In this document: positions 1 through 64,000 of the stretch, piece after piece
Layout: each line of letters starts with the position of its first letter
Position numbering within the stretch: the stretch's first letter is position 1
Source of the DNA: Actinomycetes bacterium
GTDB taxonomy: Bacteria > Actinomycetota > Acidimicrobiia > Acidimicrobiales > JAKAOS01
Assembly (NCBI GenBank): GCA_021795215.1
Contig: JAJYPS010000002.1
Coordinates: 2,748 to 66,747, forward strand
Direction: 5' to 3'
Length of the DNA: 64,000 nt
Program-made: the position numbers and the translations under genes
Notes under the pieces: model-generated
Database searches by the model: none
What the model was told of the DNA's origin: nothing
Seen by the model: only the letters and a program-made list of their open reading frames with translations

Positions 1-1302
1 GAGCTCGACGCGGCCGGCGTGGCGCTGCGCTCGGCGACCGAGCCGATCGACACCCACGGGCCGGTCGGGCGCATGCTGCTCCAGCTCCTCGGCATCTTCG
101 CGGAGTTCGAGCGCAGTCTTCTCATCGACCGGATCACCAAGGGCTTCGAGCGCAAGGCGGCACGCGGCGAGTGGCTCACCGGCCCCGGGCCCTTCGGCTA
201 CCGGCTCGACACCCCGACCAAGACCCTCGTCGCCGAGCCCGACGAGGCCGCACTCGTGAGAACCATCTTCGCCGCGTACGCAGACGAGCGCCTCGGCGCC
301 ACCGCGCTCGCCAACCGGCTGAACGACGCCGGCCAGCGCAACCGAGGCGGCCGGCTGTGGTCCAACCAGACCATCCTGCGAGTGGTCCGCAACCCGGTCT
401 ACATCGGCAAGATCACCCACGGCACCGAGATCTACGACGCCAAGCACGAACCGATCGTCGACGAGGCCCTCTTCGCCCGTGCACGAGCTCTCCTCGACGA
501 GCGCTCCGCGGAATCGACTGTCGTTGCGCCGAGCACCTCCGAGTACCTCCTGAGCGGGCTCGTCCGCTGCCAGATCTGCCACGGCGCGTATGTGGGCGCG
601 GGCGCGCACGGCCGCAACGGCTTCTACCGCTACTACGTCTGCCGCACCCGCCAAGCCAAAGGAGCGCGCGCCTGCTCGGGTCGGCGCGTCCCGGCCGACG
701 ACCTGGAGTCAGCCATCGGCTCCAGCCTGCTCGACACCTTCAGCAACTTCGAGATCTTCGAACAGGGCATCCACGAGGTCTACGCCGAGATCCCCAACGA
801 ACGGCCCCGCCTCGAAGCCGAGCACTCGAGCACCGAGACCCAGCTTCGCGAGACGGTCGCCGCCCTCGACCGCTACCTGCGCGCCTTCGAGGCTGGCACG
901 ATGCCCGCCGATCTCTGCGCACCCCGCGTCGCCGAACTTTCTGCTCGCCGAGACGAGCTCAGCGCGCATCGCGAGCAACTGGCCGCCCAACTGCGTGCCG
1001 CCGTCCCCGAGGTTCCGAGCCGCGAGCTCATCGGCGAGATCCGCGCCGAAATCGAGCGCGTGGTCAGCCACACCAGCGCCGACGTCGTGAAGCAGCTCTT
1101 CGGCGAGCTGATCGACCGCGTCGAGATCTCGCCCGACAACCACGCCTACCTCTACTTCCGGGTCCCGGACGCGAAGAGGCCCGAGCCGATTGGGACCCGG
1201 GCCTCTTGCAGGACCCCGGTTCGTATGGGGTCACATCATGTGGAGACGATGGGACTCGAACCCACGACCCCCTGCTTGCAAAGCAGGTGCTCTTCCAGCT
1301 GA
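1..1302 (+). CDS. large serine recombinase (N-terminus lies outside the window; ORF reads into tRNA-Ala)
   Basis: Frame 1 is open from base 1. It starts with the end of a resolvase catalytic domain (GRMLLQLLGIFAEFERSLLIDRI). A recombinase domain follows (GPFGYRLD, VRNPVYIGK), then a zinc-ribbon (CQICHGAY...YYVCRTR) and a long coiled-coil region. The last ~20 codons overlap the tRNA at 1241-1313 and are probably not native. Confidence 0.8.
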   Translation, partial: ELDAAGVALRSATEPIDTHGPVGRMLLQLLGIFAEFERSLLIDRITKGFERKAARGEWLTGPGPFGYRLDTPTKTLVAEPDEAALVRTIFAAYADERLGATALANRLNDAGQRNRGGRLWSNQTILRVVRNPVYIGKITHGTEIYDAKHEPIVDEALFARARALLDERSAESTVVAPSTSEYLLSGLVRCQICHGAYVGAGAHGRNGFYRYYVCRTRQAKGARACSGRRVPADDLESAIGSSLLDTFSNFEIFEQGIHEVYAEIPNERPRLEAEHSSTETQLRETVAALDRYLRAFEAGTMPADLCAPRVAELSARRDELSAHREQLAAQLRAAVPEVPSRELIGEIRAEIERVVSHTSADVVKQLFGELIDRVEISPDNHAYLYFRVPDAKRPEPIGTRASCRTPVRMGSHHVETMGLEPTTPCLQSRCSSS

Positions 1303-1313
1303 GCTACGTCCCC
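1241..1313 (-). tRNA. tRNA-Ala (anticodon TGC)
   Basis: The reverse complement is GGGGACGTAGCTCAGCTGGAAGAGCACCTGCTTTGCAAGCAGGGGGTCGTGGGTTCGAGTCCCATCGTCTCCA. It folds as a 73-nt cloverleaf with a G3:U70 identity pair, anticodon loop TTTGCAA and T-loop TTCGAGT. Confidence 0.9.
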
Positions 1314-1356
1314 GACGTTCGGCCGGAGCGATCTCCGGTACCTGACGGCATCGATC

Positions 1357-1788
1357 CTATCCCGAAAGCGGATGTCGACTTGTCCGGATCGCCGATGGCA
1401 CTCGAGCCTCTTGCCGGCACGCCGTTACCTGCGCCGCGGTGGTGGATCGGAAGAGGCACCTGTCGAACGAAGCGATGGAGCTTCGATGGTGGTAGACGAA
1501 GGAGGCAACGAGGGCCAAGTAGATGATTGCGACGCCGGAGCCAACTGCGCCGGTCAGCGTGCCGGCGAACGCCGCCCCGCCGTTCGTTGCCACACCCCTT
1601 CTGAATCGAGACCGGCCGATCAGGCCGAGCGCGACTGCGACCAGGCCCAGGAGCAATCCCAAGGGAGCAAGTGCGACAGCGGTGGGGATGCTGGCGATGC
1701 CGAGCACGAGGGCCGCCGAAGCAGCGCCCCCCTTGCTATCCGTGCGGGTCTCAACCGACTCTGGACTCGAGCCGCCCGTTGCGGACAC
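1357..1788 (-). CDS. small membrane protein (DUF4190-like, two hydrophobic segments)
   Basis: The ORF has hydrophobic stretches ALVLGIASIPTAVALAPLGLLLGLVAVALGLIG and GAVGSGVAIIYLALVASFV. I recognise no catalytic motif. Confidence 0.4.
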   Translation of the reverse strand: MSATGGSSPESVETRTDSKGGAASAALVLGIASIPTAVALAPLGLLLGLVAVALGLIGRSRFRRGVATNGGAAFAGTLTGAVGSGVAIIYLALVASFVYHHRSSIASFDRCLFRSTTAAQVTACRQEARVPSAIRTSRHPLSG

Positions 1789-1812
1789 CGCACCCCCTGT
1801 CCGAGTCGCTGT

Positions 1813-2874
1813 TCATCCGTCCGTGGTCGAACCCGGAAGGAACTCGGCGATCTTCACTCCTCGGACGGCCAGCTCCGACAGGAACACCTCGGGCCGCTGA
1901 ACCTTCATGCCAACTCCGCCTGACCAGGGTCCCCCCAGGCGACCGTCCACAGCCCAGCCGGCTGCCACCGCAGCCACGGTCCCTGCCGCGACCGCAGGGC
2001 GATCCACGGCGCCTGCCAGGACCACTTCGGACCCTCTCGCGGTGGTGCCCCGTACCTCCGCCGCGAACCCTCCCAGGTCCATCTCCGGCTTGCGCGACGA
2101 CAGCGAAGCGGGAAGCAGGGCGAGCACCACCTCTCCAGCAGGGAGATGGCGATGCAGTGCAACCGACGGCGACCCTTGCCCGAAATCTGCGAGGAGCAGT
2201 TCCTCCGCCCCCGACGCGCCCTCGCAGCGGAGCTGTCCGAGCGGTTCCGGAAACCACCGCAGGACCGCCGCCGGATCGGGCACCAACGATCTCAGCGTCG
2301 CCTTCAGGGACATCGCCGCCAGGGACGTCGCCGCCAGGGACGTTCCACCCTCCGTTCCCCCACCGTTCTGTGCAGGGCCACCACCGAAGGTGCGACCCAC
2401 CCGTTCCCTCCTGCAGGCCATCCCGCCACTGCCGGTGACGGCCAGGTCGATCGCCTCCAGCCGTTCGAACCGTCCAGCGACGTGCGCCACCACCAGTTCG
2501 CTGAGGCCGGGGGAGAAGCCGGCCCCCACCACCACGTGTCGACGTGCCGAGGCCGCCATCTCTCCAAGATCCAGGAGTCCGGCGGCGGCCTCTCGCGTCG
2601 TGCTCAGCGAGACGACATGGGACCCAGCTCGAAGGGCTCGCCGAGCCGTGGGCACCGGGTCCCCGGGGAAACACAGCACCACCACGTCGCAGCCTTCGAG
2701 CGCCTCGTCCACGGTGCCGCTCCCGGAGCTGCCCTCGCCCAGGCTTGCAGTGGCCTCCTGCACGCGGAGCGGGGAAGTGTCGTGGAGCTTCAGACGCTCG
2801 ATCGACGGCCACGACTGCAGTTGGCGGGCCACCCTCGCGCCCGTTGCGCCTAGGCCGATGACCGCTGCCCTCAA
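1813..2874 (-). CDS. saccharopine-dehydrogenase-like NAD(P)-binding oxidoreductase
   Basis: N-terminal Rossmann motif MRAAVIGLGATGARVARQL and a typical length of 353 aa. It contains a 15-bp in-frame tandem duplication (about 2310-2340, encoding ATSLAATSL). Confidence 0.5.
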   Translation of the reverse strand: MRAAVIGLGATGARVARQLQSWPSIERLKLHDTSPLRVQEATASLGEGSSGSGTVDEALEGCDVVVLCFPGDPVPTARRALRAGSHVVSLSTTREAAAGLLDLGEMAASARRHVVVGAGFSPGLSELVVAHVAGRFERLEAIDLAVTGSGGMACRRERVGRTFGGGPAQNGGGTEGGTSLAATSLAAMSLKATLRSLVPDPAAVLRWFPEPLGQLRCEGASGAEELLLADFGQGSPSVALHRHLPAGEVVLALLPASLSSRKPEMDLGGFAAEVRGTTARGSEVVLAGAVDRPAVAAGTVAAVAAGWAVDGRLGGPWSGGVGMKVQRPEVFLSELAVRGVKIAEFLPGSTTDG

Positions 2875-3117
2875 CTACGCACCGGTATCCCTGGGGCAGC
2901 CGTCGAACCGGACCTGCTCCCAGCGTCCGGGGGCCGGCTGCACCTTGCGGGCCCGGGCGCCGAACACCAGCGCGGCGGGAACCGACGCGACACCGAGCAG
3001 TAAGGTCATCCTGCCGGCCACGCCGAGCCGCCCGGTGGTACGGGTTGCGCCGGTACGCCGCAGGCTGACGGTGACCGAGCTCATCTGGCCGATCCTAATG
3101 GGGCAATCACCAGGCAT
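2875..3117 (-). CDS. small hypothetical membrane-anchored protein
   Basis: The ORF abuts the start of the downstream gene (stop at 2875, next start at 2874). It has an RR-containing N-terminus followed by the hydrophobic stretch MTLLLGVASVPAALVFGA. The start may be the internal Met at 3084. Confidence 0.3.
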   Translation of the reverse strand: MPGDCPIRIGQMSSVTVSLRRTGATRTTGRLGVAGRMTLLLGVASVPAALVFGARARKVQPAPGRWEQVRFDGCPRDTGA

Positions 3118-3253
3118 GTCCAGGAGCCAGCGATCGGTCGTTCGCAGTGCACAGTCGTGAGTCGCTGTCCGGGTCCGTCCCAGCTGCCTTGACGGCTCGA
3201 GAAAGAGGGAGGAGGCACTCGAGCCCCGCCTGCAGGCGGCCGATACTCAGTAT

Positions 3254-5395
3254 GTGGAACGGAAGCGGTCGAAGTCCTCGCGCGGCGATAGTGAGCGCCG
3301 CCGCCGGACGGGCAGGCCGAGTCGCAGGCTTATCGAGGTCCGCCGTTACCCGGTCGGCTCCCTGTCCCGGAACCTGTTCGGTTCGATCGGCATCCTGATG
3401 ATCACCGCTCTGTTGACCGGCGTAAGCGGGTTGACGGCGACGGTGATCGCCGCCATCTCCGCTCACGACGCCATATCGCAGATAGCACCACTGGACAAGG
3501 CCAATGCGGAGATGCAATTGGAGCAGTTGAACATCCAGGCGTCTGCACAGGGATACGTTCTCACCTCCAGTCCGTCACTTCTCTGGCAGTCGGAGGTCGC
3601 ACTCGCGCAATACGGCGCCGACTACCGACGAGCAAGCGCTCTTGCTGCCGGCGACCCGGCCATCGGACGGAACATCCAGGCTCAGAATGCGGTGGTCCAG
3701 CAGTGGATAGCCCGCTACGTCCAGCCCAACATCCAGGCCAAGAACCATCTCCGGGCCCTGACCCATGTTGCAGGCAGCGGCCGTCCTCTGATCCGGAAGT
3801 TCCAGGAGCTCAACCACTCCGCTGCGAACATGATCCGCAGAAAGCGTCTAGTTCCCCAGAAACGGCTGGTGGATGCCGTATGGGCGGCAGCGGTGCTGTC
3901 CTTGACGCTCACTTCGACGGGCACGCTCATGCTGCTCCGAAGGGGTAGAAAGTTGCACGAGAGGATAGCGCTGCCCCTAGAGCATCTGATCCAGGCCCTT
4001 CACCGGATCGAGGCGGGAGACCTCGCTGTCCGAGTGGAGGTGGGGGGACCGAGCGAGATCCGTGCCGTCGGGAACGCGGTCAACACGATGGCGGCCAGGG
4101 TCGCCCAGCTGGACGCCGAGCAGTCCGAGCAGCTGAAGACGGAACAGTTCCTGCGAAGGCTGGGAAGGAACCTTCGCGCGGAGGCCACCACCGGCGATGT
4201 TGCCCGCAGGGGTCTCGATTCGATTGGTCCGCTGCTGGCTGCGGACAGAGCTGGCGTGTACGTGCTCGGCGGGGAACTTCCCGAGATGTTGTCGAGCGAG
4301 TGGACACGCTCCGGGGAGCTCGCTCCTCTGGGGGCTGGGCTGGAAGTACTGCTGAGCGTGGTGGAGGAGGCCGGCATCGAGCTGTGGCTGGGAGAGCCGT
4401 TCCTCGTCGGAGACGTCGCCCGCAGCGCCGCTCTCGAGCAACCGGCGAGGCTGTCGCTCGGCTCCATCGGCATCACCTCGTTCGCGGCGGCTCCCGTGCC
4501 GGTCGGCGAGGACACTCTCGCCGTACTTTGGATCGCACTGGCCGGCGGCCTGCGGGACTGGTCGAAGCAGGACGTCAGGGCGCTGGGCGGCGCCGCCAGG
4601 GAGCTGGGAACCGCCCTGTCCACCGCCAGGCTGTACGAACAGGTGCATGCGATGATGTTGAAGCGGGCGGAACTGGACCGGACCCAGCGCGAGTTCGTGT
4701 CCACGGTCTCCCACGAGCTGCGCACACCACTGACCAGCATCGTCGGTTACCTGGATCTGCTCCGGGAAGACGTGGAGGAGCACCCCCTGGACGACGAGCA
4801 GCTCCGGATGCTCGACGTGGTGCAGCGCAACACCCAGCGTCTGCTGGGACTGATAGAGGACATCCTGCTGATCTCGAAGGTCGACTGCGGCACCGTGGCA
4901 CCCGTCGCCAAGTCCGTGTCGTTGGAGGGGGTGATCGCCAGCGTGATGGAAGCGATGAGGCCCCTGGCCGGCAGTCGCTCGCTGAGCCTGGTCGACTGCC
5001 TGTCGACCCCCCTGGACACCGTCACGGGCGACCCCCGCCAACTCGAGCGGGTCCTGTTGAACGTCGTCTCCAATGCGATCAAGTTCTCGCCTGCAGGCGG
5101 GACCGTGGAGATTGGAGCCGCCAACAGGGAAGGTCCCGAGGTGATGATCTGGGTGGCCGACAGCGGGATCGGCATACCGACCGACGAACAGGATCGGCTG
5201 TTCACCCGGTTCTTCCGGTCCACCAACACCCAGAGGGAGGAGATAGGGGGCACCGGGCTGGGTCTGGCCATAGTGAAGAACCTGGTCGAGATCCACGGTG
5301 GCCGCATCCAGGTGAAGTCGGAGGTGGGCCGCGGGACGCGGGTCGAGGTGATCCTGCCCGCTCAGAGCTCGAGCCCTTTGGGGATCTCGGCCTGA
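3254..5395 (+). CDS. sensor histidine kinase (CHASE3-like N-terminal region, HAMP, GAF, HisKA, HATPase_c)
   Basis: H-box FVSTVSHELRTPLTSIVGYLDLL, HAMP-like PLEHLIQALHRIEAGDLAVRVEV...AVNTMAARV, and ATPase boxes VVSNAIKFSP and GTGLGLAIVKNLVEIHGG. No response regulator is adjacent. The start codon is uncertain. Confidence 0.85.
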   Translation: MERKRSKSSRGDSERRRRTGRPSRRLIEVRRYPVGSLSRNLFGSIGILMITALLTGVSGLTATVIAAISAHDAISQIAPLDKANAEMQLEQLNIQASAQGYVLTSSPSLLWQSEVALAQYGADYRRASALAAGDPAIGRNIQAQNAVVQQWIARYVQPNIQAKNHLRALTHVAGSGRPLIRKFQELNHSAANMIRRKRLVPQKRLVDAVWAAAVLSLTLTSTGTLMLLRRGRKLHERIALPLEHLIQALHRIEAGDLAVRVEVGGPSEIRAVGNAVNTMAARVAQLDAEQSEQLKTEQFLRRLGRNLRAEATTGDVARRGLDSIGPLLAADRAGVYVLGGELPEMLSSEWTRSGELAPLGAGLEVLLSVVEEAGIELWLGEPFLVGDVARSAALEQPARLSLGSIGITSFAAAPVPVGEDTLAVLWIALAGGLRDWSKQDVRALGGAARELGTALSTARLYEQVHAMMLKRAELDRTQREFVSTVSHELRTPLTSIVGYLDLLREDVEEHPLDDEQLRMLDVVQRNTQRLLGLIEDILLISKVDCGTVAPVAKSVSLEGVIASVMEAMRPLAGSRSLSLVDCLSTPLDTVTGDPRQLERVLLNVVSNAIKFSPAGGTVEIGAANREGPEVMIWVADSGIGIPTDEQDRLFTRFFRSTNTQREEIGGTGLGLAIVKNLVEIHGGRIQVKSEVGRGTRVEVILPAQSSSPLGISA

Positions 5396-5449
5396 GCCCC
5401 GGCCTTTCGACGCCGTCCCACGTCGGCACATCGGCCGGTCGGGCCGCTC

Positions 5450-5980
5450 TCAGGCCCTACCGGCGGAGTGGCGGTACAGGTCCCTCAGCAGAGCGACTTC
5501 TGCTGCGTGGTGGATCACTTCTCTGTTCATGTGCACCAGCACTGCTGCCATGTCGTGCGGGGTTGTGGACGGAGCGTTGCTCTCAGCCTCCTCCACTCCG
5601 GAGCGCCACGCTTCGATTCCCGACCGCCACGCCTCGAAGCCCTCCTCGACGAAAGCGACGCCGTCGCCTGACGTCAGGGGTAGAAAAGTGGCGCCTTCAT
5701 CCATCGCCGGGTCCCCGAAGTGGAATCTGGCCCGCTGTGCCAGCGTCGTTCCCAAGTGGCACAGGCGCCAGGCGATGGTGGTCACGGGTGCCGGCTCCGG
5801 TTCTGGGAACTGCCAGTCGATCACGGTCCGGCCTCCGGCGTCCGGCCGCACTGTCCAACATCCCTCCACCGGCTCCCACAGGTACTCTTCGTCCTCCATG
5901 CTCGCCAGGCGAGGCCGGAACACCTTCGACCAGTACCAGTCCAGCTGACCGATCACCGCGTCGCGCCACTCGTTCGCCAC
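5450..5980 (-). CDS. DinB-family (DinB_2-like) protein
   Basis: The pattern EEYLWEP...CWTV...TIAWRLCHL...EVIHHAAEVALLRDLY is typical of DinB/mycothiol-transferase-like four-helix bundles. It contains the in-frame duplication EAWRSGIEAWRSG. Confidence 0.6.
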   Translation of the reverse strand: MANEWRDAVIGQLDWYWSKVFRPRLASMEDEEYLWEPVEGCWTVRPDAGGRTVIDWQFPEPEPAPVTTIAWRLCHLGTTLAQRARFHFGDPAMDEGATFLPLTSGDGVAFVEEGFEAWRSGIEAWRSGVEEAESNAPSTTPHDMAAVLVHMNREVIHHAAEVALLRDLYRHSAGRA

Positions 5981-6114
5981 CTACCTCGAACCTCCTGCTT
6001 GGGTTAACGTCGGGGAATGGACTCGAATAGGCTGTCCGGGCCTCCCGACGTCGGCTCCGCACGCCTCTGTTCGCATGGGTCGCAGGGTCTCGCCATCAGC
6101 CGTGCACCACTCCG

Positions 6115-6954
6115 GTGACCGATCCTGCACGATCCGATCCGGCACGATTCGATCCTCGCATGACGGGCGACATCTTGACGGCCCGTGGAGTGAGGAAGAA
6201 GTACAACACCGGCAGCGATGTCGTCACTGCGCTGGACGGCATCGACCTGTCCGTCCGATCGGGCGAGTTCCTTTCCGTCATGGGGCCTTCCGGTTCCGGC
6301 AAGACCACGCTCCTCAACTGCCTCTCCGGCTTGGACCAGATCGACGAGGGCCAGGTGGTCGTCGCGGGAGCGGACCTGAACCTCTTGAGCGATGCGAAAC
6401 GGACCCGTCACCGAGCGCAGCACATGGGGTTCATCTTCCAGGCGTTCAATCTGATCCCGGTGCTGTCGGCGGTGGAGAACGTGGAGCTGCCGCTGCTCCT
6501 GGCCGGGACGTCGCCGGGCGTGGCCAGAAAGGCAGCCGCCTCGACACTGGAACGGGTGGGGCTCGGTCACCGCTTGCAGCATCGCCCGAACGAGCTGTCG
6601 GGAGGTGAGCAGCAGCGGGTGGCCGTCGCTCGTGCGCTGGCCGGGAGACCCAGCATCGTGTGGGCGGACGAACCCACCGGCAACCTGGACACCGAGACTG
6701 CCGCAGGAGTGATGGACCTCCTCGGGGAGCTCCACTGCCAGGGCCTGACCGTGGTCCTGGTCACCCACGACCGGGCCCTCGCAGCGCTGACCCAGCGGTC
6801 GATCGTCGTTCGCGACGGCAGGATAGTGTCGGACGCTGCCTCCGGTGTCCATCCGGCGCCGGGTTCCTCCCCGGGTGTCGTCCGGGCGCAACGGCTGCCC
6901 GACGATACCGCCGGGGCGCCGGACACCGCCGGGACGCTGGAGGCGGGACAGTGA
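6115..6954 (+). CDS. ABC transporter ATP-binding protein (MacB/LolD-like)
   Basis: Walker A GPSGSGKTTLLNCL, signature LSGGEQQRVAVARAL, Walker B IVWADEPTGNLD. The true start is possibly the Met at about 6160 (MTGDILTARGVRKKY). Confidence 0.9.
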   Translation: MTDPARSDPARFDPRMTGDILTARGVRKKYNTGSDVVTALDGIDLSVRSGEFLSVMGPSGSGKTTLLNCLSGLDQIDEGQVVVAGADLNLLSDAKRTRHRAQHMGFIFQAFNLIPVLSAVENVELPLLLAGTSPGVARKAAASTLERVGLGHRLQHRPNELSGGEQQRVAVARALAGRPSIVWADEPTGNLDTETAAGVMDLLGELHCQGLTVVLVTHDRALAALTQRSIVVRDGRIVSDAASGVHPAPGSSPGVVRAQRLPDDTAGAPDTAGTLEAGQ

Positions 6955-9866
6955 TCGCCCTGATCGTGGTGGCGGTGCTGTCACTGCCTTTCCTGGTGGT
7001 TCTGGCCACCAGACCCCTCCTGCGGACGCTGGCAGTTCGCAACGCGGTCCGCCGGCCCAGGGAGACGTTGCTGGTGCTGATCGGCTCCATGCTCGGAACC
7101 GCCATCATCACGAGCTCGTTCGTCGTAGGCGACACCCTGAACGCCTCCATACGGCAGATCGCCTTCACCCAGATGGGACCGATCGACGAGTTGGTCGCAG
7201 CCCCGAACCGCTCGGTTCAGTCGAGGGCCGAGACGGCGATCGCACGGCTGCATGGACGGGACGTGGCGGGAGCGGCGCCGCTGACGGTGTCGACAGTCGC
7301 CGTCGCGACCCTGCCCTCTTCTGCCCGGTCCGCTCCTTCGACGTCGGGCCGCCCGAGCGTGGCGCCCGCCGCCACACTGGTGGAGACGTCGTTTGGCTCC
7401 ATGTCCCACCTGGGAGGTTACGGATCGTCGGTGACGGGCCTTCCCGCCCGCACACCGCTGCACGGTCAGGTGTTCGTCGATCGCTACGTGGCAAGGAAAC
7501 TGGAGCTGGCGGTCGGCGATCGAGTGCGGGTCTACGCCTACGGGTCGTCCCGCACGCTGGCGGTGGGGCGGATCCTGCCCGACGTCGGCGTGGCCGGTTT
7601 CCACACGGGTTCTCGACCCGGCACGCTGTTCGTCGCTCCCGGCACCCTGGGCTCCATGAGGGAGGCGTCCGGAGCTGCAGCTTCTCGTGCGGCGGTCGCG
7701 CCCCAGCGGATGGTGGCCATCTCCAACGGCGGCGGGGTCATCGGAGGCGCGGCTCGCACCGCCAACGCGGACAGGGCGCTGCACCGGGTACTGGCTGGGC
7801 TTCCGGTACAGGTGATGAACGTGAAGTCCGATCTGCTGTCAGCTGCCCGCACGGCGGGAAAGCAGTTCACCCAGCTGTTCGGCGGCATAGGGTTCTTCAG
7901 CGTGCTGGCGGGAGTCCTCCTGCTGGTCAACATCTTCGTCATGCTGGCCGAGGAGCGCCGGGGCGAACTGGGGATGCTCCGGGCGATGGGAATGACCCGC
8001 AGGGGTCTTGTCGCCGCCTTCTCACTGGAGGGATGGCTGTACTCTCTCGGTTCCGCCGTCCTGGGGGCCATAGCGGGGCTCGGAGTGGGATGGCTGGTGG
8101 TGCAGGCCGCTGCCAGCTTGTTCGCGAGCCCCGGATCGGGCATCCAGGCTCTCGCCTACTCGGTGAAAGGGTCCAGTCTGGCGACCGGGTTCGGGACCGG
8201 TTGCGCTATCTCCCTCGCCACCGTCACGCTGACTTCGATCGGCATCGCCCGGCTGAACGTGATCCGGGCCATACGGGACCTTCCCGAGCCGCCTCACCAG
8301 CGTCGAAAGTTGACTGCCGCGCTCGGCGTGCTGGCTCTCCTGGGAGGAGCCGCGAGCGGCATGAGCGGTGTGCGGAGCGAGCAGGGGATGGCGCTTCTCG
8401 TCGGTCCTGGCGTGGCGCTCGGCGGTATGGCCCTGGTCGCCCGGGTCGTCCTGCGCCGCAGTGGTAAGGCGGTGAGACTGGCCTCTTCGCTCGCGGCCGG
8501 AGCCGTGCTGGCATGGGCGGTGACGTCCTTCTCCCTGTTCCCGAAAGCGTTCGCAGGAGCGTCGGTTCCTGTGTTCGTCGCCCAGGGCGTGGAGCTTACG
8601 GCGGCCGGAGTCGCCCTGGTGAGCGTCAACCAGGGCCTGGTCGGCTCCGCTCTCTCGCTCCTGGGCGGCGGCGGGAGGAACCTCGCGCTGCGGATCGGAC
8701 TCGCCTATCCACTGGCGAGGCGCTTCCGCACGGCCATGACCCTGTCCATGTACTCCCTCGTGATGTTCATGCTGGTGTTCGTAACGGTGTTCAGCCATGT
8801 GTTCGCCGGACAGGTGGTCAACTTCACTCACGAAGTGGGCGGAGGCTTCAGCGTCCAGGTGACGTCCAATCCCGCGGATCCGGTGCCGGCCGGCTCGGTG
8901 GCTCGCATCAAGGGAGTCACCGACGTGGCGGCGCTCTCGTCGACCAACCAGTCCTTCTGGCAGGCCAGTTTCTCTCCGGGTGGTTACCAGCCCTGGCCGG
9001 CGACCACTTTCGGACCCGCGTTCGTGCGGGGAGGCCCTCCTGCGCTTGCGAAGCGAGCGGCCGCCTATCCAACCGACGCCGCCGCCTACCGCGCCGTTCT
9101 GGACAACCCGTCGCTCGCCATCGTCAGCAACTTCTTCCTCAACCGTGGAGGGCGGCCCGGCGCCCTACCGCCCCAACCGGGTGACGTGGTGATGCTGAAG
9201 AACCCGATGACCGGAGCGGTCGCGCGGCTGCACCTGGCCGCGGTCGCCCACGCCGGTTTCGGGAACGCCCTGGCCCTCGTGTCGCCCAGCACGATGTCCA
9301 GGCTGTTCGGCACGTCTGCCAGCCCGGACACGCTCGAAGTCGCCACCTCCCCCTCTGTGTCGGCAAGTGCCGTAGCCGCGAAGGTCAACGGTTCCAGCAT
9401 CGCCCACGGTGCCGATGCGCGTACCTTCGCCTCCGTGGTCAGGCAGAACCTCGCCCAGCAGGAGCAGTTCTTCCGGCTCATGGAGGGCTACCTCGCCCTG
9501 GGCCTGCTGGTGGGCATCGCGGGCCTGGGGGTGGTCATGGTGAGGGCGGTCCGGGAGAGGCGCCGCGAGATCGGGGTGCTGCGCTCGATCGGTTTCCCGT
9601 CGAACGCCGTCCGCAGGGCTTTCCTGGTCGAGTCCAGTTTCGTCGCCACGGAGGGGATCGTCATCGGAGCGGTGCTCGCGCTCGTCACGGCGTGGCGGCT
9701 CGCCACCAGCCACGTTTTCGGATCAGGCCTGCCCTTCACGGTGCCCTGGGTCGAAGTGGCGGCACTCGTGCTCGCCACTCTTTTCGCCTCGCTCGTTGCC
9801 ACGACCGTGCCTGCCCAGCAGGCTTCGGGCATCCGGCCGGCCCTGGCGCTCCGGACCGCAGACTAG
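6951..9866 (+). CDS. ABC transporter permease, double FtsX-domain type
   Basis: The GTG at 6951 overlaps the stop of the ATPase gene (GTGA). The N-terminal TM is followed by RPRETLLVLIGSMLGTAIITSSF. There are two FtsX-like blocks (RRGELGMLRAMGMTRRGL and RRREIGVLRSIGFPSNAV), each followed by TM helices. The upstream part of track ORF 6660.. is in-frame read-through. Confidence 0.85.
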   Translation: MIALIVVAVLSLPFLVVLATRPLLRTLAVRNAVRRPRETLLVLIGSMLGTAIITSSFVVGDTLNASIRQIAFTQMGPIDELVAAPNRSVQSRAETAIARLHGRDVAGAAPLTVSTVAVATLPSSARSAPSTSGRPSVAPAATLVETSFGSMSHLGGYGSSVTGLPARTPLHGQVFVDRYVARKLELAVGDRVRVYAYGSSRTLAVGRILPDVGVAGFHTGSRPGTLFVAPGTLGSMREASGAAASRAAVAPQRMVAISNGGGVIGGAARTANADRALHRVLAGLPVQVMNVKSDLLSAARTAGKQFTQLFGGIGFFSVLAGVLLLVNIFVMLAEERRGELGMLRAMGMTRRGLVAAFSLEGWLYSLGSAVLGAIAGLGVGWLVVQAAASLFASPGSGIQALAYSVKGSSLATGFGTGCAISLATVTLTSIGIARLNVIRAIRDLPEPPHQRRKLTAALGVLALLGGAASGMSGVRSEQGMALLVGPGVALGGMALVARVVLRRSGKAVRLASSLAAGAVLAWAVTSFSLFPKAFAGASVPVFVAQGVELTAAGVALVSVNQGLVGSALSLLGGGGRNLALRIGLAYPLARRFRTAMTLSMYSLVMFMLVFVTVFSHVFAGQVVNFTHEVGGGFSVQVTSNPADPVPAGSVARIKGVTDVAALSSTNQSFWQASFSPGGYQPWPATTFGPAFVRGGPPALAKRAAAYPTDAAAYRAVLDNPSLAIVSNFFLNRGGRPGALPPQPGDVVMLKNPMTGAVARLHLAAVAHAGFGNALALVSPSTMSRLFGTSASPDTLEVATSPSVSASAVAAKVNGSSIAHGADARTFASVVRQNLAQQEQFFRLMEGYLALGLLVGIAGLGVVMVRAVRERRREIGVLRSIGFPSNAVRRAFLVESSFVATEGIVIGAVLALVTAWRLATSHVFGSGLPFTVPWVEVAALVLATLFASLVATTVPAQQASGIRPALALRTAD

Positions 9867-9911
9867 GCCCATCCCGTCAGTGACGTCGACGACGTTCGGA
9901 CATCCCCGACG

Positions 9912-10841
9912 TCACCGACGTTCGGACGGCTGAGCACCTGTTCCGATCCTGCCGGCCACGGCGAGGAACCTGGCGGCCAGGCCGAGGAGCTCGTCCCCTC
10001 GCCACACCGCCCGCAGCTCCCTCGTGAAGTCCGCGCCGTCCACCGGTACCTCCACCAGGCGTCCCGCGTCGAGGTCGTCCCGAGTGGCCAGAGAGCCCAG
10101 CACCGCCGCGCCGTCGCCGCGCTGGAGCGCCCTGCTGATCGCAACCGTCGACCCGAGCTCCATGAGAGGAGGCGCCACGCCTCCGAACGGCGCGAGTGCG
10201 TGCTCGAGGACCATCCTCGTACCGGACCCCGCTTCCCGCAGGATGAGGGGTGTGCCCGCCAGCACGCTGGCGGGCAGCGGGGAGTGCTTCCGAGCCCAGG
10301 GGTGGCGGGGGGAGACGACCACCGTGAGCCGGTCCCTCCCCAGCACCCGGCTCGAGAGCCCGACCGTGGGCACGGGGCCTTCCACGATCCCCAGTTCCAC
10401 TTCGGCGGACGACACCATGGAAACGACTGCTGCGGAGTTGGCCACCGTCAGCGAGACGCTCAAGTTGGGATCCGGCGAGCGAAGCGCCACCAGCCATACA
10501 GGCATCAGATGCTCGCTCACGGTCAGGGACGCCGCGATCCGAAGATGGCCGCTGCTGTGGTCACGCAGCGCCGCCACGCCGGTCATGAGAGTGGCCGCCG
10601 CCCCCACCACCTTCGAGCTCCAGTCGACGACGGCCGACCCGATCGGAGTGAGCCTCGACCCGGAGGCGGAACGCTCCAGCAGCCGTACCCCCAGTTGCCG
10701 CTCCAGCTGCGCTATCTGGGCACTGACGGCGGGCTGGGACACGCCGTGGCGACGAGCTGCACGGCCGAGGCTCCCGAGCTCGGCCACGGTCAGGAGCAGG
10801 TCGAGGGACTTCAGCTCCGGCGTCCTGGGAGGCAGGGTCAT
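9912..10841 (-). CDS. LysR-family transcriptional regulator
   Basis: N-terminal wHTH LKSLDLLLTVAELGSLGRAARRHGVSQPAVSAQIAQLERQLGVRLLER plus a substrate-binding-domain-sized C-terminus. It is divergent from the transporter at 10938. Confidence 0.9.
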   Translation of the reverse strand: MTLPPRTPELKSLDLLLTVAELGSLGRAARRHGVSQPAVSAQIAQLERQLGVRLLERSASGSRLTPIGSAVVDWSSKVVGAAATLMTGVAALRDHSSGHLRIAASLTVSEHLMPVWLVALRSPDPNLSVSLTVANSAAVVSMVSSAEVELGIVEGPVPTVGLSSRVLGRDRLTVVVSPRHPWARKHSPLPASVLAGTPLILREAGSGTRMVLEHALAPFGGVAPPLMELGSTVAISRALQRGDGAAVLGSLATRDDLDAGRLVEVPVDGADFTRELRAVWRGDELLGLAARFLAVAGRIGTGAQPSERR

Positions 10842-10873
10842 GGCAGAACGAGACTACGGGTCGTGACACACCC

Positions 10874-10888
10874 ATAAACGGGAGTTAT
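10874..10888. promoter_or_regulatory. candidate LysR box (ATAA-N7-TTAT dyad containing T-N11-A)
   Basis: ATAAACGGGAGTTAT lies in the 96-bp divergent intergenic region between the LysR gene and the TDT transporter gene. It is AT-rich relative to its surroundings. Confidence 0.4.
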
Positions 10889-10937
10889 GACGTCAAAGCA
10901 GTCCTGCCCCTACCAGCCGTGACCGAACCGGTCCAAC

Positions 10938-12215
10938 GTGGAGTGCATGGAAACGCTTACCGACACCTTGTCGCCCCGGGACGGGGCGAGCGTACCGCCG
11001 AGTTCGACCACGGCACGGAGCGATCGACAGCCATCCAGGAGTCGGCGCCCCCTGAGCCAGTTGGAACGGCCGTCCCACATCTTCCGTCACCTCGGTCCCA
11101 ACTGGTACGCCTCCATCATGGGCACGGGCATCGTGGCGAACGCCGCTGCGACGCTGGAGGTTCGAGTGACCGGGCTACGCGCGTTCGCGACCGCCGTCTG
11201 GATCGTCGATGCGTTCCTCCTTGTCGCCCTGACCGCGGCTTGGGCGATCCACTGGCTCGTGTTCACCGAGCATGCCCTTGGTCACGGTCGTGACCCGGCG
11301 ACGGCGCAGTTCTACGGGGCGCCCCCTATGGCGATGCTGACAGTGGGCACGGGTACCGCCCTCCTGGGTGGCCCGATACTGGGTCAGCATCTCGCCCTGG
11401 CGTCCGACTGGGTGCTGTGGACCGTAGGCACGGTGACAGGGCTCCTCTCGGCAGCAGTCGTCCCGTACAGGATGTTCACCCGCCACCAGATACGCCCCGG
11501 CGACACCTTCGCGACGTGGATGATGCCAGTGGTGCCGCCGATGGTCTCGGCTGCCACCGGAGCTGTGCTGATCCCGCACATCGCCACAGCCCAGGGTCGG
11601 CTCGACATGCTGTTGGCATGCCTGGCGATGTTCGGCCTGTCGGCCGTGGCGGCGGTGGTCATGCTGACCCTCGTCTGGTCACGCCTCGTTTACCACAAGG
11701 TCGGTCCGGCAGGCATGGTGCCCACGTTGTGGATCGTGCTCGGCCCTCTCGGCCAGTCGATCACGGCGATCAACCTCTTGAGGGTCGCCGCGCACGGCGC
11801 TCTTCCGGCGGCAGACGCTACGGCGATGTCGGTGGCAGCCCTGCTCTACGGGATAGCCGTATGGGGCTTCGCCATGCTGTGGATGGCACTTGCGGCGGCA
11901 ATCACGCTTCGGACCATCCGCAGCGGCATGCCGTTCGCCCTCACCTGGTGGAGCTTCACCTTCCCGGTCGGCACGGTGGTCACCGGGACCAATGCCCTCG
12001 CCGTCACCGCCGGCTCACTGCTCCTTGCTCGCGTGGCGGTCGGGTTGTACGGGTTCTTGGTCGTGGCATGGGGCGTCACGGCGCTGGGGACCCTGAGGAA
12101 CAGCTGGTGCGGCAAGCTGTTCCTTCCGGCCTCGGCCTCGGTATCCGCTGCTGCGGGGAGCGAGCCGGCCACACCGGCTCCTGGTGCGGCGGCTGTCGCC
12201 GGAAGCGGCTTCTGA
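10938..12215 (+). CDS. TDT-family (TehA/Mae1/SLAC1-like) anion/C4-dicarboxylate transporter
   Basis: About 10 predicted TM helices. The N-terminal landmark HLGPNWYASIMGTGIVANA is typical of the tellurite-resistance/dicarboxylate transporter family. Confidence 0.7.
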   Translation: MECMETLTDTLSPRDGASVPPSSTTARSDRQPSRSRRPLSQLERPSHIFRHLGPNWYASIMGTGIVANAAATLEVRVTGLRAFATAVWIVDAFLLVALTAAWAIHWLVFTEHALGHGRDPATAQFYGAPPMAMLTVGTGTALLGGPILGQHLALASDWVLWTVGTVTGLLSAAVVPYRMFTRHQIRPGDTFATWMMPVVPPMVSAATGAVLIPHIATAQGRLDMLLACLAMFGLSAVAAVVMLTLVWSRLVYHKVGPAGMVPTLWIVLGPLGQSITAINLLRVAAHGALPAADATAMSVAALLYGIAVWGFAMLWMALAAAITLRTIRSGMPFALTWWSFTFPVGTVVTGTNALAVTAGSLLLARVAVGLYGFLVVAWGVTALGTLRNSWCGKLFLPASASVSAAAGSEPATPAPGAAAVAGSGF

Positions 12216-12238
12216 GAGGCCGTTCAAACGGCCGCCGA

Positions 12239-12991
12239 TCAGCGAACTCGGGCGAGAGAGCGGCGCAGGTCCCTGCTGTAGTAGTCGGGTGCGTCCTCGA
12301 AACGGTGAAGCCGGTCGACGAACCGGCAGAGGGACCTCTGCAGCGCCCCCCGCGCGTGGCGGTGCGGCCTGGACAGCGAGTTGCGCCGGGCCTTCGCCAT
12401 CGAGGCGGCCAGCCGCTCGAGCTGCTCGTCGGACAGAGCCTCCACCCGCGGCAGCATCTCTCTCCGCTCGATTTCGAGATGGGTCCGGATCGCTCCGGTC
12501 AAGCGGGTTATCACTTCCTCGAAGCCAGCTCCGTCGAAAGCGTGCACGTTCTCCGGGAGAACCCTGTGGGTGTAGGAGTCCACCGCCTGCAGCAGCTGCT
12601 TGATCTCGCTGCAACGGTCGGCTCGGTCTTCGCGTGCATACGTGCCACCTGCGTCGACCTCCCGGTAGAGCGTGCGCTCGCGTACGTCTTCGATCGTGCA
12701 ACACAGCGTCACCACCTGCTGGGCCAGACATGCCCTGGCGGAGCGGCGTGACTCGATCGACAACATCTCCAGGAGATGCTGCATCTTGGCATGGTCCGCT
12801 TCCAGCAGCTCGATGACGGGATTGGACTGTGGCCGGCGATCCGGGCGCGTGCCCCCCGCCGCCACGTGCGCGTACTGAGCCGCCATGCGATCGTTCACGT
12901 TGCCCCCCTCTTCGTGAGACCCGACCGCACGGACCCTGCCCCCCGGCATCGGCCTGCCCCCCGGCATCGGTCGAGTTATGTCGCTCGCCAC
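12239..12991 (-). CDS. hemerythrin (HHE cation-binding) domain protein
   Basis: LLEADHAKMQHLLEML and IRTHLEIERREMLPRVE are helix pairs carrying the His/Glu ligands. The start is possibly the Met at 12886. The N-terminus holds the PMPGGRPMPGGR duplication. Confidence 0.6.
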   Translation of the reverse strand: MASDITRPMPGGRPMPGGRVRAVGSHEEGGNVNDRMAAQYAHVAAGGTRPDRRPQSNPVIELLEADHAKMQHLLEMLSIESRRSARACLAQQVVTLCCTIEDVRERTLYREVDAGGTYAREDRADRCSEIKQLLQAVDSYTHRVLPENVHAFDGAGFEEVITRLTGAIRTHLEIERREMLPRVEALSDEQLERLAASMAKARRNSLSRPHRHARGALQRSLCRFVDRLHRFEDAPDYYSRDLRRSLARVR

Positions 12992-13164
12992 CGTAAGCCT
13001 GCCGGGTAAGGGGACGGTAAAGCTTGGGCAATGTCTCGGATACGTCCACGGGCAGCGGCCGCGGCGTTGTCAACAGACTGTGGAGATACCTGGGGAGAAC
13101 TACGAGCGCGTAATTACGATGCTTGGCGGGAACCGGCCGTGGTCTCGCAACTCGGCGGTACTGG

Positions 13165-13512
13165 TCAGCGGTACTGGGTAGCCACGAAGAAGCCGCTGCC
13201 GATGAGCCCGATCCCTACCAGCAGGTACCAGTTGGTGGGGCTCCCGGGCAGGACTCCGAGGTAGTTGGCCACTATGACGATCGGACCCAGGGCCACGAGG
13301 ACCAGCATCACCACCGGAACCCATTTGGGGCTCGGTCCCGACCGGGCCTGCGGCTCCGTATAGCGACGGTTCGAGGCGGCAGTCCTGCCCGTACCACCCT
13401 TCGGTGTGGGACGCCCTGATCTGCCTCGGTTCGGCAGGGGACCGCTTGCTCGACCGACCACCCTGCGATGCGGAGCGCCCCTGGTGCCCTGCCTGCCCCT
13501 TGGTGTGGCCAT
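13165..13512 (-). CDS. crgA: cell-division membrane protein CrgA
   Basis: Basic N-terminus followed by two TM helices (KWVPVVMLVLVALGPIVIVANYL and NWYLLVGIGLIGSGFFVATQYR). It sits in the conserved position next to the trpG/pabA-like gene and pknB. Confidence 0.75.
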   Translation of the reverse strand: MATPRGRQGTRGAPHRRVVGRASGPLPNRGRSGRPTPKGGTGRTAASNRRYTEPQARSGPSPKWVPVVMLVLVALGPIVIVANYLGVLPGSPTNWYLLVGIGLIGSGFFVATQYR

Positions 13513-13521
13513 GTAGCCAGG

Positions 13522-14133
13522 CTAACCCGAGACAGCCGCCGCGTGTGGTATGCGTGACAAGAAGTTGGCAATCAGTCGGCGGCCTTCGCCGGTCAGTATC
13601 GACTCCGGATGGAACTGGACTCCCTCGATCGGCATGTCCAGGTGGCGTAGGGCCATCACGACTCCGTCGTCGGTCTCGGCGGTGACCTCCAGGCAGCCCG
13701 GCATGGTGGACCGGTCGACCACCAGGGAGTGGTAGCGCGTCGCCTCGAACGGCTGCGAAAGACCGCTCAGGACTCCGACGTCCGAGTGGCGCACCGGTGA
13801 GGTCTTGCCGTGCATCAGCGACGCAGCTCGGACGACTTCCGCCCCGAACACATGTCCGATGCACTGATGGCCTAGGCACACCCCGAGAGTCGGAACGGTG
13901 CGCGACACCGTCTCTACGAGAGCGCAAGAGATGCCTGCGGTCTCGGGACGTCCGGGGCCGGGCGAGATCACCAGAGCATCGGGGGCGATCCGTTCGACGT
14001 CGGCGACGGTTACGGCGTCGTTCCGGTACACCAGCGGTTCGGCTCCGAGCTCGCCCAGGTACTGCACCAGGTTGTACACGAACGAGTCGTAGTTGTCTAT
14101 GACCAGCACCCGCGGAGCCGAGAGGGCGGTCAC
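13522..14133 (-). CDS. glutamine amidotransferase, anthranilate/aminodeoxychorismate synthase component II
   Basis: [18 protein letters not shown], the catalytic-Cys motif LGVCLGHQ, and GVQFHPES. Its start overlaps the end of pknB by 4 nt. Confidence 0.9.
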
Positions 14134-15953
14134 GACCGCGGACCGGTGGTGGACGTACTCGCCGGAGGGGCTGTCGTGGACGTGGTGGTCGACGTGGTCG
14201 ACGTGGTCGTGGGTGAAGTCGTGGACGTGGTGGTGGGCGGAGTGGTCGTCGACGTGGTCGCCGGCTCGGGACCCATCGACACGTACAGGTTGACCGGCTG
14301 GCTCGGGCTTATCGTGGAGCCCGCCGAAGGGCTGCTGCCGATGACCGATCCCTTGGAAGTTGACGAATACTGCTGGATCGTGTTGCCGACCGTGAGCCCT
14401 GCCAGACCCAGCAGGTTCTCGGCCGCCCCCAGGGAGTCTCCCGCGACGTTGGGCACGGTGACCAGGTTGGTGCCCCCTCCGACTGTCAACGTCACGGTGG
14501 TACCCACCGGAGCCGTGCCCGTAGGGGACTGCGAGATGACGTACCCCTTGTGGCCCTGGCCCTGCACGACGGACTCCTTTACCGCGAACCCGTCCAACCG
14601 GAGCACGCCGCGGGCGCTGTGGTAGGACCTGCCGACCACGGATGGGATGGTGCGGACGGCAGGAGACGTGTACAGGAGCACCTTCGTGCCGTGCTTCACA
14701 GAACTGCTGGCGGCGGGGACCTGCCTGGTGACCCTCGATCCGGAGGACGACGGGCCTGCCGCGACGGAGTACCCCAAGCCGTCCGACGAGAGGGACTGCT
14801 CCGCCGTTCCCAAGCTGTCTCCGGTGACCGCCGGCACGGTGACGGTGGACGGCCCGAGGAGGCCCCCCCGGAGGATCAGGTACAGAGCGGCGAGCAGCAG
14901 GAGCAGGAGCAGGAGCAGCGCGACGTAAAGAGGGGTGCGGTTGCGGCTCACCGGCGCGGGGACGTCGCCGGGGCGTACCGCCGTGTTCATGCGGGTGCTG
15001 GTCGCCCTCACCGCCTCGGTCGGCATGGCCACGTTCGACCGGGTCTCGTTGTAGGCGGCCGCGGCAGCCGAGCCGACGGCAGCCGTCGGAGTGGCCGATG
15101 CCAGCGGAGGGGCCAAGGGGACTGCACCGCCGTTGAAGCGAAGCAGCGCGGACCGCATCTCCTGAGCCGTCTGGTAGCGGTCTGCGGCGTCCTTGCTCAT
15201 CGCCTTCAGGATGATCGCCTCGAGCGCCGGCGAAACCGACGGCGTCACCTCCCGCGGCGGGACAGGCTGCTCCGTCACGTGCTTGTAGGCGATCGAGATG
15301 GGGTTCTCTCCCTTGAAGGGCGCCTTCCCGGTCACCATCTCGTAGAGCACCACTCCGAGGGAGTACACGTCGCTGCGGGCGTCAACGCCGTGTCCCTGCG
15401 CCTGCTCGGGGGAGAAGTACGTCGCAGTGCCCATGACTGCCCCGGTCTGGGTCAGGCTCTCGTTGGCGCTCGCCGCCCTTGCGATCCCGAAGTCCGCCAC
15501 CTTCACCTGACCCTCTTCGGTCAGCAGCACGTTGCCCGGCTTCACGTCCCGGTGTATCACTCCGCGCTGGTGCGCGTACTGCAGCGCCGACGCCACTTCC
15601 GAGGCGATGGCAGCCGCTCGTCGGTCCGGCAGCGGCCCTTCGTTCCGGATCACGGTGGACAGCGGCTGGCCCGACACGTACTCCATCACTATGAAGTAGG
15701 TGCGCTCCGCCTCTCCCCAGTCGAACACCGAGACGATGTTGGGGTGAGTCAGATTGGCCGCCGCCTGAGCCTCCCGGCGGAAGCGCTCCACGAATGCCCG
15801 GTCGACCGACAGCTCGGGGAACAGCACCTTCAGGGCGACCGGGCGGTCCAGCAGCAGGTCTCTCGCCAGGAACACCTCCGCCATGCCACCTCTGGCGATC
15901 CGGGTGGTGAGCTCGTAGCGGCCGTTGTAGGCGGTGGGTGTTACAGAAGCCAT
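14130..15953 (-). CDS. pknB: Ser/Thr protein kinase with PASTA repeats
   Basis: Kinase motifs [18 protein letters not shown] and DFGIARA, then a single TM helix and repeated PASTA-like modules ([16 protein letters not shown]..., [16 protein letters not shown]...). It ends in a Thr/Ser/Pro-rich tail. Confidence 0.9.
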
Positions 15954-16002
15954 GTGCTTCCAGAGCCTAGGCCGGATCGCGGTCGTCTCTCGGACGCCGC
16001 CG

Positions 16003-17454
16003 TCATCCGTTCGCCAGTCCCAGGGCGGCGATCAGCATCGCCCGTGCGATCGGCCCGGCGGCGGAGGAACCGGTGGCCGGGGGAGGCTGGTTGTTCACCT
16101 CGACCGCCACGGCGACTTTCGGGTTGGACGCAGGCGCGAATGCCACGAGCCAGTCGTCGGTGTAGCCGTTGCCCCTTCCCAGTTGAGCCGTTCCGGTCTT
16201 CGCCGCCACGGTGACGCCGGGTATGGCGACGTTGGAGGCCGTCCCTCCCTGGGTGACGCCTCTCATGAGCGCTGCCACGGAGGCCGCCGTGGAGGAGGAT
16301 GTCGCCTGGCGCCACAGCTGCGGTGTCACCTGCTTCACGAGAGTGCCCTGGGCGCTCCGAACCTGCGCCACCACATGGGGGACCATCATCCTGCCCCCGT
16401 TGGCGATCGCAGCTGTGGTCATGGCCATCTCCAGCGGTGTGGCCGCCACGTTCTCCTGCCCTATGGCGGAGAAGGCCAGGGCGGGCAGTTGGCCGGCGAA
16501 CGTGGACGCAGCGGGGAAGGAGGAGGCCACGGCCCCGGGAAGGTCCAGGGGGGGGACGTGGTCGAACCCGAAGGACTTCGCTTCACTGGCCAGGTTGGAG
16601 CCTCCGAGATCCAGACCTATCTGACCGTAAGTGCTGTCGCACGACACCTTGAACGCATTCGCAAGCGTCCCTCCACACACCTCGTTCGCGTAGTTGTGCA
16701 GCAGCGCGGTCGTCTGGGGCAGCTTCAGCGCAGGCAACATGGGATAGATGGTGTTCGCCAGGGAGGGCATGTGGTCGTAGATGGCCGACGACGTGACGAT
16801 CTTGAAAGTGGAACCGGGTGGGTAGCGCTGCTGGTAGGCGCGGGACAAGAGCGGCTGGCTCCGGTTGGACGTGTAGGCCTTCCACGCCTTCTGTTCGGTA
16901 GCCCCATTGTGACTCGCGAGAAGATTGGGGTTGTAGGTCGGGGAGCTGTACATGGCGAGTATCGCGCCCGTGGAAGGGTCTATCGCCACTACCGCTCCGT
17001 GCTTGGTGCCGAGCTGCTGCGCGGCCAAGCTCTGCAGCGTGCTGGAGATGGTGAGCGTGACGCTGTCCGTCGTCGTGTTGGAAGTAAGAAGGTCAGAGAG
17101 CGAGTGAATCGGGGCTGAATGCGCCCCGAGGTATTTGCCGTAGCTCGCCTCGACCCCGGCTGCACCGTAATTCAGGGAATCGTAACCGGTGATCCCAGCG
17201 TACAAGGGTCCATCCGGGTAAACCCGGAGGTACTTGAACTGGTCGTGGCTGGGCACCGACTGAGCCACGATCACGCCGTTTGCGGTTTGGATGACGCCCC
17301 GCGCTCGGCTGAGGCGGTTGATCGCCACTCTCGGATTCCCCGCCGCGGAGCCCAGCTTCGGTGCCTGCAGCACCTGGATCCTGTTGAGCTGGATGAAGAG
17401 AAGCACGAAACAGGCCAGGAGGAAGAGGGCGAGACTGCGTATGTGGCGGTCCAT
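16003..17454 (-). CDS. pbpA: class B penicillin-binding protein (transpeptidase)
   Basis: N-terminal TM helix, an SxxK motif in PPGSTFKIVTS, and the KTGT motif (AAKTGTAQ). It sits in the conserved position between pknB and pstP. Confidence 0.85.
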   Translation of the reverse strand: MDRHIRSLALFLLACFVLLFIQLNRIQVLQAPKLGSAAGNPRVAINRLSRARGVIQTANGVIVAQSVPSHDQFKYLRVYPDGPLYAGITGYDSLNYGAAGVEASYGKYLGAHSAPIHSLSDLLTSNTTTDSVTLTISSTLQSLAAQQLGTKHGAVVAIDPSTGAILAMYSSPTYNPNLLASHNGATEQKAWKAYTSNRSQPLLSRAYQQRYPPGSTFKIVTSSAIYDHMPSLANTIYPMLPALKLPQTTALLHNYANEVCGGTLANAFKVSCDSTYGQIGLDLGGSNLASEAKSFGFDHVPPLDLPGAVASSFPAASTFAGQLPALAFSAIGQENVAATPLEMAMTTAAIANGGRMMVPHVVAQVRSAQGTLVKQVTPQLWRQATSSSTAASVAALMRGVTQGGTASNVAIPGVTVAAKTGTAQLGRGNGYTDDWLVAFAPASNPKVAVAVEVNNQPPPATGSSAAGPIARAMLIAALGLANG

Positions 17455-17455
17455 C

Positions 17456-18871
17456 TCAGCCGGCCCCGGGGCTCGTCGACGACGGTACGGCCGTCGTGGT
17501 GGAGGTGGTGGGCGAGCGACTCGAAGGGGCCGATGGCGACGATCCGGGCGGCAGCGGAAGGCTCCGGTACTCCGACGCCAGGTTGGCGACGAAGCGCTTT
17601 GCCGCCGACAGGGACGGCTCCTGCACCCCCTGTTGAAGCGATGGAATTCGATACGCGAGGACGTGAGACTGGGTGAGGCCGGTGCGGACGACAGTCCGGG
17701 GCTGTATCCACAGCAGTCCTCCGGCCCTTCCCTGCTCGATCACGACTTTCTTGCGCCGCAATGTCACGAAGTAGGAGCTGTGGTCGTACCACACGATCGC
17801 CCCGAGTGCGCCCACGATCAGCAGTACCAGCACCAGGAGGAACAGAACCACCCGGAGCGTGACCCTACGCGGTGGGTGCCCGAGGTCCGAGCCGGCGCCC
17901 TCCCGCTGCGAGGCACCCTCGGCCTGCAGCTTCGGGCCACTGCGGTCCATGTCGGCGTCCCCGTTTGCGGGAGACCGGCGAACGGGGGCAGCGTGCTCCA
18001 CAGGTTGGAGGCCCGTCTCGCCCGGGGAAGGGGTGAGGACCGGGTGGGGGGCACCGTCGGCCCCCGCCGCTCCGGCCCCACCCGCCGCTCCGGCCCCCGA
18101 CTCCACGTCCACGATCACGACGGTGATGTTGTCGTTGCCGCCGTTCGCCTTCGCCGCCTCCACCAGTGCCTCGGTTGCCTGCCTCGCCTCGGGATGCTGC
18201 CTGAGCAGCTGAGCGATCCTCTCGTCGTCCACTTCGTTGACGAGACCGTCGCTGCAGAGGAGGAAGCGGTCTGCGTTCATGGGCTGGAAGTTCCACAGGT
18301 CCACGTCGACGTTCGAGTCGACGCCCAGGGCTCGGGTCAGGATGTGCCGGCCCGGATGCTCCGCCGCCTGGCTCTCGGTTATGCGGCCTGCCCGAACCAG
18401 ATCCTGCACCAAGCTGTGATCTGCCGTGACCTGGGACAGAACCCCTGCCCGCCACAGGTACGCCCGCGAGTCCCCCACGTTGGCCAGAGCCAGCCGCTCC
18501 TCCCCCTCGGCACCGACCAGAGCCAGAACCGTGAGAGTGGTGCCCATGCCCCGCAGCTGTTCGTCTGCCAGTGAACGCTCCCAAACCGCCTGGTTGGCTT
18601 GGCGGACGGCTTGCCGCACCTTCTCGCCAGTAGCTTCCGTGCCGGCGAGAGCGGATCGCAGCGTCTCGATTGCTATTTGCGCTGCCACCTCGCCACCCTG
18701 GTGACCTCCCATGCCGTCGGCGACGGCACAGAAAGCGGGTTCGACGATCGCCCGGTCCTGGTTGGCCGCCCGCACGCAACCGACGTCCGTGGCCAGCACC
18801 GAATGCAGCGTGGTCACGTCTCGGCTATGCCCTCTGACGCCGCGTGACCGGACGCGGGCAGGTACGCGCAC
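17456..18871 (-). CDS. pstP: PP2C-family Ser/Thr phosphatase with C-terminal TM and extracytoplasmic domain
   Basis: AVADGMGGHQGGEVAA and GGNDNITVVIVDV, followed by the TM helix VVLFLLVLVLLIVGALGAIVW. An alternative GTG start lies at 18817. Confidence 0.85.
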   Translation of the reverse strand: MRVPARVRSRGVRGHSRDVTTLHSVLATDVGCVRAANQDRAIVEPAFCAVADGMGGHQGGEVAAQIAIETLRSALAGTEATGEKVRQAVRQANQAVWERSLADEQLRGMGTTLTVLALVGAEGEERLALANVGDSRAYLWRAGVLSQVTADHSLVQDLVRAGRITESQAAEHPGRHILTRALGVDSNVDVDLWNFQPMNADRFLLCSDGLVNEVDDERIAQLLRQHPEARQATEALVEAAKANGGNDNITVVIVDVESGAGAAGGAGAAGADGAPHPVLTPSPGETGLQPVEHAAPVRRSPANGDADMDRSGPKLQAEGASQREGAGSDLGHPPRRVTLRVVLFLLVLVLLIVGALGAIVWYDHSSYFVTLRRKKVVIEQGRAGGLLWIQPRTVVRTGLTQSHVLAYRIPSLQQGVQEPSLSAAKRFVANLASEYRSLPLPPGSSPSAPSSRSPTTSTTTAVPSSTSPGAG

Positions 18872-18881
18872 GCTTGGAGGA

Positions 18882-19346
18882 TCACTTGTCGACGACCGCC
18901 AACGTCCGACCGAACAGCAGCTGATCGCCCTTGTGGAGCGCGGTGGGCGATCCGACTCCCTTTCCGTTGACCCACGTTCCGTTCGTCGATCCCAGGTCCT
19001 CCACCCACACGGTCCCGTCTCTCACGAACACCCTTGCGTGGATGCTGGACGTGTAGCTGTCCTCCGGCACCGAGACGGCGCAGCCGGCTGCCCGTCCCAG
19101 CGTCATCTCGCCGTCGATCGGGAACGTTTCTCCGGACCGCTCCTTCGGCTCGAGGATCCGGAGAGTGAGCCCACTCGGCCTTTCCCGGCCGCGTGGCTCT
19201 CCGGCAGCACTCGGGGAGTCACCTACGACTCCTTGACTTCCGCCCCGGCGAAGCTCCGCCCACATGGCACGCACCACCCGGAGGAAGAATAGCCAGACCA
19301 GGGCCACCAGGAAGAACTTGAGTATCGTCAGGAGCTGCGCCGACAA
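18882..19346 (-). CDS. fhaB: FHA-domain membrane protein FhaB/FipA-like
   Basis: A TTG start at 19346 gives LSAQLLTILKFFLVALVWLFFL (TM helix), then the FHA domain LGRAAGCAVSVPEDSYTSSIHARV...DLGSTNGTWVNG. The longer track ORF (to 19547) would overlap fhaA. Confidence 0.75.
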   Translation of the reverse strand: MSAQLLTILKFFLVALVWLFFLRVVRAMWAELRRGGSQGVVGDSPSAAGEPRGRERPSGLTLRILEPKERSGETFPIDGEMTLGRAAGCAVSVPEDSYTSSIHARVFVRDGTVWVEDLGSTNGTWVNGKGVGSPTALHKGDQLLFGRTLAVVDK

Positions 19347-19348
19347 CG

Positions 19349-20005
19349 CTAGCCCGTCTCGAACGTCAGCGTCGTCCTGCCTACCGTGATCCTGTCGCCC
19401 TCGTTCAGCCTGCGTTCCTTGGCCGGGATGCCGTTCACCAACGTCCCGTTGGTCGATCCCAGGTCGAACAGGGTCACGTACCCGTCCCGGCGCCGGACCT
19501 CCGCATGGCGCCGGCTCACGTTGGGGTCGTCCAGCCGCAGCTGGCACTCCGGGAGCCTTCCTATGACCAGCGGCCCGTCCTCCAAGTGGATCCGGTCGCC
19601 CGAAGGCGTGACCAGGGCTGCTGCCGGACCTCCGCCGGGGCCCTCCCTCACTTCAGTCTCGATCAGGAAGACGCCCGGACGAAGGTCGGCATCCTCCAGT
19701 AGCTCCACCTCGACCGGACCCAGCAGGCCGTACCCTTCCTGGTGGGCATGCTGCCTGGCGGCATCCACCAGCTCCGTCGACAGTGCTTCTGCGAAGCTCT
19801 CGAACCGGGAGACGTCCTCTTCGGAAAGCACCACTCTGAACACGTTCGGGGCGATGGTCCCCCGAACCCCAGCCGTACGCTGGAGGTCCATCTCTCTCGT
19901 CAGGCGGCGCCCGATCTCGACCGGCTGGAGCCCACGGCGATAGGTCTTCGCAAAAGCACCTTCCACCAGCCGTTCCAGCCGCCGCTCAAAACGCTCGAGT
20001 CCCAT
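19349..20005 (-). CDS. fhaA: FHA-domain protein FhaA-like (DUF3662 N-terminus + FHA)
   Basis: N-terminus MGLERFERRLERLVEGAFAK, and C-terminal FHA domain IGRLPECQLRLDDPNVSRRHAEV...DLGSTNGTLVNG. Confidence 0.85.
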   Translation of the reverse strand: MGLERFERRLERLVEGAFAKTYRRGLQPVEIGRRLTREMDLQRTAGVRGTIAPNVFRVVLSEEDVSRFESFAEALSTELVDAARQHAHQEGYGLLGPVEVELLEDADLRPGVFLIETEVREGPGGGPAAALVTPSGDRIHLEDGPLVIGRLPECQLRLDDPNVSRRHAEVRRRDGYVTLFDLGSTNGTLVNGIPAKERRLNEGDRITVGRTTLTFETG

Positions 20006-20067
20006 TGTCGCCCAGAGCCTACCCAGAAAGACGGCGTCGCGGGCAGCCCGCTAAGCTCAGGTGGCCG

Positions 20068-20151
20068 GGGCGAGTGGCGGAATTGGTAGACGCGCAGGAT
20101 TCAGGTTCCTGTGAGGGAAACTTCGTGGGGGTTCAAGTCCCCCCTCGCCCA
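20068..20151 (+). tRNA. tRNA-Leu (anticodon CAG), long variable arm
   Basis: Sequence GGGCGAGTGGCGGAATTGGTAGACGCGCAGGATTCAGGTTCCTGTGAGGGAAACTTCGTGGGGGTTCAAGTCCCCCCTCGCCCA. Acceptor GGGCGAG pairs with CTCGCCC, the anticodon stem-loop is CAGGA-TTCAGGT-TCCTG, and the T-arm is GGGGG-TTCAAGT-CCCCC. Confidence 0.9.
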
Positions 20152-20302
20152 CCGCCGTCTCGTTGAGCGAGGTCGCCTGGCCGGCTCCGTCCCCCACACC
20201 TGCCGTTTCGCATCCGCTCCACGCGTGGTTCGCCGTCACGGTCCGTCACGGTCCGCCGGTGACCATGGGTGCGAGAGATGCCGACGCCGCCGACGCCGAC
20301 CG

Positions 20303-21151
20303 TCAACCCGTCGGCAGGCGAGCCCCGGTGCGCCCTTCGACTGCCAGGCGCGACGGCGGACCTCCCGGAACCGGCGTCTTCACGGCGACGCAGTCCATCT
20401 CTATGGCACTCAGGTCATGGTCCAGCGTCACGGGGAAGAAGCCGGACACCGAGAAGCCGAGGTCGCGTAGCAGGCGCAGCGACTCCTCCAGTGGAGGGCT
20501 CTCGTCGTACACCGCTTTGAGCGACACCTCCATCTGCACGGCGACGACGTGGCGCAGCGCCTCCGAAGCGCCTCGCACGACCTCGTGGTCCCATCCCTGG
20601 GTGTCGGTCTTCAAGTAGGTGGCGGCACCGGTGCCGATTGCCTCGTCCCATACCGAGTCGAGCGTCCCGACCTTTACGTCTTCCACCGACGAGATACTGG
20701 CTTCGGACCCGAAGACGGTTTGCGCGTAGTGGCTCGGCCGGCGAAACGAGCTGAACTGGGTGCCGCCCGTCACGTTGATCGAACCCGTTCCCTCGGACGA
20801 TCCGAGGGCCATCCTGTACGTCTGCCACGACGTGTCGCTGCTCGCCCGTTCGGAGAGCCGGCGGAAGTTGGCTGCCACCGGTTCGAAGGACACGATCCTC
20901 CCTTGGTAGCCGTTGCGCCGCAGCCAGGACCCGAACTCCCCGGTGCGGGCACCCACGTCCACCACAACCGTCACGTCCAGCGCCGAGAACAGGTGCCACA
21001 GGTGCAGTCCCAGCAGGCTCTCTCCTCCGCGGGGTGCTACCTGGACCAGCTCGACGCCACGGGCCCTCGCTCTGTTCCGCACGGCACTACGGAGGCGCCC
21101 CAAGTGCCGCCGCGCCTCTGCCCGCAGACCGTCAGCTTCCTTTTCCGGCAC
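20303..21151 (-). CDS. FkbM-family SAM-dependent methyltransferase
   Basis: VVVDVGARTGEFGSWL ... IVSFEPVAANF ... YLKTDTQGWDHEVVRGA, the typical FkbM layout. A GTG start at 21151 is proposed. The upstream part of the track ORF overlaps a better small ORF. Confidence 0.65.
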   Translation of the reverse strand: MPEKEADGLRAEARRHLGRLRSAVRNRARARGVELVQVAPRGGESLLGLHLWHLFSALDVTVVVDVGARTGEFGSWLRRNGYQGRIVSFEPVAANFRRLSERASSDTSWQTYRMALGSSEGTGSINVTGGTQFSSFRRPSHYAQTVFGSEASISSVEDVKVGTLDSVWDEAIGTGAATYLKTDTQGWDHEVVRGASEALRHVVAVQMEVSLKAVYDESPPLEESLRLLRDLGFSVSGFFPVTLDHDLSAIEMDCVAVKTPVPGGPPSRLAVEGRTGARLPTG

Positions 21152-21464
21152 GGCTCTTTCTGCCAAGCTCCAGGTCGGCCAGCACGAGGCTCGACCCTCC
21201 GGACAGAGCTGCAGCGGAGAGGACGGACGGCCATGCACCGATCTTCTTCGCCAGTGGATGCGAGCCGCCGAAGCTTCCCAGGTAGACCGCCACCAGAGCG
21301 ATCGTCCGCACCGGGCCGGCGACTGCCAGCCACCGGCGAGCACACCACAGACCTCCGGCTCCGAGAGCCACGCCTCCCAGCGGCCGAACCTTGGTCGCTC
21401 TGGCTACGACGTAACCCCCGACGAGGGAGGCCGCCGCCACTGCTGAAGTCGGGATCCTGGCCAT
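21132..21464 (-). CDS. small membrane protein (hypothetical)
   Basis: 110 aa with 3-4 hydrophobic segments (AVAAASLVGGYVVA, TIALVAVYLGSFGG, VLSAAALSGGSSLVLA). Confidence 0.4.
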   Translation of the reverse strand: MARIPTSAVAAASLVGGYVVARATKVRPLGGVALGAGGLWCARRWLAVAGPVRTIALVAVYLGSFGGSHPLAKKIGAWPSVLSAAALSGGSSLVLADLELGRKSRAGKGS

Positions 21465-21536
21465 TGGGGGAGCCTAACGGAGAACGGTCCCTCGCCGCCC
21501 GGCCGCTCCCCGCCCGGCCGCTCCCCACCCGGCCGC

Positions 21537-22685
21537 TCAGGGTCGGAAGTGCTTGCCGAGCGCTTCTTCCTGCCCCTGGTACGACGACCCGATGCTCTGT
21601 CCGTAGTGGGACTCCGGCTCCTCCAACATCCGCTCGAAGGTCAGCTTGCACACCTTCTGTCCGTGCTCGATCATGAAGGGCACGTCGTGTGCCCGCACCT
21701 CCAGCGCCGCCCTCGATCCGCCCTCCGAACCGAAGCCGAAAGCCGGGTCGAAGAACCCTGCGTAGTGGGTCCTCAGCTCGCCGCTCGTGGGATCGTACGC
21801 AGTCATCTCGGCAGCCATTGTGGGTGGTATCACGACCGCCTCGTTGGACATCAGAAGGTAGAAGCGTTGCGGCGTCAGGACGATCCTGTCGCCGGGTTCC
21901 CTGACGACTGCTTCCCAGTACGGCTGCGCGTCGAGCTTCGAGCGGGTCATGTCCAACAGCGGAGCGCTGTCCCGGGCCCGGTAGCCCACTCTGCCTTCGG
22001 CGTCGCCTCGGAGGTCCAGGCTCAGGAACAGCCCGTCGCCCACTGCGAGGTCTTCGGCTGCCACCGGCTCCCCCTCGCCGATCAACAGAGGGGACCGGGC
22101 GTGCTCCGCCTTCACCTCGTCGTCGGTTAGCCGGCTGTGCCCGACGGACAGTCGCAGCTGGTTGAGCGCCAGGTGGCGGCGGACACGGATGGCGAAGGAC
22201 AGTGGCACCACCTCCAGGTAGAGGCGACCTTGATAGCCCGCCACGATCTCGTCGAAGCGATAGCTGTTGTCCGAGATGACGCGGGTGAAGACGTCGAGCC
22301 GACCCGTGGAGCTCTTCGGGTTGGCCTTTCCCCGCACGTCGGGCGGAAGGGCGAGACGCTCTTCCAGGGGGACCAGGTAGGGACGGTTCGTCTCCAGCAC
22401 CGCCCCGTCGTCCCGGAGGTCCAGCTCGTCGATCACGAAGTCGCCGAGCTTGTCCTCGACCGGTTGCCGGTCCGGCAGGAAGCTGCACCTCAGCCGGTAT
22501 GCCACCTCGCCGAGCCGCAGGTCCAGGCTGGCGGGCTGGATGTTCGCCGCCGGTACTCCGCCCGGCCCTCCGTCGATGGCGCCTGCCCTGACCGCCTCCG
22601 CAAGTCGCTGACTGGGCAGCACGCCGTTCGCTGCCGCGGGCAGGTCGAGGCGGTGCACGCTGCATCTTAGCGGTCGAGCGGCCAC
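21537..22685 (-). CDS. long-form 2'-deoxycytidine 5'-triphosphate deaminase-like protein (double dUTPase-fold family)
   Basis: About 370 aa with GVLPSQRL..., IQPASLDLRLGEVAYRL, GKANPKSSTGRLDVFTRVI and LRTHYAGFFDPAFG. This matches my recollection of the ~360-aa DCD family rather than the short Dcd. Confidence 0.6.
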   Translation of the reverse strand: MAARPLRCSVHRLDLPAAANGVLPSQRLAEAVRAGAIDGGPGGVPAANIQPASLDLRLGEVAYRLRCSFLPDRQPVEDKLGDFVIDELDLRDDGAVLETNRPYLVPLEERLALPPDVRGKANPKSSTGRLDVFTRVISDNSYRFDEIVAGYQGRLYLEVVPLSFAIRVRRHLALNQLRLSVGHSRLTDDEVKAEHARSPLLIGEGEPVAAEDLAVGDGLFLSLDLRGDAEGRVGYRARDSAPLLDMTRSKLDAQPYWEAVVREPGDRIVLTPQRFYLLMSNEAVVIPPTMAAEMTAYDPTSGELRTHYAGFFDPAFGFGSEGGSRAALEVRAHDVPFMIEHGQKVCKLTFERMLEEPESHYGQSIGSSYQGQEEALGKHFRP

Positions 22686-22712
22686 GGCGACCAGCCCGAA
22701 GACGTCTTCCGG

Positions 22713-23330
22713 TCAGCTCTGGACGGTGGTTGCGATTCGGCGCGCCAGGTTGACCGCGTGGTCCCCGAGCCGCTCGTAGAACCTTGCCAGCAGGGTCACC
22801 TGGGCGGAGGCGGAAGGAGCCATCGACCCGGCTGCCACCTCGGACGTGAGCCGGTCGTGCAGGATGTCCAGCTCCTCGTCCGCCTCGTCGAGCGGAACGG
22901 ACCGCACTTCCCAGTCGTCGTAGGCGTCCGCCACGGCCCGCCACATCTCCAGTGCCACTTCGGCCATCCTCTGCACCAGGCCCCGGCTGGACGGAGACAT
23001 CTCGGATCCCAGTCCGCTCACGCCTCTCTGAGCGATGTGCTCCGCTAGGTCCGCGCTCCGCTCCAGTTCGGGCAAGATGTGCAGGACGCCGACGAGTCGG
23101 CGCAGGTCCGCCCCCTCGGCTCCGTGGCCGTCGATCCTGCTCCAGACCGCCTGCTCCAGCTCGGCCGTCAAGCCGTCTATCTCCTCGTCCCGGTCCACCA
23201 CCCGCTGAGCCGCGTCACGGTCCCCGGCGAGGAGAGTGTCTGTTGCGCCCGCCAGTGCTTCGGACACGAGGGCGAAGAGCTCCCGGACCCCGTGGTTTAT
23301 CCCGTCCTCGTCGAGCCCTCTCTGGTTCAC
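22713..23330 (-). CDS. PhoU-family phosphate signalling regulator
   Basis: Two PhoU repeats: DRDAAQRVVDRDEEIDGL ... ELERSADLAEHIA, and LDEADEELDILHDRL ... FYERLGDHAVNLARRI. Confidence 0.8.
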   Translation of the reverse strand: MNQRGLDEDGINHGVRELFALVSEALAGATDTLLAGDRDAAQRVVDRDEEIDGLTAELEQAVWSRIDGHGAEGADLRRLVGVLHILPELERSADLAEHIAQRGVSGLGSEMSPSSRGLVQRMAEVALEMWRAVADAYDDWEVRSVPLDEADEELDILHDRLTSEVAAGSMAPSASAQVTLLARFYERLGDHAVNLARRIATTVQS

Positions 23331-23431
23331 GCGCCATGTCCTACCCTCGCCGGTCGGTAAGCAACTGTTTCACTACGGTTCACCTGCGCGCCACTTTGCT
23401 GGATCGGGACGCCGCTCGTCTCAGCGTGCGC

Positions 23432-24085
23432 TCAGGAGCGGTGCCGAACGGGTGACAGCTGCGAATCGAGCATGCGGGAGACGAGGTCGACGTCACCGGC
23501 GCGGAGGCTTCCCCTCTTGCGAACCAGCCGCCCCATCCTCGTCGCGGGCGCCACCAGCACTTCGTCCAGTCGAAAGGGACGTCCGAGCAGCGGCCAGTTG
23601 GCATTGGGCAGACAGAGCACAGGTCGCACCGAGACTTGCTCCGAGAATCCGGCAGAGCCGACGACCATCCGTAGGGCGTGCGCCTGTCGAGCCACTTCGG
23701 CCGCCAGCTCGGTGAAGTCGGTGCCGCCCACGTTCAACCGCCAGCCGTAGCCGTCTGCGAGCATGGACCGGGCCGGCCTTCCCACGTGGAGGCGCACGGC
23801 CACCACGAAGACGCCGTGCGCTCCCACTACCACGTGGTCGAGCTTCGGACCGCCTCGAGGAAGCCGCCTGTCGTGCAGAGCTGCCCCGTGCCGGACGCTG
23901 GCGTCGAGGGCGAGCCGCAGCGAGCGCCGGCTTCGAGATGCGAGCGCCCATGCCATCTGGGACGGAGCCTCGTTCGCCAGCTTCAGCAGCCTGGCGCCGG
24001 GTTCCGTGTCTTCGCTTGATGTCTGGACTACCTCGAGCACGGCCACGCTGTCGTATCGGCTGCCTGGGGTAGCCCCCTGAGCCAT
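23432..24085 (-). CDS. NERD-domain protein (nuclease-related)
   Basis: The core LDHVVVGAHGVFVVAV with preceding acidic/basic residues is typical of NERD. It has no helicase or kinase extension. Confidence 0.55.
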   Translation of the reverse strand: MAQGATPGSRYDSVAVLEVVQTSSEDTEPGARLLKLANEAPSQMAWALASRSRRSLRLALDASVRHGAALHDRRLPRGGPKLDHVVVGAHGVFVVAVRLHVGRPARSMLADGYGWRLNVGGTDFTELAAEVARQAHALRMVVGSAGFSEQVSVRPVLCLPNANWPLLGRPFRLDEVLVAPATRMGRLVRKRGSLRAGDVDLVSRMLDSQLSPVRHRS

Positions 24086-24100
24086 CGTTGGCCCGTCGAT

Positions 24101-24160
24101 CCCCGACAGTCCTCCGGAGTGCCCGACAGTCCTCCGGAGTGCCCGACAGTTCCCCGGAGT
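24101..24160. repeat. 3 tandem copies of a 20-bp unit, each with a CTCCGGAG palindrome
   Basis: The copies are ccccgacagtcctccggagt, gcccgacagtcctccggagt and gcccgacagttccccggagt, starting 16 bp upstream of the NERD gene start. Confidence 0.9.
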
Positions 24161-24209
24161 GACTGCCTGCCTGATCTACGGCACCTTGCGGCGGCCGTCG
24201 ATCAGAGGG

Positions 24210-25388
24210 TCAACCCGCGGCGGGCGCCGGCAGGCACTGCGTCGAGAAGGTCGAAAGGCCTGGCACGGTCCCCGCCGACAGCATCTTGGTCAACGATCCC
24301 GCGCCGCCGTACAACCATCGGTCGAAGAAGTCCGTCGTGACCGCTGTCGTGATCTGCTGGTAGGCGTTGACCGTGGTGTACGGCTGGAGATGCCCGGCTC
24401 CTTCGAGGCACAGGAGGTACTTCGGCTGAGGCGCATCGCTGAAGTAGCTGTTGGTGTAGCCGGGCGGGTTGACGGAGTCCGCGGTGCCTTGCACCGCCAA
24501 CAGCGGAGGGGACCCAGCAGGAAACCAACCCCCGTAGTCCTCGAAGGGATAGCTCGCTCCCGACAGCACCGCCACCGCTTTCACTCTCGGGTCCCGGAAC
24601 GCGCTCACATAGCCGATGCCCAGCGCTGTGTTGCCGCCGTCGGACTGGCCGGCCACTCCGACTGCGGAAGGATTGACGAGACCTTGCAGTGCGTTGCCGG
24701 GAGTGGAGCTGGCGGCGATCATCTTGGTGATGAGGAACTGCTCGTCAGCGGGTTGGTTCACGAGATCGGCCTCGTTCAGCGGGCCGCCGGGGGTGGTGGA
24801 GGCGGTAAGGGGGAACGTCGGCGCGGCGACCACGAACCCGGCCGAGGCCCAGCTGCGAAGAAGCGGCGTGTACGCCGTCGGAGTCTCGTCGTAGCCCGGT
24901 CCGAACACGATCAGGGGAAATCCGCTTTTCGGGCGCACCCTGCTGCCGACCGGGTACAGGACCTCGACCGCCAGCGTCCTCGGAACCGTCACCGGACCCC
25001 CCGGCGCCCGGGGATACGTGACGTAGCGTCCAGGTTCGACGTAGGACAGCGCCAGCTGTCCGACTCCGTAGCGTCCGGGCTTCGGAGGAGCGCTGACGGT
25101 CGTCACCGGGGATGGCGGCACGGTCGTCGAGACAGGACGCTTCGGCGTCACGTCGCCGCCCTTGGCAGCCGGCTTGGTGGCGGAGCCGATTCTCACGCGG
25201 ACCGGCTTCGGGGCCGGCCTCGCCAGATCCGCTATGCCAGTCACCGCCAGGCCGACCATCACTACCGCTGCGAGCCCCACTGCTGCCCGGCGACGCCGGA
25301 TGGCGGCCGACACGTAGCGCTTAGGCGGTCGGCGGTCTCCGGATCGCGGCTCCTGCAGCCTCGTGACTTTGGATGGCCTTCGGTCCAT
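24210..25388 (-). CDS. secreted/membrane-anchored alpha/beta hydrolase (PAF-acetylhydrolase/chlorophyllase-like)
   Basis: N-terminal TM/signal anchor AAVGLAAVVMVGLAV, the nucleophile elbow GVAGQSDGG, and FPLIVFGPGY preceding it. Confidence 0.6.
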   Translation of the reverse strand: MDRRPSKVTRLQEPRSGDRRPPKRYVSAAIRRRRAAVGLAAVVMVGLAVTGIADLARPAPKPVRVRIGSATKPAAKGGDVTPKRPVSTTVPPSPVTTVSAPPKPGRYGVGQLALSYVEPGRYVTYPRAPGGPVTVPRTLAVEVLYPVGSRVRPKSGFPLIVFGPGYDETPTAYTPLLRSWASAGFVVAAPTFPLTASTTPGGPLNEADLVNQPADEQFLITKMIAASSTPGNALQGLVNPSAVGVAGQSDGGNTALGIGYVSAFRDPRVKAVAVLSGASYPFEDYGGWFPAGSPPLLAVQGTADSVNPPGYTNSYFSDAPQPKYLLCLEGAGHLQPYTTVNAYQQITTAVTTDFFDRWLYGGAGSLTKMLSAGTVPGLSTFSTQCLPAPAAG

Positions 25389-25499
25389 GATCCGCTTTCT
25401 CGACTCACGCCCAGTCCACCCAGGTCGTTCGCGCCGGTCGCCGTGCAGGCTGGGAGGTTACTAGCCGCGAGAGTGCGTGACCGGCCACCCGCCTTCGGG

Positions 25500-26249
25500 T
25501 CAGGCGCCTTCGGGCCGCCTCCCGGAGACGACCGCCGCTTCGGCCACCACCGGAGTGCTGACCACGTCCGTCAAGCCGGCCGAACGGAGCATCGAGACCC
25601 ACGTTTCGGGTGACACCGGTCTCTCCTGCACCCGGAAGAGGAAGCGACCTGCGTTCTTCGCTATGCGCCACCACCCGGCCGGTCCTTTGCGCAGCATGGC
25701 CAGTGCCTTGCCGGCAATGATCTCCCGGTCCCTGGAGGAGCCGCCTCTACCGAACATCATGTCGCCGATCACGATGAGACCGCCCGGCTTGAGCCACTGG
25801 GCCGCGGCTTTCACGAGGGCCGCCTTGTCGGCGTCCCTCAGGTGGTGCAGCGCGTAGTTGGACACGACCAGGTCGACGCTTCCGGCCTCGAAATCGAGCT
25901 GCTCGGCGGGAGTGGCCGAGGTCTCCACAGTCGAGAGGCCGGAAACCGCCGCACGTTCGGAAAGCCTGTCGAGCATCGCCGCACTCACGTCCACTGCGAT
26001 CGTCCGCTCCGACCTTTCGGCCAGAGGAAGCGTCAGGCGTCCGGTGCCTGCCCCGATGTCCACCACGGTCCCCAGCCGACCCTGCGGCACCCTGTCGAGA
26101 ACTGCCTCCACCACTCGGTCCAGGCCCGGCGAGTCGGCGTGGTCCCAGCTGTTGACCCTCCGACCCCAGGTGCGCCTCTGCACCGCGATGTTGGCCTTCC
26201 TGGCCAGGTCGCGGGCGTGGTTCGTCACCGTCCCAGCTCGTGTAGACAC
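25500..26249 (-). CDS. class I SAM-dependent methyltransferase
   Basis: Motif I VVDIGAGTGRLTLPLA, with post-I and motif II-like segments (VDLVVSNYALHHL, LKPGGLIVIGD). Confidence 0.8.
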   Translation of the reverse strand: MSTRAGTVTNHARDLARKANIAVQRRTWGRRVNSWDHADSPGLDRVVEAVLDRVPQGRLGTVVDIGAGTGRLTLPLAERSERTIAVDVSAAMLDRLSERAAVSGLSTVETSATPAEQLDFEAGSVDLVVSNYALHHLRDADKAALVKAAAQWLKPGGLIVIGDMMFGRGGSSRDREIIAGKALAMLRKGPAGWWRIAKNAGRFLFRVQERPVSPETWVSMLRSAGLTDVVSTPVVAEAAVVSGRRPEGA

Positions 26250-26304
26250 TCGTTCTCCTCTTTAGAAGGCCTGGTCCTGCCGGGAGCAGACTCTGAGCGC
26301 GCTG

Positions 26305-26805
26305 TCAGCCGCTGATCGTCCACCGGCTCTCCCGTTGCGCCATCACTGCCAGAGCCAGCCCCAGGACACCCAGGTCCCGCATCCCTATGGCGTTCACACC
26401 GTTGACGCTGAGCGCGATCACGATCTCCGCCATCACGAGAGCGCCCACGGCGCCCGCCAGCCTAGGGAGGATGCCCAGCACCAACGAACCGGCGAGCATC
26501 AGCAGGAGCCAGCCGTGCACCTCCACCGCCCCCACGGCCAGCGCGCTGGTCGGCTTCAGGACGGGGACGTAGAGCGTCCACAGGTTCGGTGCCAGCAGCT
26601 CCTGGACGGCGAAGTAGCCGAACACCAGCCCCAGCATCATCCGCGACACCACCTGCGCCCAGCCGCTGGCTCGTTCCAGCAGCGAACCGAGCCACAAGGC
26701 CCTCGATCGGCCCTCGGAATCGTTCCGAGCTGGCGACGAAGCGCCACTCATGCTCGGCCTCGGGGCGCCGCGTGCCGTGCCGGTGGAGACTGTCCGGTAG
26801 CTCAT
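26305..26805 (-). CDS. DoxX-family membrane protein
   Basis: Four TM helices. The N-terminal helix is RMMLGLVFGYFAVQELL. Its start overlaps the upstream gene stop (ATGA). Confidence 0.55.
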   Translation of the reverse strand: MSYRTVSTGTARGAPRPSMSGASSPARNDSEGRSRALWLGSLLERASGWAQVVSRMMLGLVFGYFAVQELLAPNLWTLYVPVLKPTSALAVGAVEVHGWLLLMLAGSLVLGILPRLAGAVGALVMAEIVIALSVNGVNAIGMRDLGVLGLALAVMAQRESRWTISG

Positions 26806-27404
26806 GGCAGGACTATCCTTCCCTGAGGGCTGGTGGCCAGGAACCCGTCGTCGCTGCCGCCGTACTCACCGCTCGGAGGTGCGTCGTCGCTCGGATTGGA
26901 GTCCACCGCGTACATCCTGTAGTTCGCGGGCACCGTCTGGCTCCAGAGCACCTGGGACGACCCGAGCGCCGTAACCGACCCTTTGACTTCGGAGCCGACG
27001 TGCGTAGCGTGGAAAGCGAAGCCCGAGAGCGCGACTTTGGCTCCCTGGCTCGCCGAGCCGGGGAAGACTTGGAACGAGTAGGGCTGGTAGCCCGAAGCGG
27101 CCAGGGTCGGTCCGAAGCGGAGTGCAGGCGCCTTGGTCGACCCGGTCGACCCGGACTTCGAAGTGGCCGTTCCGCCGGCACCTCCGCCGGGGGTGGTGCT
27201 GCCCGGCGATCCGGAGCTGCCGCCAGGGGCACCGCCGCCGCTGGCGGGAGTCGCCGTTGTGGGTGTACCGGGGGACAATCCACTGCCGGCACCCGGAGCA
27301 CCGTGCACAAGGACTCCTATCGTCCCCAGGGCCACACCGGTCACAGCCGTGAGGAACATGAGGGTTCCACCCAGGCGTCCCAGTGGCTCAACGCCTATGC
27401 GCAC
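26802..27404 (-). CDS. secreted hypothetical protein (signal anchor, Gly/Ser/Thr/Pro linker)
   Basis: N-terminal hydrophobic segment GTLMFLTAVTGVALGTIGVLV, a low-complexity linker, then a beta-rich C-terminus. It is translationally coupled to the DoxX gene. Confidence 0.5.
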   Translation of the reverse strand: MRIGVEPLGRLGGTLMFLTAVTGVALGTIGVLVHGAPGAGSGLSPGTPTTATPASGGGAPGGSSGSPGSTTPGGGAGGTATSKSGSTGSTKAPALRFGPTLAASGYQPYSFQVFPGSASQGAKVALSGFAFHATHVGSEVKGSVTALGSSQVLWSQTVPANYRMYAVDSNPSDDAPPSGEYGGSDDGFLATSPQGRIVLP

Positions 27405-27488
27405 GCGTTCCTCCCGATCCAGAATGAGAAGGCGCCCCTCGTGCCCGGGGCGGGCTCGCCTTTCTCAAGGTACCCCATCTCCGCCTGA

Positions 27489-27506
27489 GCCGTTCCTGAG
27501 AACGGC
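27489..27506 (-). terminator. candidate stem-loop downstream of the helicase-nuclease operon
   Basis: GCCGTTC-ctga-GAACGGC is a perfect 7-bp stem about 30 nt past the stop at 27537. No U-tract follows. Confidence 0.3.
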
Positions 27507-27536
27507 GGACGGCTCCGCTGTGCCGTCGCCCGACCT

Positions 27537-30500
27537 CTACCGCTCATCCGGTTCGGTGGACCGGTCGACCGGTCCATCACTCAGAAGGCTGACGACGTGC
27601 TCCATGGACTCGGCGGGCCGGCCGAGCCTCACCTCCGTGGAAGCGTTGCTGCCCAGGTAGAGCAGCACGCAGTCGCTCACGTGCCGTCCGCTCGCCATCT
27701 CGAGCGCGAGTGCGTACGCGCCTGCCTGTAGCCCGTACCGCTCCGAATGCCGCTCCAGTTCCACGGGACCCAACCGGCTCACGTCGTCGGTCTTGTAGTC
27801 GACGACCACCAGCGGCCCTCCTTCGCGCTCCTCGTACAGAAGGTCCACGAAGCCTTCCAGTAGGACTCCGCCTATGTCCGCCGCCACCGGCATCTCCTTC
27901 CAGTGCCTCCGGGAGGCGGCAACCTTCACGACCCCGCTCTCCAGTGCAGTCCTGGCAAGTCGGGACACAATCCCCTCCAACTCGGGTACGCCTGACGCCA
28001 GACATACCGAACGGGCGAGCCGCCCCACCTCGTCGCCCCCGGGATCCGAGGCGAGGTCCAGATGCTCGAGCACGGCGTGGACCGCCGTCCCTGTTGCCTC
28101 CGGCGAGTGGCGTCCGGTCCGAGAACGGAGATCGTTTCGAGAACGGAGACCCTTCAGCCGCTCGTCCCCCCTAGGCACCTCCGAGGAGGTCGCCCGCCAC
28201 CCCTCCGCATCCTCGGTACGGGAGCCGTCCGCTCCCGTCATTGACCACAGGCCGGTGGCCGCGGCGAATCGCCGCCTTGGTCGGCCCTCCCTCGACCCGG
28301 TCGTCAGGAGAGGCAGCCGGAGCGATGCCGGCAGCCGGAGGCCGTCCGGTTCGCCGAGTGGCTGGAACTGCCGCACGGACTGTTCCCCTGTCGCTCCGGA
28401 TCGAACGGCCCGCCGCTCCGAGCGTTCTCTGAGACTCCACAGTTCCGGATGTCGCTGGGACGCCTCCCACAGCGCCAGTGCCAGGGTGGCCCGGCGGGGA
28501 CGGTGCCAGCAGCTCACCACCAGGTGATCCCTGGCCCTGGTGGCGGCCACGTAAGCCAGGCGGACGGCCTCGTCCTGCGCCAGCTCCCGTTCTCGCTCGG
28601 CGAGCGCCTGGTAGCCCCTCGTCTGCAGCTCCTCGCGGAGCCGGATCTCCGCGCGTCCGGAGCCGTCCTCGAGGACCATCGGCAAGGTGCTGGAGCCGGG
28701 GCTGCCCAGGCCGCACAGAACGGCCACGGGGAACTCGAGCCCCTTGGCTCCGTGCATGGTGAGGACCTCCACCTCGCCGCCGCCGGCATCGCAGGCGGCC
28801 GTCTCGGGAGACTTGCCGGATGCGGCGAGCCGCCCGGCCGACCTCACGAACTGCCGCAGGCTCCCTCCCGACTCGTCGACCATCCGCGCGTGCGCTTCGA
28901 TCGCCCGTAGCTGCTGCCACACTTCCGCAGCCGAGCTGCCGTGGCAGGCCAGCTCGAACAGGTGCCCCTCCGCGCATACGCGTGACACCAGCTCCGCCAC
29001 CCCCGTGCCCAATCGCCCGGCATGCCACCGGGCCAGGGCGTCCATCGCCAGCACCACCGAATGGTCGGGCGCAAGGTCCTCCGGTACGGGAGCCAGAGGA
29101 TCCCACCTTCCGCCCTTGCGAACGTACTCGGCCAGTTCCGGATCGGTGCAACCGAACATCGAGCATCGCGCTGCCGCTACCACCGCGACTTGGTCGCTCG
29201 GGTCGGCGATTGCTCCCATGACCGAGAGCAGCTCCCGCACCTCCTCGGTCGCCCACCCTTGTCCGGCCCCGAACCGGGCCCGGATGCCCGCCCGGTCGAA
29301 GGCGTCCAGCAGATCCGGCAGGCAGACCCTGGAGGGAACGAGCACTCCTACGTCCGAAGGTCCGACCGGCCTCCAATGCCCGTCCCGCCCCTCCACCGGC
29401 CAGCCCTCCTCCAACATCTCCCGGACCGTCCTCGCAGTGTCTTCGGCCTCCAGCCGACGTAGCTCGGGTGCCGGTAGGTCGCTCGGTCCTCCGAGGACGT
29501 CCACGTGATGATCCCGGCCCCGACCGGCGCGCACCGGGTGCAGCGGGCGGTAGGAGGGCCCCCCGCTGTCGCCGCTGCGACCGCCCAACAGTTCGGAGAA
29601 CACGGCGTTGACCCAGTCGAGCACGGGCGGGACGGTTCGAAAGTTGGAGTCCAGGGCCACCGTCGTACTGCCCGGTGCCCGCCTGGCCGATGCGAACGTC
29701 GAACAGTCCGCACCCCGGAACCGGTAGATCGACTGGTTGGGGTCGCCCACGAAGAACAGCCGGCCCGCGTCGACCTCCTCGTCCGCGGGTCCGACCGCCG
29801 ACCCCGGTGGCCCCCCTGCCAGAGCCGTCGCGATCTCCAACTGGAACGGATCGGTGTCCTGAAACTCGTCGATCAGGATGTACCGGTAGCGCCGCCTGAG
29901 TGACCGCCTGGCCGGCTCGTCGCTCTTGACGGTCCTGCGGGCGAGAACCAGCAGGTCGTCGAAGCTCAGCCTGCCCTGCTGCCGCCTGCGAGCCGCCGAC
30001 GCGCAGAGGTAAGTCGTAAGATGCTTCCCGAGAAGGTCGGCCGTCTCCGCCTTCGCTCGGCCGAGAATGTCGCGCTTCTCGTCCTCCGAACGGCGCAGCG
30101 CCTGGCGGACCAGCTCCAGGCCCTTCCCCGGCCAGGCATCCCGGCGCCCCTTCCGGTCGGCGGCGAAGCTCGGCGCCCCGTCCAGCAGCCGGAGAAGGCT
30201 GGCCTCTGTCGACGCTGCGCCGATGCGCCGGCGCCATCGGCCCATCTCCTCCAAGTGGGCGCTCATGGTGTCACTGGCCTCGGCGCAGCCGCCGGCCAAA
30301 CCGAGCGCTTCGTCGAGTGTCTCTGCCAAGTGGCTCCCGTCCACAGGGGACGGTTCGTACAAGTCGGTCGGAGGGACGCCTTCGGTCCCCCAGTGCCTCA
30401 GCTTGCCCTGCAGAGCGTCCGCCAGCGACCGAAGCCTGTTGTGGGTGATGCCGAAAGCCACCACTCTCGCCATCAGTCGGGAGTTCCTCGGGTCGTCCGA

Positions 30501-30926
30501 CAGATCGGCCAAGAAGTCACGAAAGCCGGTCTCCTCCTCCACCGCGGTCTCGGCCGGCTCCAGGATCTCGAAGCCCGGAGGGAGCCCCGCCCGAACCGGG
30601 TGCTCGGCGAGGATCCGGCGCGCGAAGCCGTGCAAGGTCGTTATCGGTGCCCCCGGTAGGTCGTCCAGCGCTGCAACGGCCCAATCGGCTCCGTTCGCCG
30701 CCTCCCCCTCGAGGGCCGTCTCGATACGGTCTCTGAGCTCCGCTGCGGCTGCTTCGGTGAACGTGATGGCGGCTATCCCGCCCAGTCCGGAGCGCCCCGT
30801 GGACAGCAAGCCCATCACGCGGGAAACGAGTGCCGACGTCTTTCCCGTTCCGGCTCCCGCTACGACGAACAGAGTCGAGCCGAGGTCACCGGCGATCGAG
30901 TCACGCTGCGCCGAGTCCGTAAGCAA
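27537..30926 (-). CDS. UvrD-type helicase / PD-(D/E)XK nuclease subunit (AddA/AdnB-like)
   Basis: Walker A VVAGAGTGKTSALV, motif II ILIDEFQDTD, and C-terminal nuclease motif FVDLLYEE...VVVDYKTD. Confidence 0.85.
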   Translation of the reverse strand: MLTDSAQRDSIAGDLGSTLFVVAGAGTGKTSALVSRVMGLLSTGRSGLGGIAAITFTEAAAAELRDRIETALEGEAANGADWAVAALDDLPGAPITTLHGFARRILAEHPVRAGLPPGFEILEPAETAVEEETGFRDFLADLSDDPRNSRLMARVVAFGITHNRLRSLADALQGKLRHWGTEGVPPTDLYEPSPVDGSHLAETLDEALGLAGGCAEASDTMSAHLEEMGRWRRRIGAASTEASLLRLLDGAPSFAADRKGRRDAWPGKGLELVRQALRRSEDEKRDILGRAKAETADLLGKHLTTYLCASAARRRQQGRLSFDDLLVLARRTVKSDEPARRSLRRRYRYILIDEFQDTDPFQLEIATALAGGPPGSAVGPADEEVDAGRLFFVGDPNQSIYRFRGADCSTFASARRAPGSTTVALDSNFRTVPPVLDWVNAVFSELLGGRSGDSGGPSYRPLHPVRAGRGRDHHVDVLGGPSDLPAPELRRLEAEDTARTVREMLEEGWPVEGRDGHWRPVGPSDVGVLVPSRVCLPDLLDAFDRAGIRARFGAGQGWATEEVRELLSVMGAIADPSDQVAVVAAARCSMFGCTDPELAEYVRKGGRWDPLAPVPEDLAPDHSVVLAMDALARWHAGRLGTGVAELVSRVCAEGHLFELACHGSSAAEVWQQLRAIEAHARMVDESGGSLRQFVRSAGRLAASGKSPETAACDAGGGEVEVLTMHGAKGLEFPVAVLCGLGSPGSSTLPMVLEDGSGRAEIRLREELQTRGYQALAERERELAQDEAVRLAYVAATRARDHLVVSCWHRPRRATLALALWEASQRHPELWSLRERSERRAVRSGATGEQSVRQFQPLGEPDGLRLPASLRLPLLTTGSREGRPRRRFAAATGLWSMTGADGSRTEDAEGWRATSSEVPRGDERLKGLRSRNDLRSRTGRHSPEATGTAVHAVLEHLDLASDPGGDEVGRLARSVCLASGVPELEGIVSRLARTALESGVVKVAASRRHWKEMPVAADIGGVLLEGFVDLLYEEREGGPLVVVDYKTDDVSRLGPVELERHSERYGLQAGAYALALEMASGRHVSDCVLLYLGSNASTEVRLGRPAESMEHVVSLLSDGPVDRSTEPDER

Positions 30927-30930
30927 CAGG

Positions 30931-33900
30931 TCAGCCCTCTACCAGGGACACGTAGCGTTCCAGCTTCGGGTGGGACCTCTGGTCCTCCCACGAACGATCG
31001 CGGGCAGTAGTGCAGCACCGGTCGTAGTCGCAGTACGTGCAGTTCTCGAACGCACCTCGGCTCCGCTTTCCGGGCCGCACGGGGAACAGCCCGTCGGCGA
31101 TGCTGTCGGTCAGCACGTCGAGCACCTCCAACAGCCGCTTCTTGACATGGTCCGTCACCAAGTAACCGGTCAGTTGGTAGCGCCCCCGGTCGGAGACGAA
31201 CCAGTACCCCGACCAGACGTCCTGCTCCCCGAACCGCTCGCCCATCGCCCATCCGTAGATCGCCAGCTGCAGTCTGCGCCCCGCCACGAGCGGGTCCTCG
31301 TCCAGCGATCCCTGCGTCTCCGCCGGACCTGTCTTGTAGTCCAGCACTGTCAGGCCGCCGCCGCCCATGCGGCGGTCGACCCGGTCCACGTAGCCCCGGA
31401 AGCTCAGGCTCCTCCCGCTCGGCAGGCGCAGCTGCAGGACCGGCTCCTCACCGACCCCGAACGACCGCTCGACGGCCACCGGTACCCACTCCGCCCTGCG
31501 CTCCGAGTCGATTCTCGCTATCTGGACCAGTTGGTCCCTGGCGACGTCCTTCTCCGCTTCCCAGAGCGCCGCCTTTCCGGTCGCTCCCTTCTCCACGTAC
31601 TCTCCGAACACGGACTCGGCGAGCTCGAGGAGTCGTTCGGCCCCCCCCGCCTCGCTTCCGCCCTCTTTGTCCCTGTCTCCTTCGTACCTGTCTTGGTCGA
31701 CGCCGCCGTCCTTGCCACCGTCTACCAGCTCCCCGACGAAGCGGTGCAGGATCTCGTGGATCATCGAACCCCGGTCACGGGCGTTCATGGTCAGCACGTC
31801 CTCGGGAGCGTCGAGCGCCCGGACGTTCAGCACGTGGGACAGCATGAAACGGCGAGGGCAGCTGGCATAGGACTCGAGGCTCGTCGGCGACAGAGGCGAG
31901 GACACGAGGCTGCCTACGAGACCGTCGGCGCCCTCCAGCAGGCCGTCGAACGGCCCCAGCTCGTTCGCCGCCCGAGCCCGCGAACCCTTTACGGCCCGGG
32001 ACCACCACAGCCCCCCGGGGCCGGGGTGGTCCTCCAGCGCGTTCCCGCTCTCGCGCCAAGCCCAGATCGACGCGAGATGCTCGTGCGGTGCAGGGACCGG
32101 TTCTGCGGCCGTCAGCCACTCCGCGAACGATCCTGCAGCGGCCCTCCTCTCGATCCTGCCCGCCTCCAGCCAGGGGGACGGGCCGTCGCCGACCCCGTTC
32201 CCGAGGGTGCCCCGGGAGTACGTGCGGACGGAGACCTTCGTGGCGTCCAGGCAGCATAGGTAGTGGTATCGAGCCCACATGGCGTCGTAGTCGGCACAGC
32301 CAGTGCCTGCCCTGGCCGACCGGAAGGCGGAGAGGCGGGAGAGGAACGGATTGCCCGCCGTGGCGGCAGGCAGCGACGAGCGGGATGCCCCCATGACGAA
32401 CGTGGCGTCGAAGTCCATGCCGAGGAGGCTGTTCCGGGATGCGACCGTGATCCCTTCCCCGAGTGAACCGGTGTGGAGCTGTCTCTGTCGCAGCTCTATG
32501 GCGACCGCATCCGCGAAGCGCCTCGTGCTCGGACCGGGGTCCAGCCCGTCCAGGCGCCCCAGCCTGGCAAGCGCCGCCTCCACCACCTCGGCGGACCTCC
32601 TCTCGCTCTCCGGCCACTCCTCCCTATGCCGCGCGCCGCCGAGCAGCAGCTTCACGAAGGAGCCGACGGTTGCCGAGAGGGTGGCCCATGTCCCTGCCCC
32701 TCGGATGGTCAGCAGGAGAGGCCACATCTCCAAGATCAGTTCTCGGAGTCGAGCAGCGTGGTCCGCCGTAGCCGGGGACCTCCCGGAAAGTTCGCGCACC
32801 AACGCCGAGAGTCGGGAGTCCCACTGCTGCACCCCCGACACGACACCCGCCTGGCGGCTCAGCCTCTCCCACGCTGCGGTAGGCGCACGTCGGTCCCCAC
32901 GGACGACTGGGATGCGGGCGAGGAAGTCGGACACCGAGTCGCGTCTGAGATCTCCGGCCGCCAGCTCCAAGGCGCCGAGCACGCACCGCCCTGCAAACGA
33001 TTCAGCCAGCCTCCGGGGGTTCCGGGAAGCGAATGGTATCCCCGCCGTCCTCAGTCGCTCCGTCACCAGGCGCTCGTAGGGGCCGTTCGGGGGAAGCGCC
33101 ACCGCCATCCGGTGAGCCGCCACGCCGTTCGACAGCTGCTTCGAGATCTGGGCAACGACTTCGCTCACTTCGACGTCAGGGTCCGGCGCCTCGAAGATCG
33201 CCCCGGTCCGTTCGTGGCACGGGTCCGGGGAGGCATCTCCGACCGGCGCAGCTCGATGCGTCCGGATGCCGCCCGACCACTCCCGGCCTCGTCTCCTCGG
33301 CTCCGCGTCGCACACGGCATCCCCGGTCAGGGCGACAAGCAAGGAGCAGCGGGTGCTCCGCGTGAGCGCCGTCACCAGCCGTTCCTGCATGGGTGCCAGT
33401 TCCGCGGGAAGATGGACCACCACCTGCCGGTCGGCCAGAGCCCCCTGCTCCACCGCTTCCGTCGCTGCCCGATAGAGGCCGGACCGCTCGTACAGTCCCT
33501 GTTCCTCGAGCCGGCGGCGCCACTCGTCGAACGCTGCAAGCATTGGCCGGCACGCCGGATCGAACCCGGCCAGCTGCTGCCGTCCGGCGCTCGTCAGGCC
33601 GCCCAGGATCTGCACGGCCCCCATCAGCAGTCGTTGCGTGCGGGGGTTCGACGCCAGCTCGGCATCTCCCCAGGGCAGCACCGGATCCGGGGTGCCACCT
33701 GGGCGGTTCGGGGCCGACCGGACCGGTCCTCCCACGGGCGGGACGTGGGACCTCTCTCCGGGCGAGACGACCGAGCGTAGGACCGCATAGAGGACCGTCG
33801 GGTCCGCCTCGGCCACTCCGCGGGCCGCCAGCACCGGACCAGCGGCAGTAGCCGCCAGCTCGTCCAGGGTGCCGAACCGCACGTTCGCCAGGCCGCCCCG

Positions 33901-34116
33901 GCCACCAGGGCAGCGGCGGGGAAGCTCTCTTCTCAGCCACAGAGCTGCGTAGGCGGACGGGGCGACGACGCTCACCGCCGCGAGCGGATCTTCACCCTGG
34001 GCATTGCGAACCACGTCCGCGAGCGCAACTGTCGCCTCCCGGGCACTGCTCAGCCACAGGACCGTTCCCGTCACCTGGCCGACGTTACCGGAGAGGTGCG
34101 ACAGCCGACGTGGCAC
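30931..34116 (-). CDS. helicase-nuclease partner subunit (AddB/AdnA-like) with PD-(D/E)XK nuclease and Cys cluster
   Basis: Nuclease motif GYVDRVDRR...LTVLDYKTG and the Cys pattern SCPRRF ... NCTYCDYDRCC (AddB-like Fe-S ligands). I see no Walker A in the N-terminal region. An alternative GTG start would remove the 32-nt overlap with the upstream gene. Confidence 0.75.
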   Translation of the reverse strand: MPRRLSHLSGNVGQVTGTVLWLSSAREATVALADVVRNAQGEDPLAAVSVVAPSAYAALWLRRELPRRCPGGRGGLANVRFGTLDELAATAAGPVLAARGVAEADPTVLYAVLRSVVSPGERSHVPPVGGPVRSAPNRPGGTPDPVLPWGDAELASNPRTQRLLMGAVQILGGLTSAGRQQLAGFDPACRPMLAAFDEWRRRLEEQGLYERSGLYRAATEAVEQGALADRQVVVHLPAELAPMQERLVTALTRSTRCSLLVALTGDAVCDAEPRRRGREWSGGIRTHRAAPVGDASPDPCHERTGAIFEAPDPDVEVSEVVAQISKQLSNGVAAHRMAVALPPNGPYERLVTERLRTAGIPFASRNPRRLAESFAGRCVLGALELAAGDLRRDSVSDFLARIPVVRGDRRAPTAAWERLSRQAGVVSGVQQWDSRLSALVRELSGRSPATADHAARLRELILEMWPLLLTIRGAGTWATLSATVGSFVKLLLGGARHREEWPESERRSAEVVEAALARLGRLDGLDPGPSTRRFADAVAIELRQRQLHTGSLGEGITVASRNSLLGMDFDATFVMGASRSSLPAATAGNPFLSRLSAFRSARAGTGCADYDAMWARYHYLCCLDATKVSVRTYSRGTLGNGVGDGPSPWLEAGRIERRAAAGSFAEWLTAAEPVPAPHEHLASIWAWRESGNALEDHPGPGGLWWSRAVKGSRARAANELGPFDGLLEGADGLVGSLVSSPLSPTSLESYASCPRRFMLSHVLNVRALDAPEDVLTMNARDRGSMIHEILHRFVGELVDGGKDGGVDQDRYEGDRDKEGGSEAGGAERLLELAESVFGEYVEKGATGKAALWEAEKDVARDQLVQIARIDSERRAEWVPVAVERSFGVGEEPVLQLRLPSGRSLSFRGYVDRVDRRMGGGGLTVLDYKTGPAETQGSLDEDPLVAGRRLQLAIYGWAMGERFGEQDVWSGYWFVSDRGRYQLTGYLVTDHVKKRLLEVLDVLTDSIADGLFPVRPGKRSRGAFENCTYCDYDRCCTTARDRSWEDQRSHPKLERYVSLVEG

Positions 34117-35458
34117 CGAAGCGGCGGGCCAGCGACACTGCGTGGCGGACGTAGCTACGGGAATGGTTGTAGCTGGCGTAGGCCCGCCGGAGACCGGCCG
34201 GCGACCGCATCCCGGCGGGTCCGGCGGCCCGGCAGAGGTATATGCCCGCCGCCATCGCCGCCGAGTAGACGTTGTTCGGGTCGTTCGGCATGCCAGTGGG
34301 CAGAGAAGGCGCGACCGACAGCCATGTGGTGGGCAGGAGCTGCATCGGCCCGACCGCCCTTTCGTACGGACCGCCCCCGTCGAACAGTGGAACCGGCGGA
34401 GACACCAAGGCCGCCGTGCCGTGCCTGCCGTTCAGCGCCGGTCCGAGGATGGGAGGGTACGTGTCGCCGTTCGAGGCCAGCCGGGTTCCGTTCCACCGTG
34501 CCTGACCCGATTCGATCTGGCCGATCGCCGCGAGATCGGCCCAGCTCAGCTGGCAGCTCGGGTCGCTGGAAGCGAGGTAGTGCTGCGCGTCGAGGTACGC
34601 GTTCTGCACCACCTGCGGGATACCCGTCGATGGGACCGGAGCGGCGAGCAGCAGCAGGCGCAGCCTGGCTTTGGCCGCGTCCAGCCGCACGCCGTACTTC
34701 CGGGCCTCTCCGGCGCTGGCAGCGGCCTGCCGCTCGTCGGCGACGACTGCCGAGCGAAGCTGCGGGATCACCGCCCGGATGCGGGACAGCCCGGCCCGGT
34801 ACGTGCCGATCAGGCCTTGCTGCACCGCCCACGCCCGCTCCGCCCGGCGGAGGGCCGCCCGGAGACCGAACATGGCGTCCTCCGTGGTCGCCTGGACGTC
34901 CGCCGCCGATCGTCCGGGAGGGGGCTCCGGTGTCGGCACCCCGCCGACCGGCCCCGGGCTCGTCATCCGGGCGTGCCGGGCACTGCCGGTCCCAGCGACC
35001 GTCCCGCCGTCGGCAGCCACCACGCCGACGGCGGGCTGCAGAGGACCCGCCTGTTGCTGGGAACCCCACGAGACGTAGGCCAGCACTGCGGTCGAAGCAG
35101 CCTTCGACCTGGCGGCCCGAGCTGCGGAGCTGGCTTCGGCCAGTCCGATCACAGTGCTCGTCAGCTCGCTGTCGAGTAGCTGAAGGCGAGCGCTGCCGTC
35201 GACCGCCGCGGACAGGGCCGCCGTGGAGGAGCTGTTGGCCCGTTGGACCGCCGCAGACAGCGCCGAGACCTCCGCGCGGGCCCGGGGCAGCAGTCTCCCG
35301 GGATTGCTGGGAGCCCACTGCACGGCAGTCGGGAAGGGGGGAGGAGCGGTCGGGGGTGGGCTGGACGCCGAAGCTGGTGCGACCGGACCGATCAGGGCCG
35401 ATGCGACGAGGATGGGAGCAAGCTTGCCGCGCAGGCGCACACTTTGGATGATCGGCAC
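34085..35458 (-). CDS. secreted lytic transglycosylase-domain protein
   Basis: Signal peptide LAPILVASALIGPVAPASA and a helical N-terminal region. The SLT-like core is AAIGQIESGQARW ... GPMQLLPTTW ... YSAAMAAGIYLC. Confidence 0.7.
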   Translation of the reverse strand: MPIIQSVRLRGKLAPILVASALIGPVAPASASSPPPTAPPPFPTAVQWAPSNPGRLLPRARAEVSALSAAVQRANSSSTAALSAAVDGSARLQLLDSELTSTVIGLAEASSAARAARSKAASTAVLAYVSWGSQQQAGPLQPAVGVVAADGGTVAGTGSARHARMTSPGPVGGVPTPEPPPGRSAADVQATTEDAMFGLRAALRRAERAWAVQQGLIGTYRAGLSRIRAVIPQLRSAVVADERQAAASAGEARKYGVRLDAAKARLRLLLLAAPVPSTGIPQVVQNAYLDAQHYLASSDPSCQLSWADLAAIGQIESGQARWNGTRLASNGDTYPPILGPALNGRHGTAALVSPPVPLFDGGGPYERAVGPMQLLPTTWLSVAPSLPTGMPNDPNNVYSAAMAAGIYLCRAAGPAGMRSPAGLRRAYASYNHSRSYVRHAVSLARRFGATSAVAPLR

Positions 35459-35473
35459 GAAACGCTGCTCTCT

Positions 35474-35525
35474 CCAGTCTGCGTCAAGAGCCGCTCACCC
35501 CAGTCTGCGACAAGAGCCGCTCACC
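35474..35525. repeat. 26-bp tandem duplication (2 copies plus a partial third)
   Basis: ccagtctgcgtcaagagccgctcacc and ccagtctgcgacaagagccgctcacc, followed by ccgcccgctcacc. It lies 16 bp upstream of the transglycosylase start. Confidence 0.9.
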
Positions 35526-35553
35526 CCGCCCGCTCACCTCGCCGTCCCGCCGC

Positions 35554-35820
35554 CTACGCTCCTCGTTCCAGGGACTGGCGGCTCAGCCGGCTCACCTCCC
35601 GAACCGAAGGGTTCACCAACACCGTGTCGCCTATGGCCACAGTCGGCACCGTCTGGCTGCCGCCGTTCGTCCTTCGCACGAAGGCGTCAGCCTCGGCGTC
35701 CTCCCAGACGTTGTGCCAGGTGGCTCGGATGCGTCGCCTTTCCAGCCCCATTCTCAGCATCCTGCAGTAGACGCAGCCCGGCCTCCAGTAGACGTCTATC
35801 CCGTTGGAGATGTCGCTCAC
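35554..35820 (-). CDS. mycoredoxin / glutaredoxin-like protein
   Basis: A GTG start at 35820 gives an 88-aa protein. It has IDVYWRPGCVYCRML (CxxC) and NGGSQTVPTVAIGD, co-linear with mycobacterial mycoredoxin as I remember it. Confidence 0.8.
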   Translation of the reverse strand: MSDISNGIDVYWRPGCVYCRMLRMGLERRRIRATWHNVWEDAEADAFVRRTNGGSQTVPTVAIGDTVLVNPSVREVSRLSRQSLERGA

Positions 35821-36047
35821 GGTTCGGACAACGACGCAGGGAGCCGTCGCATTCCCTCCTGCACGGAGGAGGCGGAACGGTCCGTGCTCGAGCTGCACGC
35901 CGTGCTCGGCAAGGTGACGTCCCGGAACCCCGTGGCGGCAAGGTGGCCGTCGCGGTGACCCTGGCCCAGGCGGCATGTCCACATAGGGTTCCTCCTGGTG
36001 GACCAGGGATCATTCCGGCTCCGATCGCTCTCGCTTAGGGTGACGTC

Positions 36048-37796
36048 GTGACCGAGCTGTCCCGTTCCCCGTCCGACCAGCGCACGGCAGGTCACCGGTC
36101 GGTTCGCCTGCGTAGGTGGCAGAAGACGGCTCTGGACCGATGGTCGTCCGCCTCCGAACCGGACTTCCTGGCAGTTGCGACACCGGGAGCCGGCAAGACG
36201 ACCTTCGCCCTTGCCGCCGTACGCCGAGAGCTGAGCGCCGGTGCCGGGAGGGTGGTGATCGTGGTTCCGACGGCCCACCTGAAACGTCAGTGGGCCCGCG
36301 CTGCCAGCAGGTTCGGGGTTCACCTGGACCCGGCCTGGTCTGCAGCGGCCGGCGACCTGCCTGCCGACATGCACGGAATCGTGACGACCTACCAACAGGT
36401 CGCTTCAAGCGCGAAGGCGGTCGCCGCCGTCCTTTCGGGAAGGCGGTCGTCGGGCGGCGTAGCGGTGTTGGACGAGGTTCACCATGCCGCCGACGAGCGG
36501 GCGTGGGGCGACTCGATCCGTGTCGCTTTCGGGGGTGCCAGGCGCAGGATCCTGCTCTCGGGGACGCCTTTCCGCTCCGACGTCCAAGCCATTCCGTTCG
36601 TCCGGTACGAGATGGAGGAGGCGGTCGCCGACTTCGAGTACGGCTACGGGGAGGCTCTGGAGCAGGGCGGCGTCGTGAGACCGATCTACTTCCCGAGAGT
36701 CGACGGGGAGATGGAGTGGACCGCTCCCGACGGCGCAACCTACAAGGCCGGGTTCGGGGACGCACTGGACGAGGTGAGGTCCAATCAACGTCTGCGGACG
36801 GCACTCTCGCTGGACGGTGACTGGCTGCCTTCGGTATTGGCCGCCGCTCATCGGAAGCTGACCCAGCTGCGGCGGGACCAGCCGGACGCCGGCGGCCTGG
36901 TCATAGCCGTCGACCAGGAGCATGCACAGGCTGTTGCCCGTCGGATGAGGGCCGATCTCGGGGTGAGCCCGGTGGTCGCAACCTCTGACGACCCTCTCGC
37001 GTCGGTGCGGATCGAGCGCTTTGCCGGATCGGACGAGCCGTGGCTGATCGCTGTGCGGATGGTGTCCGAGGGGGTGGACATTCCCCGGCTGAGGGTGGGG
37101 GTGTTCGCCACGACCACGACCACCGAGCTGTTCTTCCGCCAGGCGGTGGGTCGGTTCGTTCGATGGTCGCCGGGCCACTCCCGCCAGCCGTCGTACATGT
37201 TCATACCGGAGGACCCTCGCCTGGTGCAGAGAGCAGCGCAGATAGCGCAGCAGAGGCGGCACGTCCTGTGGCGGCGGCCGGTCAACGAGCAGCCCGCCGA
37301 AGTGCCTCACGACATGGAGGCCGGCCCCGAGGCGGCGGAGGTCCAACCGTCGCTCTTCTCGGTCATCTCCGCGGTGGCGACCGAGCACCTGTCGCCCGAC
37401 GAGGTGTCGCCGACGGGACCGGGTGTGCCCGCGGACCAGGATCGAACCTACCGAGGGGGCCACGAAGGGGAAGACGACGATCCTTCCCTGGTCGTGGAGC
37501 TGTCGCCGTTGCCGCTCGGCGGCTCCCTCCCGGCTCGGTCCCCGGCCGGAGCGTCCCTCCTGGCGCCGGACGGGAGGGGCGACCCCGGCGAGCCGCCCCG
37601 GAGTGAGCACAAGCAGCTCCTGCGCCGCGAGAACAACCGTCTGGCGAGGGCGCTTGCCCGGCGAACGGGTTGGTCCCATCCCAAAGTGAACGCCGAGCTC
37701 AATCGATTGGCGGGCCTCGACAACGTGACGGCGGCCACCGTGGGGCAGCTCGAGCGGAGGCTGGACCACGCCCGGCGTTGGCTGGCCCGCACTTGA
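36048..37796 (+). CDS. DEAD/DEAH (DEVH)-box superfamily-2 helicase
   Basis: Walker A ATPGAGKTTFAL, DEVH box VLDEVHHAA, motif III LLSGTPFR, and motif VI-like MVSEGVDIPRL. Confidence 0.85.
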   Translation: MTELSRSPSDQRTAGHRSVRLRRWQKTALDRWSSASEPDFLAVATPGAGKTTFALAAVRRELSAGAGRVVIVVPTAHLKRQWARAASRFGVHLDPAWSAAAGDLPADMHGIVTTYQQVASSAKAVAAVLSGRRSSGGVAVLDEVHHAADERAWGDSIRVAFGGARRRILLSGTPFRSDVQAIPFVRYEMEEAVADFEYGYGEALEQGGVVRPIYFPRVDGEMEWTAPDGATYKAGFGDALDEVRSNQRLRTALSLDGDWLPSVLAAAHRKLTQLRRDQPDAGGLVIAVDQEHAQAVARRMRADLGVSPVVATSDDPLASVRIERFAGSDEPWLIAVRMVSEGVDIPRLRVGVFATTTTTELFFRQAVGRFVRWSPGHSRQPSYMFIPEDPRLVQRAAQIAQQRRHVLWRRPVNEQPAEVPHDMEAGPEAAEVQPSLFSVISAVATEHLSPDEVSPTGPGVPADQDRTYRGGHEGEDDDPSLVVELSPLPLGGSLPARSPAGASLLAPDGRGDPGEPPRSEHKQLLRRENNRLARALARRTGWSHPKVNAELNRLAGLDNVTAATVGQLERRLDHARRWLART

Positions 37797-37816
37797 GCAG
37801 GAGAGCACTCTCAGGC

Positions 37817-39865
37817 GTGAGCCATGCGGCGCGAGGCGCAGGAGCTTCCCTCGGAGAGTGGCTGAGCGACGCGAGCTATATCCAGAGGTGGTTGGTCCTC
37901 GGGACCGCCCTTGGCGCCATCGCCGGTCTCGGCGCGGTCGTGTTCTATTCGGCGCTGGCGCTGGCGACTCATCTCTTGCTGGGCTCGCTAGGGGGGTACC
38001 AGCCGCCGTCACCCGCTGGCGAGGGCGGCATCGCTGGCTCTGCCGGATTCGCCAGACCTTGGGCCATTCCGCTGGTCACCACCCTTGGAGGCCTGGTGTC
38101 GGGGTCGCTTGTGTCCCTCTTGGCACCCGAAGCGGAGGGCCACGGCACCGATGCCGCGATCGATGCGGTCAACAGCAATCCGCGGGGGATCAGGATGCGC
38201 ACCGTACTGGTCAAGATCGCCGCTTCGGCGGTCACCATAGGATCGGGCGGTTCAGGGGGACGTGAGGGGCCGACCGCGCAGATCTCCGCCGGATTCGGCT
38301 CGTTCCTGGCTCGCTTCCTCGATCTCGGTCCCGAAGACGGAAGGATCGCCGTCTCGGTCGGCATCGGGTCCGGGATAGGCGCGATCTTCGGAGCACCGCT
38401 CGGGGGAGCGGTGCTTGCCGCCGACATCATCTACCGCGACGACTTCGAGGTGGCAGCCCTCATACCTGGCTTGGTCGCCTCGATCGTGGCCTACACCACA
38501 TTCGGTCTGTTCGAGAACTTCAATCCGCTGTTCGGTTACGTCGACCGGTCCTACCAGTTCAGCGATCCGCTTCGGTTGGTCTGGTACGCAGCGATAGGCG
38601 GCTTGGCCGGGCTGGTCGGACTCGCCTACGCCAAAGGTTTCTACGGGATGGTCGACCTGTTCGGGCGGATACCGCTTCCAAAGTTCGTCAAGCCGGCACT
38701 CGGCGGGCTGATGGTCGGCCTGATCGCTCTGGAAGTGCCCGAGGTGTTGGGGACGGGATATGGGTGGGTGCAGAGAGCACTGGGTGCTCAGCTCGGTTCC
38801 ATCCCCATTTGGGTGGTGCTCCTCCTGCCCTTCCTTCGGATCGTGGCGACCTCGCTCTCCATCGGTTCGGGCGGGTCCGGAGGGATCTTCGGACCGGGAA
38901 TGGTGATCGGTGCCTTCACCGGTGCCGCCGTGTGGCGGCTTCTCCACCCGATTGCTCCGGCGGTGCCGCACAACCCGGCACCCTTCGTGGTCGCCGGGAT
39001 GATGGCCTGCTTCGGCGCCATCGCGCGAGCACCTCTTGCAGTCATGATCATGGTGGCAGAGATGACGGGATCGCTCGCACTGCTCGCCCCGGCGATGATC
39101 GCTGTAGGAATCGCCTATCTGATCGTTCGCCGGAACGACGACACGATCTACCGGAGCCAGCTGAAGACAAAGGCGGAGTCCCCAGCATCGAGGCTCCAGT
39201 TCGGGTTGCCTCTGCTGTCGGGGATCAAGGTCGAGGAAGCTCTGGCCACCGCAAGGGTGGTGCTGCAGGAGAGCGACGAGTTGGAAGAGGCGGTCGAACG
39301 GCTGATGGCCGCCGATGTGCCGGGTGCCCCGGTCGTCGATCGTTCTGGCCGGTTCATGGGCACGGTCGGCACCCGGGAGGCGCTCCGCGGTTACGAGGAG
39401 CGGCCCGATTCCCGAGTGGGGAGGCTCGTCGACGCGACCGCCCCGAGCGTGAACGTGCGCACCACTCTCGATCGGGCTCTGGAGGCTCTGACCACGGCGG
39501 GTGGCTGGGTCACCGTGATCGACGGGAAGAGGCATGTGAAGGGGGTCGTTGCCACCACCGACCTGGTCCGGGGCTACCACGCTGCTCTCGGGGCCAATGC
39601 CGGCCGGCTGTCTCAGGTGTCGGCAGACGCCGTCGCGATCGAGGAGAGGGTCGTGGAGCAGTCGCCTCTTGCCGGCCATTCGCTGCGCGAGTCGCTGCTG
39701 CCCGAGGGTGCGCTGGTGATTTCGGTTCAGAGGGGATCTCAGATGCTCCTCGGGGTGGGAGACACCTGTTTGCAACCGGGTGACGTCGTCACCGTGCTGT
39801 CTCGGCAGGACCGAGCCGGGCAGGTTCGGAGGTTGCTGTCAGCGGTGCCTGGGGTTCAGGGATAG
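37817..39865 (+). CDS. ClC-family chloride channel/antiporter with C-terminal CBS pair and TrkA-C-like domain
   Basis: ClC selectivity motifs GSGGREGP and GGIFGP. The C-terminus holds two CBS-like repeats and LAGHSLRESLLPEGALVISVQRG. A GTG start at 37817 is proposed (in frame with the track ORF, avoiding overlap with the helicase). Confidence 0.8.
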   Translation: MSHAARGAGASLGEWLSDASYIQRWLVLGTALGAIAGLGAVVFYSALALATHLLLGSLGGYQPPSPAGEGGIAGSAGFARPWAIPLVTTLGGLVSGSLVSLLAPEAEGHGTDAAIDAVNSNPRGIRMRTVLVKIAASAVTIGSGGSGGREGPTAQISAGFGSFLARFLDLGPEDGRIAVSVGIGSGIGAIFGAPLGGAVLAADIIYRDDFEVAALIPGLVASIVAYTTFGLFENFNPLFGYVDRSYQFSDPLRLVWYAAIGGLAGLVGLAYAKGFYGMVDLFGRIPLPKFVKPALGGLMVGLIALEVPEVLGTGYGWVQRALGAQLGSIPIWVVLLLPFLRIVATSLSIGSGGSGGIFGPGMVIGAFTGAAVWRLLHPIAPAVPHNPAPFVVAGMMACFGAIARAPLAVMIMVAEMTGSLALLAPAMIAVGIAYLIVRRNDDTIYRSQLKTKAESPASRLQFGLPLLSGIKVEEALATARVVLQESDELEEAVERLMAADVPGAPVVDRSGRFMGTVGTREALRGYEERPDSRVGRLVDATAPSVNVRTTLDRALEALTTAGGWVTVIDGKRHVKGVVATTDLVRGYHAALGANAGRLSQVSADAVAIEERVVEQSPLAGHSLRESLLPEGALVISVQRGSQMLLGVGDTCLQPGDVVTVLSRQDRAGQVRRLLSAVPGVQG

Positions 39866-39955
39866 GACCTGGGTTGGTTGCAGGACCTGCGGTACGCTTC
39901 AGGAAACAGCCCGGCGTGCTCGACAGTGTGCTCCGAGCCTGGTCCGGTCCGGAGG

Positions 39956-40720
39956 TCAGACGACAGGGGCGGCGGCTCCGCTGGCCAGCAGCGCTGCACC
40001 TATGATGCCCGCCTCGTTGCGCAGCCGCGCGGGGACCACCTCCACTTCCACCTTCAGGTAGTGCAGGAACTTGTCCGCCTTCCTGCTCACCCCGCCGCCC
40101 AGGATGAGGAGATCGGGCCAGACGAGCCGGTTGAAGTGGCACAGGTAGCGGTCGACTCGCTTCGCCCAGTCCTTCCATCCCAGATGCTCGACGTCCCTCA
40201 CCGCTCCGGACGCGAGCAGCTCTGCGTCCCGCCCGTCCATTTCCAGATGCCCCAGCTCGGTGTTGGGAACGAGCATGCCGTCGACGAACAGCGACGTCCC
40301 GATGCCGGTTCCCAGGGTGACCATGGCGACCGTCCCCGGCCGATCCTTGCCGGCACCGAAGCGCATCTCGGCGAGGCCTGCCGCGTCGGCGTCGTTGATC
40401 ACCCGGCAGGGGCGTCCGGCCGCCTCCCCGTAAAGTGCGGCAGCATCGCACCCGAGCCACTGAGAGTCGATGTTGGCCGCAGTCCGGATCAGACCGCCCT
40501 TCACGACACCGGGGACCGTGCAGCCGAAGGAAGGCTCGACTCCTTCCGCACCCGGCGGCCAGCAGGCGGACAGGCTCGCCACCACACCTGCCACCGCGCC
40601 GGGGGTGGCCGGCTGAGGTGTGGCAATTCGGACGCGTTCTCCGACCAGCTCGCCGGTCGACGTGTCGACCAGGGCACCCTTCACGCCACTTCCTCCGACA
40701 TCGACGCCCAGATGGTTCAC
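39956..40720 (-). CDS. ppgK: polyphosphate glucokinase (ROK family)
   Basis: N-terminal [30 protein letters not shown], and a length of about 254 aa typical of PpgK. Confidence 0.8.
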
Positions 40721-40762
40721 GGCCGCTCCGGCGGCGTGGCGACGGTCACGGTCGGTGTCCCG

Positions 40763-41092
40763 TCACCTCGGCCCGGTCTCGTCTCTGATCCACTGGAGGT
40801 AGGAGCGGCTGCCACCCTCGATGGGAAGCACGAACACCGCCGGCTCGCTGTAGGGGTGCTCCGCGGTCGTACGCTTCAGGATCTCGGGCACCAGTGCCGT
40901 GCGGGTGTGGAGGGCCACCCGAGCCTCGGTCTCGTCGTAGAGGCGGCCTTCCCAGCGGTACAGCGACCGGATCGGAGCGGACAGATGGCCGCAGGCACAC
41001 AGACGCTGGTCCAGCAGCGCCTTCGTGAAGCCCGCCAGCCACTCCGCGTCCGGGGCGGTGATGCACAGCTCGCACACGTCGGGGTCGGCCAC
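40763..41092 (-). CDS. cutA: divalent-cation tolerance protein CutA
   Basis: A GTG at 41092 gives 109 aa: CITAPDAEWLAGFTKALLDQRLCACGHL...SLYRWEGRLYDETEARVALHT...HPYSEPAVFVLPI. Confidence 0.75.
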   Translation of the reverse strand: MADPDVCELCITAPDAEWLAGFTKALLDQRLCACGHLSAPIRSLYRWEGRLYDETEARVALHTRTALVPEILKRTTAEHPYSEPAVFVLPIEGGSRSYLQWIRDETGPR

Positions 41093-41100
41093 CCGGTCCC

Positions 41101-42081
41101 CTACGGCTTCCGGCACACGCACGCGAGTATGTAGCAGTCCTCCACCTCGTCGAACAGCCCCACGTTCGCCGCGACCTCTTCGGTCATGAAGCGCTGTCGG
41201 GCCATCGACAGACCCGCGTAGTTGATGCCCTTCGCCCAGTCCACGGCGAGACCGGCACCGGCGATCAGCCGTCGCAGCTCGGCCCAGGAGTACTCCACTT
41301 TGTGGTCCGGATCGATGAACTCCTCCTGTTGCAGACGGGTCACCCGGCTGTTGGGCGTGTCCAGGGCCAGGTAGCCGCCGGGCTTCAGGATCCGGGCGAC
41401 CTCCTTCAGCACCAGGGCGCCCTCCTCCGGCGTGACGTGCTCTATGGACTGGCCCGAGTAGACCAGGTCGACACTGCCGTCGGGGAAGACCGAGAGGTCG
41501 GTCATGGAGTGATAGCTGTAGCGGACCGGCCCTCTGGGCGTGTCGATCGGTGCCTCGATCTCGCTGGAGCTGTAGATCGGGTGCCGCTCCTCCGAGGGCA
41601 GGTCCACGATCGTCAGCGAATCGAACCGGTAGGGGTAGCCCAACCCGACGAACGCTCCTTCGGGGTTGCCCAGATCCGTGCCCCCCAGGTCCACGATCGT
41701 CGCCGCCTTCGGGAGCGCCCGGACGAAGCGGCAGCGGCTGGCGTGGATGGAGTTGCCCATCATCTTCGCCGAGAAGCTCCGCTGCTCGAACTCGCTCGAA
41801 CCGCGCAGCGCGTCCACCATCTCCCGCCTGCTCAGCTCTCCAGCGGCCACCGCCCGCTCGTACTGGCCGAAACCGCCGGGGTCCGGCTTTCTTCCCAGCA
41901 CTACCTGATAGGCCAAGTGGACGGCGACCGAGGGAGGCAGCCGTTCGAAGTCGAGGCGCTCCGCCAACTTGCCCACGGCCGACGCCGAAGCGGTTCTCAC
42001 CCTGGCCACCGGACGCCGAGATCGGGACAGCCGGACCAACTGCTTCGACGCCGCCGACGCCATGTCCGGGATGCGGCTCAT
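41101..42081 (-). CDS. DUF4214-domain + class I SAM-dependent methyltransferase
   Basis: A DUF4214-like segment (AYQVVLGRKPDPGGFGQYERAVAAGELSRREMVDALRGSSEF), followed by a methyltransferase core (IVDLGG..., VDLVYSGQSIEHV, LKPGGYLALDTPN). Confidence 0.65.
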   Translation of the reverse strand: MSRIPDMASAASKQLVRLSRSRRPVARVRTASASAVGKLAERLDFERLPPSVAVHLAYQVVLGRKPDPGGFGQYERAVAAGELSRREMVDALRGSSEFEQRSFSAKMMGNSIHASRCRFVRALPKAATIVDLGGTDLGNPEGAFVGLGYPYRFDSLTIVDLPSEERHPIYSSSEIEAPIDTPRGPVRYSYHSMTDLSVFPDGSVDLVYSGQSIEHVTPEEGALVLKEVARILKPGGYLALDTPNSRVTRLQQEEFIDPDHKVEYSWAELRRLIAGAGLAVDWAKGINYAGLSMARQRFMTEEVAANVGLFDEVEDCYILACVCRKP

Positions 42082-42142
42082 CGCGGCATGCTATCCCGGT
42101 CCGCGTCGCCACGGCCGACCGGGAGCTCGCGGAGCCGGCCCG

Positions 42143-43669
42143 TCAGTTGGCTCTTCCGGCCAGTTCCATCTTCCCGGCATTTCGATCGGGCACGAGTTGC
42201 TCGAGGGACAGGCCGGATGCCTCCTTACCGCCCGAGCGGGAGTAGATGGCCATGGCCATCACTCCCACGGCCCAGAAGAGACCGACCAACAGGTACGAGA
42301 ACGCGGCGCCGATCTGAGCCGCTATGGACGGCAGGGCCAGCGTGCCGACGATCGCTCCGATGCGGCCCACTGCGACCGATGTGCCAACCCCGGCACCTCT
42401 CAGATGGGTCGGGAACAGCTCGGTGAAAGTCGGGTACGCCGATGTCCAGGCCCCGGTCGCTGCGGCGTTGGATATGACGAACGCCCCGGTCACGAGCACT
42501 GCGCTACCGGTCGACGTCGCTATCGCCAGCAGTCCCACTCCCACCGCGGCTGCGGCGTAGAACCCGATCACTGTCCGCTTCCGGCCGAGGCGCTCGATGT
42601 TGGCCGACATCGCGATGCCTCCGGCGAGACCACCCACGTTGCCCACTATGTAGAAGAAGGGGATCTGGACGTTCGACACGTGGACCTGCTTCAGCACCAC
42701 GACGGACAGTACGGCGAAGATGCCGTAGTAGCCGAACGCTTCGGCGAGGTCCAACGAGCATCCGAGTGCCAGCCGACCCGGGTACTTGGCGACCAGCTCC
42801 CTGATGGCTTGGGGGAAGGAAGGAGCCGACCGCTCTATCGGTGCCCCCGCCGGTCGACCCCTGCGGCCACCGCCGGAAGCGGCCTCCAGCGAAGCGACTA
42901 TCGCCTCCGCCTCGTCCAGCCGACCCCGGGACACCAGCCATCGGGGGGACTCGGGCAGGTGCCGCCGGAAGAACAGCACTACGAGGGCGATGACCCCGCC
43001 AAAGGCGAATATGTATCGCCACGACATGGCGTTGGACACGGTCAGCAGGTTGAGCACGACGAATGCGAGGAGCGCGGCCACGATCGCTCCCGCCGGCCAG
43101 AAGTTCATCACGAATGCATTTGCGCGGCCGCGGACGCGGGCCGGCACGAACTCGGCGATGGCAGAGTTGACGATGGAGTACTCGGCTCCGACTCCCAGCG
43201 CTGCCAGCGCACGGAACGCGTACACCAGCACGAGCGTCGGGCTGAGTGCCGTGAGGAACGTGAAACCCGCGTACCAGAGCAGCGTGAGCATGAACAGCCT
43301 TCGCCGGCCGAACCGGTCGGCCAGCCGGCCTCCGGCGAGCGCACCCAGGAGTATCCCTGCCAGCCAGACGGCTTGGACGGCGTCCCTCTGGAGGAACGAC
43401 GCGTGGAAGTAGTCTCCCAACGGGCCGATGGCGTTGCCGAACAGCTGCACCTCGAAAGCGTCGAACAGCCATCCGGCCCCAAGTGCGAGAAGAATCGCGT
43501 TGTGGACCGGGCTCCACTTCAGCCGGTCCAGGCGGGCGCCTATGTCGGCACCGGGCGGCGATTCGGCGGCTGGTGACCCAGGCGTTGCGGACAAGGCGTT
43601 CTCTCCTTCTGTTTCGTCGGTGACCGAGCGCGGCGACCGAGCGCGGGGATCGGTACGAGGGGGTGCCAC
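42143..43669 (-). CDS. MFS transporter (metabolite:H+ symporter / sugar-porter-like)
   Basis: 12-TM layout with GGRLADRFGRRRLFM (MFS motif A) and GVGAEYSIVNSAIAEFVPARVRG. Confidence 0.8.
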   Translation of the reverse strand: MAPPRTDPRARSPRSVTDETEGENALSATPGSPAAESPPGADIGARLDRLKWSPVHNAILLALGAGWLFDAFEVQLFGNAIGPLGDYFHASFLQRDAVQAVWLAGILLGALAGGRLADRFGRRRLFMLTLLWYAGFTFLTALSPTLVLVYAFRALAALGVGAEYSIVNSAIAEFVPARVRGRANAFVMNFWPAGAIVAALLAFVVLNLLTVSNAMSWRYIFAFGGVIALVVLFFRRHLPESPRWLVSRGRLDEAEAIVASLEAASGGGRRGRPAGAPIERSAPSFPQAIRELVAKYPGRLALGCSLDLAEAFGYYGIFAVLSVVVLKQVHVSNVQIPFFYIVGNVGGLAGGIAMSANIERLGRKRTVIGFYAAAAVGVGLLAIATSTGSAVLVTGAFVISNAAATGAWTSAYPTFTELFPTHLRGAGVGTSVAVGRIGAIVGTLALPSIAAQIGAAFSYLLVGLFWAVGVMAMAIYSRSGGKEASGLSLEQLVPDRNAGKMELAGRAN

Positions 43670-43743
43670 CGCCCTCGCTCTTTGCGGAAAGGGCTATCGG
43701 CTAATGCGATCTTGCGACCCGACCGGGCCGCCGCAGCTCACGT

Positions 43744-44571
43744 TCACCTGATGCCCAGTGTCGCATCGGCCCCTGCGCTGGTGCCGGTCGCGAGCCCCAC
43801 GGCCGCGTTGGCGGCTATCGACAGCGGGTTGACCGTCCGGCTGATCAACAGGTCCAAGTCGAGGTCGCCGTTCGTCACAGTGGGGCCGAACGGGCTCCAG
43901 AACGCTCCGTCGGCGCTGATCGTCAGCTCGCAGGGGATGTTCTCGACGCCGGCGGAGAGTCCCATGCCCGCGGTCAGCGCCCGCCCTCTGCTGATCACCG
44001 GTCGAACCACATGGTCCTCGTCCGGCACGCCCAGCTCTCTGTGCAGCTTGCAGAGCCGTTCGAGCGCTTCCTCGCCTATCTCCTCCTGCGTCGTGGCTAT
44101 GCGGACCTTGATCCCCTTGTCCACCAGCTTCGGTATGGCCTTGACGACTTTCGCGAAGTTCTCCGGTCCCCGCATGGAGTCGTTCTCGTCGGGGTCCGGG
44201 CTGTCGAGGGAGATCTGAATCGATATGGGCAGGCCTCTCAAATGCTCCATCCTCTCCAGGCGCGGGCCGGAGAAGAGGGTGCCGTTGGAGAGCACCACCA
44301 GCGGCAGGATGTTCGCCAGGGTGGCCAAGGTGTCGGGCATGTGCGACACCATGAACGGCTCGCCTCCGGTCACACCCAACGAGCGGAACCCCAGCTCCCT
44401 CGCCTGGAAAGCGAGCTCGACCATCAGGGCCGGGTCGAGCAGCCTCCGAGCGACGGCCGGACCGGATCCGGTGAGGCAGTAGCTGCAGGTCAGGTTGCAG
44501 TGGTAGTTCGCATAGAACCACACCCGTTCGCCGACCGCTCCACTGGCGATCGCGTCGCTGACAGCGGTCAC
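43744..44571 (-). CDS. radical SAM enzyme (no SPASM/twitch Cys-rich extension)
   Basis: CX3CX2C cluster motif in FYANYHCNLTCSYCLTG and the GGE motif GVTGGEPF. The GTG start overlaps the stop of the upstream AhpD-like gene (GTGA). Confidence 0.8.
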   Translation of the reverse strand: MTAVSDAIASGAVGERVWFYANYHCNLTCSYCLTGSGPAVARRLLDPALMVELAFQARELGFRSLGVTGGEPFMVSHMPDTLATLANILPLVVLSNGTLFSGPRLERMEHLRGLPISIQISLDSPDPDENDSMRGPENFAKVVKAIPKLVDKGIKVRIATTQEEIGEEALERLCKLHRELGVPDEDHVVRPVISRGRALTAGMGLSAGVENIPCELTISADGAFWSPFGPTVTNGDLDLDLLISRTVNPLSIAANAAVGLATGTSAGADATLGIR

Positions 44572-45173
44572 AGCACCCCCTCTATCTCCAGGCGGGCCAC
44601 GGTGTCCTCCGAGACGGGAAGCTCCAAGGCGGTCGAGAAGCGGTTCAGCAGAAGCGTGACGCCGCTCAGCAGGGCCAGCTCCACCAGCCCTGCGTCGCCG
44701 AACCGACCTTGGATCGGGCTCTGGACCGCCTCGGGGATTCCCGAGCGGCCGACTGCCATCTCGTCCACCCAGCGGATCAGTTCCCTGTCCCGGTCGTCCT
44801 CGAACGCCGTCTCCAGATCGCCATCGCCCCTCAGAGCCCTCACCTGGGCCGGCCGAAGGCCGGCATCCAGGGCGGCGGCACTGTGACCGGTGGTGCAGAA
44901 CGAGCAGCCTGCAAGTGCGGAAGTGCGTAGGACGACGACCTCTTTCGTCCGGGGGTCGAGGCTCGTCGGGCCGAAAATAGTTCCCAGGAGCGGCGCCGCC
45001 GCCTGCAGAAGTTCCGGCGTCTGCGCCAGGGCACGGACGATAGGACCCGGGTCGCCATCTTGGAAGAATGGCCGCGCCAGCAGGGGCGCGTTATGCGTCT
45101 CGAGAAGCTTCACCACAGCCATACCGACGAGTGTCCCACTGCTCGACTTCTTATGAGCAATCGGCAGGCCCAC
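44568..45173 (-). CDS. carboxymuconolactone decarboxylase / AhpD-like family protein (CxxC)
   Basis: AhpD-type motif LAGCSFCTTGHSAAAL. An alternative ATG start lies at 45122. Confidence 0.7.
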   Translation of the reverse strand: MGLPIAHKKSSSGTLVGMAVVKLLETHNAPLLARPFFQDGDPGPIVRALAQTPELLQAAAPLLGTIFGPTSLDPRTKEVVVLRTSALAGCSFCTTGHSAAALDAGLRPAQVRALRGDGDLETAFEDDRDRELIRWVDEMAVGRSGIPEAVQSPIQGRFGDAGLVELALLSGVTLLLNRFSTALELPVSEDTVARLEIEGVL

Positions 45174-45213
45174 TTTTGTCGGGAAAAGTTTCGGCGCCCG
45201 ACCCGCGATACAC

Positions 45214-45816
45214 CTAATAGCCTAAGGAACGGATGTAGCCGGCAAATCGGCCAGATGGTGCGGAACTGGCGACGAGCGACAGCTGGTCCACTGTGTCGAC
45301 GTCCACGAGCGGGGGCAGCAGTGCGACCCGCAGGCCCTCATCCTGAAGCCGCCTCAGCTGCGCTTTCCCCGTAGCGGACGTGCTCATGGGGACCCGGGAG
45401 AACACTCGCGGATCAGGGGTTCGCATGCCGATCGCCCACCACCCCCCGTCGTCCGCCAAGCCCAGCACCGCGTCGACTCCCGGTCCTGCGAGGGTTCTCA
45501 GGCACTCTTGGAGCAGTCCGGGCGTCACCTGGGGGGTGTCCATGCCGATCTGGATGCCACCCTGGCCCAGGTCGCTCCACGCGTTCGCCAGGCGTTCCGC
45601 CAGCCCCTCTCCCCGTTGACGCACCACCTCGAACCCGTCGGGAAGCCAGGGGCCGACCGTTCCGTCCAGGAGCAGCACCCGTCGCCCAGCCGCTGTCGCA
45701 GCAACCGCGTCGAGCGTGTCCAACAGGGCCGACCTCGCCACCTCACATGCCTGGTCGGGCGAGAGCGGAGGGCAGAGCCGGGTCTTCACCTTCCCCGGTA
45801 CCGGCGCCTTGGCCAT
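45214..45816 (-). CDS. DUF2064-family GT-A/nucleotidyltransferase-like protein
   Basis: MAKAPVPGKVKTRLCPPLSPDQA...ALLDTLDAV ... GLADDGGWWAIG is the hallmark layout of DUF2064. The start is the ATG at 45816. Confidence 0.7.
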   Translation of the reverse strand: MAKAPVPGKVKTRLCPPLSPDQACEVARSALLDTLDAVAATAAGRRVLLLDGTVGPWLPDGFEVVRQRGEGLAERLANAWSDLGQGGIQIGMDTPQVTPGLLQECLRTLAGPGVDAVLGLADDGGWWAIGMRTPDPRVFSRVPMSTSATGKAQLRRLQDEGLRVALLPPLVDVDTVDQLSLVASSAPSGRFAGYIRSLGY

Positions 45817-45928
45817 GACACTCAGATGGAATTGCGGGTAGGGCGAGACCGACCTTGTGGCCGGATCGATTCCGAGAGGAGCTCTCGCCGGGGCCTCGCC
45901 GGCGGATGCCGGTGCCGGTTCACGTCGC

Positions 45929-47317
45929 TCAGCCAACCTGGCGCAGCTCCGAGCGGAGCAGCTCGGCGAACGCGCGCACGACCCCAGCCGGCTCGTCCGT
46001 AACTCCCCCCTCGGCGAGCCGGGAGGGCGTCGTCCGCCGCGCAGCCGACAGGAGTGCCGACTGCGCCCGCACTCGGGCTCCCTCGTCGAGCGTCTCCAGG
46101 TCGGATACCTTCGCCAGCCCGACGATCCGTCGCACGATCTCACACCCCGCATACCCGCACGCATCCTCGGACGCACGCAGGAGCCAGGCCTCGAGGAAGT
46201 CGTCGCCGAACGACGTGTCGGTCCGCGCCGGCCACAGGGCTCGCAACTCCGCCTCGAAGCTGACCCATACCCGTTCCACTGCCACCAGCAGCCACGCCAA
46301 CATGTCGCCGCTCCGCTGCGTGCCCAAGTCGCAGACCGCCGCCCTGCCGGCTGCGAGCGCCAGGTTCCCCATCAACATGCCCACGTCGAGTGCGGCCGGC
46401 CCGTAGAAGCAGAACTCCGGGTCGAACACCTTTGCCGCCCATAGTGACCCTTCCCCGTCCGGGAGCTGCGTGGGGGACACTCGGGCGTCGCGGCGAGATG
46501 GCCCTCCGCCGTCCCCTTCGCCCCCGCCGCCCGATCTGTCGCCCGCAGTTCCAGCGCCACCTTGGCCCCCGCCCACCTGCCGGTCCCCCGACTGCCGGAC
46601 CATTATCGAACCCGTGTGCAGGTCGCCGTGCACCAGCGCCTCGGACGCCGTCAGGAAGCGGTGCTTCAAGCGCTGCACGTTGGCGATGTAGTGGCGGTCT
46701 CGGCGCAAATCCTCGACGGCTCTCGCCAGCCCAGGGAAGAAGCTGTTCCTCGGATGGTCCACGAAAGGCTCCGTGAGCACGAGCTGCTCCGTGATGGCGC
46801 AAAGCTCGGCGTTGGCCGAAGAGCACACCTGCCGGCGCAACGCTTCGGAGGGCAGTCCCATGAAGGACGTGGCGAACACCATCCGTGCCGAGTAGGCGCC
46901 GGCGTCCGACTCGGCACCCGGCGCGGGGACGCCGCTGTTGAGCAGGGAGCGGAGGACGGTCCAGCCGGACAGGTTCTCCAGGGCCAGGGCGTAGCGCCGG
47001 GCGTCGAAGCCGAAGTAGCGGGGAACGAGGGTGGGGGCCGCTTCGCTCGCCACTTGGTAGGAGCGGGCTTCGGCGCAGGCGCGTTCCGGCGAGAGGGGCC
47101 ACTCCGGCCCGACCATGCGGACGTACGGAAGGGACTGCTTGATGCAGAGACCGGGCATCCCAGGGCTTTCGCAGATGAAGACGAGGTTCAGGTTCCCGTC
47201 GCCCACTTCCCGCACCGAGAGCCGCAGCGGGTCCACCGAGCCGTGCAGATGGGGCTGGCTCTTCAAGTAGTCGGACAAGTTGTCGGGCGTCAGGAGCTCA
47301 TAGGACTCGTAGGACAA
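45929..47317 (-). CDS. mtnK: S-methyl-5-thioribose kinase homolog
   Basis: It is co-linear with MtnK as I remember it: VGDGNLNLVF, IKQSLPYVRMVGPEWPLSPERA, ELCAITEQLVLTEPF, HGDLHTGSIMV, DPEFCFYGP and GYAGCEIVRRIVGLAKVSDL. A TTG start at 47317 is proposed. The track ORF extension up to 48076 is antisense to the GT2 gene and is rejected. Confidence 0.8.
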   Translation of the reverse strand: MSYESYELLTPDNLSDYLKSQPHLHGSVDPLRLSVREVGDGNLNLVFICESPGMPGLCIKQSLPYVRMVGPEWPLSPERACAEARSYQVASEAAPTLVPRYFGFDARRYALALENLSGWTVLRSLLNSGVPAPGAESDAGAYSARMVFATSFMGLPSEALRRQVCSSANAELCAITEQLVLTEPFVDHPRNSFFPGLARAVEDLRRDRHYIANVQRLKHRFLTASEALVHGDLHTGSIMVRQSGDRQVGGGQGGAGTAGDRSGGGGEGDGGGPSRRDARVSPTQLPDGEGSLWAAKVFDPEFCFYGPAALDVGMLMGNLALAAGRAAVCDLGTQRSGDMLAWLLVAVERVWVSFEAELRALWPARTDTSFGDDFLEAWLLRASEDACGYAGCEIVRRIVGLAKVSDLETLDEGARVRAQSALLSAARRTTPSRLAEGGVTDEPAGVVRAFAELLRSELRQVG

Positions 47318-47567
47318 GAGGCAGCCTCCGGGGATTGCCGGAACGGCACGGCGGCGATGGGGGCCGTGTGCTCGCGGCACTACCGGAGGAAGGTACCACT
47401 GCCGGAAAAGTACGGCCCGGGCGGACCCAGTGCCGACCTGGCCAGGCGGCCAAGCGCCGACCTGCTGCGGCGAAGGTCGGTGTGGGCATAGCACAGGGCG
47501 CGGCAGTACCATCCGCGCCGACCACGGCACATACCGGCGACCGACCAACGACCAGACGAAGGACGAC

Positions 47568-48620
47568 ATGAACAGCACGCCAGCCGTATCGGTAGTACTG
47601 CCCTTCCACAGAGGGGGCCGGTTCCTGGAAGACGCGGTGGAGAGCGTTCTTGGCCAGTCGTTCACCGACTGGGAGCTCATCCTGGTGGACAACAACGCGG
47701 GGCTGAAGCCGGACACGAGCCGGTGGCCGGACAAGGTGAAGACGATCCGGGAGCAACGTCCGGGAGCCGCCTGGGCGCTGAACGCCGGGACAGCGGCTGC
47801 GAGCGGAAGGTACGTGGCCTTCCTGGACGAGGACGACCTCTGGATGAGAGAAAAGCTGGCGATGCAAGTGGAGGCGTTGGACTCCCGTCCCGATGCGGGC
47901 CTGTGCCACACGGGGCTGGAAGGCATCGACGCCGACGGGCGGGTGATCGGTTCACGGGCGGCTCGCCCCCTGACGTACGCCGACGTGCTGGCCGACCGCG
48001 GGCTGTGGAAGATGAGCTGCCTAATGGTGCGCCGGGAGCTGCTCGTCGGAGTGGGCGGCTTCGACCCGACGTACACTCTCGCTCCGGACCTGGACCTCGG
48101 CCTGAGACTGCTCTACTTCGAGTCGGGGGTGTTCCTCGACGAAGTCCTGCTGCGGTACCGGTATCACGGAGACAACATCTCCCACGGCTACTGGCTCCAG
48201 GGCCAGGAAGCGCTCCGGACGCTGGGCGTCCACCGCAGGCAGGCATTCCTGGAGCGCCGGTGGCGAGTGTGGGCCGGAGCTTGGCGAGGCGTCGCAACGG
48301 TGCGTCACGGGTACTCGAGAAACGCGTTCGCACGCGCCCGCAGGGCGGTGGACGCGGGGCGCCCGGTCGGCGAAGTGGGTCGTCACGTCGCTTACTCGGT
48401 CGCCTTCTCGCCGACCGGGCCGCTCGGTGCGATGGCGGCCCGTCTGGTGAACAAGGGTCGGTCGAAGATCTGGCCGGAGGTGGACAGCTGGGGGGGACCC
48501 GCGGCTCCCGCAGAGGTAGCTCCGGCTGGGGGTGCTCCGGCTGCGAGTGCTCCGGCCGACCGCGGCGCCGAAGCAGCACAGGACCAGCCAGCGGCAGGGA
48601 AGCAACTCCCGATCTCCTAG
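47568..48620 (+). CDS. family-2 glycosyltransferase (GT-A)
   Basis: VSVVLPFHRGGRFLEDAVESVLGQSFTDWELILVDN and the DxD motif FLDEDDLW. The ATG at 47568 is divergent from mtnK. Confidence 0.8.
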   Translation: MNSTPAVSVVLPFHRGGRFLEDAVESVLGQSFTDWELILVDNNAGLKPDTSRWPDKVKTIREQRPGAAWALNAGTAAASGRYVAFLDEDDLWMREKLAMQVEALDSRPDAGLCHTGLEGIDADGRVIGSRAARPLTYADVLADRGLWKMSCLMVRRELLVGVGGFDPTYTLAPDLDLGLRLLYFESGVFLDEVLLRYRYHGDNISHGYWLQGQEALRTLGVHRRQAFLERRWRVWAGAWRGVATVRHGYSRNAFARARRAVDAGRPVGEVGRHVAYSVAFSPTGPLGAMAARLVNKGRSKIWPEVDSWGGPAAPAEVAPAGGAPAASAPADRGAEAAQDQPAAGKQLPIS

Positions 48621-48653
48621 CCCCGGGGCGGCGGCCGTCCGGGTTTGCGTCGG

Positions 48654-48686
48654 GACCGGGCGGCGACCGGGCGACGACCGGGCGAC
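48654..48686. repeat. 11-bp tandem repeat x3 (GACCGGGCGNC)
   Basis: gaccgggcggc, gaccgggcgac, gaccgggcgac, in the convergent gap between the GT2 and epimerase genes. Confidence 0.85.
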
Positions 48687-48746
48687 GATGGAGGCTGGCT
48701 CGTCAGCTCGCCGGAGGCGACACCGGTCGGTGGCGGGATGCTGGCG

Positions 48747-49862
48747 TCAACCGAGGGGCGCGCGGAGCTCGGCCGTGGCGAAGTCGGCCATCCCCTCCTC
48801 GAACGCGATCCGATGCCGGAATCCCAGGCAGCGGGCCGCGGCCTCCGGGGAAGCGGTTATGTGCCGAACGTCGCCGAGCCGGTACTCGCCCGTCGTCACG
48901 GGAGACGGGGCGCCGGGTCCGAAGGCGGCCGCAAGAGCGTGCGCCATATCGGCGATTGTCCGTACTACCCCCGTCGCTATGTTGTAACACCCCGACGCCG
49001 ATGGTCCGGCCTGCAGAGCGGCCAGATTGGCCCGTGCGATGTCGGATACGTGGATGAAGTCGCGGCGCTGCATACCGTCCTCGAAGACTCGGGGCGGTCG
49101 GCCGGCCTCCAGCAGACTGCGGAAGATGCTGGCCACCCCGGCGTATGGCGTGTCGCGAGGCATCCGCGGTCCGTAGACGTTGTGGTACCGGAGCGATACG
49201 ACCGGGCAACCGACTTCTCTCGAGAACGTCTGGCAGAGGTGCTCCTGATGGAGCTTCGTCGCGGCGTAGATGCTCCGCGGGTCGACCGGCTCGCTCTCGT
49301 CGATCTCGGTCGGCTCGAGCGGCGCCCCGCATTGGGGGCATGGCGGCTCGAAACGGCCGGCCCGCAGGTGCTCCTCTCGGCGAGGCGCCGGCCGCACGCG
49401 GCCGTGGGTGGGACAGCTGTAGCCCCCCTCGCCGTAGACGACCATGCTGGAAGCGAGCACGACCGGACCTCTGAAGGAGCTGGCGAACAGGGCCTTCAGC
49501 AGGGTCGCCGTTCCGAGGTCGTTGTCCGCGACGTAGCCGACGGCGTCGCCGAAGTCGACACCCAGCCCGACCCGCGCCGCCTGATGGCACACGGAGTCGA
49601 CGCCGCTCACGGCTGCGGCGCAGACGTCGGGGGCGCTGACGTCGCCCCACACATACTCCGCCCCCGGGTTCAGGTAGGTGGGTTTGCCCGAATGGGCCGC
49701 CTCGGACAGGTTGTCGAGCACCCGGACCCCGTATCCTTCGGAAAGGAGCAGATCGACGACGTGGGAACCGATGAAACCGGCGCCCCCGGTTACCAGAACG
49801 AGCACGAGTGGTCCCTTCCTGCCCCAAGACGCAGCGCCCGCCGGCGTGCGTGTCGCGGGCAT
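48747..49862 (-). CDS. NAD-dependent epimerase/dehydratase (extended SDR) with zinc-ribbon-like insertion
   Basis: VTGGAGFIGSHVV and the catalytic YxxxK in IYAATKLHQE. The insertion is CPTHG...(22 aa)...CPQCG. Confidence 0.8.
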   Translation of the reverse strand: MPATRTPAGAASWGRKGPLVLVLVTGGAGFIGSHVVDLLLSEGYGVRVLDNLSEAAHSGKPTYLNPGAEYVWGDVSAPDVCAAAVSGVDSVCHQAARVGLGVDFGDAVGYVADNDLGTATLLKALFASSFRGPVVLASSMVVYGEGGYSCPTHGRVRPAPRREEHLRAGRFEPPCPQCGAPLEPTEIDESEPVDPRSIYAATKLHQEHLCQTFSREVGCPVVSLRYHNVYGPRMPRDTPYAGVASIFRSLLEAGRPPRVFEDGMQRRDFIHVSDIARANLAALQAGPSASGCYNIATGVVRTIADMAHALAAAFGPGAPSPVTTGEYRLGDVRHITASPEAAARCLGFRHRIAFEEGMADFATAELRAPLG

Positions 49863-49892
49863 GTTACTGCGGTGCCGAAAGTTGTGAACGGG

Positions 49893-50564
49893 TCAGGACG
49901 GACCCCGGTAGCACCCGGCCACATGCAGGAAAAGTGGTTCGTTGCAACCGCTGCTGAGCCGCTTGGCCCATGTCGTTCCCAACGACCGCATTTCCGGATA
50001 AGTCAGGTAGCGGGATTGCCGCAGTTCTATGCCCTTCGCCGCGAATGCGGGTGCCACCACTTGTGCGACATGGGCGGGAGTCGGGGCGGGCAGGTGGTCG
50101 AACCGTCCCGGCAGGTCGTGCTCCCAGATCCTGGTGTTGAGCGTGAGAGTCAGGTGGGCGCCGGGTGCGCAGAGCCGGGCCAGGCCGCCGACGATCTCCG
50201 GGTCCGCGGTGACGATGCCTTCAAGCAGGCGTCCCCAGGGAAGCTGGACGAACACGGCCGAGGCGGTGCGATGGAGGACGGTCGGAAGCTCCTCGACCGA
50301 CGCGTGGACCAGCAGCAGGTTGGGCGCTCCTCCTTTGGCCTGCTTGCGAGCGGCCCGGCGGGCCGTGGCGGCCATGTTGGCCGCCACCGGGTCGACCCCG
50401 ACCACCAGAGACTCGGCCGTAGAGCGGGCGAGGTGGTAGGCGAAGCGGCCGTCGCCCGTGCCGACGTCGACCACGACATCCCCGTAGGCGGCTCGCAGCG
50501 CCTGGAACCGGTCGTCCGGCACGACGGCACGCTGCCGGTTGGCCATCACGACGGCGAGGCTCAA
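49893..50564 (-). CDS. 16S rRNA (adenine1408-N1)-methyltransferase family protein (KamB/NpmA-like)
   Basis: It is co-linear with NpmA/KamB as I remember them: VVDVGTGDGRF (NpmA HIDLGTGDGR), VGVDP (GIDP), KGGAPNLLLV (KGGLSNVVFV), EELP, QLPWGRLLEGIV (LFPWGTLLEYV) and TTWAKRLSSG (SLWAKRLAFG). Both substrate-stacking Trp positions are conserved. Confidence 0.7.
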   Translation of the reverse strand: MSLAVVMANRQRAVVPDDRFQALRAAYGDVVVDVGTGDGRFAYHLARSTAESLVVGVDPVAANMAATARRAARKQAKGGAPNLLLVHASVEELPTVLHRTASAVFVQLPWGRLLEGIVTADPEIVGGLARLCAPGAHLTLTLNTRIWEHDLPGRFDHLPAPTPAHVAQVVAPAFAAKGIELRQSRYLTYPEMRSLGTTWAKRLSSGCNEPLFLHVAGCYRGPS

Positions 50565-50646
50565 GGATGCTCCCCGGAGTGGGGTGCGGCCGGCTCGCCG
50601 GCCGACGCCTTCGACCAGGGAAGTGGAGCGACCCGGGGCGGAGACG

Positions 50647-51123
50647 TCACTTGTGGTACGGCTCGTTTCGGGCGATGGTCCCGGCCCGGTACAGCTGTTC
50701 GGCCAGCACCAACCGGGCGATCTCGTGGGGCAGCGTCCACGGAGCCAGCGCCAGGAGCAGGTCGGCGCGGCGGCGGCCCTCGTCGGGGAGGCCGAACGCT
50801 CCCCCTACCACGAGCGCGATCGGGCGGCCGGACTCCCTCCGGCTCCGGATAGTGGCGGCGAAGCGCTCCGATGTCATGGACACGCCCGACTGGTCGCAGA
50901 CCCACAGCTCGCGGGAGCCGGGCAGTGCGGCCTCTATCTGCACCCACTCCCGCTGGCGGACCTCGTCAGGCCTGCCGCCCCGAGTCCTGTTCCCACTCAG
51001 CTCCCGCACCTGCAGCGGCCAGTACCTGGCCGCTCGCCGCTCGTAGTCGGCTATTGCGCCGGCCAGGTGAGGATCGGACGGTCTGCCGATCACCACCACG
51101 AGGATCCGGTTGCCGCTGCTCAT
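50647..51123 (-). CDS. rlmH: 23S rRNA (pseudouridine1915-N3)-methyltransferase
   Basis: SPOUT-fold protein of 158 aa with YWPLQVREL ... ALVVGGAFGLPDE ... LAPWTLPHEIARLVLAEQLYRAGTIARNEPYHK. Confidence 0.85.
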   Translation of the reverse strand: MSSGNRILVVVIGRPSDPHLAGAIADYERRAARYWPLQVRELSGNRTRGGRPDEVRQREWVQIEAALPGSRELWVCDQSGVSMTSERFAATIRSRRESGRPIALVVGGAFGLPDEGRRRADLLLALAPWTLPHEIARLVLAEQLYRAGTIARNEPYHK

Positions 51124-51136
51124 TACCCATGAGACG

Positions 51137-52411
51137 CTAAGTGCCGCCGCCTTGGTCCTCGTTTCGCCGGCGGAGCGAGAGCACGAGTCGGTAGGCGTCG
51201 CGGCGGGACATCGGGGCGGCCTGGGCGACCGCGTCGGCCAGCACGCGGGTGGGCACGGCGGGCAAGTTGCGGACCATGCGGCACACCAGGTCGGCCGCAG
51301 GACCGGACAGCTGCTGCTGGATCGCCGGGGCGGGACCGATCACCAGTGTGTACTCTCCCCGCGGCGGCGAGCCGGCCACAACTTCTGCCGCCCGCTCGGT
51401 GCGGGTGCCCACTATCTCCTCGTGGATCTTGGTCAGCTCCCTCGCCACGCACAGGTCCCGGCCGGGCAGAACGGCGGCGACGTCCTCCAGGCACTCCGCC
51501 AAGCGGTGGGGAGCCTCGAACACGACGATCGCTCCCGGATTGGAGCCCAGTTCGGCGAGGGCGGCTCTGCGAGCCGCCGCCTTGCGGGGGAGGAACCCGG
51601 CGAACGTGAACCGGTCGGCCGGTATGCCGCAGGCGGACAGGGCCACGATCGGCGCGCTGGGCCCTGGAACGGGCCGGACGGGGATGCCCGCCTCCCTGGC
51701 CGCCCGGACCAGGGCGAAGCCGGGATCGCTCACGACCGGCGTGCCGGCGTCGGTCACGACCGCCACTCTGGTGCCTGCGGCCAACAGCTCGACCGCCTGG
51801 GCCGCTCCGCGACTCTCGTTTCCCACGTGGTGGCTGCGCAGGTCCTTGATGGCAATCCCGGCGCCTCTGGCCAGGGAGCGGTACTTGCGGGTGTCCTCCG
51901 CCAGCACCACGTCCACCTGCTCCAGCACGCGACGGGCTCGGGGCGACAGGTCCCCGTCGTTGCCGACCGGCAGCCCCACCACGTACAGCGCTCCGGGCCC
52001 GGCAGGTCGGCCCTGCACCGGTTGCAGCGTGACGAGCAGTTCGGCGCCCGGCGCCCGAAGGTCCTCGACGAGCGCCCGGTCCACGTCGGCTGCGGAGGCG
52101 GTGGCGTCGAAAGCGAACGTCCGCTCGGCCAGGTCCGCTCCTCGGCGGAACACCAGTGACGAGCCGCCCAGGAAAGTGGGCGACACGGTGCACTCGAAGC
52201 AGAACCGGTGGCCGCCGGACACGAGCGTCACGCCGATCCTGCCCGATAGCGACCTCAACTGCCCGGCGTCCCAGTGGGCGCCCACGCCCACGATGCAGCT
52301 GCCTCTGGCCGTCAGGTCCGAGTCGGCGGTGATCTCCAGCGACTTGTGGTGTGTGGCGCCGACCAGCGGATGGCCGCGGGCGCGAATGCGGACGGGCGGG
52401 GCGGCTGCCAA
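51137..52411 (-). CDS. rsmI: DUF371 domain fused to 16S rRNA (cytidine1402-2'-O)-methyltransferase
   Basis: The N-terminal ~125 aa read IRARGHPLVGATHHKSLEITADSDLTARGSCIVGVGA (DUF371-like). The RsmI core follows: LYVVGLPVGNDGDLSPRARRVLEQVDVVLAEDTR, TDAGTPVVSDPG, VVFEAPHRL. Confidence 0.75.
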   Translation of the reverse strand: MAAAPPVRIRARGHPLVGATHHKSLEITADSDLTARGSCIVGVGAHWDAGQLRSLSGRIGVTLVSGGHRFCFECTVSPTFLGGSSLVFRRGADLAERTFAFDATASAADVDRALVEDLRAPGAELLVTLQPVQGRPAGPGALYVVGLPVGNDGDLSPRARRVLEQVDVVLAEDTRKYRSLARGAGIAIKDLRSHHVGNESRGAAQAVELLAAGTRVAVVTDAGTPVVSDPGFALVRAAREAGIPVRPVPGPSAPIVALSACGIPADRFTFAGFLPRKAAARRAALAELGSNPGAIVVFEAPHRLAECLEDVAAVLPGRDLCVARELTKIHEEIVGTRTERAAEVVAGSPPRGEYTLVIGPAPAIQQQLSGPAADLVCRMVRNLPAVPTRVLADAVAQAAPMSRRDAYRLVLSLRRRNEDQGGGT

Positions 52412-52416
52412 CGGGT

Positions 52417-53136
52417 TCAGAGGGCGACAGCGGCGCGGCCGTCAGGCTCGCCAGCAGCGCGGCCGTCAGGCTCGACGTCCTGCTGCCAGGGTTGGGGCCT
52501 GATCATGCCGGCGAACCGCTCGGCCAGGCAGGCGTCTCCCGAAAGCTGTACCGTGCCGTCGGCCAGGGCGGTGGCGAGCGTCTTGCGGCCGACGTGCACC
52601 TCCATCCAGTCGGCTGTGGTGGCCCGGAACACGACGTCCGGCTGTCCGGCCTCGCCGGTGAGCACGCTGGCTCCGCCGCGGTCGACCCGTATCGTCCATG
52701 CCCCTCCCTCGGCCCCGCTGAGCAGCACCCACACCGTGAGGCTGCCGCCGCCCAGCGCAGTTCCGTCTATACGGCTCGGCACCGACCGGAAGAAGATCTC
52801 GGGCACCATGTCGTCGTCCGGGCTCGGCGGTCCGAGCGTGTGGCGGGCACCCCACGTTCCCAGGGCGACCAGTACACCGTCCAGCTCGCCGCCCCGTCGA
52901 GTGAGCCCGTAGCGCACCAGCCCGTCCAGCTCCCGCCGCTTCTCCACCAGGCCGGCCGCCTCCATGTCGCGCAGTCGCTGCGTCAGCACGGTCGGAGTGA
53001 GCCGGGGGAAGCTGCGCCGCAGCTCGACGAAGCGGGCCGGACCCTTGGTCAGCTCCCTGACCAGCAGGAGCGTCCACCGTTCACCGACGACGTCCAGCGC
53101 CTTGGCTATGGGGCAGTACTGCCCGTAGGCCTTCAC
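52417..53136 (-). CDS. HxlR-family wHTH regulator with SCP2-like C-terminal domain
   Basis: YCPIAKALDVVGERWTLLLVRELTKGPARFVEL ... TQRLRDMEAAGLV. The C-terminus reads TVQLSGDACLAERFAGMI and ends in the duplicated EPDGRAA(G/V) tail. Confidence 0.8.
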   Translation of the reverse strand: MKAYGQYCPIAKALDVVGERWTLLLVRELTKGPARFVELRRSFPRLTPTVLTQRLRDMEAAGLVEKRRELDGLVRYGLTRRGGELDGVLVALGTWGARHTLGPPSPDDDMVPEIFFRSVPSRIDGTALGGGSLTVWVLLSGAEGGAWTIRVDRGGASVLTGEAGQPDVVFRATTADWMEVHVGRKTLATALADGTVQLSGDACLAERFAGMIRPQPWQQDVEPDGRAAGEPDGRAAVAL

Positions 53137-53145
53137 GGCGACATC

Positions 53146-53195
53146 TTACCGTACCGTAACCCCCGGATAGGTCTTGACTAGTAGGGTACGGTAAC
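53146..53195. promoter_or_regulatory. candidate operator: 10-bp inverted repeat TTACCGTACC ... GGTACGGTAA
   Basis: Perfect 10-bp arms at 53146-53155 and 53186-53195 flank a TTGACT hexamer. They lie in the divergent region between the HxlR gene and the SSS transporter gene. Confidence 0.35.
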
Positions 53196-53210
53196 CACAG
53201 AGCGGACAGT

Positions 53211-54866
53211 ATGGAAATGCTAGTGCTGCGGTGGCGGGTGAGCACAAGGGAGACGGGGGGATTCCAAGTGTCGTACGCGGTGGTGGGTCTGCTGGTGCTG
53301 TACACGGGTCTGCTGGTCTACCTGGGCCGGTTGGGCCGCAAGCGGTCCACCAGCGAGAACTTCATACACGGAGGCCGTCAGTTCTCGGCGGTGCAGGTGT
53401 TCTTCATGATCAGCGCGCTGTGGTGCTCGTGGATCTTCGTGGTGGAGCTGGAGACGGCGTTCCTGTTCGGCCTGTCGGCGCTGTGGTTCGGGGTGGCGGT
53501 GGGGATCATGGCCCTGGCGAGCGTGTACGCGCTGGCGACCCCTATGAGGCGGTTGAGCTATGTGACGAACAGCGGGCTGATCGGCCAACGGTTCGGATCG
53601 GCGGCGAGGTCGCTCGCGGGAGTGGTGATAGCCGTGACGTTCCCGATCTTCGCCATGTCCAACGTCCTGGCGGCAGCTGCTTTCCTGCACGTGGTGCTGG
53701 GATGGCCGCTATTGGTGACGCTGGTCGGTACGGCGGCGGTGATGCTGGCCTACGTGATGCTGGGCGGCATCTGGGCCCTGGCGTACACGCAGATAGCCAA
53801 CTTCGTCGTCATGACGCTGGGGCTGGTGATCGGGGTCGTGGTGGCACTGCACTCGGCGCCGCTGCACCTGATGCAGCACAGGTTGCAGCCGAGGTTCTTC
53901 TCGCTGAGCGGGGTGGGGTTCGGGGTGATGCTGACGTGGCTGTTCTCGGACCTGTTGAACGTGGTCAGTGCGCAGGCGGAGTTCCAGGTGCTGACGGCGG
54001 CGAAGGACCCGGGCACCGCCCGGAGGGGGCTCTACGGGGCGATGGTGTCGATCGTGGCGTTCACGCTGCTGTCGGTGGTGATCGGCATGGCGGCGCGGAC
54101 GGTGGTGGGCGGCAGGGAGCTGGGCGTGTTCGCCCTGCCGCAGCTGTTCATCAGGGGCTCGTCGCCGGTCGTGGTGGCGGTGATGGCGCTGGCGATGTGG
54201 GCGTCGGCGCTGACGTGGTCGGCGCCGCTGATGTTCTCCGGAGCCAGCAGCCTGGGAGCGGACGTACTGGGACTGCTGCGCAGAGGTGCGCTGGGAGGAA
54301 GGCTGCGGTTCTGCGTGCAGGTGTGCCTTCCGCTTCAGGCGGCGCTGATCGTCCTGTACGCCACGCTCCGGCCGCAGGACCTGGCGTGGTGGTCGGTGTT
54401 CTCGCTGACGCTGCGCAACGGGGCGATCTTCGCGCCGACGATCGCGGTGCTGCTGTGGCCTGCAGCGACCCGGCTGGCCGCGGTGGCCAGCATCGCAGGA
54501 GGTGCGCTGGCGGGTCTGGCGTGGAACGTGGGGTCCAACTTCTCGACCACCAAGTTCCTGCTGGGACTGAACCCGATGTGGGTGTCGGCGACCGCCGGCA
54601 TCGGGCTGCTGACGGTGCTGACGCTGGTCGCAAGGACCGACCCGGTGCGTATCCGTCCCGAGAGACTGGCGCGGCCGGGCGTGGTGGCGGCCCTGTCGAC
54701 GTTGGCCGTCTCGGTGGGCCTGATCGTGCTGGCCCGGCCGTCCCTCGTGGCGACGGGGCTTCTGGGGCCGGTCATCCTGATCCTGGCCGTGTCGGTCCTG
54801 GCCGTGTCGGCACAGGTGGCTGGCGAGAGCCGCAGCGGTGCGTCGCCGGTCGCCGTGACTGCTTAG
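53211..54866 (+). CDS. sodium:solute symporter (SSS) family transporter
   Basis: About 13 TM helices with N-terminal landmarks FIHGGRQFSAVQVFFMISALW. The start is uncertain (possibly the GTG near 53268). Confidence 0.6.
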   Translation: MEMLVLRWRVSTRETGGFQVSYAVVGLLVLYTGLLVYLGRLGRKRSTSENFIHGGRQFSAVQVFFMISALWCSWIFVVELETAFLFGLSALWFGVAVGIMALASVYALATPMRRLSYVTNSGLIGQRFGSAARSLAGVVIAVTFPIFAMSNVLAAAAFLHVVLGWPLLVTLVGTAAVMLAYVMLGGIWALAYTQIANFVVMTLGLVIGVVVALHSAPLHLMQHRLQPRFFSLSGVGFGVMLTWLFSDLLNVVSAQAEFQVLTAAKDPGTARRGLYGAMVSIVAFTLLSVVIGMAARTVVGGRELGVFALPQLFIRGSSPVVVAVMALAMWASALTWSAPLMFSGASSLGADVLGLLRRGALGGRLRFCVQVCLPLQAALIVLYATLRPQDLAWWSVFSLTLRNGAIFAPTIAVLLWPAATRLAAVASIAGGALAGLAWNVGSNFSTTKFLLGLNPMWVSATAGIGLLTVLTLVARTDPVRIRPERLARPGVVAALSTLAVSVGLIVLARPSLVATGLLGPVILILAVSVLAVSAQVAGESRSGASPVAVTA

Positions 54867-55000
54867 CCGGACTGGCACGAGGCGGGCGTGGGCGCCGGAT
54901 GGACCAGGTGCGAGCAGGCGACGCCGCCGGACCGGATACGGCCCGGCAGCACGACAGGGCCAGCGCAGCAGGAGCTGGAGCAGGAGAGGCGACAGCGGCA

Positions 55001-55080
55001 CACCCGAGACACCCGAGACACCCGAGACACCCGAGACACCCGAGACACCCGAGACACCCGAGACAGCCAGACACCCGAGA
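55001..55080. repeat. 9-bp microsatellite (CACCCGAGA): 7 perfect copies, 1 degenerate, 1 perfect
   Basis: Perfect copies span 55001-55063, followed by cagccaga and then cacccgaga (55072-55080). The array ends 16 bp upstream of the ATG at 55097, directly before the aaggaa RBS-like sequence. Confidence 0.95.
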
Positions 55081-55096
55081 AAGGAACGTTGCAACC

Positions 55097-55597
55097 ATGA
55101 CGACACTTACCGAATCCCCTACAGGCCTGATAGCGGCGGACTCGACAGAAGCGGACGAGGAGAAGCGCCTGGAGCGTGTGGCGATCATCTGCAGGGCCGG
55201 CACCTACGACACGATGGTGACCGTGCTCGGATGGGCTCACGCGATCTGCATGGACTCCGAGGAGTCGACCGTGGTGGATGTGCTGTTCACCGCGTGGGCG
55301 GCGGACTTCCTGAAACGGGGCAACATCGACCAGGACCGGCTGCTGTTCCCATCCGACTTCCAACCACGCAAGGAGGAGTTCCTCTGTGCGGTGCACCAGC
55401 AGCGGTTCACCACAGCGTACGACGCGCTGAGAGCGGCCAAGGCGACCGGCCGGTTCAACATCTACGCCTGCGCGATGGCCGCCCGCCTGTTCGACGTCAC
55501 GGCGGACAACATGATCCCCGAGGCGACCATCATGGGTCCGGTGGCGTTCCTGCGAGAGAAGGCGCAGTTCGCCGACTTGGTGCTCACGTTCGGGTAG
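55097..55597 (+). CDS. DsrE/DsrF/DrsH-like family protein
   Basis: 166 aa: RVAIICRAGTYDTMVTVLGWAHAI ... FNIYACAMAARLFDV ... GPVAFLREKAQFADLVLTF, matching the DsrE-like fold layout. The rest of track ORF 53231.. is an alternative frame over the SSS gene. Confidence 0.6.
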   Translation: MTTLTESPTGLIAADSTEADEEKRLERVAIICRAGTYDTMVTVLGWAHAICMDSEESTVVDVLFTAWAADFLKRGNIDQDRLLFPSDFQPRKEEFLCAVHQQRFTTAYDALRAAKATGRFNIYACAMAARLFDVTADNMIPEATIMGPVAFLREKAQFADLVLTFG

Positions 55598-55717
55598 GGA
55601 AGGCTACATACGGGCTCGCCCGAGTAAGCGGGCCGGGCAGCTCCGACGGTGCCGAGGAGTGTACCGGGGCCCGTGGGCCGTTCCGGGGCGGTGGGCCGAT
55701 ACCAGGCTGCTGGGTGC

Positions 55718-57241
55718 TCATTCGACGGGTGGTTCGGCCCCGACGCCGCTCAGAGCCACTCCTAGCCTTTTAGCCCTCACTACTGCTTGGAAGTACAAGA
55801 GGGCTCCGACGAGGATTGCTATGAGGGCCTGCAGCCAAGGTTGGTAGAGCAGAGCTTTGTGGGGCAGGACGATCACGGACCTGACGAGAACTATCGCTAT
55901 GGCGATACCCAGGATCGCCGCTACGGGAGCCAATGGCCCACCGGTCGCCTCGGTGGCCCAGGACTTACCCCAAAACCGGGATGGTCGCACGAAGCGCACG
56001 TTGAGCACCCCTGCCCCGAGCACAGCCAGCACGACGAGGATGCCGAGAGACCGGATCACCACGCCAGCCGTGAACCCCGTCAGGGCAGTCTCGACCAGGA
56101 AGCACGACCCCGCAGCTGCTGTGACGGCAAGAGCAACCGTCGGCGCCTTGTGGCGGTTTGTCCTGGCGAACGCCTCAGGAAGCAGCAGATCCTGTCCCAA
56201 GGCGAAGAGGGTCCTCGATGTGGCCATGAACTGGGGCACGAGCGTCTTGGCCACGATCACGGTCACCACGAGGCTGAAGATGGCCGACACTGCTCTTGGA
56301 GCGATCAGGGACATAACCCCTGGGATGGTTGTCAGAGCCGTGTGCCCGTGCTTCGCAAGCTGAGGCACGGACCACCACGGCATTACAATGAACACTGCAA
56401 ATGTGACTGAACTGTACAGCACCAGGGCGGCGGCCCATGCGAGAAGGATCCCTCTAGGCAGTGTCCCCCGGGGGTGCTGCGCTTCACCGCCCAAAGTGGG
56501 TGCAGCGTTGATTCCTCCATACGCGAAGACGAGGAGCGCCATGACTGAGATAAACCCTCCGACCGTCGGCCCGGACGAATGCGGGCGAGACAAGGCCATT
56601 CCTGTGACGTGGCGAGCGTTCGTAAGGAACTGGGCGGCTGGTGTGACCAGAGCGAAGACCACCACTGTCACCGCTGACGCGATGATGACACCGAGCAGGA
56701 CCTTTACCGCTATCGAGTAGGCACGAACGCCAGCGACGTGCAACCCGAACACGACCCATATGACTCCCAAGCCCACGATGATATGGCCGATCGCACTGGA
56801 TACCTGGGGCGACCCGGGTATGCCGGAGCTGGCGAGGGTCTGGGCCAAAAACGTACCGGCGGCGAATGACACCACTCCGATTCCGCCTGCTACACCTGCC
56901 AGCCAGACCACAGTCGTGATGAATGCGACTGGAAGCGAGAGCGTTCGGCTTATCCAGCCAAAGGTAGAACCGGATGTCGGCATAGCTTTCCCAAAGCGCA
57001 TGAAGAGATAGACCTTTGGCAGCAGGACGATGCCCGTTGCCAGGATTGCCAGTGGGACCAGGCCGTGGACACCTGGATAGGCGCCGACACTTTGAGGAGC
57101 CACGAAGTTGATGCCTGAGCCGTACTCGTTCGCTACCGCAGATGCGACCACGGTGCCCACGCCGATCACCTTGGCAAGTCGCATCCGGTCGTGGCCGGCT
57201 CGCTGGGTGGCCCCGAGCCGATCCCGGCTGGTTTCGGTCAC
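55718..57241 (-). CDS. APC-superfamily amino acid/polyamine permease
   Basis: 12-TM layout with N-terminal VIGVGTVVASAVANEYGSGINF. The gene is visibly lower in GC than its neighbours. Confidence 0.75.
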   Translation of the reverse strand: MTETSRDRLGATQRAGHDRMRLAKVIGVGTVVASAVANEYGSGINFVAPQSVGAYPGVHGLVPLAILATGIVLLPKVYLFMRFGKAMPTSGSTFGWISRTLSLPVAFITTVVWLAGVAGGIGVVSFAAGTFLAQTLASSGIPGSPQVSSAIGHIIVGLGVIWVVFGLHVAGVRAYSIAVKVLLGVIIASAVTVVVFALVTPAAQFLTNARHVTGMALSRPHSSGPTVGGFISVMALLVFAYGGINAAPTLGGEAQHPRGTLPRGILLAWAAALVLYSSVTFAVFIVMPWWSVPQLAKHGHTALTTIPGVMSLIAPRAVSAIFSLVVTVIVAKTLVPQFMATSRTLFALGQDLLLPEAFARTNRHKAPTVALAVTAAAGSCFLVETALTGFTAGVVIRSLGILVVLAVLGAGVLNVRFVRPSRFWGKSWATEATGGPLAPVAAILGIAIAIVLVRSVIVLPHKALLYQPWLQALIAILVGALLYFQAVVRAKRLGVALSGVGAEPPVE

Positions 57242-57315
57242 ACGCCATCCTCTCCACCTCGGGGCCGCACGCAGACTTCAGCCACGCCACTGATTCCGAT
57301 ACTGCCGCCTGAACC

Positions 57316-57426
57316 TGAACGAGCGCCTGTCGTGGGATCGAGGATATCTCGAAGGCCATCTCCGAGGAGGGTGAATACCGCCAGGATCGAAGTTCGAAGG
57401 TCCAGAGTGGCAAGCAGGACGATAGG
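57316..57426 (-). pseudogene. C-terminal remnant of an OppC/DppC-type ABC permease
   Basis: It translates to PIVLLATLDLRTSILAVFTLLGDGLRDILDPTTGARS. NLLGDGLRDxLDP is the conserved extreme C-terminus of binding-protein-dependent peptide permeases. No upstream permease body is present. Confidence 0.6.
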
Positions 57427-57492
57427 CGTGGGACAGACATGGACGCCTTTCCGACCCAGCACGTCCTTCGCTGCAATGGAGGGTTCAGAGGG

Positions 57493-59172
57493 TCAGAGCG
57501 CGGCGACGCCGCTCCCGAGCGTCCTCGGGTCGGCGCTACCCTCCAGCACGCCGTCACGGACCACGATGGCGTGGGCGTGACCGAAGGTGCCTTGGTAAGG
57601 GTCGGATCGCACGATGGTGTGGCCGAGCCGGGTGAGTCCCTCAGCCCAGCCGGCGGGGGCCTGACCCTCTACGGCGACGACTGTGCGGTCCGCCGCCTCC
57701 CATGTGTCGAACCCGGACGGGCGAAGCCCGGCGAAGCCGGCCGGTGCGGAGAGACCCCACCTGCCTGCAGGGACCGCTTCGGACGCCAGCTGGCCGAGTT
57801 GCAGCAGACGGGCCAGGAGCTGCAGCAAGATCTGCGGCTGGCGGTCTCCGCCCATCGATCCGATCGCCGCTGAAAAGCGGCCTGCGCGATCGGTGACCAG
57901 AGTCGGGCAGAGAGTGGACGGCGGCCTACGGTGGGGGCCGTACGCGGCGGGATGGGTCGGATCGAGGCTGAACCCGGTGCCGCGGTTGTGCAGGAAGATG
58001 CCGGTGGTCGGCTCGATAAGGCCACTGCCGAACCCGGACGCGTTCGACTGCACCAGGCTGACTGCATCACCGTCGGAAGTCGCCGCCAGACAGGCGATGG
58101 TGTCCCCGTTGCCGTAGCGGCCGGCCAGAGGCGACGTGCGGGTGGGATCTATCGCACGACGGCGACGCTCCAGTCGTGACGGGGCCAGCAGAGCCTGACC
58201 GTCGGCGCTTTCGTGCAGCACGTCCAGGCGATCGTGGCCGGCCTGCCGTGCGGCCTCCACCAGCAGGTGAGCCCACAGAGGATCGTGCCCGTCGCCGGGA
58301 AGGTCCAGCCCCTGAGCGATCCACGCCCCTGCGAGCGTCAAGTATCCCTGGGACGGCGGCGGCACGGTCCAGATGGTCGACCCCCACGCCTCGATCTGCA
58401 GCGGCTCCACCCAGTCGGCCTGGCACTCGGCGAGGTCGGCCGCGGTGAATTCGCCGCCAGCCAACTCCATCAGGCCGCGGCCGAACCGGCCCTGATAGAA
58501 GCCGTCCCGCCCGTCGGCTGCTATGGCTTCGAGCGCTTCGGCCACTCCGGTCCGGCGGACCAGCGCTCCTGGGACGGGTGGCCCTCCGTCGAGGAGCGGT
58601 TCGGCGCCGGCAAGGTGGGCCACAGTGGGGATGGCCGCAGCCAGCGTCGGCGACGCCGGGAAGCCCGACGAGGCGTACTGCCGGGCCGGTTCCAGCACTT
58701 GTGCCAGCGGAAGCCGGCCCAGTCGCCGGTGAAGCTCCACCCATCCGTCCACGCAACCGGGTACCGGCACGGCGGCAGGATGGCCGTGAGGTGGTATCGA
58801 CCGGTGACCGTCCGCCAGCAGCCGCTGCAGGTCGGCACCGGAGCCGGCTCGCCCCGCCGCGCACAGGGCGACCACCGGTGGACCTCCGGACGGAATCGTG
58901 TGGGGGTCCTTCTCGCCGGGCGATTCCCCTCCTGCCGCCGGCGTGCCTCCTGGACGGGTGCTGCCGTGGGAGGCGACCGCCCACAGGTCTCCTCCCATGC
59001 CGCACAGGTGGGGCGTCGTGACGGCCAGGACGGCCGACGTGGCCACCGCCGCGTCGGCGGCCGAACCGCCGGCGGTCAGCATGGCCAGGCCGGCCTGGGC
59101 GGCCAGGTGGTCCGGTGCCGCCACCATCGCACGTCCGGAGTAGACCGACTGTACCGGCGCCAGGGTGACCAT
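57493..59172 (-). CDS. ggt: gamma-glutamyltransferase family protein
   Basis: VAAPDHLAAQAGLAMLTAGGSAADAAVA ... GMGGDLWAV, and the autoprocessing/nucleophile region GNGDTIACLAATSDGDAVSLVQSNASGFGSG. Confidence 0.85.
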   Translation of the reverse strand: MVTLAPVQSVYSGRAMVAAPDHLAAQAGLAMLTAGGSAADAAVATSAVLAVTTPHLCGMGGDLWAVASHGSTRPGGTPAAGGESPGEKDPHTIPSGGPPVVALCAAGRAGSGADLQRLLADGHRSIPPHGHPAAVPVPGCVDGWVELHRRLGRLPLAQVLEPARQYASSGFPASPTLAAAIPTVAHLAGAEPLLDGGPPVPGALVRRTGVAEALEAIAADGRDGFYQGRFGRGLMELAGGEFTAADLAECQADWVEPLQIEAWGSTIWTVPPPSQGYLTLAGAWIAQGLDLPGDGHDPLWAHLLVEAARQAGHDRLDVLHESADGQALLAPSRLERRRRAIDPTRTSPLAGRYGNGDTIACLAATSDGDAVSLVQSNASGFGSGLIEPTTGIFLHNRGTGFSLDPTHPAAYGPHRRPPSTLCPTLVTDRAGRFSAAIGSMGGDRQPQILLQLLARLLQLGQLASEAVPAGRWGLSAPAGFAGLRPSGFDTWEAADRTVVAVEGQAPAGWAEGLTRLGHTIVRSDPYQGTFGHAHAIVVRDGVLEGSADPRTLGSGVAAL

Positions 59173-59287
59173 CCAGGGAGGCTATCGGACCCGGTGCGCA
59201 CGTCGAAGGGCCGATACCTGTCCGGCGCGGGCCGGCCGGTCGGGACCACAGGCGGGTCTGGGCGCCGGCCAGCTGGCCGGCGGGGGC

Positions 59288-59393
59288 GCACTGGCCGGCT
59301 GGGTTGGCTGGATGTCGTCGGCAGGCGGCGGGTTGGCGGGGCACTGGCCGGCTGGGTTGGCTGGATGTCGTCGGCAGGCCGGGGGTTGGCGGT
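59288..59393. repeat. 53-bp tandem duplication (2 copies, 3 mismatches, plus an upstream partial copy)
   Basis: gcactggccggctgggttggctggatgtcgtcggcaggcggcgggttggcggg and gcactggccggctgggttggctggatgtcgtcggcaggccgggggttggcggt, in the divergent ggt/GNAT intergenic region. Confidence 0.9.
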
Positions 59394-59435
59394 GTCTTCT
59401 TGACCTGACACTGCCCGAGATGGACTATTGGGCAA

Positions 59436-60002
59436 GTGGAGCCGGACATGCCGCAAGGGAGGACGGAGGTGCCGGCTGGAGTGGAGATCGCGGCGGTCAG
59501 CGGAGTGGCGACGTGGGATCTGCGCCGCCGGGTGCTGCGGGGCGGACGGGCCGACGCCAAGGTGACCTTCGCCGGAGACGACGATCCCACGAGCTTCCAC
59601 CTGGGGGCATACGTCTCCACTCGGACCCAGCTGGGGCTCGGGGAGGCGTCGGGGAGTGCATGTGGGCCGGGACTGGCCGGAGTGTTGTCCGTGCTGCCGG
59701 AATCTGTGCTGCCGGAATCGCTGCATGTGGCTGAATCCGGGCTACAGATGGGGGCCAAGGGGCCGTCGTTCCGACTTAGAGGTATGGCGGTCGATCCGGC
59801 GTGGCAGGGACGCAAAGTTGGAACGGCACTCTGGAGAGCGGCAGCCGGCGAATTGCGGAACAGGGGTGCAGAACTGTGCTGGGCGAACGCACGGGACTCG
59901 GCACTGCCGTTCTACGCGCACCTCGGTTGGCGGGTCGTGGGGGAGGGCTTCACCGGTGAGCAGGGAGTGCCTCATCACCTGGTGGTGATCGAACTGAACT
60001 GA
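59436..60002 (+). CDS. GNAT-family N-acetyltransferase
   Basis: Acetyl-CoA binding motif MAVDPAWQGRKVGTALW plus ARDSALPFYAHLGWRVVGE. It has an internal 15-bp duplication (SVLPESVLPES). The start is uncertain. Confidence 0.75.
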   Translation: MEPDMPQGRTEVPAGVEIAAVSGVATWDLRRRVLRGGRADAKVTFAGDDDPTSFHLGAYVSTRTQLGLGEASGSACGPGLAGVLSVLPESVLPESLHVAESGLQMGAKGPSFRLRGMAVDPAWQGRKVGTALWRAAAGELRNRGAELCWANARDSALPFYAHLGWRVVGEGFTGEQGVPHHLVVIELN

Positions 60003-60098
60003 CCGGCGGGAGGCGGCGGTGGTGACGGGTGGCGAAGCAAGCGGAGCGACTTGCGGTCGGAGCGGATCGGTCGGCCGGAGCGGCGACCGGCGTCTTGG

Positions 60099-60359
60099 TC
60101 ACCAGGGGCCAGGCGGATGTTCGGGCGACGCGGACGTTCGTGGGCGGGCGTTCCGGAACAGTCGCAGGAGCATGAGGCCAAGCAACGCCGTAGCAAGGGT
60201 GATGGAGGCTGCGAGAGAGAAGACTATGCCCGCCGGCCAATTTCCGCGTACGAAAAAGGAGCCGGCGGCTGTGGCGGAGACGATCGCCCCGACAGCCTGC
60301 ACGACCACCGAGCGGACGATCCGCCGAACTACCGTGGCTGTCGCCGGCCGATCAGTCAC
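60099..60359 (-). CDS. small two-TM membrane protein (hypothetical)
   Basis: 86 aa with VVVQAVGAIVSATAAGSFFV and GIVFSLAASITLATALLGLMLL. It lies 29 nt downstream of the lipoprotein gene. Confidence 0.4.
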   Translation of the reverse strand: MTDRPATATVVRRIVRSVVVQAVGAIVSATAAGSFFVRGNWPAGIVFSLAASITLATALLGLMLLRLFRNARPRTSASPEHPPGPW

Positions 60360-60387
60360 AGCGAGGGACTCCGGGCCGGGAGAGGCG

Positions 60388-61281
60388 TCAGGGTCGCCCG
60401 CCGTTCAGGACCTGACTGTAGGCGTCGTACAGCGCCTGGTCACTGGAGAGGGTAGCAAGCCGCTTACCGTTCCTGGACACGGCGACAAAGTTGCATGAAC
60501 CGACGCGGTAGGAGATGTCGGGTGGTGCGGAAGCGCTGGTGGCGAACGCGATGACATAGCTGGTGCCCAGCTCTGCTGGACAACTGATCGCGCCCGGCAG
60601 CGGAGCGGGCAGGTTGTCGACAGCCCGGACCAGCCTCGAGACCGTGGCCCGGGTGGTGACCAGGACGCTGCGTGGTGCGGGCAGGCCAGGGTTGTTCGGA
60701 TTCGACTCGACGATCGACACGACCGCTACGTGGTCCTGGGGCGGAACGGTCGTCCCCGGCGGCTTCGCCGGCCTCCATGTGACCTGGGCGTCGACCCGCA
60801 GGGCGGTTTTGCCGCCGGTCACGGGTGCCACCGAGATCAGGAGGGAAGCGGAGTCAACACCCGGAGGCATCCCGCCGATCTGGTCGTCGACCCAGCGCAG
60901 GGTAGTGGAACCGTGATCGGCAGCACTGCCGGTGCCGCTCCCGGCCGCCGTGAAACCCACCGGCCGGTGCGTCAGCAGGTACTCGAAGGAGCCGCTCGGA
61001 GCCTCGGGAGCCAGGCCGAAGCGGCTCATGCCGACCAGGTCCGGAGTTGCCGTGGACTGCGGCGGGCTTCGCAGTGCTGCAGTCGGTGGGTTGGGGGAGC
61101 TCTTCGTGCCAGGCGGTAGGAGCGCTCGCCGCAGCAACGATCGTGCCAAGGCGGTCGCTGCTATCCGACTGTGCACTGATCTCGGCACACGGGACGTGGT
61201 CGCCGGGGTCGACCAGCCCCCGCTGCAGCCACCCAACGTCAGCAAGCCCAAGGCGACCATCGCCGATGCCGCTCGTCGCAT
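60388..61281 (-). CDS. lipoprotein of unknown function
   Basis: The Met at 61281 gives MRRAASAMVALGLLTLGGCSGG, a signal peptide plus lipobox. The body is beta-rich with no recognised motif. Confidence 0.6.
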   Translation of the reverse strand: MRRAASAMVALGLLTLGGCSGGWSTPATTSRVPRSVHSRIAATALARSLLRRALLPPGTKSSPNPPTAALRSPPQSTATPDLVGMSRFGLAPEAPSGSFEYLLTHRPVGFTAAGSGTGSAADHGSTTLRWVDDQIGGMPPGVDSASLLISVAPVTGGKTALRVDAQVTWRPAKPPGTTVPPQDHVAVVSIVESNPNNPGLPAPRSVLVTTRATVSRLVRAVDNLPAPLPGAISCPAELGTSYVIAFATSASAPPDISYRVGSCNFVAVSRNGKRLATLSSDQALYDAYSQVLNGGRP

Positions 61282-61451
61282 GGTCGTCACGGTAGTAAGA
61301 CTGCCCGGAGGTTGTGGAGGTTCCCCGTTCCTCGAGCCGGGATGGGAGACGCCTACGAACCAGTGCAACCGGTGGGGCTCACCGCAGTCCTGGCACCGCT
61401 CGCCTTCGCCGGGAGCCTGGCGGACATCACCATATCGAAGTGGTCAGAAGC

Positions 61452-61772
61452 CCAGGCGAGGCAGCTCTCAGCAGGCTCGTCGGGGATCTCTCCACCGGGA
61501 GCGCGACCTTCGCGACCAAGTGGGCTCGTCACGACGTTCGCTTCCATCGGAGCGCCCACAAGCAACTCCGCACCACCGTCGTCGGCGAGATCGAACTGAC
61601 CGGCGACGCGCTCGAACTCCCTGGTCAGGGGCTGACCGTCATTGTCTACACGGCGGAGGCAGGCAGCCCGGCCCGGCAGCAGCTCGACTTCTCGGCGAGT
61701 TGGGCGCCCGGCCCGGAGACCGTTGCGCTCGGCGGGCGTTCCTCGACCACCAGAGGATGGCTAGGTACTTAG
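61452..61772 (+). pseudogene. C-terminal remnant of an MmyB-like HTH regulator (ligand-binding domain only)
   Basis: PGEAALSRLVGDLSTGSATFATKWARHDVRFHRSAHKQLRTTVVGEIELTGDALELPGQGLTVIVYTAEAGSPARQQLDFSASW matches the conserved C-terminus of MmyB-family regulators. No HTH domain and no N-terminal half of the ligand-binding domain is present in any frame. Confidence 0.6.
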
Positions 61773-61777
61773 GTACC
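61764..61777. promoter_or_regulatory. candidate operator GGTAC-TTAG-GTACC (also a TAGGTAC direct repeat)
   Basis: A 14-bp dyad ending 17 bp upstream of the RHH gene start at 61794. Confidence 0.35.
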
Positions 61778-61793
61778 GATACACTGAGTAGCC

Positions 61794-62072
61794 ATGAGCC
61801 AGGCGCCCATCAAGGTGGATGAGGGAACCAAGGAGCGGATCCGCTATCTTGCGGCGCTCATCGACACCACCCAAGCGGATGTCGTCGACCGGGCCGTCCG
61901 TGAGTACGCCGTCCGGCACGCCGATCTCGTCGAGAAGGGCATCGATCACGCTCGCTCCGTGCTCGGCGCGGGTCACGCCGCCATCGCCGCACATCTCCTC
62001 GACGTTCCGGTCGACGCAGTCGAGGGCGTGGCCGGTGGACGAAGTCGCCCGGCTAACGCATCCCGAGCCTGA
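61794..62072 (+). CDS. ribbon-helix-helix (CopG/antitoxin-like) DNA-binding protein
   Basis: The N-terminus PIKVDEGTKERIRYLAALIDTTQADVVDRAVREYAVRH has the beta-strand plus two-helix RHH pattern. Confidence 0.5.
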   Translation: MSQAPIKVDEGTKERIRYLAALIDTTQADVVDRAVREYAVRHADLVEKGIDHARSVLGAGHAAIAAHLLDVPVDAVEGVAGGRSRPANASRA

Positions 62073-62787
62073 CCGCCTCGAACCATCCGACGTCACCGGT
62101 CGGCCAATCGTTCCTCGCCTCGAACTCCGCCGGGGCGAGATGCTCCTCCACTGCGGCAAACAGCAGGTCTCGAACTTCGGGTCGGATGAAGTTGCCGTCG
62201 ACGGCGCGCACGCTGATGGCGCACCATAACTCCTCGACTCCGTCGCTGCGGTAGACGAGAGCCCGAGCCGGAAGCCACCCATCCAGGTCGCGGTCGTGCT
62301 CGGTCCCGGGGTCGTCCCGAGACCCATCAACCAGTCCGAACACCGCTTCCCGGACTCGCTGGAACGAGCGGATCGCCTCCTCCGCCTGATCGCGCAGCCG
62401 GTCGTCGTTGGTCGGCAACAGCCGACCGTCCTGGTGCAGACCCTCGAACCACTGGTAGGCGTCGTCGTCAGATCCGTCCTCGCGGTGCCGGACCGCACAC
62501 AGCCAGACGATGCCCGACTCGTCCTCGACCCACGTGGCGCCGCGCTCCGACGAGACTCGCAGCCGGTAGAGCAGTGGATGGTCGATGGCGAGGATCCGCT
62601 TCTGGCCGGTCGGCGAGGTCGGTGCGACGCGCCGCAACTCGACCAGCCACGGATCGTCCAACTCACCGAGGTCGGTGGTCAGGTCCGGTAGCTCGACGCC
62701 GAGATCCTCGACCAAGCACCGGATGGTCGGCCGAGCCCTTCGGATGTCGCTCATGTCGGCAGCCGATCGTACGTGCGCGATCCTCAA
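62053..62787 (-). CDS. hypothetical protein (acidic, no recognised family)
   Basis: It has consistent high-GC codon usage. The start is possibly the Met at 62754 (MSDIRRARP). It contains LYRLRVSSERGATWVEDESGIVWLCAVRHRE, a segment reminiscent of the RelE/ParE beta-sheet core. Confidence 0.5.
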   Translation of the reverse strand: MRIAHVRSAADMSDIRRARPTIRCLVEDLGVELPDLTTDLGELDDPWLVELRRVAPTSPTGQKRILAIDHPLLYRLRVSSERGATWVEDESGIVWLCAVRHREDGSDDDAYQWFEGLHQDGRLLPTNDDRLRDQAEEAIRSFQRVREAVFGLVDGSRDDPGTEHDRDLDGWLPARALVYRSDGVEELWCAISVRAVDGNFIRPEVRDLLFAAVEEHLAPAEFEARNDWPTGDVGWFEAVRLGMR

Positions 62788-63146
62788 GAGTTAGCCCCTA
62801 CGGGCACGGCTCGGCCGAAATCCGCACCAGACGGCGGCACCCGATGGCCCCGGGCACCGAGGCAATGACGCGGCTTGCCAAGAGACGACGATGTCGCTCT
62901 CAAGATGCGACCCGTTCGAGTAGCAAGCCAGTAGCGGCATTTCAGAGCGATCTGCATCCGTTACAGAAAGCAGATGCTCGATGTCCAAGGCGTTAGCTCG
63001 GTCGACGCTATCGCTGGGCCGACAAGGACATGCTGGAGCACACGGCATCTCGGCTCGCTGCTGCGGGCATGCTGCTGCTACTGCTTCACAAGCCACGCTC
63101 CTCTGACCAGCAGGGGGTTCGCGTGGACCTGACCAGGTATAGCGAG

Positions 63147-63219
63147 CGCGCTCGGAGGGATTCGAACCCCCAACCTTCTGATCCGTAGTCACACGCTCTA
63201 TCCGCTGAGCTACGAGCGC
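63147..63219 (-). tRNA. tRNA-Arg (anticodon ACG) with a G:G mismatch in the anticodon stem
   Basis: The reverse complement is GCGCTCGTAGCTCAGCGGATAGAGCGTGTGACTACGGATCAGAAGGTTGGGGGTTCGAATCCCTCCGAGCGCG. The acceptor stem is perfect, the T-loop is TTCGAAT and the anticodon loop is CTACGGA. The 28:42 position is G:G. Confidence 0.75.
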
Positions 63220-63462
63220 TTCGTGGACAGAGTAACGGCTTCGGCCTGCGGACCGGGGCTCGATCTGGGCTGGCGAAGGGCATTCCCAAGCGGAGGGCCG
63301 GAAGGGCGATCACACACCTTGGTGCAGTAGAGACCCGGCGGGTCAGGCGCCACTGGACGCCGAACCCGGGCCGGCACTCCAGCGTCCCGCGTTTCCGACC
63401 CCGCCGAGCCGCGAGCTCCTCAACCGCAAGGACGTGTGTGTGTGGATTGGAACGCACTGAAA

Positions 63463-63488
63463 GGATAAGAAGAGGATGCTTGTTATCC
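63463..63488. promoter_or_regulatory. imperfect inverted repeat GGATAAGAAG-N6-CTTGTTATCC
   Basis: 9 of 10 positions are complementary. It is AT-rich and ends 25 bp upstream of the ABC1 kinase start codon. Confidence 0.3.
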
Positions 63489-63512
63489 GAGCGGGATGGG
63501 GATAGTTCACGG

Positions 63513-64000
63513 ATGGCGGCAGAAGCCTCGCAAATGTCCCGGTACTTGGACTTGCTCAAGCTGGTGGTCAAGTATGGCCGATCTGACCTGCTGAAGGAGG
63601 CGGGAACGGGCCTGGACGTCGATCCTGAGCGGGGGAAGGCCGACTACGACGACTACGACGGGAGGAAGACCGTCACTTCGGTCGGTGCGGACGCCGCCGG
63701 CAGCGCTGGGGTAGCGTCCAAAGCTGTCCAGCTGGCTGCAGACCTGGAGTCGATGGGTCCGACGTTCGTGAAGCTTGGCCAGCTGCTTTCCACTCGGAGC
63801 GACCTGTTGCCGCCTCCGTACACGGCCGCTCTGGCCCGCCTGCAGGACCAGGTGGAGCCGGTTCCGTTCGAACAGGTCCAGAGGCTGGTCGAAGATCAGC
63901 TGGGAATGCCGGTCGGAAAGGCGTTCCGTTCGTTCGAGCCGGTACCGGTGGCGGCCGCTTCCCTGGGTCAGGTGCACAGGGCCGTTCTTCCTAACGGCCG
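63513..64000 (+). CDS. ABC1/UbiB-family atypical kinase (3' end outside window)
   Basis: My own translation from the ATG at 63513 is MAAEASQMSRYLDLLKLVVKYGRSDLL...GPTFVKLGQLLSTRSDLLPPPYTAALARLQDQVEPVPF...AAASLGQVHRAVLPNG, the canonical ABC1 N-terminal motifs. The ORF is open to the window end and is absent from the ORF track for that reason. Confidence 0.85.
   Translation, partial: MAAEASQMSRYLDLLKLVVKYGRSDLLKEAGTGLDVDPERGKADYDDYDGRKTVTSVGADAAGSAGVASKAVQLAADLESMGPTFVKLGQLLSTRSDLLPPPYTAALARLQDQVEPVPFEQVQRLVEDQLGMPVGKAFRSFEPVPVAAASLGQVHRAVLPNG

Follow-up and report, generated by a model that had tools for sequence, protein, structure and literature searches.

The cluster Rv0535-Rv0541c of M. 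tuberculosis, in which we take Rv0535 to be an MTA phosphorylase (MTAP), Rv0536 an SDR and Rv0540 a DUF2064 protein, is the system with which the locus considered here is compared. It is reportedly, from Angala et al. 2017, the characterised example of a cluster for methylthioxylose (MTX), a rare sulfur-bearing sugar of the cell surface, and comes with a pathway model. MtxS (Rv0539) produces a lipid-linked donor of MTX, the residue that MtxT (Rv0541c) transfers (PMC8780516, PMC12088412). A survey of the 80 best DUF2064 loci in species-representative genomes, with neighbours considered within 10 kb, revealed a widespread actinobacterial cluster in which DUF2064 is accompanied by a short GT2 (75 loci), an SDR (70), a Mo-oxidoreductase (54), a methyltransferase (50) and an 8-10-TM GT-C-like protein (47, with GT87 or PMT_2 as alternatives). 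The short GT2 is AglJ-, dolichyl-P-hexose-transferase- and PpgS-like (polyprenyl-phosphate-sugar-synthase-like), and the composition of the cluster matches that of Rv0535-Rv0541c, with the gene assignments given above. MTA phosphorylase is encoded within the cluster at 5 of the 80 loci and at one more (L004), compared to the ~0.3 of 80 expected by chance for a single-copy gene; carriers include Glycomyces, Kribbella and an Iamiaceae MAG. The cluster enzyme scores 309 bits on NF005876 (cutoff 306), and its gene lies after the short GT2 in Glycomyces and directly before the SDR in Kribbella, with gaps of ~25-50 nt. On the basis that this gene occurs in several independent lineages, a maker of 5-substituted ribose-1-phosphate is a recurrent member of the cluster.

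We analysed a 64-kb stretch of DNA (the window) from an uncultured soil actinobacterium and read one locus in it, with a probability of roughly 55%, as a rearranged form, specific to one lineage, of the actinobacterial cluster for activation and transfer of a 5-deoxy-5-substituted pentofuranose. Its features are:

42143..43594, minus strand: MFS transporter (PF00083 and PF07690), membership doubtful
43744..44571, minus strand: radical SAM enzyme, 275 aa (PF04055)
44568..45122, minus strand: AhpD/CMD-family protein, 184 aa (PF02627 and TIGR00778 ahpD_dom)
45214..45816, minus strand: DUF2064 protein, 200 aa (PF09837)
45929..47317, minus strand: MtnK-type 5-substituted-ribose 1-kinase, 462 aa, heading the minus-strand run (TIGR01767)
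46436..46594, minus strand: Gly-rich MtnK insertion, 53 aa, between the catalytic loop and the DxE motif, lineage-specific
47318..47567, no strand: intergenic region separating the divergent MtnK operon and GT2, 250 nt, presumed promoters
47568..48620, plus strand: GT2 glycosyltransferase, 350 aa (PF00535)
48747..49862, minus strand: GalE-like extended SDR, 371 aa (PF01370)

The ORFs of the kinase, DUF2064, GT2 and SDR are intact, and their layout is that described in an earlier note on this DNA: DUF2064 begins exactly 112 nt past the MtnK stop codon on the same strand, GT2 is divergent from MtnK across a 250-nt spacer, and SDR is convergent with GT2 at a distance of 126 nt. MtnK and GT2 sit between SDR and DUF2064, a pair with conserved linkage. 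The minus-strand run, with spacers of 112 and 91 nt, continues beyond DUF2064 into an AhpD/CMD gene and then a radical SAM gene, which overlap by 4 nt. Both genes had been missed in the earlier note, as had the 53-aa insertion in MtnK. The longest AhpD-like ORF runs to 45173, and its start was taken at 45122 because the orthologue on a sister contig (L001) is 184 aa long. The SDR is located in a run with rRNA methyltransferase genes. Neither a sigma-70-like nor an Rfam match was found in 47318..47567. The MFS transporter gene follows the radical SAM gene on the same strand after a gap of 149 nt; the protein scores ~146 bits each on PF00083 and PF07690, with generic MFS matches only in NCBIfam. 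It is co-located only in L001 and at none of the other 160 loci; a possible role would be uptake of a free sugar on which the kinase could act.

On TIGR01767, the NCBIfam model for S-methyl-5-thioribose kinase, the MtnK-like ORF reaches 326.3 bits (equivalog cutoff 275 bits), and it aligns with B. subtilis MtnK (2olc) in two stretches at E = 6e-54. It starts with a TTG that has GGAGG 7 nt upstream, and the three motifs that had marked it as an MtnK homolog were located (GDGNLNLVF at 47177-47203, HGDLHTGS at 46607-46630 and DPEFCFYGP at 46397-46423). In an alignment with canonical MtnKs the G-loop, the IKQ lysine, HGDLH, DxE and GCExxRR are invariant. These features show a predicted kinase of the MtnK type with its active site intact. 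The protein is long-branched (44-50% identity to canonical MtnKs, compared to 51-67% among these), and the Gly-rich insertion is found in no canonical MtnK of the alignment, varies in length among three relatives (~36-42 aa in two of them) and at the DNA level shows only a weak 9-nt repeat signal. The absence of other methionine-salvage genes noted before was confirmed, in that practically every called gene in the window was scanned against Pfam and NCBIfam, and this revealed no mtnA (IF-2B), mtnB (Aldolase_II), mtnD (ARD) or mtnN/mtnP (PNP_UDP_1). The earlier note had also proposed a search for co-occurrence of mtnK with DUF2064, GT2 and SDR. Such linkage, checked between mtnK and DUF2064, is confined to the window's own lineage (three close relatives at 100%, 93% and 70% identity), and MtnK occurs at 0 of 80 DUF2064-anchored and 0 of 80 radical SAM-anchored loci. 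MtnK and DUF2064 are co-directional in the 70% relative, with a spacer down to 22 nt, although this is not an independent observation because flanking synteny is also common to both.

We then considered whether MtnK simply serves salvage or detoxification, phosphorylating methylthioribose or 5-deoxyribose, and adjoins DUF2064 fortuitously; its product would then go to an isomerase encoded elsewhere and not into a nucleotide sugar. 5-deoxyribose is a by-product of radical SAM enzymes and is handled by DrdK, and the nearby radical SAM gene would fit disposal of 5'-deoxyadenosine. Similarly, the methylthioribose kinase cutoff is passed, the nearest non-sister relatives lie in salvage operons (three of the four nearest canonical MtnKs adjoin IF-2B, transketolase/RLP or Aldolase_II genes), the DUF2064 linkage is restricted to one lineage, and the 112- and 91-nt spacers allow separate promoters. 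On the other hand, and unlike at these three canonical loci, mtnA, mtnB and mtnD are absent from the surroundings, and no isomerase, aldolase, dehydratase or nucleosidase is encoded in the 64 kb, so that the window holds no methylthioribose-supplying nucleosidase; moreover, MtnK is wedged between an SDR and a DUF2064 that are linked in 70 of 80 genomes, the analogous MTAP recurs within the cluster elsewhere, and the long branch and unique insertion also argue against a standard salvage role. We therefore consider this explanation unlikely. By analogy with other versions of the cluster, in which MTAP recurs, MtnK plausibly holds the place of this enzyme as a non-orthologous replacement.

The DUF2064 protein scores 84.8 bits on PF09837 and 129.5 bits on TIGR04282, just under the cutoff of 134, and matches PDB 3cgx at 1e-11. 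A Foldseek search with its AF2 model (pLDDT 89.4) returned, in this order, 3cgx, 2i5e (CofC), 6bwh/6bwg (Rv2983 FbiD), then CMP-Kdo synthetases (KdsB) and GlmU, and the motifs AKxPxPGxVKTRL, GMDTPQ and DGGWW are invariant. The protein models as a CofC/FbiD-type nucleotidyltransferase; CofC and FbiD nucleotidylate phospho-substrates. Where the earlier note had left the family as GT-A or nucleotidyltransferase-like, the model has the latter fold and is not that of a Leloir glycosyltransferase. The SDR (PF01370, 166 bits; best PDB match 6wjb/6wj9) scores 585 bits on a family HMM of the cluster SDR. In 70 of 80 genomes an SDR adjoins DUF2064, and full-length identity between these and the window SDR is 60-65%. 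Of 68 homologues, 67 retain YxxxK and 64-67 the residues C150/H153/C175/C178 of a conserved CxxH...CxxC insertion. These comparisons show the predicted epimerase to be orthologous to the usual SDR companion of DUF2064 in Actinomycetota. With both window proteins ~60-65% identical to their cluster counterparts, DUF2064 and SDR are, judged by sequence, clear orthologues of members of the widespread cluster.

The 350-aa GT2 (PF00535, 71.7 bits) is TuaG/EpsE/WcaA-like, scores 85 bits on TuaG (cutoff 400) and 27 bits on TIGR04283 (cutoff 182), and contains no TM-like segments. It is ruled out as a conserved cluster partner: its sole relative among 168 loci is in L001, and E is no better than 6e-4 when it is compared with an HMM built for the conserved short GT2. 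As the transferase of the pathway it is a candidate but unproven. Family HMMs and a TM scan detected no short MtxS-like GT2 and no GT-C-like protein in the window, in agreement with the earlier remark that no GT-C membrane transferase is visible. The cluster Mo-oxidoreductase and methyltransferase are likewise absent from the window, and the end of the pathway is therefore not visible there.

We hypothesize that the MtnK-type kinase would phosphorylate a free 5-substituted ribose at C1, most simply 5-methylthioribose, which could be derived from methylthioadenosine via a nucleosidase encoded elsewhere or be imported. DUF2064, given its fold, would condense the sugar-1-phosphate with an NTP to an NDP-pentose, and the GalE-like SDR, as suggested by its orthology, would act as its epimerase (the MTX model places this step at C3). 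A glycosyltransferase would pass the sugar on, in most relatives the short polyprenyl-phosphate-sugar synthase together with GT-C; as these are missing from the window, the task would fall to the soluble GT2 next door or to genes elsewhere. Glycosyl transfer is the weakest step. The earlier proposal that this set builds and transfers an NDP-pentose gains from the DUF2064 fold and from the cluster orthology of DUF2064 and SDR, but its transfer part loses the GT2 as a conserved partner.

The AhpD-like protein (PF02627, 49 bits; TIGR00778 ahpD_dom) is encoded next to the radical SAM gene at 71 of 80 metagenome loci and keeps the CxxCxxxH redox motif (C73/C76/H80 in 69, 69 and 68 of 69 homologues); its gene is the obligate partner of the radical SAM gene. 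The radical SAM protein (PF04055, 67.5 bits; CX3CX2C at C25/C29/C32, without an auxiliary-cluster domain) has over 2500 homologues, with ~60% identity to the nearest of them, and is, by its partial match to NF049973 (193 bits, cutoff 380, model positions 68-303 of 326), a short protein related to the Rv1681 family. This gene pair raises the possibility of a pathway driven by radical SAM chemistry as in arsenosugar synthesis, in which the sugar would not come from methylthioadenosine. The 5'-deoxyadenosyl group of SAM would be placed on a heteroatom (S, Se, As or other), with the acceptor held by the AhpD-like CxxC partner, and the 5'-X-5'-deoxyadenosine would be cleaved, phosphorylated at C1 through MtnK (or phosphorolysed by MTAP in other genomes), nucleotidylated by DUF2064 and used for glycosyl transfer. 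Several observations favour it. First, the partnership with ArsS gave the DUF2064 family its NCBI and JGI name, 'rSAM/selenodomain-associated transferase 1 / arsenosugar biosynthesis'; ArsS adenosylates arsenic (Cheng et al. 2021, cited in PMC12159101). Second, the pair lies within 10 kb of DUF2064 and a short GT2 at 11 of 80 radical SAM-anchored loci (8 of 32 when only loci 8 kb or longer are counted, compared to ~0.3 expected), often in a single operon of GT2, DUF2064, DoxX, CMD and radical SAM genes; the DUF2064 subtypes differ among these (35-51% versus 63% identity), which suggests independent joins. Third, near-full-length Rv1681-type radical SAM genes head operons of a DoxD-like protein, a membrane protein, GT2, DUF2064 and SDR at two loci (L031 and L033), MTAP stands directly beside the radical SAM gene in L004, and MtnK heads the operon with this gene in the window. 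Some NCBIfam families, matched weakly, also combine an AhpD domain and an arsenite methyltransferase in one protein. By contrast, the radical SAM protein reaches just 40 bits against ArsS (cutoff 300) and 34 bits against HpnH, has only one additional conserved Cys and no extra Cys-rich or selenodomain, and in a fold search retrieved only the generic radical SAM core (TM <0.5, model pLDDT 69); there are no arsenic genes in the window. Furthermore, DUF2064 is missing from the surroundings of most CMD-radical SAM loci (~75% of the long ones), and a radical SAM gene of this type is absent within 10 kb from 78 of 80 DUF2064 clusters. Neither module needs the other in cis. We regard this pathway as quite unlikely. 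The AhpD-like/radical SAM pair is a separate module that repeatedly joins DUF2064 clusters, and it may decide which 5-substituted sugar results.

Finally, chance juxtaposition of the six genes after rearrangement of an ancestral short GT2/DUF2064/SDR operon, of which DUF2064 and SDR may be decaying remnants, would account for the missing canonical partners, the altered gene order and the SDR's place among rRNA methyltransferase genes, but is very unlikely because all ORFs are intact with their invariant motifs, arrangement and sequences are kept between relatives at 70-93% protein identity, and DUF2064 would stay within 3 kb of its SDR in only ~0.2% of cases by chance in a 4-5 Mb genome.

Compared with the MTX cluster, the variant that we favour has MtnK where MTA phosphorylase stands and lacks MtxS-like and GT-C genes, and its gene order differs from that of the canonical, tightly overlapping operon. 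The earlier idea of a kinase-initiated analogue of Rv0535-Rv0541c is thus strengthened by the matching cluster composition and the recurrent MTAP, and weakened at the transferase end. The locus would belong to a pathway type already known, as a variant of it and not as a new kind of system, and is set apart by its kinase start and its linked radical SAM/thiol-redox pair.

Genes were called by third-position GC (the GC content of the window is about 68%) and checked with Pfam and NCBIfam, and nearly every gene so called across the 64 kb was annotated. The kinase heads a run of four genes on the minus strand, and the glycosyltransferase (GT2) and epimerase (SDR) genes lie on its other side:

45929-47317, minus strand: MtnK-type kinase, TTG start with GGAGG 7 nt upstream
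46436-46594, minus strand: Gly-rich low-complexity insertion in the core of the kinase, between the HGDLH catalytic loop and DxE
45214-45816, minus strand: DUF2064 gene, 112-nt spacer after MtnK
44568-45122, minus strand: AhpD/CMD-family gene (CMD), 91-nt spacer after DUF2064
43744-44571, minus strand: radical SAM gene (rSAM), 4-nt overlap with CMD
47568-48620, plus strand: GT2, divergent from the kinase with a 250-nt gap
48747-49862, minus strand: GalE-like SDR, convergent with GT2 and 2.9 kb from DUF2064

The gene set proposed in the earlier note as a pathway that activates and transfers a 5-thio or 5-deoxy pentose (mtnK, DUF2064, GT2 and SDR) is thus present as described, including every quoted kinase motif and the exact 112-nt MtnK-DUF2064 distance, but it was incomplete, since CMD and rSAM belong to the same run and had been overlooked. 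An Rfam search over the whole window returned three tRNAs only, so that none of the 112-, 91- and 250-nt spacers contains a recognised riboswitch, whether for SAM or otherwise, and a promoter and terminator scan of 39.5-50.7 kb gave nothing exceeding shuffle expectation, so that operon boundaries are drawn from spacing. The MFS, DUF4214-methyltransferase, CutA1 and polyphosphate glucokinase genes downstream were rejected as pathway members on the basis that they co-occur solely in a syntenic sister contig; two of the four resemble housekeeping genes.

Three consecutive rRNA methyltransferase genes (49893-52411, minus strand) lie immediately upstream of the SDR and encode a KamB/NpmA-family protein, RlmH, and an RsmI that has a DUF371 domain fused at its N-terminus. 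The first, a homologue of the 16S rRNA m1A1408 methyltransferases (Pfam NpmA 224 bits; NCBIfam KamB 170 bits versus a cutoff of 350), is separated from the SDR start by 30 nt and by homology suggests intrinsic aminoglycoside resistance. Elsewhere in the window, a serine recombinase ORF with Resolvase, Recombinase and Zn-ribbon domains (1-1313) runs off the window start and overlaps a tRNA gene encoded on the other strand (1241-1313); an integrated element may have its boundary here. Positions 13522-20151 hold a conserved actinobacterial cell-division block comprising a class-I glutamine amidotransferase (TrpG/PabA-like, Pfam GATase), PknB with PASTA domains, PbpA, the PP2C phosphatase PstP, FhaB, FhaA and a tRNA, with no rodA/ftsW or pknA gene between pbpA and pstP.

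Assignment of the kinase to the MtnK family is firm: it scores 326.3 bits against TIGR01767, over the equivalog cutoff of 275, in two matching stretches on either side of the insertion, and aligns to Bacillus subtilis MtnK with E = 6e-54. An alignment with B. subtilis MtnK and eight homologues shows no variation in the G-loop GDGNLN, the ATP lysine (IKQ), HGDLH, DxE or the GCExxRR at the C-terminus, so the enzyme looks catalytically competent. Its close relatives in a collection of 5.8 billion sequences are three proteins only (100%, 93% and 70% identity), the rest being at most 50% identical; canonical MtnKs share 51-67% identity among themselves and 44-50% with the window lineage. The insertion is confined to this lineage and varies in length across the three relatives (53, 42 and 36 aa), and an origin from a DNA repeat was rejected on finding weak 9-nt periodicity only. 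The 70% relative is encoded on the sister contig (L001) in the same arrangement as in the window and with the same flanking CLC-channel and helicase genes, which makes it a sister genome and no independent case.

Such an enzyme could have an ordinary role in salvage, with methylthioribose or 5-deoxyribose as its substrate. It has all catalytic motifs of the MtnK-family C1 kinase that acts first in canonical methionine salvage, the DHAP shunt and 5-deoxyribose salvage; unlike in those pathways, no isomerase, aldolase, RLP, enolase-phosphatase or dioxygenase gene lies near it, and the downstream gene has a predicted nucleotidyltransferase fold. The absence of other salvage genes noticed from the sequence alone was confirmed by Pfam and NCBIfam, which detected no mtnA, mtnB, mtnC, mtnD, mtnN or mtnP homologue among nearly all genes of the 64 kb; nor does the window encode an IF-2B or Aldolase_II protein of the kind that accompanies the kinase in DrdK-DrdI-DrdA salvage. 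Salvage partners adjoin three of the four nearest other MtnKs (two beside isomerase, transketolase and RuBisCO-like protein genes, one beside an Aldolase_II fusion and one alone), compared to none in the window. By its sequence the kinase passes the tests for an MtnK without the pathway context of one, and we regard an ordinary salvage role as unlikely, if the best placed of the alternatives. P0006, a canonical-type MtnK homologue from a Chloroflexota MAG and among the nearest to the window kinase, lacks adjacent salvage genes and adjoins Wzy_C and GT1 polysaccharide genes (L172:2927-7236); it may be another recruitment of MtnK to glycan synthesis.

The DUF2064 protein scores 84.8 bits against PF09837 (gathering score 25.8) and 129.5 bits against TIGR04282 ("rSAM/selenodomain-associated transferase 1"), just below the cutoff of 134, and relatives at 58-65% identity carry the latter NCBI name. 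An AlphaFold (AF2) model built on 15 homologues (pLDDT 89) gave as best Foldseek matches, in this order, the DUF2064 structure 3cgx, Methanosarcina mazei CofC (2i5e), Mycobacterium tuberculosis FbiD/Rv2983 with PEP (6bwh), and CMP-Kdo synthetases (KdsB) and GlmU, with TM scores of 0.66-0.76 to the CofC/FbiD structures at 16-18% identity. As these closest folds are nucleotidyltransferases acting on phosphorylated or sugar substrates, the model predicts that DUF2064 is a CofC/FbiD-fold nucleotidyltransferase and not a Leloir glycosyltransferase. The predicted fold and the CofC/FbiD matches also dispose of the objection, anticipated in the earlier note, that DUF2064 might lack nucleotide-binding residues. 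CofC and FbiD are 2-phospho-L-lactate or PEP guanylyltransferases. Like these closest characterised folds, DUF2064 has an N-terminal K-x-R-L type motif (a conserved K-T-R-L, retained among its invariant motifs) and would nucleotidylate a phosphorylated small molecule; unlike them, its substrate would be a sugar-1-phosphate instead of phospholactate or PEP, and there is no F420 context. Our literature search found nothing on DUF2064 or Rv0540.

A DUF2064-anchored scan of one genome per GTDB species matched at least 594 loci, and neighbours were counted within 10 kb of DUF2064 in the best 80, using GC3-based gene calls, tblastn and HMM searches, so that the frequencies describe close relatives only. 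All but one of these 80 loci are labelled Actinomycetota, the exception being a MAG labelled Burkholderiales; many of the others come from Streptomyces, Nonomuraea, Kribbella, Glycomyces, Solirubrobacterales and Acidimicrobiia, and none is mycobacterial. The best DUF2064 match among the GTDB representatives is 63% identical, the window's own species not being among those returned.

Table. Genes within 10 kb of DUF2064 in the best 80 of at least 594 matching loci (close relatives only).
Short GT2 (about 215 aa): 75
SDR: 70
Membrane Mo-oxidoreductase: 54
SAM methyltransferase (about 220 aa): 50
8-10-TM protein without Pfam match: 47
Two-component system: 44
GT87: 12
MTA (methylthioadenosine) phosphorylase (MTAP): 5
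rSAM of the window type: 2 (35-36% identity to the window rSAM)
MtnK: 0
CMD: 0

The short GT2, a conserved cluster partner distinct from the window's own GT2, resembles polyprenyl- and dolichyl-phosphate sugar synthases (AglJ, dolichyl-P-hexose transferase, ArnC and PpgS). The nearest two non-sister DUF2064 genes, at 65% and 62% identity, belong to operons of tightly overlapping genes with the order methyltransferase, Mo-oxidoreductase, small protein, PMT_2-type GT-C, short GT2, DUF2064 and SDR. Since the window SDR shares 60-65% full-length identity with the SDRs beside DUF2064 in 70 of the 80 genomes, sequence orthology marks the window DUF2064 and SDR as true members of this actinobacterial cluster. 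Family HMMs of the other cluster partners, among them the 445-aa, 475-aa, 507-aa and GT87 families, match nothing in the six-frame translated window, and that of the short GT2 reaches E = 6e-4 only, to the window's own, unrelated 350-aa GT2. Unannotated window ORFs are free of TM-like segments except for one of 130 aa (26305-26697) with three, and family HMMs together with TM-like segments bear out the earlier remark that the window encodes no polytopic GT-C-like protein. The KamB-like methyltransferase was rejected as a stand-in for the conserved cluster methyltransferase, to which it gave a weak generic HMM match only (E = 7e-5). With representatives in Streptomyces, Nonomuraea, Kribbella, Solirubrobacterales and Acidimicrobiia, the DUF2064 module is widespread in Actinomycetota and offers tractable test organisms.

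The SDR itself is GalE-like (best PDB match 6wjb, YxxxK intact) and carries an insertion (window 49301-49421, residues ~148-187) that is about 32 aa long, has a CxxH...CxxC pattern resembling a zinc knuckle, is kept in 64-67 of 68 orthologues (found in loci L009-L088) and is absent from GalE and PelX structures. The GT2 of the window is a soluble 350-aa protein of the TuaG/EpsE/WcaA type with no TM segment, and a relative was found only in the sister contig. We rejected it as an equivalent of TIGR04283 or of MtxS of the M. tuberculosis methylthioxylose (MTX) cluster, Rv0535-Rv0541c: its TIGR04283 score is 27.2 bits versus 182, and it is absent from all other loci.

MTAP lies inside the DUF2064 cluster in five of the best 80 loci and in a further locus described below (L004), and is recognised by NF005876 with 309 bits versus a cutoff of 306. 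The Glycomyces order is DUF2064, GT2 and MTAP, two Kribbella species have MTAP followed by the SDR after a 24-nt gap, and MTAP is also found in three further MAG loci. An enzyme producing 5-methylthioribose-1-phosphate is therefore a recurrent, optional member of the cluster. The window encodes no PNP_UDP_1 protein such as MTAP, and MtnK would be its functional analogue and not a homologue. This exchange of a kinase for a phosphorylase amounts to a natural experiment on the cluster input and indicates that the input is a 5-substituted ribose-1-phosphate. The Mo-oxidoreductase of the canonical cluster, which is absent from the window, is membrane-anchored, with five TM-like segments, an Oxidored_molyb domain and weak similarity to SoxC, SorA and MsrP (examples are L062:11760-12992, L169:6165-7361 and L170:4942-6123); it could reduce a methylthio-sugar sulfoxide at the cell surface. 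By context, a frequent sulfite oxidase/MsrP-like enzyme of this kind fits a thioether- or sulfoxide-bearing sugar, and the thiol-redox proteins around these clusters (DoxX, DoxD and AhpD) fit it too.

Our main explanation, to which we give a probability of about 55%, is a lineage-specific, kinase-fed, MTX-type activation of a 5-substituted pentose, with the window holding the cytosolic half of an MTX-like pathway that has a different entry point. MtnK would phosphorylate a free 5-substituted ribose, DUF2064 would nucleotidylate the product, the SDR would epimerise the nucleotide sugar and the neighbouring soluble GT2 might act as the transferase, the last being the step that we hold least firmly. 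The analysis establishes the families, the intact active-site motifs, the nucleotidyltransferase fold in the DUF2064 model, the orthology of DUF2064 and SDR to the conserved cluster and the recurrence of MTAP there; we infer the substrates, the order of the reactions and the feeding of DUF2064 by MtnK.

The CMD-rSAM pair adds a second module. CMD scores 49 bits against PF02627 and has a CxxCxxxH motif whose residues C73, C76 and H80 are kept in 69, 69 and 68 of 69 homologues, respectively. The rSAM protein (275 aa; PF04055, 67.5 bits) has an invariant C25-x3-C29-x2-C32 motif and one further conserved Cys, and among families it matches Rv1681 (NF049973) best (193 bits versus a cutoff of 380, covering model positions 68-303 of 326), which points to a short subfamily related to that family. 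Assigning a function from a fold search was abandoned because the model (pLDDT 69) gave TM scores below 0.5 throughout, with generic matches to SkfB, viperin, MoaA, BlsE, DesII and AbmM. The literature that we found on Rv1681 treats it as an antigen only, with no function given.

An rSAM-anchored scan, from which the best 80 loci (metagenome contigs, again close relatives only) were taken, revealed that CMD adjoins rSAM in 71, the remainder being mostly cut by contig ends, and that a DoxX-family membrane protein is the third partner in 38; the window has no DoxX gene. DUF2064 accompanies the short GT2 in 11 of the 80 loci and in 8 of the 32 that are at least 8 kb long; MTAP occurs in one and MtnK in none. 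Several of these loci form a single operon of GT2, DUF2064, DoxX, CMD and rSAM. L004 holds SDR, short GT2, DUF2064, CMD, rSAM and MTAP within one 7-kb stretch. The junction of CMD-rSAM with DUF2064 seems to have arisen more than once, because the DUF2064 proteins of the rSAM-anchored loci are of another subtype (35-51% identical to that of the window). Two other loci have near-full-length Rv1681-type rSAMs (324-351 bits) as the first gene of operons ordered rSAM, DoxD-like protein, 517-aa membrane protein, short GT2, DUF2064 and SDR (L031:3603-9259 and L033:5963-11766). We found no earlier description of a recurrent association of the obligate AhpD-like/rSAM pair, together with DoxX or DoxD proteins, with DUF2064 clusters. 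This coupling of the CMD-rSAM (and DoxX) module to DUF2064 clusters is the more interesting element; by context it joins two uncharacterised M. tuberculosis loci, and by family names it ties Rv1678-Rv1681 to the MTX-type machinery.

This coupling raises the possibility of an rSAM-driven pathway, in which the radical SAM enzyme itself makes a 5'-substituted adenosine, much like ArsS in the synthesis of arsenosugars (Cheng et al. 2021, as cited in PMC12159101). It would account both for a C1 kinase or MTAP beside an rSAM gene and for a DUF2064 family named after its rSAM partnership; however, the window rSAM is no nearer to ArsS than to many other families, and each module is mostly found without the other nearby, which leaves this explanation rather unlikely. 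Quite doubtful, and offered as speculation, is an extension whereby rSAM, together with the AhpD-like CxxC protein, would act as ArsS does but on an acceptor other than arsenic (e.g. a protein-bound persulfide or selenide) to make 5'-X-5'-deoxyadenosine de novo, which MtnK (MTAP elsewhere), DUF2064, SDR and a glycosyltransferase would convert into a new class of 5-heteroatom-substituted pentose glycoconjugates in Actinomycetota. If true, it would provide a function for the uncharacterised Rv1678-Rv1681 and would unify the arsenosugar, MTX and window systems as one "adenosyl-derived sugar" pathway family. Chance juxtaposition of the genes is very unlikely given the intact motifs and the conservation across the 70-93% relatives.

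The genomic context of DUF2064 also bears on how the TIGR04282 name is used. A worldwide survey of soil metagenomes (PMC11237643) took TIGR04282 to indicate "arsenic / stress tolerance". Among the best 80 actinobacterial DUF2064 loci, for which ArsS and ArsM were not queried, no ArsS-type neighbour was noted, and the rSAM neighbours (two loci) are Rv1681-type. The arsenic-tolerance reading of TIGR04282 ("arsenosugar biosynthesis glycosyltransferase") is probably wrong or misleading in Actinomycetota, because the DUF2064 context there looks like MTX-type glycan synthesis.

Compared to the ArsS-associated TIGR04282/TIGR04283 set, the window likewise has DUF2064 beside genes for a radical SAM enzyme and for a redox-active Cys protein, and in both the expected source of the sugar is the adenosyl moiety of SAM. 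By contrast, the window rSAM scores 40.5 bits against ArsS (TIGR04167; cutoff 300), the GT2 is not a TIGR04283 protein, DUF2064 falls just under the TIGR04282 cutoff and its predicted fold is that of a nucleotidyltransferase, not a glycosyltransferase, and no arsM or ars genes occur in the window.

The resemblance to Rv1678-Rv1681 lies in the rSAM, whose best family match is Rv1681 ("MoeX", NF049973), and in relatives whose CMD-rSAM pair travels with DoxX/DoxD or Rv1678-like (NF049986) membrane proteins and sometimes with an acyl-CoA dehydrogenase; such echoes of Rv1678-Rv1681 are seen among CMD-rSAM loci L089-L168 (e.g. L094, L142, L147 and L158). The window differs in that its rSAM is a short form and pairs with an AhpD-like protein, without DoxX.

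For the MTX cluster, we take Rv0535 to be the MTA phosphorylase, Rv0536 to be GalE3, Rv0539 to be MtxS and Rv0541c to be MtxT, with Rv0540 as a further member. A model attributed to Angala and colleagues (2017) reportedly leads from MTA to 5-methylthioribose (MTR)-1-phosphate, nucleotide-MTR, C3 epimerisation, decaprenyl-P-MTX and lipoarabinomannan. To our knowledge, the cytosolic MTX steps (the nucleotide-sugar enzyme, the nucleotide used and the epimerase) have never been shown biochemically, and DUF2064 as a predicted CofC/FbiD-fold nucleotidyltransferase bears on them. The roles of MtxS and MtxT have been confirmed (PMC8780516, PMC12088412).

The broad actinobacterial cluster consists of MTAP (sometimes), SDR, the ~215-aa polyprenyl-P-sugar-synthase-like GT2, DUF2064 and a ~450-aa polytopic membrane transferase, and it appears to match the MTX cluster in parts list, protein sizes and gene adjacencies. 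The window would follow the same proposed logic, from a 5-substituted ribose-1-phosphate to a nucleotide sugar, epimerisation by a GalE-like SDR and glycosyl transfer, whereas it has MtnK for the phosphorylase, a soluble 350-aa GT2 and no MtxS- or MtxT-like gene, an AhpD-like/rSAM pair embedded in the operon and a rearranged gene order. On the basis that it has the DUF2064-SDR linkage but neither MTAP nor an MtxS-like GT2 nor a GT-C, we do not file the locus as a complete MTX-type member; by analogy, it is filed as one that would work like a kinase-initiated, MTX-type sugar-activation module.
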